59,156 bases of DNA, filler included, from Sphacelaria rigidula (GCA_964200075.2; 10 parts of 10 records of this genome joined end to end with filler, not necessarily neighbours in it), one strand, 5' to 3'. Counted from the whole stretch's first letter, positions 1 to 59,156 are shown. Numbers and translations are program-made. Notes: generated by a model not told the origin, from the sequence alone.

Positions 1-571
1 CCCCCACATATAAGACGAGCAGACGCGCGCACAGGGAAACCGTGAGGAGCAGACACACATGCCTTCGTCAGTGATTCGTATCACGGTGAAAATGGTCGGT
101 GATCCATAAATTACGAAGTCCGCAAGTCGCGCCAACCATGACCCTGACCCCAAGTACACGGGACAGACTCGTGACCTCCGTCTGCAAAGGAAGTGCGCAG
201 TGATTGGATACACCCCACAGGAGCAATCAAAGAGTGAAGGCTACATTTAGTGGCCAGTCGGAACGCTAGCACGGAAACCGAGACACATCATGAGGGCAGC
301 ATACTTCTCCCCATCCGTAGCAAAGCACGATGTGCTACAGTAGGGTACACTATCGAAAGTTAGCGGTAGATGCACAGCAGTAGGGGCGTTCAGCCCATAT
401 GTCCAAGCAGCTACAGATCCTGCATACACTAAACACATAAGCCCGGTTGTTCCCAACACCGGGTCACAACACGTACCTCCACGAGCGAGAGAAACACATG
501 AGATATGGGACGTCAACAAAATAAATACATAACACGCAACCAGCAAACCATGCAACCTCGCCATCACGCAC

Positions 572-897
572 CGTTCGTCCCCTGCGACTGTAGATTTATC
601 ATCCAGTTTAGCCCTTCAAGCTGGTACGGCCGAAGCGTGCCGCCCGATATCGACGGGGGTTGCTGCACCAGGTACGTCGGGGGTGACTCCTCACCGCCAC
701 CGTCCGCCTCCGTCGTGGAGTCATCTGCTTCTCGCCCCGGCGGCCGGCCACGTCGCTTGGAGGGACTGCCGCCAGCCTTCGCCGCGCCGTCGCTGCCGTC
801 CGACGGTGATGCGCTATCGTCGTCACCGTCTGAGTCACTTAGGGTGACGCCGAAATGCGTCGCGAAAATATCCGACTGGCGGAGGATGTATTTGATC
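572..897 (-). CDS. ISWI: Exon 2 of the ISWI-like remodeller (ISWI N-terminal motif, AT-hook, start of SNF2 ATPase); gene continues off the left edge
   Basis: Acceptor aaacag|G is phase-compatible with exon 1. Translates R|IKYILRQSDIFATHFG...SPSKRRGRPPG...YLVQQPPSISGGTLRPYQLEGLNWMINLQSQGTNG|gtgcgt. LRxYQxEGLNW...NG precedes ILADEMGLGKT in ISWI/CHD ATPases. Not in the ORF track. Confidence 0.9.
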
Positions 898-2335
898 CTG
901 TTTTGTCGTGTGTGGGAGTGATCAAGTGCGGCCAGTGTCGGTTGCGGGCGGGGGCGTACTCATTTGTTGCTTGCCTTAGTCGTTTGACCATTGACCACGC
1001 ATCCCTTTCGAGACGGAGCAGGTTGCGGGCGGGGGGGGGGGGGGGGGTAAGGGTTAGAGATGGTCTGTTATAACCAGTCTTTATAGTAATACGACTCAAC
1101 TGTAATGCATTCTTTGTCTTACAGTCGGTGCTGTACGCAGTCGGTCCTTCACGACTGGAATGGGCTGCAATATATTGCCCTGCGCTGCATGTACCGTAGC
1201 GGCTGGCGTTGGGGATAGGAGTGGTTATGGAGGATGTTTGCCCCATACTCGACTGGACGGTGTAGTGCTTACGTACGTCTCCGAACGTTACTGAAAGTCT
1301 GTACTGCCATCTTCTTGTGTACCTTCTCCCCCTATACAACGATTTGCAGTTCTTTATACTGCACCGTGTACCAGTAACCCGGGTTCGTGGTGGCGGTCAG
1401 GTCGAGGCGCGAACTCGCTACCATACAGTCGGTCAGTCAAGGGTAAACCTGGAGCTGTAGAGTGAAGTTATACTCAAACTCCAAGTACCTCGACGGGTAT
1501 GGGTATCCCATGTATCACTACTTTTTCGAAACAGATCAAAGACAGGCAACACACCTCAGCTGTCGGTGGTCCGTACCACCGGTAACCGGGTCTCGTCGGG
1601 GCGCAAGAGCGACGTGTAGAGTCACCACAGACGGTCAGTCAACAGTGACACTGGAGCCTCAGGGTACACTAGAGTACTGCTCTCCGGGTACCTCTTCCCG
1701 TGTATCCGCTACTGTAGCAGTACGTTTAATACCCTTTCCGAGGCAAACAGAGAAGCAGGAAGAAGCACCAACCCCGGCTGAGTGTACCTACCCCTCTCTC
1801 GCAGCAGTATAGACAGTAGGGTCGGCCAGCAGCGCCAAACGCACGCAATGTACAAAACCTTGAGCACGAAGAAAAAAGGGAATATGACTGAAGAGATTTG
1901 CCGGCGCAACCCCCGTCTACCGTCCTTCGCGCCAAGGGGAACATGTATAGAAGCGACACAAGACACTACATCTGCGACAACGGACTGGCGGCAAGCGGAA
2001 CGTCAACTTGACATGTTCTTCGAGAGCTTCTCTCCAGCAGGTCCTCTTCAGCACAGTCATCGCAACTCAGCTACCATAGCACCACCTTGTTTCTCGAAAG
2101 GGGCGGTGATCCGAAATGGGGGCTGCCGAAAAAAATACATGCAGCAGAAGTAAAAAACAAATACAAGCGGTCCAGAGCAGGTTTCCCGTCCACATGCAGG
2201 GCATACTGCCACACCGTACTCCGAACCCCGCTCTACACTTACAGGTAACAGTAGCACGAGCTGAAGTGCTCCAGCACGTCAGGTTGATTGTGCCTACGAT
2301 ATCATGCTTCCCCAGGCTCCAAGAAACCAACTCAC

Positions 2336-2877
2336 CTCTTGCGCGCTGTCGCCGCTGCCGCCGCCGCAATCGTCTCCTTCTGCCGGGAGCTCTCCGCCTC
2401 CCCGGCAAGCCTGGCCGCTTTCTGTTTGTCGCGCTTCTCCTTCGCCAGCCGCCGCGCCTCCAACCTCTCCTCGGACATATCCTCCTCCCTTGTCACCCGC
2501 CGCTCCTTCTTCGGCTCCGCAGCTGCGCGCTCCCGAAGAAACGATTGGGAAGCCGGATCCATTGAGCCCCATTTGTCACGATTGGCGGCCTGCCGCGCCT
2601 CCACTTCGGCGTCTCGGGCGTTGCACTCCGCTTCGTAGCGTGCGCGGTCCTTCGCGGCGAGGTCTTGAAACTTTGCCTTCGCTATTTCGTCAAGCGCCTG
2701 CCAGCGGCGGGAGATCTCTGCGCCGGCCTGTCCTACTGCTAACCCCGCGAAATCGTCTTTGTGCTCTCTATACTGCTCGCTCATGAAGAAGCCATACGGC
2801 GTTGTCGCCGACTTGATCGGCGCATTACTATTCGTGCTGCTGCTGCCGTTACTGGCGACTCCAGCGCCTGTAGACAT
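2336..2877 (-). CDS. ISWI: Exon 1 of HMG-box-containing ISWI/SNF2-family chromatin remodeller (HMG box plus charged helix)
   Basis: ATG at 2877 (MSTGAG...). HMG-box signature PIKSATTPYGFFMSEQYREHK...AGAEISRRWQALDEIAKAKFQDLAAKDRARYEAE. Exon ends AAG AG|gtgagt (donor at 2335, phase 2); the ORF-track stop lies inside the intron. Confidence 0.88.
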
Positions 2878-5826
2878 GGTCCCTGTGTCGTGTGTATTCT
2901 TAAGTGTTTGGCAATGGGGTACAGGCAGTAGAGAGAACGGAGCGATATGCTTTACCGTCAGTCCCGTGTTGTGTTCCGTGGGTAACTGTTTTGTATGGTA
3001 CAATACAGTAGAGTGAAGTACAGCAAGAACAGTACAGTACGGAAATTTGAATCTGTAGCTACAGCTGCGTAGGATATGCCAGCCGACGTTGCACCGGTTC
3101 GTGTGCATTGCGAGCGTAATCAGTAGCAAGTGCAAATCCTCGTGAACAAGACGCGGTGAACGCACAGCTCGGATGAGAAATGCCCCAAACGAGACATTGA
3201 GACTTTTTTCGAAGCCGCGCGCTCAACGTGATGTATGTGCCCCAACACACACACCACCTTGTGACGTAGATCGACAACTACAACCGTAGGATGCAGCATG
3301 GAAGTGGCTAGCTACACCTGGGGCTAAGGAGACAGGCCAAGACACACTTCAGGCAAGCATAGGACGTGGCTGAGAAGCCGATGGTAGCAACGAACAGAAG
3401 TCTACATCAGGACAGGCAACCAACACGCAAGAGCAAAAAGGAGACAAATCAATCAGGCAAAATCACAAAATCCCGCAAACCGCTAAGCGGCAGCTTTACC
3501 CAGTTGGGCCGTCCGCCACGGCAAATATTTCAAAATTTACAGAAGAACAGCTTGGGATAGCAACAGATGCCAGAGGCGCAGCGCCAACTCACAGCCAATC
3601 TCACGACCGGCGCGTCAGTACGACCTCAAACTTACCACTAGCAGATGGATCCGTGAGGTTAGGCGTGTGTCCTTGTCTCGGGATGTTGTGAGCCGCGATA
3701 CCTCTGCCACAACAGCGCTGGGTTTGGAGCTCGGTCGACGGGTAGACGCCTCCGTTAACCTAGAACCGCCATTAGTCTCAAAACGGTATGTTAGATCACG
3801 GTGGATAACACCCTTAGTGGTATTTTTGTCATCTCGTAATTTCTCGAGTATTAAGGCGCTAAAGCATGCATAAACCAACATTTTTTCGAGAACATTGTTA
3901 ACATTTATTTCTTGACGTTATTTTTTCGGCAGTTTGATAATTGTTTCTTGAGATAACTGAGGTTCAAATGCCATCATATAGGGGTGTTATTCAGCATGAC
4001 CTACGGCAGAGGCTGCTGCGTAGTGTACCTGTTTCATGGACGTGTAATCCGACAAGTTGGAGAGCTGTTCCTGTTGATTTTGTCCTGACGGATGCAATTG
4101 ATAGTAGCACCAAAATACAACAACCTGCAGCATGCAACACTAATACCTAATAATATTATTTGGTGACGGTCATGTTGCCCTTGCTCTCTTTTTCCTCCAA
4201 TTGATCTCATTACCCGATTTCACGCCTAACTCTCTCCCTTCACCTCCCCCCTCAGCCAACCGATAAAAAAAAATAATCTACTCTGCTATTTGTTTTACTC
4301 GTCGCGTCTGACTGATGTTATTTCCCAAAAAAGTTGGTGCGTCATTTATTTAGTGATCCGCTCTTCAACGTCTGAACCAGCTGCACCGTGAGGCGACTTT
4401 TCGTTCCAGAAGAAACGACGACGAGTGTGCTGTGCATTGCATTTACTGGTGATTTTTATTTCTTTATACGGTAAGTGTTATATAGCCCGAAAAATCAGCC
4501 GGCATTTTCATGACGTGTGCATTTTGGAAGTATACTTCGAAGAAATCGAATTTACATGTACATGCTTCGAAGAAATTGAATTTGCATCCGTACCCTGGAG
4601 GATAGGTGCCAATATGTTAATCACATAATCAGACAACTACGTTATTACCAGCAGTTTATTTACGAAGTTTTATCCCGATCGGTCGTACACGTAACCGTGT
4701 TGTCCCATGGATAGTAGCTGTAGTATTTTAGTGGTGGTGACGGTAGTAGCAGTGTACAGTATAGTAGTGGTATGTACTGTATATCATTATTCATTCCCTA
4801 GCTTGAATGGGTGGTCAAGGGCAGTACGAGAGCACCAAGCTAAATATAGCTCGTGCAAAATATACCAACCACTACTACTTTTACAGCGATTCTCGCTGTA
4901 CGCCAGTAATCGTAGTGTTGCAACACCCCGAAACGCATCAACTATCCTGTCGAGTGTGCCAACTACCCATGAACGTTGCCTTTTCAACCATGTTTTTTGA
5001 GAGTTTTTAGGGGCGTCAATCTGTCGCGTACGCCAACTTTTTGCTCTTCCTTCCGACTAGAGCAGCAACATGAACCAATGTCCCAGCAGTTGAAAAAAAA
5101 CGTTCGAACAAAACTCCCGGTCAAGAGCAAGGGTGAAATAGAAGAGTATATATAATATTAAAGTAGGTATGTTTTGCAATAAATGCGTAAAGCTTGATTC
5201 CTTCTTCACAATATTTGCCTAGTAGGTCTCTCGAACGAATGACTGTACATACTTTACACAATGACTGAGGACGAGGGTGTCGCTTCGCTCTGGCGCCCCC
5301 CCTCCTGCCCAACAACCACCAAAACCCACTAAACGCCCAGCCAGCCAGTAGGCCGTTTCTGCGGGCTATGTTCAGAACAGAGAGAGCACGCGTACTTCTG
5401 GAGCACAAGTTCTTGGATTCCAAAGCACCCACACCACTGGCACAGAGAGCGCCCCACATGCCATGATACAGGGGGGGGAACTTGGACCATTTCTCCCACG
5501 AAATACCACCTCAAAACCGTCATTGAAAGCAACAACATTTGTTCTAACGCGCTTGTTACCAATAAGACACACGGATTCATACCACTTGACCCCGTTTTCA
5601 CCCAATTGCAAACGCACCGCGAGTAGTTAGGTCGTCTGACATACCTGTGAGCCCCTGTTTTTCGTGGTATCAACCCCCCCCCCCCCTGCGGTGCTCCGTC
5701 TCGAAAGGGGTGCGTGGTCAATGGTCAAACGACTAAGGCAAGCAACAAATGAGTACACCCACCCCCCCCCCCCCCCCCCCCCCAGCACCACCCCCGCTCC
5801 TTTCCTGACCTGCTGAAACCAACAGA

Positions 5827-5926
5827 NNNNNNNNNNNNNNNNNNNNNNNNNNNNNNNNNNNNNNNNNNNNTTAATTAATTAANNNNNNNNNNNNNNNNNN
5901 NNNNNNNNNNNNNNNNNNNNNNNNNN
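5827..5926. other. Artificial contig spacer N44-TTAATTAATTAA-N44 (also starting at 11753, 17679, 23605, 29531, 35457, 41382, 47307, 53232)
   Basis: Identical 100-nt spacer with stop codons in all six frames, separating segments of 5826 or 5825 bp. Confidence 0.97.
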
Positions 5927-7689
5927 GTGGTTCGTTGTGGGGGCAAATGTAGGGGGCGTTTTGCCGCGGTGAATTTGGGGGGGCACAACAAACGTGGTTG
6001 AAACGCCGGGTGCAATCGTCTCAGGTGGCATGGGAGGTAGTCCCGTGGCTAGAGAGGCGACATTCGGAGTGGCGTTGGAAAGTGCAGGTGAACCAGTGGG
6101 TGAGTGATCAGAATCGGATTCAATGTCGATGGGATCGCGGGTGAGCAGACGTAACTGTTTCATCTGCTCATCGAGTGAGGATTGAGTGACGGAATGCGAT
6201 ATGTGAATAGTTCCGCCGTCGTATTGTGTTGTTGTAAAGCTTGTTCATATTGGGCTTTAGTCGCCTGCAAAGTCTTGGCGGTTTGCCGGAGGAGGCGGGC
6301 TTTCTTGTTCTGCCCCTCCGCCAAGGCTTTGCGTTTGGCTTCGACCTCACGACGGACGCGCTGGATTCCTTGAGCGTACTCGAAAGCTACACGGTTCTTA
6401 AGTTCTATTTGCGCTTGTACGGTCTGGGCCAACAAGTCGTCCCAGTACGCGGCTTGTTCCTCGCGGGAAAATTTGTCCCACGCGTGGGCTGGAATAGCAG
6501 CGGGACGGCTATGTTTGAACTGGGTCTTACCTTTGTCGCGTGCTTTCTTGGGTAGGCGCGTATACGGGTTTTGTTCCGACTCACGACCACTCATCGAGGC
6601 TACGACGTCAGAAGCGTAGGGCTCAGCAGGGGAATGATCACGAACCGAATGGTCACCACTTGCAGTAGAGTCGACGTGTCTAGTGTCACTGGTAAGAGTT
6701 TGAGCGGTGGCGGCATACAGTGGGAAATCAAGTCCCGGCTGTACGTCGGGCACCGTAGCGAGGGGAATTCCTCCCGACTGAGATCGGGCATCATCATCAT
6801 CCTCTACACTTTCAATGACTGGATCATGCAAGACTGTGTCCGACGCAAGCAGTGTTTCACCGGATTCGGAAGAGGATGTGCCTTCGTCATCGGCACGTAG
6901 CTCTAGCGAAGCCGGGGAATTAGACATTGCTTGTGTACCTGCGCGGGTGCGCGACACAGTCAGTGTAGAAAGAAGGAGGGGAATGAGCGACCGGGGTGTT
7001 GCATTGGAATTGGAAGAGACAAAGAATCTATTGTAGGAGGCTGTGGGCGTGGTGGGGGTCGGCCAGGCCCCCGTGAAAGACAGGGAGGGTCGATCGAAAA
7101 AGATATGAGAAAGAGGGTGTGGACGAGTTGTCCAGACCGGAGTCCAAGAAATGTACTGGATGAACACAGGACCTTGGGAAGAGGGTGGTACGGGAGTGTT
7201 ATCACGGATGTTGGGTTCACATACATAGTACAGGGTGGGGTCGGATGATGTACAGTCAACACCCAGGCTGGGCACAAAACAAATGTGCTGCACGGTGAGC
7301 AAATGTTGACACAGCAAGAGACGGTCATCATTAGCTACTGAAAAATAAATGGCCGGTGGTACAAGCGGCGGGGTGGGTGTAGCGAAAGGTTGCACGCTGA
7401 TACAGTGCCGGTGGTGGTAGAAAAGAGTTGGTATCTGGTGATGTACGGGCAGCTCATGTGGGAAAAAATGGAATGGGGCAGGAGAGTCACGGTATAAAGT
7501 GGACTTTACCTGGTGACTCGCATCCGCTACAGAGTAGATGGGTATCATTACTGGGGAAGTTGCCACAGATAGGCAGCTGGGACGAGAAGGTGAGGATGGT
7601 GGGGGGACAAGTGCGATTGCTCGCGTACGTTCGCGTCGGAGTCGGCGCAGGGTGCGAGCGTCTGGTGTATCAGAGGCCCTTGAACTCAT
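5927..7689 (-). CDS. 5' ORF of an LTR retrotransposon (gag-position or extra ORF), Pro/Ser-rich with a coiled coil; frameshifted near 6160 and truncated by the contig end
   Basis: 509-aa ORF plus an overlapping continuation (5879..6163) starting about 225 bp downstream of a PBS-like site next to an LTR. No recognisable capsid motif in the part present. Confidence 0.55.
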
Positions 7690-7929
7690 CTTGCCAGGGA
7701 TAGAGGACAGAGCAACAACTACAGACGGCTAGGCGATGAACAAACAAAAGAGACGCGCATGCAAGGCACACAGTGGTGGTGTAGTGTACACGGCAGCTCG
7801 GCAGTCTGAACACAACGCAACTAAAAACAAAGTACAGCAGAGGCAGTGCGGGAGCTCCAACTGTGATGTGAAAGAATGTGAAAGATGGTGAATGCACCTC
7901 GTGGAGGTTGTAATGGTGTTCACCAAGAT

Positions 7930-8610
7930 TGTTCCAGGTTCAGACCTCGGCGTACGTTGTTTGTTTACTCAGCTCAGCAGCGCAGGCTGACCACAATCGC
8001 TTCCGTGTTGCTTTCACAGAAGGAGACAACAAGCAATTACAGACGAAAGTAGCACCGTTTTTGTTTCACACAATTGATTGTATCCGAGCTTTATCCATAG
8101 AACATAAATACAACATAAACCGAAACAGGCCTAAGCTTTGATCGATAAAATACACTAGACAAAACAGCAGCCCGACTACTGCTCTTATTTCTGGGACTCA
8201 CTCTCTCGCGGTTTGTAGATACTCCAATGGGGAAACTGGTGAATCGCAGCCAAAAACCGAGATGAGAAGAGAGAGAGAGATCGTAGGGGCTGCTATTTTG
8301 AACGCGCTTCGCCGCCCCCTAAATCAACATAGCTAAGGTCATACCATACAATCCCAAAAGGCGTGCTCGTCAATTCATGCCATGGTTGGGTCACTACCTT
8401 TTTTCGAATTCAAATACATGCTCTCCGTAGAACGTCAACCTCAAGGGGCAGCGAATTCTCCGCTAATTGAGCATGAAAATGTCCATCATTCAATGTCACT
8501 TTTGCCCAAGATCATGGCTACGTCCTGCAGTCACATCATATCACACTAGCCTCCAATGGGTAAAGCAATCGCACGAGAACGCAGTGAAACGAGGTTGCTT
8601 TACCCACACA
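7930..8610 (-). mobile_element. Putative LTR (~680 bp) of a Ty3/gypsy element
   Basis: Minus strand begins TGTG directly after a purine tract GGGGGAATGAAA (PPT, 8611-8622) and ends GGAACA, followed by atct-TGGTGAAC (PBS-like, 7918-7925). Contains a CT-rich tract (~8267-8280). No second copy in the contig to confirm it. Confidence 0.6.
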
Positions 8611-10444
8611 TTTCATTCCCCCACACCACAGAAAAAATAAAAAATAAACAAGCAAAACAAGATACCATGATAAGAAGAAAATGTGAGACACGTTGAGGGG
8701 GGAGTACTGTGACGGGGACTAAGAGGGCGACACGATATATGGAGAAGAAAAACAAAATCCGGAGGGTGTGAAAAACGCAAGAATCGGCACCCCTCGGAAA
8801 AAAAGCGCCAGAAGCTACGAAATATCCGGGAATCCAAGACAAATCCGCCATAAAAGAAAAAAACTGAACCAGCGACAAAAAAACAAGCCGTTAGTCCATC
8901 AGCGACAAAACCCTGATATAAACCTTGACTGCTATCATGCGAAGGGGAAATAATCATGTTTCAATAGACGTCCAGTTCCGCTGTCAGAGTTTGTTAAGCA
9001 GCCCGCCAAGGCGTTTCACAGTACCGGGGAAGCACAAACGATTATACCCTTCGTTCATCAGTAGAACGCGACGGTGTTGAATGCTCAAGCGGGAAAAGAA
9101 AATCGCTGAGCGAAAGACACCGGAAACCAAAATCAACGTGCAGCCGTGACGCAACATGATGCACCAACGTGACGATGAAGGGCGGCCCATCGAATTGAAA
9201 AGGTGCCCATATCGTCCCACAAAGCGTCAACGAATAACACACAGCCGTAGGAGATAAATCCAAGGCGGGTAATCCGATGCGTTTGTGGTGAACCACGGCA
9301 AGTATACAGAAAGAGGGGCCGATGCGGTCCGCTCTTAGATACATGCCCGTTCAGACGAGAAAATCGAGAGGGTGGGCCCACAAACGGGAGGATAAACTCC
9401 CGCCGAGCACATCAACGCGATAATTCGCCAGCAATAACCCTACAACAAAAACGAATCACCGTACTGGTTTCCGAAGCGGCGGACCGGATGTACGACCGCG
9501 AGACTGCGAAAAACAAAACGATTTTTTCTTTTTGTTGCGGCAGATTGTTGTAGCAACGGAACTGAACATAATCCAAGAGAAAAGAAATATCCCCGAACAT
9601 GGGACACCTGATACAGCGAGCAATTACACAGCATCTGCGACGGTACTTAAGGAGAGAGCTTGTTGGACACGCAACACATAACCCGGTCATCGAAAGCCGA
9701 CGCGGGTCCAACGGTATTAAGCTGTCAAAAAAAAACACACACACACACACACAAAACAAAGAAAAGAGTAGGGGGGAAACGAATAACAGGGTACGCCGAA
9801 CGAACCAGTTCGTTGGAGAGGTTGATGACGGACGTGGTTAGACAATCGCACACACCGGGTATGTGCCCCGGGAAGGGGTTGGTACGGGGCGTGTTGGAAA
9901 ATACCAACGGGGTGCGTCGGCCGCCTCCGAATACAAAAGGAAAAACCAAAGACAAAAACAAGGAAAACAGGGGACCACGCAAGGTAGGAAGAAGGGGAAA
10001 CAGGGCAGAATAAACAAAATAGAAAACAAGAGAAAACAAGAAAAAAACAAAAATAGGTAAAAAAACAAGAGCTAACAAAGAGGAAAAGAAACACAAAAGC
10101 TGCATACAGGAACAGGCATACGCGGCAACGGTTCACTACAGAACACCAACATACGCGGCTACTGGGTACTGCCGAGGGAAACGTGGGCAACCGGGCTACA
10201 CGTTGTTCAGGGAAACGAGACCACGAGAGGGCAAGGGGAAGCAGAAAAAAGACAACAACAACAACAAAAACACGACGAGACCAGGGGGACTACGATGGGC
10301 GGCAGGGACAAACGCAGACAACCGACTCGCAACGGTACTTGAGGAGACGACACCAACGACAAGACAAGGAAAAATAAAAAAAAATCAGGGGGGATTTCAA
10401 AGAACACGAATAAAATCAGAAGGAACGCAAATTCGCCATCAAGA

Positions 10445-11752
10445 TTATTCCGTGTCCCACGCCGTGTTGGGATTGCGCAAGACAGCTGTGTCGATGTCCC
10501 TTTTGTCGTGTTTTTGTAGGCACCAAGATCCTCGGCGAGCGGTCGGCATCTTGGTGTAGTAATCGTCGTTGAGACGGATCTTGAGAGGACACGGGTCATC
10601 GAGGAAGCGGATGTAGTAGGAATCGTCCGCCTCAGGATCTATCAAATGAATCTTCCCCAGCCTCCACCGCGAATCCATAGCCCTGTACCAAAAATATGCA
10701 CCTTTCGGCAAACGTTTCTTCGAAAAGGAGCGCAGGTATTGCGAACGAGAAATCAGACTATAGCCCGAAATGACAAATCGTGCCGAGTGTTCTCGGGCGA
10801 GTTCACGAGCTGCTGCGCCTTTTCTCATAGACCTATATCGTTTGTTCAACGGGCGGTGTTGGACGACATCTCCGACCCAATATAAAAGTATCTCTCCTCG
10901 AAAATGACGCAAATCCTCCTCCCGTTCCCACGTAACACGCATGAGGCCTTTCCAGTGAGTCTGATACATAGCCGCAATTTTCCGCCTCGACCTCGAACTA
11001 ATTGGTGGCCCGAGATGCGATCCACCACTACACGTTCAAGAGGACCGTCAGCGCCTTCAACCGTCATGTGGTACGGGGGGGATTTCGCCGCATACCTGGT
11101 TAGCACATACTGACTGAGCCCCATAGGCAATTGCTTGGACAGGTCACTAGTGTCGTGAGGGGGCAGACACGGCTTGCACCGAAGCATCGAGACGCGGTTT
11201 TTGGGTTTGACGCCAGGTTCATCCGTGGGAAAATCCAAATACAAAAGCTTCTCACCTACTGGTTTGTCGTCGGGGGCGGTATCTCAGGGCCCAACTGCCA
11301 AAATCTTCCAAGGAAAAGTCCAATTCAAGCAAAGCTTCGACTTCAACACATTATCCGACGACGACTTGGCAGAGCTTGCACCTTGGGTTACAGTTCTCAC
11401 ATCGTTATACACCCATGCCCAGTCACCTACTTTGTACATCGGACGGTTGTTCACTGCATCATCCAACACGCGGTTTGCCCTAGCTACCTTTGCTGCGTTG
11501 ATCAAATTCTGCTCCCGTACCACCTCATATGCAAGACGAAGACGATTACTAACAGACATATGATACTCCACGATATCCCGATCCAAACTCTGATGACCAC
11601 CAGAGGGTTTCCTGTCGAACACTGTTGTCAGTGGCAGCCTGGGCATACGACCAATATGAACTTCATTGGTAGCCAAGCCTGTGGCGGCATTGACGGAGTT
11701 GTTGTAGTTCATTTGGACAAGGGGTAAGTGCAGGTCCCAGTCCGTTTGTCGC
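10445..11752 (-). pseudogene. Ty3/gypsy (chromovirus) pol 3' end: integrase C-terminus, chromodomain and Tudor-like extension
   Basis: DWDLHLPLVQMNYNNSVNAATG...KVGDWAWV...KLCLNWTFPWKILAVGP (gypsy IN and GPY/F-like region). Chromodomain VVVDRISGHQLVRGRGGK/MYQTHWKGLMRVTWEREEDL. In-frame TGA at 11284-11286 and a 1-nt frameshift near 10980. Confidence 0.85.
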
Positions 11753-11951
11753 NNNNNNNNNNNNNNNNNNNNNNNNNNNNNNNNNNNNNNNNNNNNTTAA
11801 TTAATTAANNNNNNNNNNNNNNNNNNNNNNNNNNNNNNNNNNNNNNNNNNNNTACCCCCCCCCCCCTATCGTAGGATGACTCATGACCAAGATACAAGAT
11901 GCTGACCCAGACGCGGCGAGGAATATACTAGCAGGATACATCCAGGAATAA

Positions 11952-14900
11952 GTGAAACAGATACAAGACCTGCGACAACGAAGTCAAGCACAGAAAGAGG
12001 ATCCAGGGCTGGGAGCGCGCGCGTCAGCAACAAGAGCTACGCACCTCCAGCAGCGATTCCAACCTACGACTACTACAGCAGCATTTCAACACACACGCCT
12101 GCATACACAGGATCAAGCCCAGATGGTACAGTCTGGCATTTTGAGGGTACGTTCGCATAACAGTATTGCAGCGTGGGATGGTACGGCAAATAGTGGTGAG
12201 GAAGTAAGAGAAAAGGTTATGGTTTTCAAGCTACAAATGACAGCATATTTTAAGCAAGAGTTCTGCGAAAAGGCTCTTCACGCAACTTTCCCCATTGGGG
12301 TACATTTTGATAATGAGCGAGATTTGATCAAAAGGTTCGGGAACGACCTGGTAGGGAAGGCCAGTAGAGCATGGAGTATATTAGTCGAAAACCTTACATA
12401 CGCGTCGCCTGTTCAACAACTAACTTGTAAGACTGGGAAACCCCAGCGAGGGATGGAGGTACATTGCAGATTACTACACCGTTTCTCCAACCACAGAGAA
12501 GGTACAGTTGGATCATGAATGGCAGGCCCTCGATATGAACTTGGGAGAGGACCCCCGTATATTTCTAGATAGAGCGAAATTGATAAGGTACAACTGTGCT
12601 AAACTTGGAGTCGTGATATCAGATGCAGACGCCAACCGGCACTACATACGCCGCCTGTCAAGTGACTTCGACATCGTTTGTGGTGTATTGCGTGCTTTCG
12701 ATTAAGTAACAACAGATACCCTCGAGCGCAAGGTGATGACGGCGCATGAAGAGATGGAACTGGCCAGGAATAGGGCAGGAAGGAATCAGGATGGGGTTCA
12801 AGGCCACGCGCTCGTCGCTGCCACTGGGGGTGGTGGAGGCGGGGAGGCGGGGGCGTGCTGCAAAACGGACGACGACAAGGTGGTGAGAGATGTCGACAAC
12901 AGAGTGATGTTTTCTGTCATTTCCACAATACAACCCAGCATGATGACTCTGAATGCCACGCACAACGACATATGCACGCACAAGAAAGTCGTGGTGATCG
13001 TGGTGCGTGGAATGGTTTTCGTCAGCAGCAATACCATAGTGCAGACAGTTTTGGAGGTCGTGGGGGTAGTGGACGCAATAGGATTCCCACCCAATCACCG
13101 CAGCTCACTCAGCAACAACAACAGCAGCGACAACGCCAGCAACCTCAGCAACATCAGCAGCAAGCGAGACGTGGAGGACGGGGTGTAGGGCGTGGATTTG
13201 GCCACAGGTACGGTGCTTCGGGGCGCGGGGGCGGGAATGCCCACCCCGGCAGCCAACTACCGCATTATGATCCGCCGCAAGGTGGGTATGACTATTCAGC
13301 TTATCCTGATGGTTTATACCGCCCCGTAGGGAACGAACCCCAATTCACCACGCCGACCCCCGTAAACGATGCATCACACGCGACGAACTGGGCCACATGC
13401 ATACGTTTTGCCCATGGCGTAGAGTAGTGACGCCGCAAGTCGATCCGGGGGTACGTCATGCGCATCCCACCCAGAATCAACCTCGTCACGGAGGACACTA
13501 GCCCCCCCTGGACTCATTACTGCGGATCGGTCAACACCGTGCAACTTTGCGGTGATCAAGGGGTGTACGGCGAGAGCAGCAACGACGAACAGCAGTGGAA
13601 GGGAACGGATAAAGACGGGTGGGTGTTGGAAGACAGCAGCGACTTCAGCGGTGCAGGCTACGCGCACTGTATCCAGTTTCCCCGCAACCCCCCGCAATCC
13701 TCCGCAGCTGCCATCAACAACCAGATCCAGTCATCATCGCAACAAGGTGAACTTCAGCTGCAGCACCCTCACCAACTACAGCAGCAGCAACAACCTAATC
13801 ATGCCCAATCTGATTCCAATCTGCCTTCCTCCGGTTCAGCTTCATCCCCTGCGCCGCTTCACCTGTGCATGGCCCACACTGTGTCCCAAGGCGAGTCACG
13901 TTTTGAGTTGGGTGATTTTACTCTGGGTGTTGCTTTGCTTAACCAGAGTGGGTCGGGGTTTCATGTGGATGATGGTACAGCGGAGTGGATATGTGATAAT
14001 GGTGCTTCACACCATACCTCTGGTTTAGTGGTTGGTATGTTTGATTTAGGCCCACCCCCGAAAGGAAATGAATACATGATCGTGGGGAACGGAACAATAT
14101 TCCCTGTCAAAGCAGTAGGGAGTTTAAAGCTCAAATTCCACATGGGAAATTCCACCCCCCCGACATCCGTCGGTGCGCCCTCAGAATTTTGCGTGCAGCT
14201 GACTGATGTTTATGTTCGTGAAGGTATACATTTCAACCTTTTTCTCTGCACCAAGTGCAGAAGAAGCAGGATGTACTCCTGACTGAAACATGAGTACACA
14301 TGTTTGACGGTCGGCTTCGCTCCGATCGCAATGAGCGGTCTTCATCACAAAGGGCCACTACTTTACCGTCAACATAAGAAAACCCCCCACTTGCTGTACC
14401 AGCGGTAGGTTTTACTGCCCCTCCCCCAAGCGTTTGTGTCCAGTCCGTTCCTCCGGCGAACGTGGTAACTTCAAGTGTTGGTTTCCAGTCCGCTTCACCG
14501 GCAAGCGTTGTAATTGCCCCTCCCCCAAGCGTTCGTGTCCAGTCCGTTCCTCCGGCGAACGTGGTGACTTCATGTGTTGGCGTACAGTCCGCTTCCTCTG
14601 GAAGCGATGTACCTGCTCTCACCAACGGTGTTGGTTCCCTCTGTGCAGTCCAAGTGCTCCGCTGCCCAGACTTGAGTGTGTTCAAGGATGAAGCTCTGAT
14701 GGCTGGATTTGACGTGACCCCTCCCCAAGCTTTTTTCCGCGTTTTCTGAGTGAAGAAATGGGAGTTGTGGCTGAAAACGGGACGGCCCTTGCTGTTCTTG
14801 CCCCAAGCTCTCACCCATTTTCAGTCGGAAAACCGAAACAAGAAGTCGACATTAATTTTTTCCACGTTTCCCTGCCCCACATTCATGAGACGTTACTGCG

Positions 14901-16320
14901 AGAAACTGCGAAACAACAGGGCATTACATCGACGGGGGTACTGACGCCATGTGCGGGATGTTTGGAAGCGAAGGGACAGAGGGCAAGTATTCCGCGAAGC
15001 CTGGGCACGAGGGCGACGACAGTACTTGGCAGGGTGCATCTCGACCTCACCGGCCCACACCCTCGTACTCTGGGTGCATCAACCCATAATATGTTGGGCT
15101 GCGTCGACAGCAAGTCACGCTTCATGATGCTTTATGGCCTCGCACGTAAGTCTGACACGCTGGGGAAGGTGAAACGTTTCATCGCCGACTTTAGCGCCAT
15201 CGGTACCCCCGGTTGTTTTCGCATGGACAACGGGGGCGAGTTCACCTCCAACGATGTCGGCGCCTTCTGCGACGATGCAACGATTCGTCGTGAGTACACT
15301 GCCCCCGACACTCCGAAGCACAACGCTGTGGCGGAAAATGCAATTTGGAGGGTCACGAAGGGGGGCCACGCCGCCCGTCTTGAAGCGTGACGTCTGTTCC
15401 CGGAGTGCCGCTTCGACGACATACCTCACCTGGGGGAGAACATGGAGCGCCTGTGGCTGGAGGCTGCGGTGTGGCCAGCGGACGGGTTCAATCGTTCCGC
15501 TACTACGGCGAACCCGGAAAGATTTTCGCCGTATGAAGTGCTCACCGGCAAGCACCCGCCGCTACAGATTGTGCCGTTTCTGCAACCCGGCATGATGCGG
15601 GTCAACCGCCGAGGGAAGATGGATGCTCAGTCCGTGGCCTGCCATTTCCTCAATAATGGCAGTAACCATTCTTCATCGACGGTCGAGGCCCTCAAGGCTG
15701 CTACCGGTGTCGTCTGCTACACCAACGACGTTGTCTGGACGGTACCACGTGTGCCACTGCAATCGTAGGCAACGCCGATCGTCGGGGGGGAGGAGGCCCA
15801 TTCCAGTACCGTCGCCGCCGCCGCCGCGCCGTCAGCAGAGCAGCATCACGGGACGCCGCTCGCCGGGGGGGGAAGGTCCAAACGCCGCTCGTCGGGGGGA
15901 GGAAGTTTATGGCAGCACCGCCGCCGTCGTCGCCACACCGCTGCTCCCGCCGACATATCACACAGTGGAGTTCGGGCCGCCGCCGACGCCGCCGCGCCAG
16001 CAGATTCCGCCGACTCAGCCGATCCTGCCGCCGCCGCGCCCGCCGACTCAGCCGGTACTACCGCCGCCGACGCGTCCGTCCACTCCGCCGATGCATCGAT
16101 CGCCGCCGACATCCCCGCCGATGTTCTCCGGCTCTTCGGCCCCGATTCCGTCCCCGATACCATGAGCATCTTCCTCGACTGCGTCGCGCGATGCATCATC
16201 CGCCCCTGAAGTGATGGACCATTCTTTCTCGCCGCTTCCAATCAACATGAGGAAGGAGCTGGGTATGGAAACAGACCCCCGGCAGCCAGGGCGGACGCGG
16301 TCAGGGTCGACGCAATACAA
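11952..16320 (+). mobile_element. Decayed Ty1/copia retrotransposon: gag, Zn knuckle, protease, integrase; RT/RNaseH absent
   Basis: UBN2-like gag (GEDPRIFLDRAKLIRYNC...LSSDFD), CHFHNTTQHDDSEC knuckle, protease WICDNGASHH (~13986), HHCC (FHVSLPHIH...CAGCLEAK), rve core VHLDLTGP...VDSKSRF...RMDNGGEF...PDTPKHNAVAE. PR-IN order is copia-type. Several stops (e.g. 15388, 15766) and frameshifts. Confidence 0.9.
14416..14612 (+). repeat. Two tandem 99-bp units inside the copia pol between protease and integrase
   Basis: gcccctcccccaagcgtt...cagtccgttcctccggcgaacgtgg at 14417 and 14516. Confidence 0.85.
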
Positions 16321-18546
16321 GACAGACAAGACTGCACTAAAATTCGTTTTCAGTACTGAAAGGCGTGATGGGATGGATGAATAGCATGAGTATGTCATGA
16401 CATATTGAGGAAAAGGGCTGAAGGAAAAAATTTCAGTTTGCTAAGCAGATGGCGTTACCAAATGTCTGTACACGGGTGGGACGATTTTTTATCCTTAGTA
16501 ATATAGCATTGAATATTTTCTAGTAGGGTTTGAGACACGAATAGAATTGGGCTGTGTGTAGGAGGGCTAATCGAATATGAGAGTATGAGACTTGAGAATT
16601 AAGTAGAGTTGAGCCGTGAGTAGGAGGGCTAATCGAATATACTCACACTCAATGATTGATACATGTAAGCAGGCCTGGATGCGAGGGAAATGGATAGTGT
16701 GATTGGAACATGACATATGGGTGAATGACAAGTTATGAGATACAGTTCTGTTATTAAAGGTATACCCGGTTTGTTGGTTGCAGCGAGAATCCGCTGAGAG
16801 GCACACGCCCAATCGCGTGGCCAAGGAATTAGGCTCTGACGTGTTGTTTTTCCACATGAGTGGCTTTTCATGATTGACCACGCCCCTTTTTGGCAGTGCA
16901 CTTTTTCTGGGTTTTTACGTTTTGGGAAGAGAGTATAATATACTGTATCAAGAAGGGAATCAATTCAACAACAGAGGTCCCACGACCTTTTCTTACACAT
17001 AGACCCCAGCGCCAAATAGGAGATTCAGCCCTTACTTGCCTGCCACTTTTCCATGCTTCTGCCACCCGCGATATCGCATCCACAAACTCTAAGAGATACT
17101 ACTATCTTCCGCTGGATATCAGAGATGGATTCATGCTTCGAAGTACCAACAGTACCCGAACGATCGCACAGCCAGCCAACTAGAAGCCAACATAAGGCCC
17201 AGCCGAGCATAACCACGAACTTTACGCCCTCTCAAATATTGCCCCCACTACATGATACGAAGTATGCCGTCACTAGCGCTCACAACGACTCCCCAGAAAA
17301 CATGCTGTCCCCTAGTCAATGATGCGCTTCAGTAGCAACATAGTCACGAACTTGTGCAACAAGCACCTTGGGAGTTGACGTCAACATCCGCTCTTCACCT
17401 ACCTACCGCCTTCAGTATAGATATAACTCATATGAATGGAAACCAAGAATGTAGTGATATCCTAGGTATCTCGGAGTGATGCTGCGATAGGATTTGCACT
17501 TTTGGGGCCAAACCTGGCCTGAGAAAATTCAATATCTGAGAACATTGTGACCTCCGCCCAAACCTCAGACTGGAATTATCTCATGGGTCATGGATGCATG
17601 TTCCACCCTGAGGCTCTAAGAACTGTGGTGAGAGTCAAAGGTGATTCGACATGCCTAAATCCCGACTTTCTCTCAGGCNNNNNNNNNNNNNNNNNNNNNN
17701 NNNNNNNNNNNNNNNNNNNNNNTTAATTAATTAANNNNNNNNNNNNNNNNNNNNNNNNNNNNNNNNNNNNNNNNNNNNCTCACCCCTGACCGCAGGTACT
17801 AGCCAGTTCCTGCGATCAGCCCTCCGGGCGCGTATCTTCGTTCCGAATCAACGGCCCATCATTGTACTGTCCCCCTTCCACCGCATCACGCCGCGATCCG
17901 TAACATGGCCTCTCTGGCTTGTCCGTGCACTCCTTAGTTTTTACTACTGTCTCAATTGTTATGGTTATCATGATCGTTGCTCAAGCACTGTGATGACGGA
18001 TCTTCTTAAGACGGGGCATAAAGTGACATTTCCTCCTTCAACCAAACATGCGGCATATTTATCCATGTACAGAACAGTATGCATTGATTCGTACGTACTC
18101 GCTCACCATCACTGCAGGGCAAAGCGGGTTTCCAGCACAAGGTGTATTCACCTTAACCCAGAACAGCTTATCCAGAATGTCAGGGTATCGTGATCATAGT
18201 TTCAGGGTCGATTCAGTTTCTCTTTTGTAGTTGTGGTTTTTAGCTCATTTCACGTTTCTGTTCCAGAGGATTGAAAACCAGGGTGCCGACCGTCATCGAT
18301 TCTGAAGAATCGAGTTCAAGTCGGATGTAAAGAGGCATGATTATGTAACCGTCTGCATACGGGCTCAAACATCCTCACCCCTGACTGCGGCACATTGCCA
18401 GTTCCCGCAGTCAGCCCTCCAGGACTTTTCCATCAGAAGGACGGGTCCATCATCGTACTGCCCCTTCCTCCATGTATGCCGCGATCCATAACAGCAAACC
18501 TTGCCGGATTCCTCCGGGAGACTCCACAGCGCAAACAGGAGCTCTC

Positions 18547-21027
18547 CTAAGGTACACGTTGCGAGACTCCCAATTCCAACTTCACGCTTTCTCGGTCCCC
18601 CTTGATGTTCATGTCATCCGCTGGAACGACCTGTCTCGACGCCACTGACATTGTCGTACGAGGTCGCTTTGCCGTTCTACTACTAGCGCTGCAATTGTTC
18701 GACCTATCGATACTGCTGCCGATACTAGCAGATATCACTGTTTTCCCACACGTTGTCGCCGCGGCTTTCGCCCCATATGCACCACTTGAAACAGGGGTGG
18801 ATTTCAGCTCTACCTTGGCACCCATGTTTACCCAATCAACATCTCGATGAACCATGATGGCGCATTGTGCGAGCCCCGGCGGTGGTGCCCCATCGCTCCG
18901 CGTGTCACTTTCGGGAAGTGCACAACCGCGAGACCCAGAACACTCAGTTGCAGGGCGGGAGTAGGCACCGGAGGAACGGTTAGATGTGCCTCGGCCATCG
19001 ACATTTACATGCATGCCATGCCCATCTTCAGTCACGGCATGGTCAGGAATGCCTCCGTTACGAACGTTCTCACGTATGTAGACACGGTCCGCGGTCATCG
19101 AGGCAGCGTCTCGAGGTCCAACGCTGCTCTCGTAGCCCCTGTACTCCTTGCTCGCGCACTCCCCGCTGTCGAAGCGAAGCACACCTATCCTAGCATGGAC
19201 GCAGGACTCCGCTTTCCCCGTGCCCGGTAAGCCGTCCCGCGGCTGTTTCGAGCCGCCCCTGCTTGCACAACTTATTTTCTCGACATCGATCATGTCGGCC
19301 ATCGCGTGCTCGATGCGGAAGTCGGATTTCCTGCTGCCTGCCAAGCGGTACGGCCTTAAGCAGCCACCACTGCCGGATAGCTCCTCAGGGACATGAACTA
19401 CACTCTCTGTGTTATACCTGGTGCAGACTTTGGCGTTTCTATTGCTCACCACGCCGTACGACGGCACTGTGGAGCAGCCATCTTTGCCGCGCACGTTCCT
19501 CGTGACGTCGAACATCAACTCTCTGGCATGCTTTGTGCAGAATCCGGATTTCCCGCTGCTCACGATGCCGTGTGACGGCTGTGTGGAGCCGCCGTTGTTG
19601 CCGCAAACCTTCGTGACAACGTTAACCATTCCTTGTTTGGCATGCTTGGCGCAGAATTCGGCTTTCCTGCTGCCCACTACACCGTACGACGGTCGTGTGG
19701 AGCAGCCGGCGTTGCCGCATACTTTGTTAACAACTTGAATCATCCCCTCTCTGGCATGCTTGGCGCAGAATTCGGCTTTCCTGCTGCTCACCATGCCGTA
19801 CGACGGCCGTGTGGAGCAGCCGTCCTTGCCGCAAACCTTGTTGACAACGTTAACCATCCCCTCTCTGGCATGCTTGACGCAGAATTCGGCTTTCCTGCTG
19901 CCCACCACGCCGTACGACGGCACTGTAGTGCAGCCGTCGCTGCCGCAAACCTTGTTGACAACGTTAACCATCGCCTCTCTGACATGCTTGGCGCAGAATT
20001 CGGCTTTCCTGCTGCCCACCATGCCGTACGATGGCGGCCTGGAGCAGCCGTCGTTGCGGCAAAATACCCTGAAAACGTCAATCATCCCCTCTCTGGCATG
20101 CTCGGCGCAGAATTCGGCTTTCCTGCTGCCCACCATGCCGTACGACGGCCGTGTGGAGCAGCCGTCGTTGCCGCATACTCTCCCGACAACGCGAACCATC
20201 CCCTCTCTGGCATGCTTGGCGCAGAATTCGGCTTTCCTGCTGCCCACCACGTCGTGCGACGGTTGTGTGGAGCAGCCGTCGTTGGCGCATACTCTCCCGA
20301 CAACAGCAACCATCCTCTGTCTGGCATGCTTGGCGCAGAATTCAGCTTTTCTGCTGCCCACCATGCCGTACAACGGCCGTGTGGAGCAGCCGTCGCTGCC
20401 GCATACTTTGTTGACAACGTTAACCATCCCCTCTCTGGCATGCTTGGCACAGAATTCAGCTTTTCTGCTGCCAACCATGCCGTACAACGGCCGTGTGGAG
20501 CAGCCGTCGCTGCCGCATACTTTATTGGCAACGTTAACCATCCCCTCTCTGGCATGCTTGGCACAGAATTCAGCTTTTCTGCTGCCAACCATGCCGTACA
20601 ACGGCTGCGTGGAGCAGCCGTCGTTGCCGCACACTCTCTTGCCAACGCCAACCATCCCCTGTCTGGCATGCTCGGCGCAAAATCCGGCTTCCCTGCTGCC
20701 CACCATGCCGTACGACGGCACTGTGGAGCAGCCGTCGTTGCCGCATACTTTGCCGATAACGTCCACCATTCTCTCACTGGCATGCTTGGCACAGAATCCG
20801 GCTTTCCTGTTGCCCACCATGCCGTGCGACGTCACTGTGAAGCAGCCGTCAATGCCGCATACTTCGCTCGTTACCTTGGCTATTCCCGCTGCGGCATGCT
20901 TGATGCCAAATTCGGCCTTCTGGCTGCTATTCACACCGCAAGAAGGACAATCCGTTGACGGATACGATGCCCACTTCCGAATAGCGAAGCACCAGAAGCA
21001 GCTGCGCCTTGCGGCACCACCAGCTAC
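18547..21027 (-). CDS. EsV-1-7-family Cys/His tandem-repeat protein (large terminal exon)
   Basis: 795-aa ORF (GTG start in the track); frame stays open up to an acceptor-like cttgtctag| at 21028. Eleven canonical 38-aa repeats VCGxDGCSTxPxYGMVGSRKAEFCAKHAREGMVxVVxK (C-x4-C-x16-C-x2-H), about 4 degenerate ones, then a low-complexity tail ending AKRPR...VKLELGVSQRVP. Matches the EsV-1-7 repeat known from Ectocarpus siliculosus virus and brown algae. True start codon not determined. Confidence 0.88.
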   Translation of the reverse strand, partial: VAGGAARRSCFWCFAIRKWASYPSTDCPSCGVNSSQKAEFGIKHAAAGIAKVTSEVCGIDGCFTVTSHGMVGNRKAGFCAKHASERMVDVIGKVCGNDGCSTVPSYGMVGSREAGFCAEHARQGMVGVGKRVCGNDGCSTQPLYGMVGSRKAEFCAKHAREGMVNVANKVCGSDGCSTRPLYGMVGSRKAEFCAKHAREGMVNVVNKVCGSDGCSTRPLYGMVGSRKAEFCAKHARQRMVAVVGRVCANDGCSTQPSHDVVGSRKAEFCAKHAREGMVRVVGRVCGNDGCSTRPSYGMVGSRKAEFCAEHAREGMIDVFRVFCRNDGCSRPPSYGMVGSRKAEFCAKHVREAMVNVVNKVCGSDGCTTVPSYGVVGSRKAEFCVKHAREGMVNVVNKVCGKDGCSTRPSYGMVSSRKAEFCAKHAREGMIQVVNKVCGNAGCSTRPSYGVVGSRKAEFCAKHAKQGMVNVVTKVCGNNGGSTQPSHGIVSSGKSGFCTKHARELMFDVTRNVRGKDGCSTVPSYGVVSNRNAKVCTRYNTESVVHVPEELSGSGGCLRPYRLAGSRKSDFRIEHAMADMIDVEKISCASRGGSKQPRDGLPGTGKAESCVHARIGVLRFDSGECASKEYRGYESSVGPRDAASMTADRVYIRENVRNGGIPDHAVTEDGHGMHVNVDGRGTSNRSSGAYSRPATECSGSRGCALPESDTRSDGAPPPGLAQCAIMVHRDVDWVNMGAKVELKSTPVSSGAYGAKAAATTCGKTVISASIGSSIDRSNNCSASSRTAKRPRTTMSVASRQVVPADDMNIKGDRESVKLELGVSQRVP
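19609..20862 (-). repeat. 114-bp coding tandem repeat, 11 canonical units
   Basis: Repeated ggcatgcttggcgcagaattcggctttcctgctgcccaccatgccgtacgacggc...gagcagccgtc at a 114-bp period. Confidence 0.95.
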
Positions 21028-24000
21028 CTAGACAAGCATCGTTGACAGGCGGCGTTCCCAGAGAACAAGGAAAAAAATATTGTGTCGAACTCATCGTCAA
21101 CAAGGTCAGCTAGAGATCGCTTTCCATCATCACCCTCTCACGGAGAACAAGCAGGTACGAACAGATGATCCCGCGCGAATTGTCACCAGTGAATATTCAT
21201 TTGCGCCCAAGATGGCGGCAGGACGAGTCACCTAGTATACGCAGAGATATGGCGACCGTGGGCTCGACGCTGCGGTAGCTCAGTGGCCATATCGTCGCGA
21301 AGTCCAATCAGTAGAACCAGGTGGTTTTTACTTGAGTATCCCTGCTGGGAATTTAACTTCTACACCCATCAAGGGCCATGTGATCGGGACTAATACTCTC
21401 AAGTGCTGGTGATACACCACTTCAAAGACAAGTCATTTATCAAGTTTTGAGTTCAACGCAGACGTCCCAAACATCGTGAGTCCAACGTTTGGTTTACCGA
21501 GCGGAAACGGAGGTGAAAAAAAAGTCCAACCCGTTGGGTGAGGGATCCCCCGTATGCTTCGACGGGATTCTGTACTAAACAAAATGTAATGAAACATTTC
21601 CCTGCATTCAGGAGCGAGCGCATGAATGCGTGAAGGCTGGAGAGCTTTCCCCGAACAAAGAGGGCCATGCAGGGTTCGCGAGGTGGATAACACCTGCGTT
21701 TTAGTGGTCGACTCGCTATCCCCGGGTGATCTTGGTTAGGGTGCGATTCAGGTGTCTGTACAGTCGTAGTTAACGCTTGCCACAAGCAGACGAAAGCCAG
21801 TGAACCTTTGTCCCTCGATGCCATGACGAGTCGGCACCGCAAAACATGCATGACCGTCACTGCGTTTCTTCCGGGATATATAAACAGAGTGGAATGGGAG
21901 CGGAACTCCCATGCTCCCAGTCCGAGATTTGGTTGTCTCGTGAGGCTCGGGAAGAAATGTCACGGGATCAGTTTCGTTCGTGTAGGGACAGTCGAGACAA
22001 GACGGGATATCTCATGCATACTGCCCATCGTGGTTATCGATCATGCCTGTGCCACCCAGATCGTTCACATGACACGCTTCGTTCTGTATGTTGGCCATAT
22101 ATCCCATCCGACGGGTTCCTCCGAAAATGGCGGTCCCGTCCAGCCCTGTCCATCGTTTGCTACAAGGATGAGTCTAACGGGAAAATTCCACCATATAGTG
22201 CACGGTGCGCGATAATGCTACCGTACCGTCGCGACAAAACGGGAGAACGATATCGTCCCGTCCGGTCTATAGACCTCTGTCACTCAAGATCAGATTGACA
22301 TGTGGACTCCTCCCATCAGGGGCACATGGACTTCAGCAGCTTTAGCTGTTTATGTAGTAACCCTCAGCATAGTACAGGAGAACAGGACCATATAACCTCT
22401 CTCCACCAGAATAACAAAACCGGCTGTACTCGTCATGGAGGTCACCATCACAGAGTCCGGCAATCAGACCCGCAACTCCACCTACAAAGTCCCTGACCTT
22501 AGGTAACAATGGTGGCTAGGTCTACAGCACCCCCAAAGCTCTCTACTACCAACAAGTAGTTACATCAGAGCTTGACAAACTCAGACATCACTGGTGCCTG
22601 ATAGTACCGTCGTTTTCCGCAAAAAATAGCAATCTCTTCCGCTGCTTTCGACAACAGCTCCATTCAAGCTTGCCCCACTTTCGAACAACTCGCAAGAGAT
22701 TCCAAGAAAATATCGTCCATCATGAACATGCAATCACGCTACTTGCACCACTTCAAGTTACAAAGCGATAGCTAGCGCCAAATTCTCAAATCTTCGCCCA
22801 CAACAAGTCTCTTGACTCTTCATCGGCACGAAACCGGAAATTTCAGCGAACGTCAAATCCCAGAGCATTCGTGACTCATCGCCTCTCTCATCCGGAACAA
22901 GGTTCTTCTCAACATACGAGTACGTTCAACACCTGCGCAACGGAGTGCAATAGCCAAATTATACATCATCCTCACGCTAGAAGGAAATAATGCACCCAAC
23001 ACGTCTAAAACGCACTGACCTCTTGCTTCTGCAACAACGTAAAAAACGCATGCATCGCATGCCTCCCCGCCGTCAAAGCTCTAATGTCTCAACTTGCCTT
23101 CATTTCATCAAGACAATCAAAGGAAAGCCATGGCTCAAACCGCTTTTCAAGTCATGCATACAAATCCAACGACGGCGAACGGACCTCGACCTCCGCCATC
23201 ATTCACCACCCGTGGTACTATCGTTCTCAAACTCTTGTTTTCGAACAAATCCCAGACATTTCTATATTTCGTTTGGGTCTTGGATCGTCATATCCCATCC
23301 GTGCATCAGCCAAAATGTAGAAATATTGATTCCCTCGACACTCTTGCGGTCCACCTGCACCAGTTCTTCGAACAAATGGACGCATCATCCACATGCTCCT
23401 TCTGACATGAACGGAAAACCAACCACGTACTCATTCAAACACGTGACAATCCATACAAGAACATGCCACGGTCAAACATCATTGATGCATGCGCGCATAA
23501 TGTCTTTATCTTCAACCACCGGAAGGACTCGCGTCATACCTGCTCACATACGACGAACCTACGCATTTCGTACCTTTCAGCTCATTTTCACGCTAACAGC
23601 AGCANNNNNNNNNNNNNNNNNNNNNNNNNNNNNNNNNNNNNNNNNNNNTTAATTAATTAANNNNNNNNNNNNNNNNNNNNNNNNNNNNNNNNNNNNNNNN
23701 NNNNGTCCCGGCTTTGTAGGGATGCGAGGTCAATGGTCCTATGACTATGGCATGCATGATCATAAGTACACCCCCCCCGTAGCATACAGTGCAGACTGCC
23801 CCAATTACTCCCGGTGAAGGCACAAATGAACAAGCCTTACTGGCGTTTTTGGGTCTCGAAACAATTATTTAGCACGAAAAATCGAGAGGTTTTGCGGTTC
23901 AGTTAGCAAGGCAGAGCCTTAGGGTTCATCTTGGAAAAGAAAAAGAAAAAGCGAAGAGCAAAGTGAGCGTCCGATAGCAGCATATTGAATTTGGTCGACG

Positions 24001-24144
24001 CGACATAACGCTGCGGGATGATCAATAACTATGCTACTTCTCGACACTTGCTTTGCTCTTCAATGTTTTTTTTTCCAGTCAAAGAACACACGGCCTTACT
24101 ACAACACCCCACCCGTACAAGACTTCTTCCTGTTTCGCTCTCAC

Positions 24145-24224
24145 CCGCTGAACTGAGGTTGGCGTGAGCTGTATACACCTGGGCCTCCAAGGCGCGAATC
24201 TGGTTCACCATTACCGACCGCGCC
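24145..24224 (-). CDS. Internal exon of the same coiled-coil protein (3' boundary uncertain)
   Basis: tggtgcag|G GCG completes the phase-2 codon: (K)ARSVMVNQIRALEAQVYTAHANLSSAG|gtgaga. An alternative donor CAG|gtgtat lies near 24178. Confidence 0.6.
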
Positions 24225-24637
24225 CTGCACCAAACATTCGGCAAAGGGAGACATCAAACATATTCGATCCGTTCCATTCAGTGGGGGCGGGGGGACGGGG
24301 GAGGGGACCCTAGAGTGGGTGACAGACGGCTCGTGTGTTCAACAAAATCATGATAATAACAACAACAACAACGACGACGACAGAGACAGCAGCATAAGCA
24401 GAGACAGAAGCAGCAAAACAATACAAGGATATACGAGTACGTAATGGAGACAAGAGCAAAAGAAAAACACGAACTCCATGTTGGTCAACCAACTATCACG
24501 AGTATCTGCCAAGAATTTGTCGCCGACACGAGAAGCAAAACCATATACCCCCAGCAACGACACGTGCAAAGGGCACAACAGACGTACGCGGGAACAAAAG
24601 CCCGATTCGGTTGATCCAAGTAGGGGGTGCTACTCAC

Positions 24638-24753
24638 TTAGTCAGCTGAGAAGACTGGGAGGTGAGTTCCGCTATTCTGACGTTAGCCCTTCCCAGCGAG
24701 GCCTGCAAGTTTTCCCCGACAGCGTCCGCCTCCTGCCTCTTCGCTGACGCTTC
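24638..24753 (-). CDS. Internal exon of the same coiled-coil protein
   Basis: tttcag|GAA EASAKRQEADAVGENLQASLGRANVRIAELTSQSSQLT(K) AA|gtgagt; phase 0/2. Confidence 0.75.
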
Positions 24754-24893
24754 CTGAAAAAGAAATACGTTGGCACCCCCAAGGGAAATCAAACCCCCGA
24801 CAAAAACGGAAAAAATAAGAATCGGAGTGAAATACAACACAGGGCAGGACATGTAGTTTGACCTGCGGTGTACGAGAAGAGTCGAAAGAAAAG

Positions 24894-25189
24894 AATGTTT
24901 TCGTGAGATTGAGAGTAGAGCGCTGATTGAGAGTGGCTTTGGTCATTCGCTTTAACTCAGCCAATTTTTCATTCAGTGTGTGCTTTTTTTTGCCTCCATG
25001 ACTGGCGTGTGCGTACAGCTACACACGTCGACATCCTACTCAGGGATATCAAGGGCCTCAGTGGCGAGCTACTACAAAAAATATATCGGGCCTCGCGGAG
25101 GGGCATTTCGGAACTGAAACGATTCATTCACTAATTGACTCATTTTCCCTCTCAATCGTATCCTCTACTCTCAATCTCACGAAAACATT
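24894..25189. mobile_element. ~295-bp intronic MITE-like element with long terminal inverted repeats
   Basis: aatgttttcgtgagattgagagtagag at 24894 is inverted as ctctactctcaatctcacgaaaacatt ending 25189. No clear TSD. Confidence 0.7.
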
Positions 25190-25949
25190 GTCAGAAGTGG
25201 TCTACGGGTATGGTCACAGCGCACAAAAATCTCGCTCACAGCGAAAAATGAGTGACCACTGTTGCACGGTGAGGGGGAGGGTGGGAGTCGACAAGACACC
25301 TCGGCAGGCTTATACGGGGAACGTACAAGATTCAATGCTTTGCAGACCGTGTGATGTTGTCGTCGTAGTCGTCGTCTTCACATTAAAAACCGTTCCGATA
25401 TCTCCGCCGTACCGCTTACTTCCGTACTGAGTACCTGATGCGGACGCTTTCCGTAGTAACACGCTTACTACCCAAGTGAAGGCAGATGGAAATCATAAAC
25501 AAAAAAGGAGGACATAGAAAAACTAACACAGACGCGACAAAATGAGAAGAAAGGATACTAATTCCACAAGATCCGATGCCGCAGGAGACCATTCGCACTA
25601 CTGGAGACAAGGCCCAGCTCCCTCACTCGCCACGCGAGCCAAACAGGAACAGAGCCAAAATCAAGAATCAAAGATCACCCACCATATGAACAAAAACAAC
25701 ATGGCCTATCCTTCTATCCTGTATCAGGTCGGGTTGTGACACCCGCTGTGGTTACGCCGGCCACGTACACGTTGCAAAGAAAAAGCTCAATTGGCCAAAA
25801 AACAAAATATTTCGAGAGAGAAATTAACCTACATAGACAGCAAACGGTACGGAGAGGGGCGACGACGTTGCCCCACGAGGCTAGTACTAATTTCCCCCCT
25901 GTTCATGTACACAGGATGTTCATGTATACACACCAAAACGTTCACTCGC

Positions 25950-26273
25950 CTCTAGGCTGCACTTGAGTCCTTCAACCTCTTCTCTCAGGGTGTCCGCGGC
26001 CGACGCCTTCTCCAGCAACAACGCCTCCTTCTCCCGAAAGTCGCTCTCGACGATCTCCACCTGCACCCCCTTATTGCTCACCTCAACCTCGACATGTTCG
26101 CGCCCAACCGCTGAGGTTTTCCCATCTCGCTGCTGCAGGGTATCAACTGGTGCTGGTGACTGCTGCTGGTGTTGCTGTTCGTTGACAGCCGGCAAGCCAC
26201 GTTGGCCGACTCCACTTTCATCCATCTTGTTCATGCTGGATGAACTCCTCGACATACGTTGCTCTGCAAGCGC
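25950..26273 (-). CDS. Internal exon of an uncharacterised coiled-coil protein
   Basis: aaaccag|GCG...ALAEQRMS...DFREKEALLLEKASAADTLREEVEGLKCSLE|gcgagt; 324 nt, phase 0/0. Confidence 0.7.
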
Positions 26274-26894
26274 CTGGTTTGATGGAGGGGTTGAAAATTG
26301 TTCAAAACAACAACAAATAACGCAACACCCGAAAAGTGCCGGTACGCGGGGAAAGACTGTTGGCCCTCGTTCAGGGTCCAGCACGACCAACACCGCACTC
26401 ACGAAACGGCGACCTCCGTTCAAAACATGCACACCTAACTCTACAGGCGGTGGCATCACCATCAAAAGTTGTCGCCAAGGAGGCGTCTCAATGGTCTTGT
26501 TTTTGATACTGCTTGTGCTGACCGGGGGGGCATGCCTTCAGCGACGTGCAAGGGCCGTGAACGAGGGTTCCTGACGGTAACGAGGTACTCTTTCTTATGA
26601 AAATATCATCTCGAGGCTGCTCGCGATGTTCGTGCTTTCGTTAACCGCGAACATCATTTTAGTATAAACTCCTGGCGCATTCAGTCGGGCGAACCCGACT
26701 TTTCTCAAAAATATATACATATGCATATATATATTTGAAGCAAAAAATTGGCGCAACTTTTGGTGGATGACGTTCAGCCTGTCGGAAGCTACAGTACTGG
26801 GTGCCTGAACTATTGTTTTTATTCAGAAGAATTTTTTCTCGCGACTACGCTTAGATAGAACTCGAAAGTGCTAGTGTCGGTAGATTTTGGTACA

Positions 26895-28415
26895 CAGGCT
26901 GTTTCACGGTGATCACCCAAAATTGTGTCATCAGCAAATGCCTTCCGCAATACGCACCCAATAGTCACATGTATGGTATCATACTGGCCGCAATGAAGAG
27001 ACAAAGAGGGTGACATAGCCGGATTTTTGTTCAAAGGTCGTAGCGGTGGCGCTATGGACGAAAATGTATCTCAGCCAATCAGAGCCCTTCAAACTGTTCC
27101 GAGATCGAAATTACGAATACCAAGCCCAATTTTCACCCAATCTCTACATGCTTCAAATCGTAGTGACCGTCATCGACACGGGAATCTAACGAGAAAATCA
27201 TTGAAAATTTTTAAAGGTTACTACGGGGGTCGAATTATACCCGAAACCGTGACGTTTCGGTGATGTCGGGTGTTGGCGGCGTCTAAATTCCCCTAATGAT
27301 ACGCGGGGAAGACCCAGGGAGCCTCTTGATGGTGTCCCCTATATCTGTTGTAGGAAAGCTCGGATCGCCCTCAAACTCGGCAGTTCCGTAGGTATTGATG
27401 CTCAAAATGGAAAAATTGTGTTCTTGGCAAGGGTTCAGAGTTTCTCCGTTCTCTAACGACTTCAGGGGGAGCCAGTACAAAGACCCCCGAAAGGCGGTAC
27501 ATAATTTATCAAAAGAAAAAATAATAGCATGATGCATCCCAGGATGGTCCAAGGAACACATGTACAGTTTTTGGTGGAGAAACTCGAAAATCTCGTACAG
27601 TTTTTCTTGCCTTGACGTCACATTTACCCCAAAAGACTTTTTTATACTAAAGCCAAGTAGTTGAGAGTTGCACGTTTCAAGCCCACGTCCTCCACAAACG
27701 CGCAAACTTTCACGCTGTCAGTAGGGGTTTGATCCTAAAACTTTGTATTGATATGCTATGTAGCATTACGCAACTTTCTGCGAACGATATTTTTTTACTT
27801 ATGGAGTTTTTCACCGCTTTTCGGGAATCCGACGGGATCGAAGTCGTTTTTCGAAGTAGTCTCCATTCTGGGACCCCAGAAAAACGGCACTCCGATACAT
27901 TTTTTTCATATTTTCGCGGACTATCTGCCTCCGCATAACCCAAGGATGCGTTCTACAAATTTTCGTCGCAAAACTCGATCAACTGATGCTTGCATTTCCA
28001 TCTTCACGTCAAAGAAGGCCCAAAAACGCCGTTTTGTTCCTAAAATCAAGTAGTTTGCGGTTTCACCGCGGTACGGCAAACTTCATTGCACAAAGGCCAA
28101 AAACCTCACGCCGTTTTAAGAAGCTAGACCTTGAAAAATTGCACAACTGTGCTTTGGGACATTACGCAACTTCGGATAAACGGGGTTTTTTTTTGTTGTT
28201 ACCGTTTTACGGGGGTCCGATTGGGTCGAGGTTTCCCCACAAAAGCTGGAACCCCCGAAAAACGGTGGAAAAAAAAATGAAAAAAAAACCTTGAGCTTCG
28301 AAACTTGCGTATTTACCCATAGAACATTCGTGCAAAATTTCAGGGTCTAACTCCTTTAAACGGCGTGAGGTTTTGCCGATGAGTGTTTTTCGGGTGATAG
28401 ACGTGAACCAGCCTG
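26895..28415 (+). mobile_element. Non-autonomous Tc1/mariner-type element (~1.5 kb), family A copy 1
   Basis: TIRs CAGGCTG(G/T)TTCACG.TGATCACCCAAAA / GGGTGATAGACGTGAACCAGCCTG|TA. TA flank on the right. No transposase. Homologous along its length to 29931-31436. Confidence 0.8.
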
Positions 28416-28696
28416 TACCGCAGCGAAATTGCAACTCAGTTCAGGTCTGTGCATGCAGCGTGTTGCGAACAGACGTCACTGTGCAGTACTGACTGCCTAC
28501 CCACCCAAGCTTTATAGATATGAATCTTTGGCCGAGAGAAGCTGGCGCAGTTATCCGTATTTTTCAAATTCCATCGTATCCTCCTACAAGAGGGATTTGC
28601 GCATGAGAAACTGAAGAGTCTTTTGACTGAATCGGAGGATTTAGCTTTTGACCGTCGTCATAACCCTTTTGACCAAGCGCCAGGGTTTGACTTTAA

Positions 28697-29090
28697 CTGG
28701 CCGGTTCAAGCGATCAACCCAAAATCCATTCATCAGCAAATGGCCTCCGTGATACCTACCCCCGACAGTCGCATGCATGGTGTATCATACTGACCGCCAT
28801 GAACAGCCTAAGTGGGTTACATAGCCGGATTTTTGTTCAAGACCATAGTGGTGGCGCTGAGGGTGAAAAAAAGATGGAGAGGTACCCCGGCCAATCGGCG
28901 ACCTTGAAAATGTTCTGAATTTTTCAAATGCGAATTTTTACCGACTCAATATTCACCTCATCTCCACATGCTTTGTTCACATTGAACCCCCCCATCCGCT
29001 CGGAAACCGAACAGAAGGAACGGGTTTGAAAAAGGTTCCCATGGGATCGAATTATACTCAAAACCGTGGTGTTCCGGAAATGCGGGGTTT
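28697..29090 (+). mobile_element. Older, diverged fragment of the family A left arm
   Basis: cccaaaa...tcatcagcaaatg...catactgaccgc...catagccggatttttgttcaa...tcgaattatac.c.aaaccgtg aligns by eye with 26900-27260. Confidence 0.6.
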
Positions 29091-29436
29091 CGGTGTCGTC
29101 GGATCTCCTCTGACGATAGCCACCACAGACCCAGAAAAGCTCCACAGCTGTTCTTATTTATGTCGTGGGAAGGTGTCGGCGGGCGTCAAACTTTAAGGTT
29201 GGGTACGTACAGAATGAATATGAAGATATTTTTTTTAACTTTCGAAGGGCGTCCCGGCGGAGTCCGAGGAACATTTTTGCGAAGAGTCATTGCGTATCTG
29301 AAGAAAAAAATGATGCGCTCGGGTCGCTTTAACGCCAAACATACCCGAAACTGTTTTTCAATACTGTCCTTTATTATCTTCTCTATTCCTTTCTTCGGTG
29401 TACACTTTGACAGATCTGGCGTTTGTTGTTTGTTTT

Positions 29437-29500
<64 letters not shown>
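29437..29500. repeat. (TTTC)n microsatellite
   Basis: Seen directly. Confidence 0.95.
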
Positions 29501-29630
29501 TTCTCTCCCCGTTGAACTCGGGGGAGCTACNNNNNNNNNNNNNNNNNNNNNNNNNNNNNNNNNNNNNNNNNNNNTTAATTAATTAANNNNNNNNNNNNNN
29601 NNNNNNNNNNNNNNNNNNNNNNNNNNNNNN

Positions 29631-29909
29631 CTTCGGCATCAGGACGGCAGTCTCCCCCCCGTAGGTCTCTGACTTCTCTAGCGATACGCCTTCCTCACAC
29701 AATTGCCCTTATTTTTTATCGCGAGAGGGGCCCAGCAATCCCTTTTCCCTCTTGACCGTGAAGACGACTTTTGTGTACCCTCAACATAATCGCTGTTCAC
29801 TGTTGGGCATTGTGTGAAAAAAAATCCAATATCGTGTGACTGCACCGAGACTCGAGCCCACGACCCAAATCTCAGAAGGTTTCGAGCTTACGGACCGAGG
29901 TACAGGGAC
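29631..29909 (-). mobile_element. tRNA-derived SINE family 1 (head and body, cut by contig end)
   Basis: Minus-strand head GTCCCTGTACCTCGGTCCGTAAGCTCGAAACCTTCTG...GTGGGCTCGAGTC (degenerate A/B boxes). Body matches 52912-53060. Confidence 0.6.
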
Positions 29910-29930
29910 TGAAATTCATCCTATACTGTA

Positions 29931-31436
29931 CAAGCTGGTTCACGCTTATCACCCAAAAAACACTCATCGGCAAAACCCCACGCTGTTTTAAGGAGTTAGA
30001 GATCCTGAAACTCTGCATGAATGTTCGATGGGCCATTGCGCAACTCTGGAGGAACGGAGTTTTTTTTCCGACTGTTTTCACCGTTTTTCGGGGGTCCCAG
30101 TTTTTCGGGGGAGACCTCGACCCAATCGGACCCCGTAAAACGGTAACAAAGAATAATAAAAATAAACGCGTTCATCCAAAGTTGCGTAATGTCTCAAAGC
30201 ACAGTTGTGCAAAATTTCAGGGTCTAACTCCTTGAAACGGCGTGAGGTTTTTGGCCTTTGTGATATGAAGTTTGCCGTACCGCGGTGAAACCGCAAACTA
30301 CTTGATTTTAGTACCAAACGGCGTTTTGGGGCCTTCTTTGACGTGAACGTGGAAAGTCAAAAATCATTTGATCGAGTTTTGCGACGAAAAATTATAGAGC
30401 CTATCCATGGGTTATGCGGAGGCAGATAGTTCGCGAAAAAATGAAAAACAAATATCGCAGTACCGTTTTTCTGGGGTGCCAGAATGGAGACTACTCCGAA
30501 AAACGACTTCGATCCCGTCGGACCCCCGAAAAACGGTGAAAAACTCAAGAAGTACAAAACACATGGTCCATGGAAAGTTGTGTAATGATACATAGCGTAT
30601 TTATGCGAAGTTTCAGGATCTAACTCCTAATAACAGCGTAAAATGTTGCGCGTTTGTGGAGGACGTGGGCTTGAAACGTGCAACTCCTAACTACTTGGTT
30701 TTAGTATAAAAACGTCCTTTGGGGTGAACTTGACGTCAAGGCAAGAAAAACTGCATGAGGTTTTCGCGTTTCTCCTCCAAACTTTGTACATGTGTTTCTT
30801 GGACTCTCCCAGGACGCATCATTTCATTTTTTTTTTTTAGAGCATTCTGTACCACCTTCCGGCGGTCGTCATACTGGGACCCCCGGAAGCCGGTAGAGAA
30901 CGGAGAAAACATTATATGTTGTCAAGAACACAATTTTTCTATTTGGAGCATCAATACCTACGGAACTGCCGAGTTTGAGGGCGATCTGAGCTTTTCTACA
31001 ACAGATGTAGGGGACACCGTCACGAGGCTCCCTGGGTCTTTCGTGCGTATCATTAGTAGAAATTAGACGACGCCAACACCCGACATCACCGAAACATCAC
31101 GGTTTCGGTTATACCCCCGTAGAAACCGTTTCAAAATTATTTTCTCGTTAGATTCCCGTGTCGATGACGGTTACTACGATTTGAAGCATGTAGAGATTGG
31201 GTGAAAATTGAAAATTGGGCTTGGTATTCGTGATTTCGATCTCGGAACAGTTTGAAGGGCGCTGATTGGCTGAGACACATTTTTACCGTTATGGCCCTGA
31301 ACAAAAATCCGGCTACGTCACCCTCTTCGTCTCTTCATTGCGGTCAGTTTGATGCCATATATGCGACTATTGGGTGCGTATTGCGGAAGGCATCTGCTGA
31401 TGACACAATTTTGGGTGATCACCGTGAACCAGCCTG
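29931..31436 (-). mobile_element. Non-autonomous Tc1/mariner-type element, family A copy 2
   Basis: TA|CAAGCTGGTTCACG ... CACCGTGAACCAGCCTG|TA; reverse complement of copy 1. Confidence 0.85.
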
Positions 31437-33052
31437 TACTACCAATATTTTCTATTTGGACCGGCTCACGTGGCAATTTTTTTTCTCTTCCTTCTGTGTT
31501 TTTTAGCCGATGTGCTGTCCATGAGCCCAATCATTTTTTCTCATTCTGTGTTTTTATGCCGATGTGCTGTACATGAGCCTATTCCGCACAGGTCACAGCT
31601 AACTCCCTACACACACGGCCAACGTTGGAGTCGCCTCTGTCGAATGATGTTGCGTGCCGACACGCATACTACTGAAGCAGCAACGCATCAAGCCTTGGAG
31701 CGTGGCACGGACCGTGGTCATCATGCTGCCGTCGGGGGTGACCGCACTCTAGATTGGCGGTGCGGTTTCAGGGAACGTATTTGCTGTGTCCCCTGTTGTT
31801 CTTGCTCGTCTCATTCGCGACAGAGGCAGTTTTTGGAGTCATGTGGTGGGACCTGTCTTTAGCCGGTGATACTAGAGACGCGTTCCATAGTGCTGGTCGG
31901 TTCGTGTGAAGACCACCGCACTGCTGTAGCAAGGAAGGGTTGAGGAGAAGAACGCCTCCAAGCTAATATCCATGCCCTTGTTTGCCGCTGATTTCACCGT
32001 GCGCAAGACGTTTCGTCGACCTTGACAAATCCACCAGGTCTACAATATATGCCAAACCATTCGATTAAGGGTGTGTCGAGCAGAGAGCATAGTGGTCCGA
32101 CATCAGCACCTCGCCGAAAAACGCAGAAACGAGTACCTCCTCAATTATTAATGTTCGATAGAAGTACACACGAGCATTCCCTGACATGACAAAAAAAAAG
32201 GTACATAAAGGTTCATTCGGCCATCGCGCCAGCCGGGAGAGTGGGGCTCGAAGCATCTGTTGAAGGCATCATCAACGGCACTTGTCTTCCACATGTTGTC
32301 GATTTCTTCAGAAAAAAATGGATATTTTGTCCGACTCCGAGAAGAAATGCTGGAGAAACATCCGCCGCTAGATTTTTGGAGTTATCTGTAGTCAGTCATG
32401 ATTTCAATTGTTGTCTGACCTAGTTGAGAAATCTGCTGTAACTTGTTTCGGAGAAGTTTTTTTCTTCTCCCCCCCAAAAGTCGGATATTTCGTCAGAAAG
32501 AAAGTCTCGTTGATGACACCCCTTACTGTCCCGCGAGACGCTTGAAGCAACGCAAACCACAAATAACCACCAACCCTGCAGCTGTGCTCGCGGACTAACA
32601 ACACGAAAGACCTTCCCTCCCGCGCACTCTGCGAAATTCAGCGGATACTGTACCACCCGGACATACCTATCGCCTATATTTCCAACTAAACCCCTACATC
32701 TTCAGACACGCTGGTACACTTTTTTTGCCTGCGAAAGGTTCGATCTCGCTCCGACTCTACAACATCCGCAGCATGCAGACGATGGGACAGAAACAGAAGC
32801 GTCGTTTCTGAAACCCAGCATGTATCCTGGTCCGACGAACCAGAGAGGAGCGGGTGCACACAGGCGAACGAAAACTGGAAATGAACGAGAGCCGACAACC
32901 CGAGCACCCTCCCCTATCACACACGTTACCAAGACTTTTCTACTTCCCCACAACGACGCCAATGCCTAAAAGTTTGGGCGGCGTCTCCTCCCCGTGGCCA
33001 CCCCGCTCTCCACCGTCGTCTGCCTCCCTCGCTGCCAACCCCATTGCTCCCG

Positions 33053-34162
33053 CTAGTCCTCCCCAGTATCATCCTCATTCTCAAGCGCCAAGTCTGAGTA
33101 AGCTTTATCTAACCCCTCATCATCAAGCGTCACTTTAGCATCACTCTTCGATTTATCGTCATCATCCACAAGGGTATCCCCCCTCCCTGGGCTCGAGCCT
33201 AACGCCTCTTCAAGAGCCTCCAACACTCCGCCCTCCTGGTTTCCAATACTCGCATCTCCGTCCCTCAGACAGGTATCAGTAGCATCTTCCTCATCCCAAA
33301 TATTGGAGTTTGACGGTAGGGCATCACCTCGTCCATCGATTGGGAGTGGATCTGCTGCTTCTTCGTCGCCTGACGCCTCCCCAACAGCCTTTGACGTTTC
33401 GTCCTCTCGGTTTTCATTGCTAGCATCTCCGTCCCTCAGACAGGCATCAGCAGCATCTTCCTCATCCCGGTTTTCGGGGTTTGACGGCAGGGCATCACCT
33501 CGTGCATCCGTCTGGGGTGTATCTGTTGTTTCCTCGTCGCCTCCACTTTCAGCATATCCGGCGCTACCCCCTCGAATGTCCTCATCCGAATCCGTGTTAC
33601 CACCATGCCGCACTGATTCCCCCACATCATCAGATACGGACTTGTGGTTGTGAACCCCGTCGTCGCCATCACACCCCGCAATACCACTAACATCACCACC
33701 GGCAACCCCGTCATCTTGCCGCACCGTCACCGACGACGATGCCCCGTCTTCAACCGCAGATTCTCTATCATCACAATCACCGTGACCATCATCACTTGCC
33801 ACAACATCACCACCTACATCACTATTCACCGCTTCCGAATCTGCTACGAGTGCATCACCCGCCGTCGTTATCGCCTCCGTCGCCTCTCCCTGGGCCACCG
33901 CGGCCGACGAAGCTAGCCCTTCCAAGAGCGACTTGGCCTTCGCCGCTGCCGCCGCAGCCGCCGCTGATGAGGTCGTCGGTAGCGAAGACTTATCCTCCAA
34001 GCCCCGAGTTTTCCCGTGGGCAGATTCAATATCGCCGTCAGCCTGGAGCGACGACGGCGCGGGGGCTTCAGAAGGGGGTTGCGCAGCAGCACTGCATGCT
34101 TGGCTGTGACCGCGAGCCAGAGACGCAGCTTGGACGGAGAAGTCAGCCAGCCGGGCGCGTAC
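33053..34162 (-). CDS. Probable terminal exon of an unknown gene; long acidic low-complexity tail with a 57-aa duplication
   Basis: atttcacag|GTA VRARLADFSVQAASLARG... open for 369 codons to TAG at 33053; D/E/G/A-rich. Confidence 0.65.
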   Translation of the reverse strand, partial: VRARLADFSVQAASLARGHSQACSAAAQPPSEAPAPSSLQADGDIESAHGKTRGLEDKSSLPTTSSAAAAAAAAKAKSLLEGLASSAAVAQGEATEAITTAGDALVADSEAVNSDVGGDVVASDDGHGDCDDRESAVEDGASSSVTVRQDDGVAGGDVSGIAGCDGDDGVHNHKSVSDDVGESVRHGGNTDSDEDIRGGSAGYAESGGDEETTDTPQTDARGDALPSNPENRDEEDAADACLRDGDASNENREDETSKAVGEASGDEEAADPLPIDGRGDALPSNSNIWDEEDATDTCLRDGDASIGNQEGGVLEALEEALGSSPGRGDTLVDDDDKSKSDAKVTLDDEGLDKAYSDLALENEDDTGED

Positions 34163-34572
34163 CTGTGAAATGCGCATAATCGTGTGGGTGGGTTGATTTC
34201 GGTCAGTCCAACAGAGCAAGCAAATCGCGCATGGGTTTTGCTTCTTGTCATCACATGAGTACTTATACCCCCTGAGATCCACGAAAACAAAAACAAATTG
34301 ACTTAATGAATGCTAGGCGATTTGGGTATCTTCGCAGCAGGAATAACGGTGCACGAAACCCCAATCACGAAGAGTGAACGGTGGGCATACATAGGCACAG
34401 TCCAAGCGTGAATTCGAGTTCGTGTGGTCAAATGGTACAACGTAACAGACAGCATTAGGGTATTAGGGGCGGGAAAACGCCGGTTTGTTCCCCGCCAGAT
34501 GTGCTCGGGTTGTTCCTTCGAAGCATCTGATTTCCGTCATTGAAAGCGACGGGACGTACGTGAAGGGACGTA

Positions 34573-34770
34573 CGTGAGTAGCAAAAAGTGTTGAGTGAGT
34601 TTGTTCACGAGAGTCGACGCGGTGCGAGAGTACTGATGGTCATCACCCAATCCACGAGACCATAACGCAAGGCGTGTACCGGGTAAGACATGGGCTGATG
34701 CCTTCAGACTACGGACTCTCCCGGAGGAATGGGGGGTGCTAGAAATGCGTCGGAAAAAAATAAAATAAAA
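34573..34770 (+). mobile_element. SINE family 2 3' body with A-rich tail
   Basis: gagtcgacgcggtgcgagagtactgatggtcatcacccaatccacgagacc...ggcgtgtaccggg...aaaataaaataaaa matches the reverse complement of 41556-41745. Confidence 0.7.
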
Positions 34771-35405
34771 GGTACTTGCACCCCGAGATCCGTCTTAAAA
34801 TACCATTTTCACGTTGTGACTGCAAGGCCACCTCTAGGGAGTTTCACTCCAGGAACTCTGGTGCATACTCCGTAGTCAAGGTCAGTCAGTGGTAGGCAGG
34901 CATACATGGGCACAGGGTGACATCTTCACAGTCCAAGAGCTAATCCACGTTGGGTGGTGCAATGGAGTGGCGCGAGACGCCAATGTCGCCAAGGAAGCAC
35001 GGTTTGTGGTCGCCCGTCGCGCTTGAACCCTCAAACCAATCTTATCCGTGTGCTGTAATTTCGGGAAAAGTTTCGTGGGGGCACGTTTCGTTCTATACGA
35101 ACGATGGAGCGCGGAATTCTCGATATTTCGGCGATTCACGCGCGTCACGCAGAGCAGGTCATCACTGCCATCGCTGCGGAGTTTTCGTGGCGAAAAGCAT
35201 CCAGTGCGTTTTAAGTTCCACAGCAACCACTGAGGCACTCAGTCACCGCTGGTCGAGCAGCTCAGTGGTCATCCTGAAACCCTACAAAAGTTGCACACGT
35301 CGTAAAGCTCATGAGCTACGTGAATATTACTTCTTATTAGTGTAATGATCCGGATCATGACCGAGCTCATTTGGCCCCCTTTCCAAAATTTGCTCCTACA
35401 TTGCC

Positions 35406-35456
35406 GCGCCCCGGGGGTGTAATGGTCCGACTGTCGCCATTAGGGTGGAGAGAACG
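35406..35456 (+). mobile_element. SINE family 2 head (cut by contig end)
   Basis: gcgccccgggggtgtaatggtccgactgtcgccattagggtggagagaacg is near-identical to the head at 41860. Confidence 0.75.
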
Positions 35457-35989
35457 NNNNNNNNNNNNNNNNNNNNNNNNNNNNNNNNNNNNNNNNNNNN
35501 TTAATTAATTAANNNNNNNNNNNNNNNNNNNNNNNNNNNNNNNNNNNNNNNNNNNNCCCGGCGTTGTAGGGATGCGAGGTCAATGGTCTTATGACTATGG
35601 CATGCATGATCATGAGTACACTCCTCACCAATCCCCACGCACGCACACACCAGTGCTGCTGTGAGTGGCAAAACACACGTTCTGCTGAGCCCACACGATG
35701 CCACGAGCACGAGGACGGGCTGCCCAACATAGGCAAATTGCCATTCCGGGGGTAATTCAGGGGCACATTCGGCCCCAAATGCCTCATTTCCCCCCACAAA
35801 GAACTCGGCGGCTTCCGACGTAACTCGACGCCGCCGTCACGACCATTGTTGTTTCGCACTTCAATTTCTTTTTTTTCGAAAGTTATGACAATGAAAACAC
35901 AACGAAAAAATAGTCTTGTACGGACCATAAATGTACCGACAGTGCGGCACAGCACAGATAATTACCGTACATTAGAACCATTACTCATG

Positions 35990-36024
<35 letters not shown>

Positions 36025-38124
36025 GTGTCAGTCATGGCGGAGGTTACGTAGACGTTTTATCCCGAATTGGAGTCGTCTCACGAGCGAACCGCGCAACAAC
36101 GAAAGGGAATTGCACAACAACAAAAGGAAGATGGCGCACTCTTGCACGGCAAAGTTTAGTGTAGACAACTGTCGTGATAGCTGAGAAGAACATAAAGTGG
36201 ATGTGGGGGGCCGGACTACCCAAACAGACACACACTGACAAAATAGACAGTACAGTGGCATCCAGTGCATCGTTACTTGTGTTCCGTGTGTTCCGTGTTT
36301 CCTCCTCTACGGCCGTTGCCTGTGCTGTGTCGAGCTGGTTGCACGCACGTACATGCATACCGTACGTAGTGCGTTGTACAAGTGACAGCCGTTGACGACG
36401 ACACTGCAGCGCTATTTTTCTCACCCCCCCTTACTGTTCCGCCTCAATCGGCCACCTTCGATCGCAAGGTTGTCTCACGCACGCGACTCTCCACGAGCTT
36501 TGGCGTGCATAGCTCTTCCTCGTTGCCACCGTTCGTTGCATCCGGTTCTTTCTGTCCGTGCGCGGGATGTCTGTCGCGGACAGACCTCCGTAGCCGGACT
36601 TCCGTTGCGAGAATCGGACGTCGTTTGGAGGTAGATAACACGTGGTATTGTTGAACGAATGTACCTTGCGGGAAGAACTCGAAAGGGTACGGCCGCCGCT
36701 TTTGTCGCCACTGCTTCGAGAGCAGAAAAACGGCGCAAGAGAGTGAAAGTATGGCATTCCAGCTTCTCGAAATCCGCCACAAACAGGTACAATTTTCGCC
36801 CCAAGTTCAGGTACAGTAGAACGTTCAGGTAGGTTTCGCAGGAGAGACGACAGAGTCAGCAATGTCTGTGGCCTTTCTGCCAAGACCAGGTATGCGGCGG
36901 TTCCGTCCAATCACATGACCGTAAAATCATTCGTTTGTACTGCGGTACAGCCTGCTGTACACCGGTTGGTGGCCTAGATACGTCCAGGTATTACAAGAGT
37001 ACCTGGATCTTTCATTTGTACGTCATCTGTGGGGTACATCTACGTTTTCAATAAAAAAAATCCGCTTGAACCGGCTCTGTAGTTCACAACCACAAGTACG
37101 ATATGCTGCAGCACGTTACAGATAGACCCATCTTTTTATGGCAACGAATTTCGATTTTTTTGAAACCCCGATTCAGAAACCGGGGGGACCGTTTCATGGT
37201 ATCACGGCTTTGTGAAACGGTTCTGTACACAGTCATTCTCTGCACGAGTATGGTATCGCGTACTCGTGAAGCCGAAGAGCAGGCAGGCGGTGGATAATCC
37301 TTCGAGTACAGCACAGTGTCGTACCGTGGTACCTTAAGGTGATACAGTGTAGGACACTCCATCATCACAGTACACGATTACGCCGTGTGGTCATACATGA
37401 TGGTACAGTCGGTATTGGGAGCAGAGTGAAACAAGAGTGCGCGAGAACAGTTCAGCAGTGCAGTGCCATACACCACCCTGCAAGTACAGCGACAACAGAC
37501 TAGGATACTGTAGTACAGTACCGTTCATCATAGTGATACATATGGCAGCGCAGTGCAGCACAACATATCACCATCGCCGTAGGGTACGGGGTCAGCACTT
37601 ATTATCCGCTTGTCAAACCCCGTGCGAGGCTGCTTCAGCAGCTGGCGCGGGCGGCCACGCCCTGCGATATCACGAGACTGTTTTTTGCTGCGACAGCAAA
37701 AATATCAAACGCCTCGTACCCCACCACTGTACGTCAATGCACGTACGTCACCTCCCCAACATCAGGGGGACCTCAGCTTTTCCTCGACTTTTCGTCGGGG
37801 GGAATCATTCTGAGATCGTGACACCCCGAATTTTTCTCCATAAAATGCGGTCCCCAATTTCCCCCCCCCCCCGATGCTCGAAAAAATCAAGATCGAGATA
37901 GGTGACAGCCAAAAAAGATGGTCATACGGATGCGAATCGCTCCCAAAACATACAGGAAATATCTTCCAAGAGATGTCCCAACTCTCCCTGATGAGCATAT
38001 CAAGCTAGCCAGCCAGAAACAAACGATCCTTCCGGTCGCTTCCAAGATAACCCCAGAAGGCGTTCTACGCACATCACACGCCCTGCCCAGGTGCATTGCT
38101 CACGGCCGTACTGTCTGTATACCA

Positions 38125-38745
38125 TGATTCATTTTTCGAGTCAAAATTATGCCGATGCAGATGACCCACCCTGGGGGTGACTATAGACAAAGCCGAACAA
38201 AAAAACAGGCAGTACAACGGTAGTAAAACGCAGTACAAAAGCTATACGGTACAGTGTAGGTTCCTCTCATCTCTCCCCCCGCTGCGTTCCTTTCCTTTAT
38301 CCATGGGTATTACCAACGATCAGATTACACCGAAAACCTTTGGAGAGCGTCACCTCTTTCTGCCGCTAGCCCCAAAATCGAACCCTGTAGCCCCCGCTTT
38401 GGTCATCTGGGCCTTGCATTCATCTCTCAAGTCAAATCATGCCAACCCACAACAGATGACTCACTCTGAAGGTGCTTGCACATAGATGGACAAAGCCGAT
38501 CAACAAAGTACAGCACAGGACAAGTAGTGCAATGCAGTACAACACAGTAGAGGGTCGTTTTCTCGCTCTATCCCGCTTCCTTCCCGTTGTTCCCATTATC
38601 TACGGCTATCACCATGGACCAAACTACAAGAAACCTTGAGAGAGCATGACCTCATCCTGCCCCCAGCCCTAAAAGTGGATCCTTGGGCCTCCATGGTGGG
38701 CCATCTGGGTCCTACATTCATATTTCGAGTCAAATCATGCCAATT
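38125..38745. repeat. Diverged ~295-bp tandem repeat (2+ units)
   Basis: Anchor ttcat...tc(g/a)agtcaaa.t.atgcc near 38128, 38419 and 38716; gacaaagccga near 38187 and 38489. Confidence 0.7.
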
Positions 38746-40821
38746 CAATATATATGGACACAGCACTGAAGCTTTGTCGCAGCGTAGGGACGACGTACAG
38801 ACGGCAGGCCGCATGTGGCGAAGATGGACTCTGCATAACTAAGTAACAGGAGAGCACAAGACAGTCACAATGACGTCGTCTGTTCCAGAACACACCACGG
38901 TTTCCAAGGTAGGCCCCCAAAGCGGCTGGGTATACAAGCAACAACGCTTTTCTGTTCATAATTTGTCGGAGTGCATCATACCTTGGCACACTTTTAGTAA
39001 AAAAAACAAAGTCACTCCGATTCAGACATCCCTTCCCATTTTGCCCTGCCCCCGTCCCGCCTGCGTGGTTTCATTTCACTTGCTTCTGTTGAGGACAGTA
39101 TGGCTTGTTCAGGAGAGTCCGTCGATAGGCGGGGTAAATCACACATGTTGTCGTCGGTCCCGAGTGCGATTCGAGGACCGTTTTTTTGCGTTGTGTGCTT
39201 CAAATTACGATGCATGTCCAGCCTTGCGCGAAAATAATAAAAAAATAATTATTTCGGAGCAGAAATGAACCTATTTTCAACCCCTCGCGCACTGCTGCAA
39301 CGCCCAACCCCAGATCTAGACGCACGCGCTTGTTGATTGTGGTCTACGTGAGGTGTTGGCGAAGTTTCAGCGCATGGTAGCGACGACAGCGCGCGCACGA
39401 CCGTGCATCCTGATCCGAGCAACCCTACAGTTGATACCGGAATGGCTTTTCTACAGGCTGTCATCATCCGGAGGCTACGCCAGAACTGATCTATGTTTGT
39501 TTACGAGCACTGCAGCCTCCCAGGTGGTCATGATGCGGAAGTGAGTGCGCCACCATGTCCACATATGCATTCTCTCACGGTGCACGGAATCTCGGCCGCG
39601 AGACGGCCGTTTTGGGGGCATACAGACGGCATTGCCCAAAATCGGAATTCGCTTTGTTTAAGTTGCTCGGGAAAGGACAGGGGCCGTGCTTCGGTACATA
39701 CACTGGCTGTGGTGTGCCCGACTGGTGCACCAAGTTTCACGTTGGTGCCTGCAGCGGCGGTCGAGAACTTTACAATAAAAAATGAAGCGCAAACGTCGAA
39801 AATGGCACCAGTCAACCGTCGAGAGATACAGCAGCTGCAGTTACGCAGCATAATCCTCGTACCAAAACATACTGGGGTGATCGCTGCGCCCCTGCGGCAG
39901 CACAGGAGAGATGAGGCCAAGTGCACAACCGTACTTCCCAGCACTGTGGGTTTGGCTTCGTCACATCGCCCCGCCAAACGACGTGCCTTCAATCATGTCG
40001 GCATCAACAGGGCATCTAGCGTTGTGTTCCCAGTGCACGCCGTATTGGACTGTAGGCGACAGAATACTGTGCACCATTGTACTGCAGATCACGGTACAGT
40101 AGCTTTGTACAACGGTAGTCACATGAGAAAAAGGGGTGTAGCACATCACACACAATTATACTGTAATTGACGCGAAGTTTTCAGTTTGGCTCATTCTTTT
40201 TCACGTGGACTGAGTACATCATGCACTAGCCGGCACGCGTCCTTTTGACCTGGTGCCCTGGGCGTGGTCGCCACCTGTCGGCGTTGCATTGTGCACGAGA
40301 TGCACCAGTGAAGAGCAACACTACTCAGACCACCCCACGCGGGAAATCATCACTTTTTCAGCCAGAAATCTGCGCCGACGATCCCGCCTGGAGCAATGCT
40401 TGCCACCGATGCCATCGGAGGGCCGGTACTCCCTTGTGTCGGGACCGCTGCTCGTGTGAACTGTGTCTACTTCACGGCTGATATCAGCCGAATGCTTGTC
40501 AAATGGTTCTTCTATCGGGGCATTCCGGTATTGGATTGTTTTTCTTTATTTTCGCGCAAGACTGTGTCTCGACAAACTCGCTTTCCGGGAACGTCCCGCA
40601 CTCGGCACACCAGACAGCCAAGAACATTTTTTTCTGCAGAGTTTCAGGGAACGCTTCAAGATAATTGAAAAAAAGGAGTTTGTACAGACATGCATGTCAG
40701 GGGTGCGCAGGTGTATGTGGCATCTGGACAGGGAGGGCGGCACGTAAACGCATGATGTACTCATGCTAAGGTCGTGTTTTAACGAAACAAGGGAAATGAT
40801 GATCATTTCGTGATCGTGATA

Positions 40822-41381
40822 CAGGCCGGTTCACGTTGATCACCCAAAAAACACTCATCGGCAAAACCTCACGCCGTTTCAAGGAGTAAGACCCTGAATT
40901 TTTGCACGAATGTTCTATGGGTAATTACGCAAATTTTGACGGCCTTCTTATTTTTTTTTACTTTTTTACTTTTTTACCGTTTTTCGGGGGTCCCAGATTT
41001 TGGGGGGAAACCTTGACCCAATCGGACACCCGTAAAACGTCAACAACAAAAAAAAAAACAATCGTCAAAAGTTGTGTAATTGCCCATACACATTCGTGCA
41101 AAATTTCAGGGTCTAAGTCCTTGAAACGGCGTGAGGTTTTTCGCTTTTGTGCGAAAAACTTTGCCGTGCCGCGGCGAAACCCCAAGTTACTTGATTTTAG
41201 TACCAAAACGGCGTTTTTGGGCCTTCTTTGACGTGAACATGGAAATTCAAGCACCAGTTGATCGATTTTTGCGACGAAAATTTGTGGAGCCCATCCTTGG
41301 TTTATGCGGAGGCAGATGGTTTGCGGAAAAATGAAAAAAAAAAATCGTAGTGCCGTTTATCTGGGGAAACAAAAAAAAGAC
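40822..41381 (-). mobile_element. Family A copy 3 (partial, cut by contig end)
   Basis: TA|CAGGCCGGTTCACGTTGATCACCCAAAAAACACTCATCGGCAAAACC..., colinear with 29931-30480. Confidence 0.85.
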
Positions 41382-41481
41382 NNNNNNNNNNNNNNNNNNN
41401 NNNNNNNNNNNNNNNNNNNNNNNNNTTAATTAATTAANNNNNNNNNNNNNNNNNNNNNNNNNNNNNNNNNNNNNNNNNNNN

Positions 41482-41551
<70 letters not shown>

Positions 41552-41860
41552 CATTACTTGTCGCACTTTGAATCACTCCCCTTCCTCGGGACGAGTGCGT
41601 GGTCTCAAGGGATCAATCGACCCATCTCTCCCCCGGTACACGCCTCGCATTTTGGTCTCGTGGAAAGGGTCATGACTATCAGCACTCCCGCACCGCGTCG
41701 ACTCACGCCAAACAAACTCAGTCAACGACTTTGTTTACTCACGTTCTCACGCTTTCCACGGTGCAAGTCAGATACTACGAAAAAAAAATTCAACGCATCT
41801 CAAACCCCCGTTCTCTCCCACCCTAATGGCGACAGTCGAACCATTACACCACCGGGGCGC
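41482..41860 (-). mobile_element. Full-length tRNA-derived SINE family 2 with (TAA)n tail
   Basis: Head GCGCCCCGGTGGTGTAATGGTTCGACTGTCGCCATTAGGGTGGGAGAGAACGGGGGTTTGAGA (A box TGGTGTAATGG, B-box-like GGTTTGAGA). Body GAGTCGACGCGGTGCG...CCACGAGACC...GGCGTGTACCGGG. Tail (TAA)n at 41482-41550. Confidence 0.75.
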
Positions 41861-41899
41861 GAGTGTACGTTCATTTTTTGTGTTTGTCTGACCTACAGC

Positions 41900-42100
41900 C
41901 CCTCTCCTTCCTCGGTACGAGTCCGTGGTCTCAAAGGATGAAGTCAGCGATCCCTCGGTAAAGTACACACTTCACACTTCGGTATCGCGGATTAATTGGA
42001 TCATGACCAGCGCTCCCGCCACCGCATCGATCATCATCCAACATTCTCAGCCAAATATAACTATTTTCAATCTCTTTGTGTTACTCAACGTCCTCGAGTT
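41900..42100 (-). mobile_element. Diverged SINE family 2 body fragment
   Basis: ttcctcggtacgagtccgtggtctcaaaggat...cagcgctcccgccaccgcatcga repeats 41582-41705. Confidence 0.6.
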
Positions 42101-43637
42101 TCAACAACGGATATGAGATTCTTCTGAGGCCCGCTTTTAACGGCGCCGTATTTTTTTTCGCCGACTTTTCCAACTTTTACGGGGGGGCAAAAAACTGACT
42201 CCTTGAACAATGTGACACAAGACTAATACTCAACTAACTTACTATTCAAGTACTATGACTCGGTATATTTAGCGATGACTTTTTTTTTCTGCATTTCATT
42301 TTTTTTTACAAGTCCGAACTTCTCCGAACATGGACAGAAAGTATGAAGAATAAAACTCAATAATACTGGGAAAAAAAAAAGCAAAAAACTCGATGCATCT
42401 GGCGGGTACGAACCCGCATTTTTTTCCCGCCCAAATCGTGGTCAGCATTTCTAATACACCGCCGGGAGACGCGGCAGCAAACACATGCAGGTTTTATTGG
42501 GTGTTGGTGCTACCTCGTGCGGGTTGCTGTTGTATCGTGATGATACAGCCTTGGAAGATTTTTACATCCCCCAGCTGAATCTCGGATACCTCTTCATACT
42601 TCTTTTTCTTTTCGAGTAGCTGAGGTTGGTCAGTCAGTATCATTCTCGCCCGCTATTCAGGTGCTGGTGGATGACACAAACATCACATACACCTGTCTCA
42701 GTCTCCCGTGACCATAATCCAGTCAGATTGCGGTCTCAGAGAAGTACGAAGCGTTCCGGAGTGCCACATATCAAACGCCGACATGACTCGTGCAATCTCC
42801 CCATTTTTATCGTCAGTGCTTCTCATGTGACATTTATAGCCATGAATCTGTCAGAAAAGGCTCGTAAGGCTCCGCCTTGATACAATATCTCGTGCAACAC
42901 GTCACATGCCACATGCCAAACACAACAACCACACGAGCACACGAGCACACGGGCACGCACCCGTCTTGCTGCACAAATCAGGCCCTGACAAACAGGGCAT
43001 GCCTTACTTTTTGCCTCAGAGCCCCTTAGGGGCAAAAGGGTTGCCTGCGACGGTGTTTGTTGCCTGAAGTACTCCCATTGCCGCAAGGCACATAGAGGCA
43101 AGCATAAAATAATGCCGTTAGACGAAAACTCCCCAAAACCAGAGGATGAGGGGCACAAGAACCCCCGAAAACATCACAACCTTGACCCTAACCGTAGGCA
43201 TGCGAAGCATACGGGAGACGTGTAAGGAAGGGGCGTATAAGGTGAATGCCTTAGAGTTGCCTTACCCCAAATATTTTCGCTTGCGGCGAGCGTATGTCTT
43301 AGCACGCCCACGACGTGCCGTATCTGTCAGGGCCGAGCACAAGGCGCACGGCACACGGTGGAACACAGACGAGTGGCACGCACGAGCATCAAGTGGAGGA
43401 TGATCGTACCAGCCGTTCGTGTGTGCGTCGTTCCTTATTTTTTACTTTTCACCTTAGCACGTCTTTAAGCCTGGTATGTGATCACGAGCTAGGGTTACTG
43501 GCGATGACCTATAACGTGAGGAGCCACAGACACGAGGCGTTTTAAGTTTCCCTGGTACAGGGCCGAAGTAGGACGCAGTTTCGAGCCCACAATGGTGGGT
43601 ACAACTATTATACGCCTCATTTTTTTGTCTCGCCTTA

Positions 43638-43762
43638 GGCCAACTCTTATGGGAGCGTTTGAAATTATATTTTGCAACAATTTCAGAAGTTTTTTTTTTC
43701 TTTGTCATCATGGTGAACGGGCACAAAATACACAACTACGGCGAAGAAAAAAAAAAATGTTT
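43638..43762. mobile_element. Truncated copy of the same Harbinger-type MITE
   Basis: GGCCAACTCTTATGGGAGCGTTTGAAATT...ggtgaacgggcacaaaa.acacaactacggc is shared with 45717-45846; right TIR missing. Confidence 0.75.
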
Positions 43763-44726
43763 CCGTCTGCGGCCAAAATATGTGTGCGACAAAATAGGAG
43801 GGTGCGGCAAATCGCCTATGCCACACTGCAACACGTACGCGATTCCCCACGGTCAGTCCAGCCGGTGGTGCGCCAGCACAGCACTGCACCACCTATCTGA
43901 AGCGCTGCCCCTAGCACATGAGCTGTATGCAGCAAAGACGCATGTTTCGTGAGATCTTCGGTTGTGCGTGCACTCTCTGCGAGCACAGACATCATTCTTG
44001 CGATGTTGGGATGTGCCCTGCGAAGATATCAATGCTATATATTTTAGTTGCCAAATATCATCTATTTCACTAGGTGTTGTCGGCCTTGCAGCGGCCCTCC
44101 TAGTAATCATTTTTCAGTCGAGATGTTGATACTGTTTGATTTTTACAACCCTCGCAAAAATTATATGTTAAAAACTATACTAAATAATAAATAGTAAGTA
44201 AAATTCGATTACTGTTGGGACTTGGGTGGGAGTGGTTGAGGTTGGATAATGATTTTTTTCGATTGGATTATTATTTTTTGGGAAAGGGGAACACAATATA
44301 TATATATGGAGCGCTTCTTCTGCATTTTCTACTGCTTCTTCTCCGTGTTTCATTGAACTAACTTCCGTTTCGAACACTGAAATGATGATTATTTTGAGGA
44401 CGGTTTGAAGGGCGTTGAGGGTATAGCCTCATCCCCCAACGAATCACAAAGAACCATGATGACAAATGACGTGAACAGTCACAACGATGTTCAAAACCAA
44501 TTTAATTAAAAAAAAACTAATTTCCATACATAAGACGGGGCCAAACAACGTCACACGTCCTTGCTCATTCAGAGGTAATGCTAAGCGACATTGTCCATCT
44601 ACCTGTACAGTATCAAGCTATGTGCTCAGTGCGGTATCTAACCCCTAGACCGCGATGCGGGTAGTCCATCTGGATCATGCACACTTTTTTCACATGAAAT
44701 TGATGCCGATTCAGCAGGTGACCTAC

Positions 44727-46246
44727 CAGGGTTGCACATCGAATATCGATAATCGATACGATTTTGATCAAAATATCGGCGATATGTCATATCGGTATCG
44801 GAGTGTAGAAAACCGATATATGTGATATGTATCATTATCGAATATCAATATCGAATATCGATACGCTCGATATTTTGTTCACTTTCCGTCACATTAGCTC
44901 AATTTCTCGAAACTGTCGTCACAGGAAACGCAGGAGGGGGGGGGGTGGTATTTCCCGAATGGTTGACCCCCAGTTGATGTGCAACCCTGGCCTCCCCCAT
45001 CCCTCACTCCACAAGGTCCCGTTCACACACGACACACGACACAACACACAAAACATGGCGCAGCTGCATTCCACTCAGCGTCTGTGTAGCATGAGCCTTA
45101 GGTCTTTCTTTGTCGCCGGCCACAGTGCAGACTCTGAAGGCGATGTTTCTGCTGGGCCTGCTGCTGCTGCTGCTGCCGTATCTCCTCGCCTTCCCTTCAT
45201 GTTTGACGAGTGTTGGAAATATTTTCCCCTCCATCCACTAGTCTGGACATTCCAAGTGTTGCACGCTTTGTGGTTTTTTCTTCTTGGTTGGTGACATACA
45301 AATATAGTATACTTTTTGGCATCCAAAAATTAAAACTTGAGGCATGCTGCCGACGTTTCCTGTTATTGGTAGTGAAGAACGTTGAAAAAAAAGAGTTCGA
45401 ATTTGAGTTTGTGCATGTTCGAGGTTTGACACCTTCCCCTTTTCCAATGAACTTGAAGAGTCCAGGTATGCGCTCATTCGATCGAAACACGCGGAATAGT
45501 AACCGTAGAAATGTAAACAGTATAACCAATACCGCACCCGGCCCGCTGTGATCAACTACCTCTTGCATGACGACGAAAGATATTCGCAAGACAGCTGTAT
45601 CACCGCATGCCGCCGCTACTACGATGTCAATTTGCACACTGCCCGCTGCTGTAGATCATATGTCCACTGCTGTCCACTGGAAACTACCGTAGGTTGCTTG
45701 AGATACCACACCCTCAGGCAAACTATTATGGGAGCGTTTGAAATTTTATTTTTCGACAAATTCTTCGTAGTATTTTTTTTCTTTCTTTGCCATCACGGTG
45801 AACGGGCACAAAACACACAACTACGGCAAAGAAAAAAAAAATGTTTAAAATTATTGCAAAGTAAAATTATAAACGCTCCCATAAGAGTTGGCCTCAGAAG
45901 CGATTTTCAAAGCTCGATTACTTTCTCTCGACGAGATGGTTGCAACGCCGCCCAGTTCAGCCCTGGCATCGCTCTGGTGAGGAGTAAGTGAGCTTTGAAA
46001 ATTTGTCTAGGGGATGTGGTATCTCAAGCGACCTACAATAGTGAGTGAGGGTGTCAGTGTGCCAGTGTACTGCTCGGTCTCGTACACTGCGGCGATACCA
46101 AAACAGCCGTATCGTATCGAGTATCGAGTATCGATACGTATCGTGAAATTTTCGGAATATCGACAAAAATATCGGTATGGGCGATTGTGGTTCGATATTC
46201 TAAGAATATCTATCAAACTTTTTTCTCGGCCCGACATGCAATCCTG
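44727..46246. mobile_element. Non-autonomous hAT-type element (1.5 kb)
   Basis: TIRs CAGGGTTGCACATCG / CGACATGCAATCCTG (12/15). 8-bp TSD TGACCTAC/TGACCTGC. ATATCG/ATCGAT-rich subterminal arrays at both ends. Confidence 0.8.
45717..45893. mobile_element. PIF/Harbinger-type MITE (177 bp)
   Basis: TCA|GGCAAACTATTATGGGAGCGTTT ... AAACGCTCCCATAAGAGTTGGCC|TCA; 3-bp TSD. Confidence 0.8.
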
Positions 46247-48197
46247 TGACCTGCCCTCGCGGTCCAATGGTTAACTGAATCGTGCCGCCTTCAATCCAAT
46301 TGCCTGTCAGCACTGTTGTACAGCAGTCCACAACTGTGCATTCGATTCTAATCGCCTGTGCGCCCCCTACCACTAGATCGCTCCCTTGCTTGGGTACTCT
46401 ACTGACATTGAACCGCTCTTGTGCCATTCCATCGTGTGCCGGTCATGTTGGGCTTGAAACAACCTGCACTGTGTCTGTTTCACTACTTCTGTACGAGATC
46501 TCGTCTTCAGCTCAAAACTGGCTCTACTGCCTCTCCGTCCCTTAATAGATTGTACCGACACGGCGGCGACTTACGTCGTGGAACTGCAAAATGAATGATC
46601 CAACCCTCCTCCCCCCCCTCCCAAGCATCTAGTTCTAGGTGAGACACATAAACTGAGCCATTTGTCGAGGACGTTACAGTCCTTCACTCGTTTTGCACCA
46701 AGATGGACATGCCTGTCGCAGTCATTGCTTGCACATTCTACATGCGCGACATGCACGCATTTGTTGGTGACGGAGTATAACACTCCTCAGCGGGAAGCGA
46801 GGTTTTCGACTCTGCTCTTCCCAAAAAAAGAGATCCCACGCTGTTCAGAAGATCTCTTTCATCAGTAGACTTGAATGGGATCTTTCCAAATGCACAACTT
46901 TCAGCAGCGCGGCCGCCCTTGTCTCAAAGGAAACCGAAGACAGAAACCACTGTTGATCATACGGCGGGCGCTATCCCTCTGTTTTCTGTGTACACTTTGT
47001 GCATGTACCACAGCACGCTTGAAACCAGAGTATGTTGAGGCCTCACCAATGTAGACGTTTTGTGTGGATGGCGACGCAATCTTCCTGTGATCGCAATGGG
47101 CTAAACCGCTGTGCCAGGCCTTCCTCCCTCAGGGTAGAGAATCAGAGTTGCGCTTGTCTGATATGGCTACTTGTCACATTGACTATACAGAGTACTTCTC
47201 AGATCCGATGTCACGTGAATCGATTTAACGACTGAAACTTGATTAAACAGCCAATCATCTATGTTGAGGATGGTGCTTTTGATTGAGGATGAGAACCCGG
47301 AGGATTNNNNNNNNNNNNNNNNNNNNNNNNNNNNNNNNNNNNNNNNNNNNTTAATTAATTAANNNNNNNNNNNNNNNNNNNNNNNNNNNNNNNNNNNNNN
47401 NNNNNNCGCCAGGGTTCCTTCTAGCCAATGTCGCCAATATGAGGCGCTTCATGCAGCCTGAACCCGAACACCAGGCGCTGTATGGCCATTTTTTCGTGAC
47501 ACTCTTAGCTGGTTTTTGGGGGGGGGGGGGCTATCGTAGAAAGTGTCCGTTTTGGTCGTATATCTATGGTTGATTTTTCCGAACAAACTAACAACGACAA
47601 CCCTAACCCTAACCTCGACCCAAGGCGTACGAGACTCTCGGGAAAGGGTGCGTAGGGTTAGGGTTAGGCAAAGTGTGCGTTGGCAGACCCGAAATCGACG
47701 CCGCAGGCGCCGATTTCGACAACAACACGTTCTGGACGAGCGGGGTCCACTGCTCACCTGCTCCAAACCATAACTTTTCCCAGAACTTTCTCCATTCTAA
47801 AACCAAGTAGTCATATTGTCAACCATAGATATACGACCAAAACTTTACTGTAGGTCTACTGCACCTGTGATGACGATATCCCCTGTTTGAGGGCCAAAAA
47901 ACTGTACCATCTGTCGCAAAAACTGGAAAAAAAAAATCAACAAAAAAACAAAAAAAAGTCAAAACGTTGGAAACGGTAAAACTGCGTAGGAAATGCCGTC
48001 TTCTTGTGGAATACACCACTGCTGCACAGTATACCCACGAGCCCTTGCGAGTGAGAGGTTGTCAAGGGTGTGATGGATAGAGTATTTCTCACACTTGGGT
48101 ATTTTGAAAATTCGTCCATCTAGATGACGCATAATTTTTTCAAGTAAATCTTGATGCCGATTCAGCAGGTGACCTACCCTCGCGGTCAAAGGGTTAA

Positions 48198-48901
48198 CCC
48201 TTGAACAGCGAGCGTGGCCTCGGAACAGACATCCGGGGTTTTCCAGTTGGCGGGGGGGGGGGGGGGAGGTGGTTGTCTGTCCGCAAAGCAGCCGGGCTCA
48301 CCAACGCCAAACATGTGTGTTTGAAACTTTCCCGTGGAAGATTCGAAGCCGGGAATGAGGCCTGAGAGGCGCGGAATGATATTACCGACCAATCACGGCC
48401 ATCAAAATAGTCATTTTGTCCCCCTACAGGTGGACGGCTTCGCTGTCTACCGGTATTTCTCATTTTGGTCATGGCAATTCAACCATAGATTACATGAGCA
48501 TAAAGAACGTGCTTTTTACTCTGGTGGTGGCCTTTGCCGCCTGCCCGACGACTCATGTGCTACCAGCGTAGCTTCACACTGTCTGTAGGGTTGTTGTAGA
48601 AGGCTAAGCGGAGGCATCAGCAGCATGCAGTAAATTGTGTTCAGTGGAGAGCAATGGCACGCTGACTATGTCTTGCTGTTGTATCCAGCGGAGACATACC
48701 GCGCACATACTGAATCTGCACCCTTTTGACTGCACGGTCAAAACCGGCCAGGGGTTCTCCGGAACTATGTTCTATATAGATGCCCAGCATCCACATGATT
48801 ATGAAAGAAGGCGTTTTGCGTAGCGAGAAAAGAGCTGTTCCGAACCCCAAATGTAGCAACATCCATCTCAGTCCACCTGCCGGGGGGTCGCTGTCTAAGG
48901 G
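48198..48901. mobile_element. Non-autonomous piggyBac-type element (~700 bp)
   Basis: TTAA|CCCTTGAACAGCG ... CGCTGTCTAAGGG|TCAA. Confidence 0.55.
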
Positions 48902-50934
48902 TCAAGTACCCAAAGCTTGAATAGAGTAGTGAAATCGTGCTCAACACCAGATATCGGGTAGAGTAATGTCATCGTACCTCACTTGAAATTTGGGTACAGT
49001 GGAGTTTGGAGATTGAACCATTGCCAACACAAAACTCGGGAAAGTTAATTCCCGAGTATTTACAACACCCAGCGCATTATCGGAGGTTCTTTAATTGCAC
49101 TCGGAGAAGAACAAATGAGTGCGCGTTTCTTCAGGCGTTTCGTTGCCTACACTCTTCTTCTATACGTCCACTGATCACTGATCGAATCGGCGTTTTCTTG
49201 ACAAGAAAATTAAATCACCCATTATCCGTCATACTCGGCAGGTGTTACATGTTCTATCTGTCCATCGATCGAATCTGCATTTTGTTCACTCCAAAAATGT
49301 AATCCATAACCCCTTATGCTCAGCAGGTCAGCAGGTGTTTCATCTTCTTATCTGGCCACTGATCGAATCGGCACCTTGTTCACTCGAGAAATAAATGATC
49401 CCTTACAGTATCCATCATGCTAAGCAGGTGTTCATCTGCGGGCGCGCAACCGGTCGGAAAAAAAGCAAAACAAAACAAACGCTTTTTTTTTTTCTTCTTC
49501 TCTCCCTCGTTTCCCCCGCAAACAAGCCCGAAAGCGTGTGTCCGGAACAGTACAGTACAGGGAATAAATATACCCGATATTTTGGTATTTTAAAAAGACA
49601 CACATCACCTGCCCAAGCCAGTCCCGACGACTTGTATGGGCTTCAGAGAGGGGAAAAGAAGTACAGGGCCGGGTGTCGCCGCGGGCATGGGTCGAAGCTC
49701 CACCTTAAAAAAACATATATATATACCGGGTATGCCCTACCCGACCTGCCCTGAAAAAAAAACTCAGCAAAATATGCCGATCCATCTCAAATGTACGTGC
49801 GTACGTAAACCGGCCACGCACGAGGGCCGGAAGAGTCCACCACGTGGTAGGGTGAAGTTGGCGCGACTTGATTCGAGTGTGTGTGCACCGAAATCCGCAT
49901 CTTTGATGGAGTCTGTGCTCGTAGCGTGCACATAACGCGTTCTTGTCTAATAAGGGCGTGTCTTCGCACCTTTTTTTTCTATCGAAAAAATGGGGCGGTG
50001 GAATCGATTTGAGCGAAATTTTCTCGTCTTGGCCCCTCACCGTACCTCGCAGTTCCGTCGCTGATCCCTAAAGTGAGAGAAGATGCGCAAGTTTTTGCCA
50101 ACAAAAAAGAAAGCACACCCGACTACTCCAGTGTATATATCGCTGTGCTCAACTCGTGCTCTGTGCTGCAGGGTCGCGGTGTCGGTTGAGAATGAGTTGG
50201 ATGGAGTTTGTATGGTCCTGCGAACAGGTATGTTATCTGGCGTGGTGGTCTGTAAGATAGGAATCAAGTGCCGCTTCGTGCCTTTCGATCGCATGTTTTC
50301 GATCGAAAACGACTGTTTTTTTACCTCGACATCTTCTCCGCACGCCGCGAATTATATTTTCGAGTTGAACCCTTCTGGGGACATGAATGCGGTGGACCTG
50401 TCAGATCGGCAAAAACAAAAAAATCGACCGCACTTTTTTGATCGAAAAAAAAGTGCTGATACACGCCCTGAATCGGCGCTTCTGGCACCGCGCACGTTGC
50501 CTGGAAAACACTTTGCACCCCCCCCCCCCTACCCGAGGGTTCTCAGTATGCCTTCGTTGGGGTCGGGGTTAAGGTTCGAGTTGGAGTTAGGGTTGGTCAC
50601 CTGTGGGCTCCGAATGATCGGCATTATTTTTTTCACTTGCAACAGTCAGTGAATACAAGGTCCAGACGACCCGGGCGGTCGGTAAAACCGCCCTCCGGGA
50701 TGGGTCATCTGTCGAACCAGAATTTATTTGATCGGCTTTTATGGAAACGAATCTCGATTCTGTGGAGACCTCGAACTCAGATCCGTGCGGTCGTAGCTTT
50801 GTTGTTTTTAGTCCTTGTAAAAAATAGTTGAAGCTAGCTAGGAACAGAAAAATGCCGTCGTCATATCAGATCGATATTTTTCTTTTTCACCACACGTCTT
50901 CGATCGAAAAAATATGTGCGAAGAAACGCCCTGA

Positions 50935-51408
50935 GGCCAACTCTAATGGGAGCCGTTCGAAATTCCTGTCGAAAAGTGCCTTGTGGGTCTTTTTCCGTCG
51001 ATTCGCGCCCGAAAAGAGGGCTTGGCGGATGTTGACGCCTTGGAATGACTTGCTCTACTCTTCGAGACTGTTCGAGGGCAACTCTCCATTCCCCGCTGGC
51101 CGCACTTTTATTTTTGGCCAAATCAGGCCAAACACGGATTTTCAGTGAAAAACGGTCAGGTGATAAAAAAATTTCCCTGTTTTTTTTATCGCTTGATCGT
51201 TTTTCATGGGCAAAAAATATTGGCCGAAAATAAAAGCGCAGCCAGCGGGAAATGCGAAGTTGCCCTGGAACAGTCTCAAATGAGTAGAGCAAGTCATTCC
51301 AAGGCGTCAGCATCCGCCTAGCCCTCTTTTCAGGCGTAAAACCCCCGAGAAGAGCCAAAAAGGCAGTTTTAAAACAGGGATTTCGAACGCCTCCCACTAG
51401 AGTCGATC
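50935..51408. mobile_element. Palindromic (foldback) Harbinger-type element, ~470 bp
   Basis: TIR GGCCAACTCTAATGGGAG / CTCCCACTAGAGTCGATC. Arms complementary for ~200 bp (gacgccttggaatgacttgctctactc vs gagtagagcaagtcattccaaggcgtc). A related fragment lies at ~58490-58610. Confidence 0.75.
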
Positions 51409-52911
51409 TCAGCAAATTATTTTTTGTTCGAAAAAGTGCGGTGGAAAACAATAATTTCCGATCTGATGGATTGATCGTTACCTCAACGTATATGGTGTGA
51501 ACATCAATGACGACCTATCCCGACCTGTCATACCGTTTTTTTTTGTTTCCCGTCCACTCTTTCGATCAAAAACTAACTTCCTACAAACACACGGCCTGAT
51601 GATTGTGAGAAAAGGAGACAAATGAAAATACCCGTGACGCGGATGAATGGACGGACATTTCCTGCTCCCGAAGATTTTTTTGTTTTCCTTATTCTCGCCG
51701 TCGGTATTTTTCGGCTTTTTCATCAACATAAATGTTACCGGTTCTTCGACGACGGCCCTTCTTTGCACTTCAACCCTCCTGACCACAACCGTCGACGGCA
51801 TGTTATTGTACACACAAATCGACCGGTCCAGAGGAAAAAAATGAAATATAAACAGTCAACTCTGCGTCGTTTTTCCTCCGATTCCGTGCCGTGCAGCACT
51901 GCAGCATCACGCCTCTCTTTGAAGCGGAACAGCTTTGAAAGAATAATATATACATATATACATGTGCGTACTGTATGTATTGAATTATATATGTACTATA
52001 CTGTCGTTCTGTTCGACACCCCCCCCTTTTTTGAGGTTCCCTTTTTTTCTCAGAGCGTGTTTCAGTTTCGTTTTTGTTGGGTACGTCCATCACGAGACCA
52101 CGGCAGGACCCCTGGGGGGTCAGTGAAAGTGCGACAATCAGTAAAAAAAATATGTACTATACTCTTGTCTCAGAATGCACGTGCGTACCGCCTGTAGGAA
52201 CCATCATCAAGTATGTAACGATTGGTTCCGCATAAAACCACCACAAGTATACAACTGCAAATTGTAATTGTACCGGAGCATGGTGGAGCATAAAATAGTA
52301 TGGGCTTCGTTTCGATGGACCACAGACCACAGACACGAAAACACCGAACACCGTTCCTCATGGTCGAATCGGAGAACACGTGTCATGGAAGGCCGCGGGG
52401 TTTGGTACATATGTGTATATGCGCGTGGGGAGGGGGGGGGGGGGGGGGGGGGGCGCCCCCAAAAAAAAAAAAAAAAAAAAAAACAGACCGGGCGGGGGGG
52501 AAAAAAAAAAGCGAGGGCGGGGGAGGGGNNNNNNNNNNGTAGGTGGGGGGGGGGGGGGTGGGGGGTTGGGGGGGGGGGGTGGGGGGCGGGGGGGGGGGGG
52601 GAGGGGGGGGGGGGGGGGAAGCACTCTCACGAAACAAAAATCGAATAGAAACAGCGCACACGGGTTAGCAACAACACCCCACCCGTTGCAACCACCACGA
52701 GCACCCGCAGCAAGCTGGTGATGATTGATTGTGGGGGAAAGAGACTGAGGGCGTGTCTTGGCACACTAGTTTTCGATCGAAAAATGTGCGGTGGAAAACA
52801 AAAGTCCTGATCTGATAGGTCGTGATTTCAACCATCTTCAAAATTTTCTGAAAATGATTGAAATCACGACCTATCAGATCGGGATTTTTGTTTTTCACCT
52901 CACAATTCTGG

Positions 52912-53142
52912 GATGGATTTTTTATCACACCATGCCCAACAGTGGAGAGCGACGGTGTCGTGGGTACACAAAATTCGCCGTAACGGTCGACGAGGGAAAG
53001 GGACTACTGAACCCCTCTCGCAATAAAAAAATTAAAGGCAAGCACCGCAGAAGGAAGGTGGGGTACTACAAAGAAACAAAAACGAAAAGCTTCTGTGTTG
53101 ACCTTCCTCCTGTGTGACCCCGGCTGGTGTGTGTGTGTGTTG
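52912..53142 (+). mobile_element. SINE family 1 body with (TG)n tail, 5'-truncated
   Basis: ggattt..tcacac.atgcccaacagtg...gggtacacaaaa...cccctctcgc.ataaaaaa is shared with the reverse complement of 29700-29830; ends in gtgtgtgt. Confidence 0.6.
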
Positions 53143-53173
53143 TCGTCTCATCTATTCTAGACGCCAGTCTGTC

Positions 53174-53231
53174 GCCCCGGTGGCTCAGTGGGTAACCTCG
53201 TAACCTTCTGGTGGTTGAGGTGTGGGGTTCG
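53174..53231 (+). mobile_element. SINE family 1 tRNA-like head (cut by contig end)
   Basis: GCCCCGGTGGCTCAGTGGGTAACCTCGTAACCTTCTGG...GGGGTTCG: A box TGGCTCAGTGG, B box start GGTTCG. Shares CTCG.AACCTTCTG with the 29909 head. Confidence 0.65.
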
Positions 53232-55279
53232 NNNNNNNNNNNNNNNNNNNNNNNNNNNNNNNNNNNNNNNNNNNNTTAATTAATTAANNNNNNNNNNNNN
53301 NNNNNNNNNNNNNNNNNNNNNNNNNNNNNNNACGAAGAGGGGGGATTGTGTCGGGCCGTCCCCCCCCCCCCCCCCCCCCCCCCCCCCGAAATCCCCTCAA
53401 GGTGCACCGACATCCCGTCTTCAGGAGGGTATGTGTACGCATCTCGAAGGGGGGCATATATGTCCCATTGACAGGGGCACATGCAAAGGCTTACCACGAA
53501 ACCCAACACAATCACAACTAAACCTGAGGAACTTGGCGGCCCCGCAAACCAAAAACACACAAGCCGTACCTGCTCATCAGCTGGCACGTTGTGCGTAACC
53601 CTGCTCAAATATGTTCGGAATTCATGAGAAATGATTTGAATGAGACGCGCGTGCAGCACACGCTAACAAAACGGGCGGTAACGATACGTTTTCGGTTGTC
53701 TTTGACACGCACGCGGCCGCCATTCGTCCCAATGCAGAACGGGTTTCCGCCAAACAAAGAGTGTCGTGTTTAGATGAGCAAGGGCTAGCTATGACTTGCG
53801 CGTGATTGGTGGGTGTCTGTCAGTGTTTTTCGGGTGTTGGGTGTGTAGGTGTTGAGTTGCCTCGTTGCGTGATGTCTGCAGCATTACACAGCCCTCGGAT
53901 CTGCTTAGACTAACGACCACTTCCAGACCCGCCGCATTCTGAACCTGCGTGCAGATCTGGGATTCATTTTGTACCAAACTACTAGTGTTGCGCCAAAACA
54001 AAAGTTCGAATGTACGCAGATTTTCGCAAACATAAAATATTTGTATAGGTCACCGGCTTTGATCATCCGCAAAGTAGGTGTAGTTCACACGAGCTAGGTG
54101 CCCCAGAGGAACGACCTATAGCCCAACACACGGCATTTATGAAATGCTGTGTTCAAGGCTTGCTCGTCGCCACAAGTTGCAGGTCGAGAACGTGATCATA
54201 TCCCGCGTTCGGTAGTGTGCATGGTGTTGCTCGGTGCGGGTGCTTTGCGGGGCCCATTGTACGACGATAGGTGGCGACCATGCTTGGTGTTCCGGCGCAC
54301 CACCGCGCCCAGGGCGCAGTATATGGAGTGTACAATCCGCTCGAAAAAGCATTTCATTTGCTTTCGGCGCACTGGAGAACGGCACATTCGTTTGCATGCA
54401 TGTCTGGCGGCGCAGCTGATAGGTTTGAAATTTGAAAACCCCGCCATGACCATTATTTAAAGTGCAGTATAATACGCTGATGCAATGTACGGTCTACAAA
54501 CAGTATACCCGTACCGTAATACTGCATAATCGCATATGATATGCGGCGTAATCATTAGGGCGTAACCGCATCTCATGTTCATTTGAGTACTTTCCTACGG
54601 TGAACCCCCCTTCTTGAGTGCAACTTGAGTTTTGGATTTCTCACCTGTGACCACGTGTTGCATCATGAACCTTTGAAAACTAGTTGGGCACAACACAGGC
54701 AGCATATGCCCAACGATTCCACGCGATTGGGCCTGAGAACACCGCACAACATGGTCCCAACCGATTGTGGGGGGTGCCGTCCATGCGCTCTCAAACCGGC
54801 CATGCAGCTGCCCAGACTTTGCGCACTACAGGTGAAAGCATGTGTGCACGTGCAGATGCACAGACTTGAACATTTAGCGCGGTTGCGCGGCCGATGTGGC
54901 AGATAACTGACATCAGTCTGTACTGCGATTCTCTCTGGATCATGACCGACGGTAGTGTACCGATAAGCACACAGTCTGTAGAGCTACGCACTCCATGACG
55001 CACGACGCTACGCGCGCTTTAGCCGCTGCAAGGCACTGAAACTATGCTCATGTGTTGTACGAACCACAGTCAACAGTTCCAAGTCGCTATATCTGGTATT
55101 GTGTGCTGCAGGAGTGTGCACTGGAGGGAAAAGAGGTCAGACCCTGTCCCAAAAAAATGTTTTTTTTTTCTTCTTTTTGGCGCAACAATGTACTTGTCGA
55201 TACCGGCTGGGTCGGCCAAGACGCGAATTTGTGTTTTGCAGACCCCGTCTCACCTCAAGTTTGGGAAGGGGGAAGAATG

Positions 55280-55413
55280 GGGCATGCTGAAACGCTATCG
55301 CGCGGGACGCATTTTGTTTTCTTCGTCAGTTGACGGTGTTTTTCTGATATCTAAATACTCGTGACGGCCGTAAGAGAAAAAAGCGTCCCGCGCGACAGCG
55401 TTTTAGTGTGCCC
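55280..55413. mobile_element. Small hairpin MITE (GGGCA...TGCCC ends, Harbinger-like)
   Basis: gggcatgctgaaacgctatcgcgcgggacgc vs gcgtcccgcgcgacagcgttttagtgtgccc. Confidence 0.6.
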
Positions 55414-56354
55414 TATTTTTTATTCTTCCTCTCCACCGATTTCGGAGTCTACCTCGCACATTTGAGTTACTGAGAAACTACGACTTAAGAACTGGGCCGG
55501 GCGAAATCCGAAACAGTATTTTCAATTTCGTTGACCGGCCAAGGTTTGGTATTTGTGCCTCGAATCTTTGTGTGGGACCTCGCTAGGCCATAACCGACCA
55601 CACACAGTGGGAAAGGTATATACATATATATATATATATATACATACTTGCTTAGGACGCTTCATTATAGTAAAGACCACATTTCCACGAGAAAGCCCGT
55701 ACCTCTCCAGAAAACAACAACATAGAGGGGCCCCCTTTATTTTCTCCGGCATGCGTTTGCAATCCTCCATGATGAGTTTCTCAACTAGTTCAAATCAAGT
55801 TGAAAAATTGAGATTAGGTCTGAGAGCACTGTCCATTTTCCCTCAAAACTTCCCTGAAAGAACAATGAAAAAAAACAAATGAAGAAAAACGAAAAACGAT
55901 CATTTTTTTCTTCATCATGCAGTGGCGATTTTCCTATCGAAATTTCAAAGCACAACTCTCTAAGACTGAGACGGACTATCTAGATTTGGCGCATCAAGTG
56001 CCTCAGCTCTTCATATGATTTTAGTACAGAAATTCATGCGCGCCATATATCGAGACAAATGAAGAACTAGGCAAAAGTGGAGGTATGAATCGTTTCTCCG
56101 TTCTCCAGGGAATGTCGACACCGAAAACCGTCATCATCCGCTGTATATATCGTTCGGGGTTCCATATAGACTTTGGTATTGACGCTATCTCCGTACGGTA
56201 TAGGAATTACTTGTGATGGGTTTTAATCAACGAGAAAAAAATGACCCAGACTTCTGGGCACATGGGTACCTTCCTCTTGGTTGGACGATTAGTACGATAT
56301 GCATATCACGGCCCAACTCGTTTGTGTCGATGAGATGTTGCTTTGAAAGCTCAA

Positions 56355-56451
56355 CCCTTAGACCGCGAGGTTAGTCTCCTGTTGAATCGGCATCAATTTC
56401 GAGTGAAAAAAAGTATGCATGATCAGAAAGACTAATCTCGCGTAACAAGGG
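56355..56451 (-). mobile_element. Intact 97-bp piggyBac-type MITE
   Basis: TCAA|CCCTTAGACCGCGAG...CTCGCGTAACAAGGG|TTAA. Core gaatcggcatcaatttc is the reverse complement of the 44697-44713 copy. Confidence 0.7.
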
Positions 56452-57345
56452 TTAAATCCTCGTGTAGGCCGGCCCAGCTCGTACGACTCGGGACTGGTCG
56501 TTGTGAGGCCGATCCCCCGGCAAAAAGGGATTGTGAAAAAACACACATGGTTGACTCCGTGAGCTGCTCCGATGCTCCGCGGAGAGACACCATCCCCCCT
56601 TCCCTGAGCTCTGAAAAACCCCTGGATGTCTCGGGACTGTTAGCCTGTACAACTGTTCCGAGGAGGCACTCGTCGTTTAAGGGTTTAGGATGGCCCGTAG
56701 ACCGTTTTTGACAGTCGTTCTTTTGTTGTTTGATTTTTGTTGTTGGTCATTTGATCCAGTTTTTGACCGCCCGAAACGGGTAATATTGTTCTCCGACATG
56801 TCATGAACGCTTTCCACAACCCCGACGAGAGGAGTCTATTGCACTTATCCGATTTCCTCGGCTCCAGGGTTTCGAGGAAAGCCTCTAGAAAAAGATGCAC
56901 TCGGATGTTGCTTCTTTCTCACATGGGTGATGGAAAGTATAATGTGAGCCGATACCCAAACCTTGGCATCTAATTCGCTCAGCTTTTCTTCTCGTAGTCT
57001 TCCAGACGGTTTCGGAAACTGTTTTCGTCGAGAACATTTCACACGTCGGACAAGCACGAGGGTGACTCGTGGCACTACAATAGCACTCGTTGGGTTGATA
57101 GTTCGCTCCTAAACTAAATAGGGCGAGCACTCGAGCAAACCCTGGACAAAAGACTCTTCTGTCAAAATATGTACTGCGTACAGTATGGAATCTATTGTCT
57201 GTTGCAATAGGCGCAATAGCCTATTTTGTACGCAGTATACTTTTTGACTGTGTTCTTTTGTCCAGGGTATGCACCCGAGTCATTGCTCTTCAATATGGCG
57301 ATTATTCGAGTTTTTTATTGTTGTGGAAGAATTAGTAGGGCTAGC

Positions 57346-57530
57346 AATCGAGCCATTGCTCGTTGTCGGGAAAAATAATGGGGCGAGCACTCAAGCCATT
57401 GCTCGTTGTGGGAAAAATAATGGGGCGAGCACTCAAGCCATCGCTTGTGCGGAAAAAAATTAATGGGGCGAGCACTCAAGCCATTGCTTGTGCGGAAAAA
57501 AATAATAAAGCGAGCGCTCAAGTCATTGCT
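57346..57530. repeat. Minisatellite, ~42-43-bp unit, ~4.5 copies
   Basis: cactcaagccattgctcgttgtgggaaaaataatggggcgag repeated head-to-tail with no spacers. Confidence 0.9.
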
Positions 57531-59029
57531 CGTGATGAACGACTCGAGCGGACGAGTCAGCAATCCGACCGGAAAACGATGATGATGAGCAGTTGGACGA
57601 TCTTGAACCTAAAATCTTTAAGTTCATCGTACGCATATCTGCACATGTACAAGCGTCAAGCTCCAAAGCTTGTCTTCATTTTATCCAAGCGCCCCCTCTT
57701 CCGACACACACACACACACACACAGATCAGAGTTTTACTACAACGGCGGGAAGTATATCTTGAGTAGTACATTTAGCGGGTGGGCACTCGAGTCTTTGCT
57801 CGTCGCGGAAAAACGAATGACTCGAGCACACCAGTCATACTCGTTGTATTCTCGAAAAACACCCACGAGAGCACTCGTTTTCACGAGTAATGACTTGTGT
57901 GATGTGCGGGAAATTTGTCGAAAAAATGTCGTCGCCCAGCCATTTCTCAGACTCTTCGTTTGGACGACAGGAAGCGCCCACACTTCATGTGCCGTGATGT
58001 TTTGAACGAACGGACATCTCGAGCTCTTTCCATCGCGAATCCACATCCAAGCAGGCCAATGATGCGTGATTGAGTAAGAACTATCGCGAGGGCTATCGAG
58101 CACTGTCTGGACTGCAGAGCAACTCCCACCGTCAACAGTCGAACCCCTTGAATCGTTTGTTGTTCGTCCGTTGCCGTCTCACTGACTGCCGCGGTCACCA
58201 CAAATCTCATTTGTCCACGGAGAATTTCCGCTACTGGTGCAAAAGCTAGATCTGAAAATCGATTTCGATTGGATTCGAGTTGAGGTCGCCTCTCTTCAGT
58301 TTTTACCCCCATGGCACATTACGCGTCGTTGAATACGAAGCATCGTGAGGGCCAGAGAGCCCTGTCTGGGTTGGGGTGCAACCTTACATGTCAACGTTCG
58401 AACAACTCACATCGACTGTTTTGTCAGCTCTTTCTGTGACATTGTTACTGATGATCGCTGTGTTCCGTAACCTTATTTGCTCGACGAGGATGTCCCGGAA
58501 TCGCCTCAACTAGTAGAGCAGGTCGTTCCAAGGTGTCAAACTCCGCCTCGCCCTCTCTTGGGGCGTTGAACGACGTAAAAGCTCCAGAAAGGCACGTCTC
58601 CAAATTTCGATTTTCGACGTTGCATGGAGAACCACAGAGGTACGCTGAATCATCGAAAAAAAATGAGCCATTAATTTCTCTTGGGAGGGAAGAGGTTAGG
58701 GCGTTCTAGTGGAAAATAGCCGTCGCCATACGGGAACGCCTTCAACCGGTGAAAAGGTGCATACGAATACCAACATGGTCCACTCTGTTTTGTTCATTGT
58801 ACCTTAGTAAGGCCCCACACAAAATTCCAATGCACAAACATCAAACGTGGGCCGGTAGGTGGCCTGCAAAATATTGTTCCGACTCTTCACCGAGATTACT
58901 ACACGGCCCATTCGTCGGCCATTCCAGCGTTGGACCCTAAAATTTGGTATGGAAAATGATGAGGATATATGTTTAAACATATCATCTCTGCACATGGAGT
59001 TTTTTTAGTTTCATGAGTTGAGGGCAATA

Positions 59030-59156
59030 CAGGCTGGTTCACGGTGATCACCCAAAATTGTGTCATCAACAAATGCCTCCCGCAATACGCACCCATTAGT
59101 CGCATATATGGTATCATACTGACCGCAATGTAAAGAAGAAAAGGGCGACATAGCCA
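59030..59156 (+). mobile_element. Family A copy 4 (left end only)
   Basis: TA|CAGGCTGGTTCACGGTGATCACCCAAAATTGTGTCATCA..., matches the start of copy 1. Confidence 0.85.

Follow-up and report, generated by a model that had tools for sequence, protein, structure and literature searches.

An eleven-unit EsV-1-7 repeat array in Sphacelaria rigidula: a further member of a brown-algal family with plausible nucleic-acid binding and no demonstrated recognition code

The 2017 study by Macaisne et al. is said to be the founding paper on EsV-1-7 proteins. Few gene families have expanded as much in brown algae as this one, which includes a developmental regulator. One published account describes the family as hugely expanded in brown algae, with 2018 proteins in 31 genomes, and EsV-1-7 proteins have been hypothesised in print to be zinc-finger transcription factors (PMC12629598). 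IMMEDIATE UPRIGHT (IMM) is described as having five EsV-1-7 repeats and a unique N-terminal domain (10.1101/2024.02.19.579948). Here we describe an EsV-1-7 gene from Sphacelaria rigidula (GCA_964200075.2), which lies in a stretch of 59,156 nucleotides, filler included (the window).

The gene is a stop-to-stop open reading frame of 826 codons on the minus strand (18547-21027), and its protein is called P0001 here. P0001 matches the Pfam model PF19114 (EsV_1_7_cys) far beyond chance (13 stretches; E = 1.2e-175, with 569.5 bits where the cut-off is 25), which bears out the original prediction that this is an EsV-1-7 array. PF19114 is the sole Pfam model above its cut-off in P0001, and it is present in all 120 of the relatives listed. 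Among these, the top identities are to proteins of Sphacelaria rigidula (61% over 34% of the query), and the named relatives come from Sphacelaria, Ascophyllum, Ectocarpus, and Scytosiphon, with the Ascophyllum and Ectocarpus proteins labelled "EsV-1-7". We found no further EsV-1-7 units in the window: the best match outside the reading frame had E = 0.35, and tblastn with the 120 relatives gave no match outside it. A search of PHROGs returned nothing informative. Two long open reading frames on the opposite strand (19576-20958 and 19739-21031) were considered as genes and rejected, as the family match is in the minus frame only; they are by-products of a 114-bp period without stops. The locus is a host (brown-algal) gene and a further member of an already described family; it is not a new kind of gene.

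P0001 shares with the other EsV-1-7 proteins, including IMM from Ectocarpus and EsV-1-7 from the phaeovirus, the same C-x4-C-x16-C-x2-H unit, the 38-residue period, and the lack of any other Pfam domain. It differs from the other EsV-1-7 proteins in having its own subfamily tail with KRPR and VKLELGVS. It also differs from IMM, which we compared by description only: P0001 has 11 units and then a long tail, while IMM has five repeats. The features of the gene are collected in Table 1.

Table 1. Features of the EsV-1-7 gene, with positions counted from the first letter of the window and residues numbered along P0001
Feature	Position	Strand	Remarks
EsV-1-7 repeat protein ORF	18547..21027	-	826 codons, then the stop TAG (18547-18549); the sole coding exon or the final one
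In-frame TAG adjoining the ORF upstream	21028..21030	-	either belongs to the transcript or is a splice acceptor (tAG|G); pyrimidine-rich sequence before it
Degenerate unit 0	20860..20973	-	residues 19-56; C-x2-C in place of C-x4-C, third Cys replaced by Gly
First in-frame ATG	20818..20820	-	codon 70, within unit 1; alternative start codon should the mRNA include the TAG
Eleven intact 38-aa (114-bp) C-x4-C-x16-C-x2-H units	19606..20859	-	residues 57-474; mean pairwise nucleotide identity 84%; net charge +30
Four decayed units 12-15	19150..19605	-	residues 475-626; one or more ligands lost in each
200-residue tail	18550..19149	-	rich in S, A, G, R; no detectable domain; 57% identical to P0122
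Internal AKVE	18808..18819	-	residues 737-740; counterpart in paralogues MKVEL/MKVEV/IKAEL
Basic KRPR patch, NLS-like	18658..18669	-	residues 787-790; paralogues have KRKR/KRNR-type patches in their second halves
C-terminal VKLE	18574..18585	-	residues 815-818, within VKLELGVS

The array is long and regular. Tandem Repeats Finder reported a period of 114 bp across 19443-20864 (12.5 copies, 85% matches, 0% indels, score 1801), and a regular expression for the exact C-x4-C-x16-C-x2-H motif found all 11 units, which start at residues 57, 95, and so on to 437 and are always spaced by 38 residues, likewise the commonest spacing in the relatives. The 11 near-identical units that had been predicted within one exon are all at their predicted positions, and the residues that had been read off at the third position after the second cysteine (V,V,Q,R,R,Q,R,P,V,R,R) and in the linkers (from DVIGK to NVVTK) are exact. 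All 44 ligand residues across the 11 units are intact. Among the 88 arrays that we compared, P0001 has the highest number of strict units (11) and ranks seventh in the likeness of its units (mean identity 0.73, against a median of 0.45 for the 88). At the nucleotide level, the divergence is 4% between units 3 and 4 and 10-25% for the other pairs. The four-gamete test was failed by 59 of 153 informative site pairs (Rm = 7), so the units are mosaics. Recombination or conversion among the 114-bp units, by which the array had been proposed to be reshuffled, is therefore plausible.

The original prediction went further and proposed a programmable reader, in which each unit would read one or more bases of DNA or RNA through position 9 and the linker, and exchange between units would make new specificities, as in TALE, PPR, or C2H2 arrays. 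We consider such a reader improbable. The clustering of non-conservative changes that suggested it is real: parsimony on a UPGMA tree of the 11 units gives 63 inferred replacements, 30 of which are at the six hottest positions (3, 9, 33, 35, 36, and 37; P = 0.001 against a uniform spread over the 38 positions, or 0.006 over the 34 non-ligand positions). None of the 63 is at the four ligand positions (P = 0.0009), which, with the 44 intact ligand residues, is indirect evidence that the units bind zinc. Furthermore, position 33 has 6 inferred replacements as compared to 0.58 expected from between-orthologue rates (Bonferroni P = 0.0009), and neutral simulations on the tree gave P of about 0.0003-0.02 for 5 or 6 replacements at a single codon. 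However, tree-based counts are inflated by exchange between units, and a count made without a tree leaves no codon significant once 34 codons are corrected for (codon 33 comes closest, at P of about 0.002, which multiplication by 34 raises to 0.06). The distribution of the 63 replacements is also consistent with the within-array profile that is ordinary for the family (global P = 0.11). The proposed dN/dS check had a divided outcome: there is purifying selection outside of the hot codons (pN/pS = 0.44), but the six hot codons are about neutral (pN/pS = 1.09), and synonymous diversity is raised at these codons as well (0.40 versus 0.19).

Comparisons across the family also bear on both sides of the proposed reader. 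We compared the units within each array to each other, and we compared 74 pairs of colinear units from 18 orthologue-like protein pairs (one of these pairs had no usable unit). Position 9 differs in 0.80 of the comparisons within one array but in 0.27 of those between colinear units, and position 33 differs in 0.68 and 0.09, respectively. Across the family, position 9 is usually occupied by R, Q, I, K, or T, and in 9 other homogeneous arrays, both viral and algal, the hottest positions are 36 (mean entropy of 1.65) and 9 (1.60), with the next near 1.0. All of these patterns, along with the mosaic units and the nuclease-fused relatives described below, favour a reader. On the other hand, positions 3, 35, 36, and 37 are among the fastest to change between the orthologue-like pairs, and P0122, a relative colinear with residues 429-819 of P0001, does not preserve the hot residues of unit 11 (position 9 is R/V and position 33 is N/D). 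Within the arrays of the family, 45-85% of unit pairs differ at each of 33 of the 34 non-ligand positions. The nearly fixed scaffold with a few variable residues, which had been likened to TALE and PPR proteins, is a property of the P0001 array and of a few other homogeneous ones, and it was not seen across the family as a whole. Similarly, per-site entropy makes positions 9 and 36 stand out in the 9 homogeneous arrays, while older arrays differ nearly everywhere off the ligands. In these alignments, positions 9 and 33 are unit-specific yet conserved between orthologue-like pairs, and positions 3 and 35-37 are simply the least constrained. The units are individually different, which falls short of a demonstrated recognition code.

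Many of the relatives carry an additional domain after the array. A domain with the motif E.DE..H and RPD/NPD is present in 72 of the 120 relatives listed and in 0 of the 14 named brown-algal proteins. It is absent from P0001, in which neither Pfam nor a scan for the motif RPD ... E.DE..H ... R[FY]NPD found a nuclease or other enzymatic domain. In the viral proteins, this C-terminal domain has about 190 residues with an invariant P-D ... E-x-D-E-x-x-H ... R ... R-x-N-x-D, and the arrays of the nuclease-fused relatives have 5-9 units with a 38-residue period. Pfam searches of 12 relatives left the nuclease-like domain uncovered, save for a marginal Hjc row (E = 0.079) in P0033, and a PDB search with a profile of 45 array-plus-nuclease proteins gave two rows, both with E > 1. 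The predicted structure of P0079, one of the relatives with this domain, (pLDDT of 82.5) matches PD-(D/E)xK nucleases. Its best match from Foldseek is the Hjc resolvase 2eo0_B (E = 2.6e-3, probability 0.99), its best match from VIA-align is the catalytic domain of I-Bth0305I (3r3p_A; Z = 8.4, rmsd of 3.1, 92/97 residues), and VIA-align also matched it to Vsr (1vsr, Z = 6.8). I-Bth0305I is a homing endonuclease of the "EDxHD" family (PDB 3R3P) and, going by its published description, apparently does not itself contain EsV-1-7 repeats (PMC3239194). The relatives of P0079 are on IMG/VR contigs, many of which are labelled GVMAG, and 94 of 96 candidate stretches were confirmed; the nuclease-fused relatives look like giant-virus proteins. 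They have the same repeat and 38-residue period as P0001, which lacks the nuclease domain, and the P0001 gene lies amid repeat-rich, eukaryote-like DNA and not on a viral contig. In another type of fusion, a Tc1/mariner transposase with an N-terminal EsV-1-7 domain has been reported (PMC12477816).

By analogy to the nuclease-fused relatives, and given the net charge of +30 and the pI of 9.3 of the array, it is plausible that the array binds nucleic acid. Of the predicted binding by a residue code, it is the binding that is plausible, while a residue-to-base code is not shown. The link to nucleases is guilt by association, drawn from viral relatives that are distant.

We also considered that the array might be a protein-binding or other non-nucleic-acid scaffold, like LIM, B-box, or RING-type modules, in which case the charge and the viral fusions would be uninformative for the algal proteins. 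An AF2 model of 532 residues of P0001 has a mean pLDDT of 74.5, with 231 residues at 90 or above, and units 1, 3-7, and 9-11 score high. Within each unit, the model places strands at 12-14 and 31-33, with a bridge at 22 and a helix at 24-26 between them. With a pTM of 0.50, the modelled arrangement of the array as a whole cannot be relied on. Foldseek with this model found nothing at E ≤ 0.001 (the best was 0.42), a wide VIA-align search of 48,161 chains reached at best Z = 2.4, and a search of PDB sequences with five units gave no matches at E up to 10. For a model of this length, the absence of fold matches does not indicate a new fold. The weak and insignificant rows for the model are all protein-binding zinc modules (PINCH LIM, Parkin RBR, CONSTANS B-box, PHD/PZP, and RING/U-box), and P0001 also has sub-threshold Pfam echoes of the RBR C-terminal domain. 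In the published accounts of the EsV-1-7 family that we drew upon, DNA binding is not demonstrated, which would suit a protein-binding scaffold as well. Nevertheless, we think that such a scaffold is unlikely. The structural matches are weak (E ≥ 0.4 or Z ≤ 2.4), the array is strongly positively charged, and related arrays are attached to a Vsr-type nuclease fold and to a transposase. These fusions count against a protein-binding scaffold because both enzymes need DNA targeting.

A different explanation for the variation among the units is neutral decay after a recent tandem amplification, so that the gene would be a young, fast-turnover copy with little or no function that is drifting to a pseudogene. 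The overall pN/pS of 0.62 and the near-neutral value at the hot codons are in line with this, as are the unusual residues that 4 of the 11 units have at position 33, which is conserved in the family; these sequence patterns may reflect a loosening of constraint and not function. The gene has high-copy repeats on its flanks, and four units at the C-terminal end have decayed. At the other end, there is no in-frame ATG in the reading frame before codon 70. The degenerate unit 0 may be untranslated because it lies upstream of this first ATG, with an in-frame TAG upstream. But the frame is open over 826 codons, every ligand in the 11 units is intact, no replacement has hit a ligand position, and the scaffold is under purifying selection. 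Drift is also hard to reconcile with the comparison to P0122: across the tail and the decayed units, the two proteins are 57% identical with a single gap over 391 residues. (P0122 begins at a linker Met and is from a 3.1-kb contig, so its number of units is not comparable to that of P0001.) Units 13-15 lack ligands in both proteins, and at the C-terminal edge of the array, P0001 and P0122 have lost ligands in different units. The original prediction viewed the degenerate flanking units as caps. We rejected folded caps because units 12-13 are disordered in the predicted model (pLDDT of 31-39; units 14-15 are outside of the modelled part), and the N-terminal degenerate unit is possibly untranslated.

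The tail argues against drift as well. The NLS-like patch and the psi-K-x-E motif that had been noticed in the tail are present, with the AKVE as a further one, and they recur in brown-algal paralogues. A KRKR-type patch, MKVEL, and a terminal VK[LI][ED]L are common to paralogues from Sphacelaria and Ascophyllum, which belong to two brown-algal orders. More broadly, 12 of 121 proteins have [VIL]K.[ED][LFWIV] within their last 45 residues, and 9 of these 12 are named brown-algal or Sphacelaria-like proteins in which it resembles VKLELGVS. Using the tail (residues 590-826) as the query, a word-indexed search found none of 2533 candidates at E ≤ 0.001, and an exhaustive search found two matches, P0122 and P0123. 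Finally, contigs from two runs of one study (guessed to be RNA) cover 18464-19667 and 20525/20576-21030 of the exon. These contigs stop fitting at 21030, and each is longer than its fitting part; contigs of runs X1 and X4 bridge 21030. They are a weak hint that the exon is transcribed. (The two runs have no cover over 21047-22192, which carries no evidential weight.) Overall, we doubt that this gene is decaying towards a pseudogene and regard that as a poor bet.

The explanation that we favour, and believe to be probably correct, is that P0001 is a nuclear EsV-1-7 protein of the alga whose array of zinc units binds nucleic acid and which acts as a regulator of transcription or chromatin, with no demonstrated code. 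Each unit would bind one zinc ion and fold as a small module with a knuckle, a hairpin, and a short helix, and the conserved M-V-N-V linker would contribute a strand, making runs of units rigid and rod-like. The protein would be nuclear, with a strongly basic array that binds nucleic acid, most likely DNA or chromatin, and with tail motifs that recruit partners or are modified by them (of the SUMO type or the co-repressor type). A nuclear protein with such an array and such motifs would therefore regulate transcription or chromatin, a role already put forward in print for EsV-1-7 proteins. As a tandem expansion, the array is comparatively homogeneous; it evolves through duplication and through exchange between units, and its C-terminal edge decays. 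Since the expansion, all four ligands have been retained and the scaffold has experienced moderate purifying selection, while replacements have accumulated at an approximately neutral rate at the sites that usually vary in the family: the loop residue 9 after the zinc knuckle, the linker at 33-37, and position 3.

A bolder proposal would add EsV-1-7 arrays, with their zinc units, to the modular DNA readers as a fourth class; the loop residue 9, together with residues 11, 33, and 36, would set each unit's contribution to the target. Giant viruses would use the arrays to aim Vsr-type nucleases, and brown algae would have hundreds of rapidly re-targetable transcription regulators, with the 11-unit array of P0001, shuffled as its units exchange sequence, caught while freshly diversifying. 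We see this as a long shot. Regardless, the P0001 array is long and still homogeneous, so it reveals which positions diverge first, and together with the nuclease-fused viral relatives it offers a concrete and cheap route to learning whether and how the repeat binds DNA.

How does the array compare to the C2H2, TALE, PPR, and PUF arrays? There is no sequence relation to any of these, as PF19114 is the only Pfam match, and their pattern of a fixed scaffold with two varying residues was not seen across the EsV-1-7 family. The C2H2 spacing is unlike the CCCH set with x16 spacing of EsV-1-7 units. The likeness is instead in the architecture: all of these are tandem arrays of short units (28-38 residues) that are basic and that can be fused to nucleases, and in all of them the units differ within an array while each unit is better conserved between orthologues.

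The original prediction of an EsV-1-7 repeat array is confirmed. The translation of P0001, the EsV-1-7 protein of the window, contains 11 exact C-x4-C-x16-C-x2-H motifs, from residue 57 to residue 437 and at a constant spacing of 38, and the two lists of variable residues in the prediction were reproduced from it exactly. PF19114 (EsV_1_7_cys) matches P0001 with E = 1.2e-175 in 13 stretches; none of the remaining three Pfam rows has any stretch that passes individually. We built an HMM from the 11 units and used it to look for unit-like stretches. It identified 16 in the window, every one in the P0001 frame, and no EsV-1-7 units were found in the rest of the window outside this ORF. (We refer to the degenerate N-terminal unit as unit 0, to the intact units as 1-11, and to the decayed ones as 12-15.) Two frames on the opposite strand, at 19576-20958 (+, 460 codons) and 19739-21031 (+, 430 codons), are not genes but a by-product of the stop-free 114-bp period.

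Features of P0001 and of the rest of the window
Feature	Position	Strand	Basis or details
ORF, 826 codons, open from stop to stop	18547-21027	-	ORF scan
Stop codon (TAG) of P0001	18547-18549	-
Tandem repeat, 114-bp period	19443-20864		Tandem Repeats Finder; 12.5 copies, 85% matches, no indels, score 1801
Degenerate unit preceding the array	residues 19-56 of P0001		11-unit HMM
11 intact units	residues 57-474 of P0001		11-unit HMM
Four decayed units, ligands lost	residues 475-626 of P0001		11-unit HMM
AKVE in tail	residues 737-740 of P0001
KRPR in tail	residues 787-790 of P0001
VKLE in tail	residues 815-818 of P0001
ORF, 296 codons, HMG box (PF00505)	2335-3222	-	E 8e-10
Integrase-core (rve) fragment, probably a retroelement remnant	14713-15387	+	E 1.7e-6; 28.6 bits, under the 32.6-bit cut-off

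Despite its length and homogeneity, P0001 is an ordinary representative of a family that is very large and already known. At E <= 0.001, 141 proteins match it (8000 candidates scored), and PF19114 is present in all 120 of these that were listed. Among the matches listed, the top identities are to proteins of Sphacelaria rigidula (61% over 34% of the query), and "EsV-1-7" proteins from Ascophyllum, Scytosiphon, and Ectocarpus are also present. A published passage reports 2018 EsV-1-7 proteins across 31 genomes, with up to 335 per genome (10.1101/2024.02.19.579948), and the EsV-1-7 genes of Ectocarpus are described, in a passage of another report, as having no other Pfam domain (10.64898/2026.04.27.720984).

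Variation among the units was expected to be confined to a few positions, and this is borne out within the P0001 array. Entropy peaks at positions 33, 36, 9, 35, 3, and 37 of the unit, and these six hot positions hold 30 of the 63 replacements inferred on a UPGMA tree of the 11 units (P = 0.001 versus a uniform spread, or 0.006 without the Cys/Cys/Cys/His ligand positions). The ligand positions themselves have no replacements (P = 0.0009). Among the units, NG86 pN/pS has an overall value of 0.62; it is 0.44 outside the hot codons and reaches 1.09 at the hot codons, where synonymous diversity is also higher (0.40 vs. 0.19). In neutral simulations on the tree, 5-6 replacements at a single codon were unlikely (P about 0.0003-0.02). 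Incompatibility at 59 of 153 informative site pairs, with Rm = 7, shows that the units are mosaics, so the tree-based counts of replacements are inflated. In a tree-free count of states, none of the codons survived correction for 34 codons; the best was codon 33 (P about 0.002).

To place this array within the family, we compared it to 554 strict units from its relatives (111 of 121 proteins, P0001 included, have at least one), and nearly all non-ligand positions vary among them. The entropy profile of P0001 has a Spearman correlation of 0.61 both with the family profile and with the within-array profile averaged over 73 arrays. Units within one array differ in 0.45-0.85 of comparisons at 33 of the 34 non-ligand positions (0.59 on average across all 38 positions); for colinear units of related proteins (74 unit pairs; of the 18 orthologue-like protein pairs used, one had no usable unit), the mean difference is 0.26. 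The spread of the 63 replacements is compatible with the within-array profile (global P = 0.11) and deviates from the profile between orthologues (P = 0.0002), largely because of position 33, with 6 replacements observed and 0.58 expected. With a mean unit identity of 0.73, the P0001 array ranks 7th of 88 (median 0.45). Because it is among the more homogeneous arrays, what looked like a fixed scaffold reflects a comparatively recent or homogenised expansion together with moderate purifying selection. This homogeneity, and the variation across the family at nearly all non-ligand positions, do not bear out a TALE-like design.

The hot positions do not all behave alike. Positions 9 and 33 differ in 0.80 and 0.68 of comparisons between units of one array, and in just 0.27 and 0.09 of comparisons between colinear units of related proteins, so they are unit-specific yet conserved. 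Positions 3, 35, 36, and 37 differ in 0.68, 0.84, 0.85, and 0.83 of comparisons within arrays and in 0.51, 0.42, 0.41, and 0.39 between colinear units, which places them among the least constrained. Across the family, R, Q, I, K, and T are the usual residues at position 9. We also examined nine further homogeneous arrays, five of nuclease-fused proteins and four of Sphacelaria. In these, position 36 is the hottest (mean entropy 1.65), followed by 9 (1.60) and then by 11, 35, 37, and 38 (about 1.0), with position 33 at 0.83; their profile has a Spearman correlation of 0.75 with that of P0001. We also modelled residues 19-550 of P0001 with AlphaFold2, using an alignment of 120 relatives (mean pLDDT 74.5, pTM 0.50). 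Units 1, 3-7, and 9-11 were modelled confidently (block means of at least 81), unit 2 and most of unit 8 were low (44-67), and units 12-13 were very low (31-39). In each confident unit, strands are predicted at 12-14 and 31-33, with a bridge at 22 and, between Cys23 and His26, a helix of three residues (24-26). This would place position 9 in the loop after the Cys1/Cys6 knuckle and position 33 at the end of the linker strand, with 35-37 leading into the next unit. No solved structure resembling the array was found by PDB sequence search, Foldseek, or VIA-align.

A pattern that is unit-specific yet conserved is expected if the residues lend each unit a role of its own, but it is also typical of any old repeat protein and is not a code. 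The support for a programmable residue code, as the original prediction proposed, is limited to the suggestive behaviour of positions 9 and 33 and to the general plausibility of DNA binding. Given the published passages on EsV-1-7 (10.64898/2026.04.27.720984), the idea of a nuclear, DNA-binding protein is not new. In the literature that we searched on the family, we found neither a residue code proposed nor a nuclease fusion reported.

The last 200 residues of P0001 have a high content of S, A, G, and R, and the basic KRPR and the VKLE motif, both of which had been noted in this tail, are present. P0001 and its Sphacelaria and Ascophyllum paralogues have in common a KRKR-type patch, an MKVEL-type motif inside the tail, and, at its end, a VK[LI][ED]L.[VG]S-type motif. 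When the tail was the query of an exhaustive search, two relatives were recovered. One relative, P0122, is colinear with residues 429-819 of P0001 (57% identity, one gap). In P0001 and P0122 alike, units 13-15 are missing ligands. Unit 12, broken in P0001, is intact in P0122, where the unit that corresponds to unit 11 no longer has its His. Decay thus affects the C-terminal edge of the array, and its relics are old. Unit 11 does not keep its hot residues between the two proteins.

The first in-frame ATG of P0001 is codon 70 (20818-20820). Upstream, the frame is closed by a TAG at 21028-21030, which is preceded by a pyrimidine-rich stretch and, from its sequence, looks like a splice acceptor. 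Contigs from two runs of one study, which the software only guesses to be RNA, cover 18464-19667 and 20525/20576-21030, each with letters left over (25 and 87) that the window does not match; contigs from runs X1 and X4 cross 21030 (20576-22293 and 20576-21170). These weakly suggest transcription of the exon and an exon boundary at 21027-21030. Because the presumed-RNA contigs fit up to 21030, the TAG might be within the mRNA, in which case translation would begin at codon 70, and the leader would take in unit 0 plus the initial third of unit 1. Otherwise, a chance overlap of three letters masks a canonical AG acceptor, and the start is supplied by an upstream exon. The public models for P0007, P0017, P0024, P0029, P0049, and P0122, several of them from Sphacelaria, start at an inter-unit linker Met (MVNV... 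or MLNV...), which suggests the same difficulty in finding the start elsewhere; the models of close relatives are probably 5'-shortened, as may hold for the P0001 gene.

The window consists of ten 5826-base blocks with 100-base spacers (N44, TTAATTAATTAA, N44) at 5827-5926, 11753-11852, 17679-17778, 23605-23704, and onward at intervals of 5926 bases. The blocks might not be neighbours in the genome, so the context of the gene is uncertain beyond 17779-23604. (A 10-N gap at 52529-52538 is separate from the spacers.) On both sides of the gene, its block holds sequence of very high copy number (17800-18563 and 22193-23500), with many variant letters and a summed contig depth that is hundreds to thousands of times the gene's in all four runs. 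The stretches at 17779-17828 and 18374-18423 are 78% alike. A Pfam scan of the 67 longer ORFs (E <= 0.001) gave just two matches, to an HMG box and an integrase-core fragment, and no viral hallmark gene. ORFs of 522 codons (6163-7728, -) and 419 codons (33056-34312, -) have no Pfam match.

In many relatives of P0001, the alignment shows that the array is followed by a conserved domain, roughly 190 residues long, that has no Pfam coverage. E.DE..H with RPD or NPD is present in 72 of the 120 relatives listed (of 141 matches), and the strict three-part motif is in 53 of the 120; the motif is absent from P0001 and from all 14 named brown-algal proteins. Fused relatives such as P0019, P0020, P0033, P0047, and P0079 have 5-9 EsV-1-7 units before the domain. 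Relatives of P0079 are found on IMG/VR contigs, many of which carry giant-virus bin labels (of 96 candidate stretches, 94 were confirmed and 80 kept). The model of P0079 (pLDDT 82.5) matches PD-(D/E)xK nucleases: with Foldseek, the best hit is Hjc (2eo0_B, E = 2.6e-3), ahead of McrC, the R2 endonuclease, Bax1, and restriction enzymes, while VIA-align favours the catalytic domain of I-Bth0305I (3r3p_A, Z = 8.4, rmsd 3.1, 92/97 residues), with Vsr (1vsr) at Z = 6.8. Fusion of the EsV-1-7 domain to a transposase has been described in a published passage (PMC12477816). Together, the nuclease and transposase fusions are the best available argument for DNA targeting by the repeat; for the algal proteins, it is an argument by association. 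Judging from the predicted structure, the fused domain is closest to the nucleases Vsr and I-Bth0305I, the latter described in a passage of PMC3239194 as a homing endonuclease whose catalytic domain is Vsr-like.
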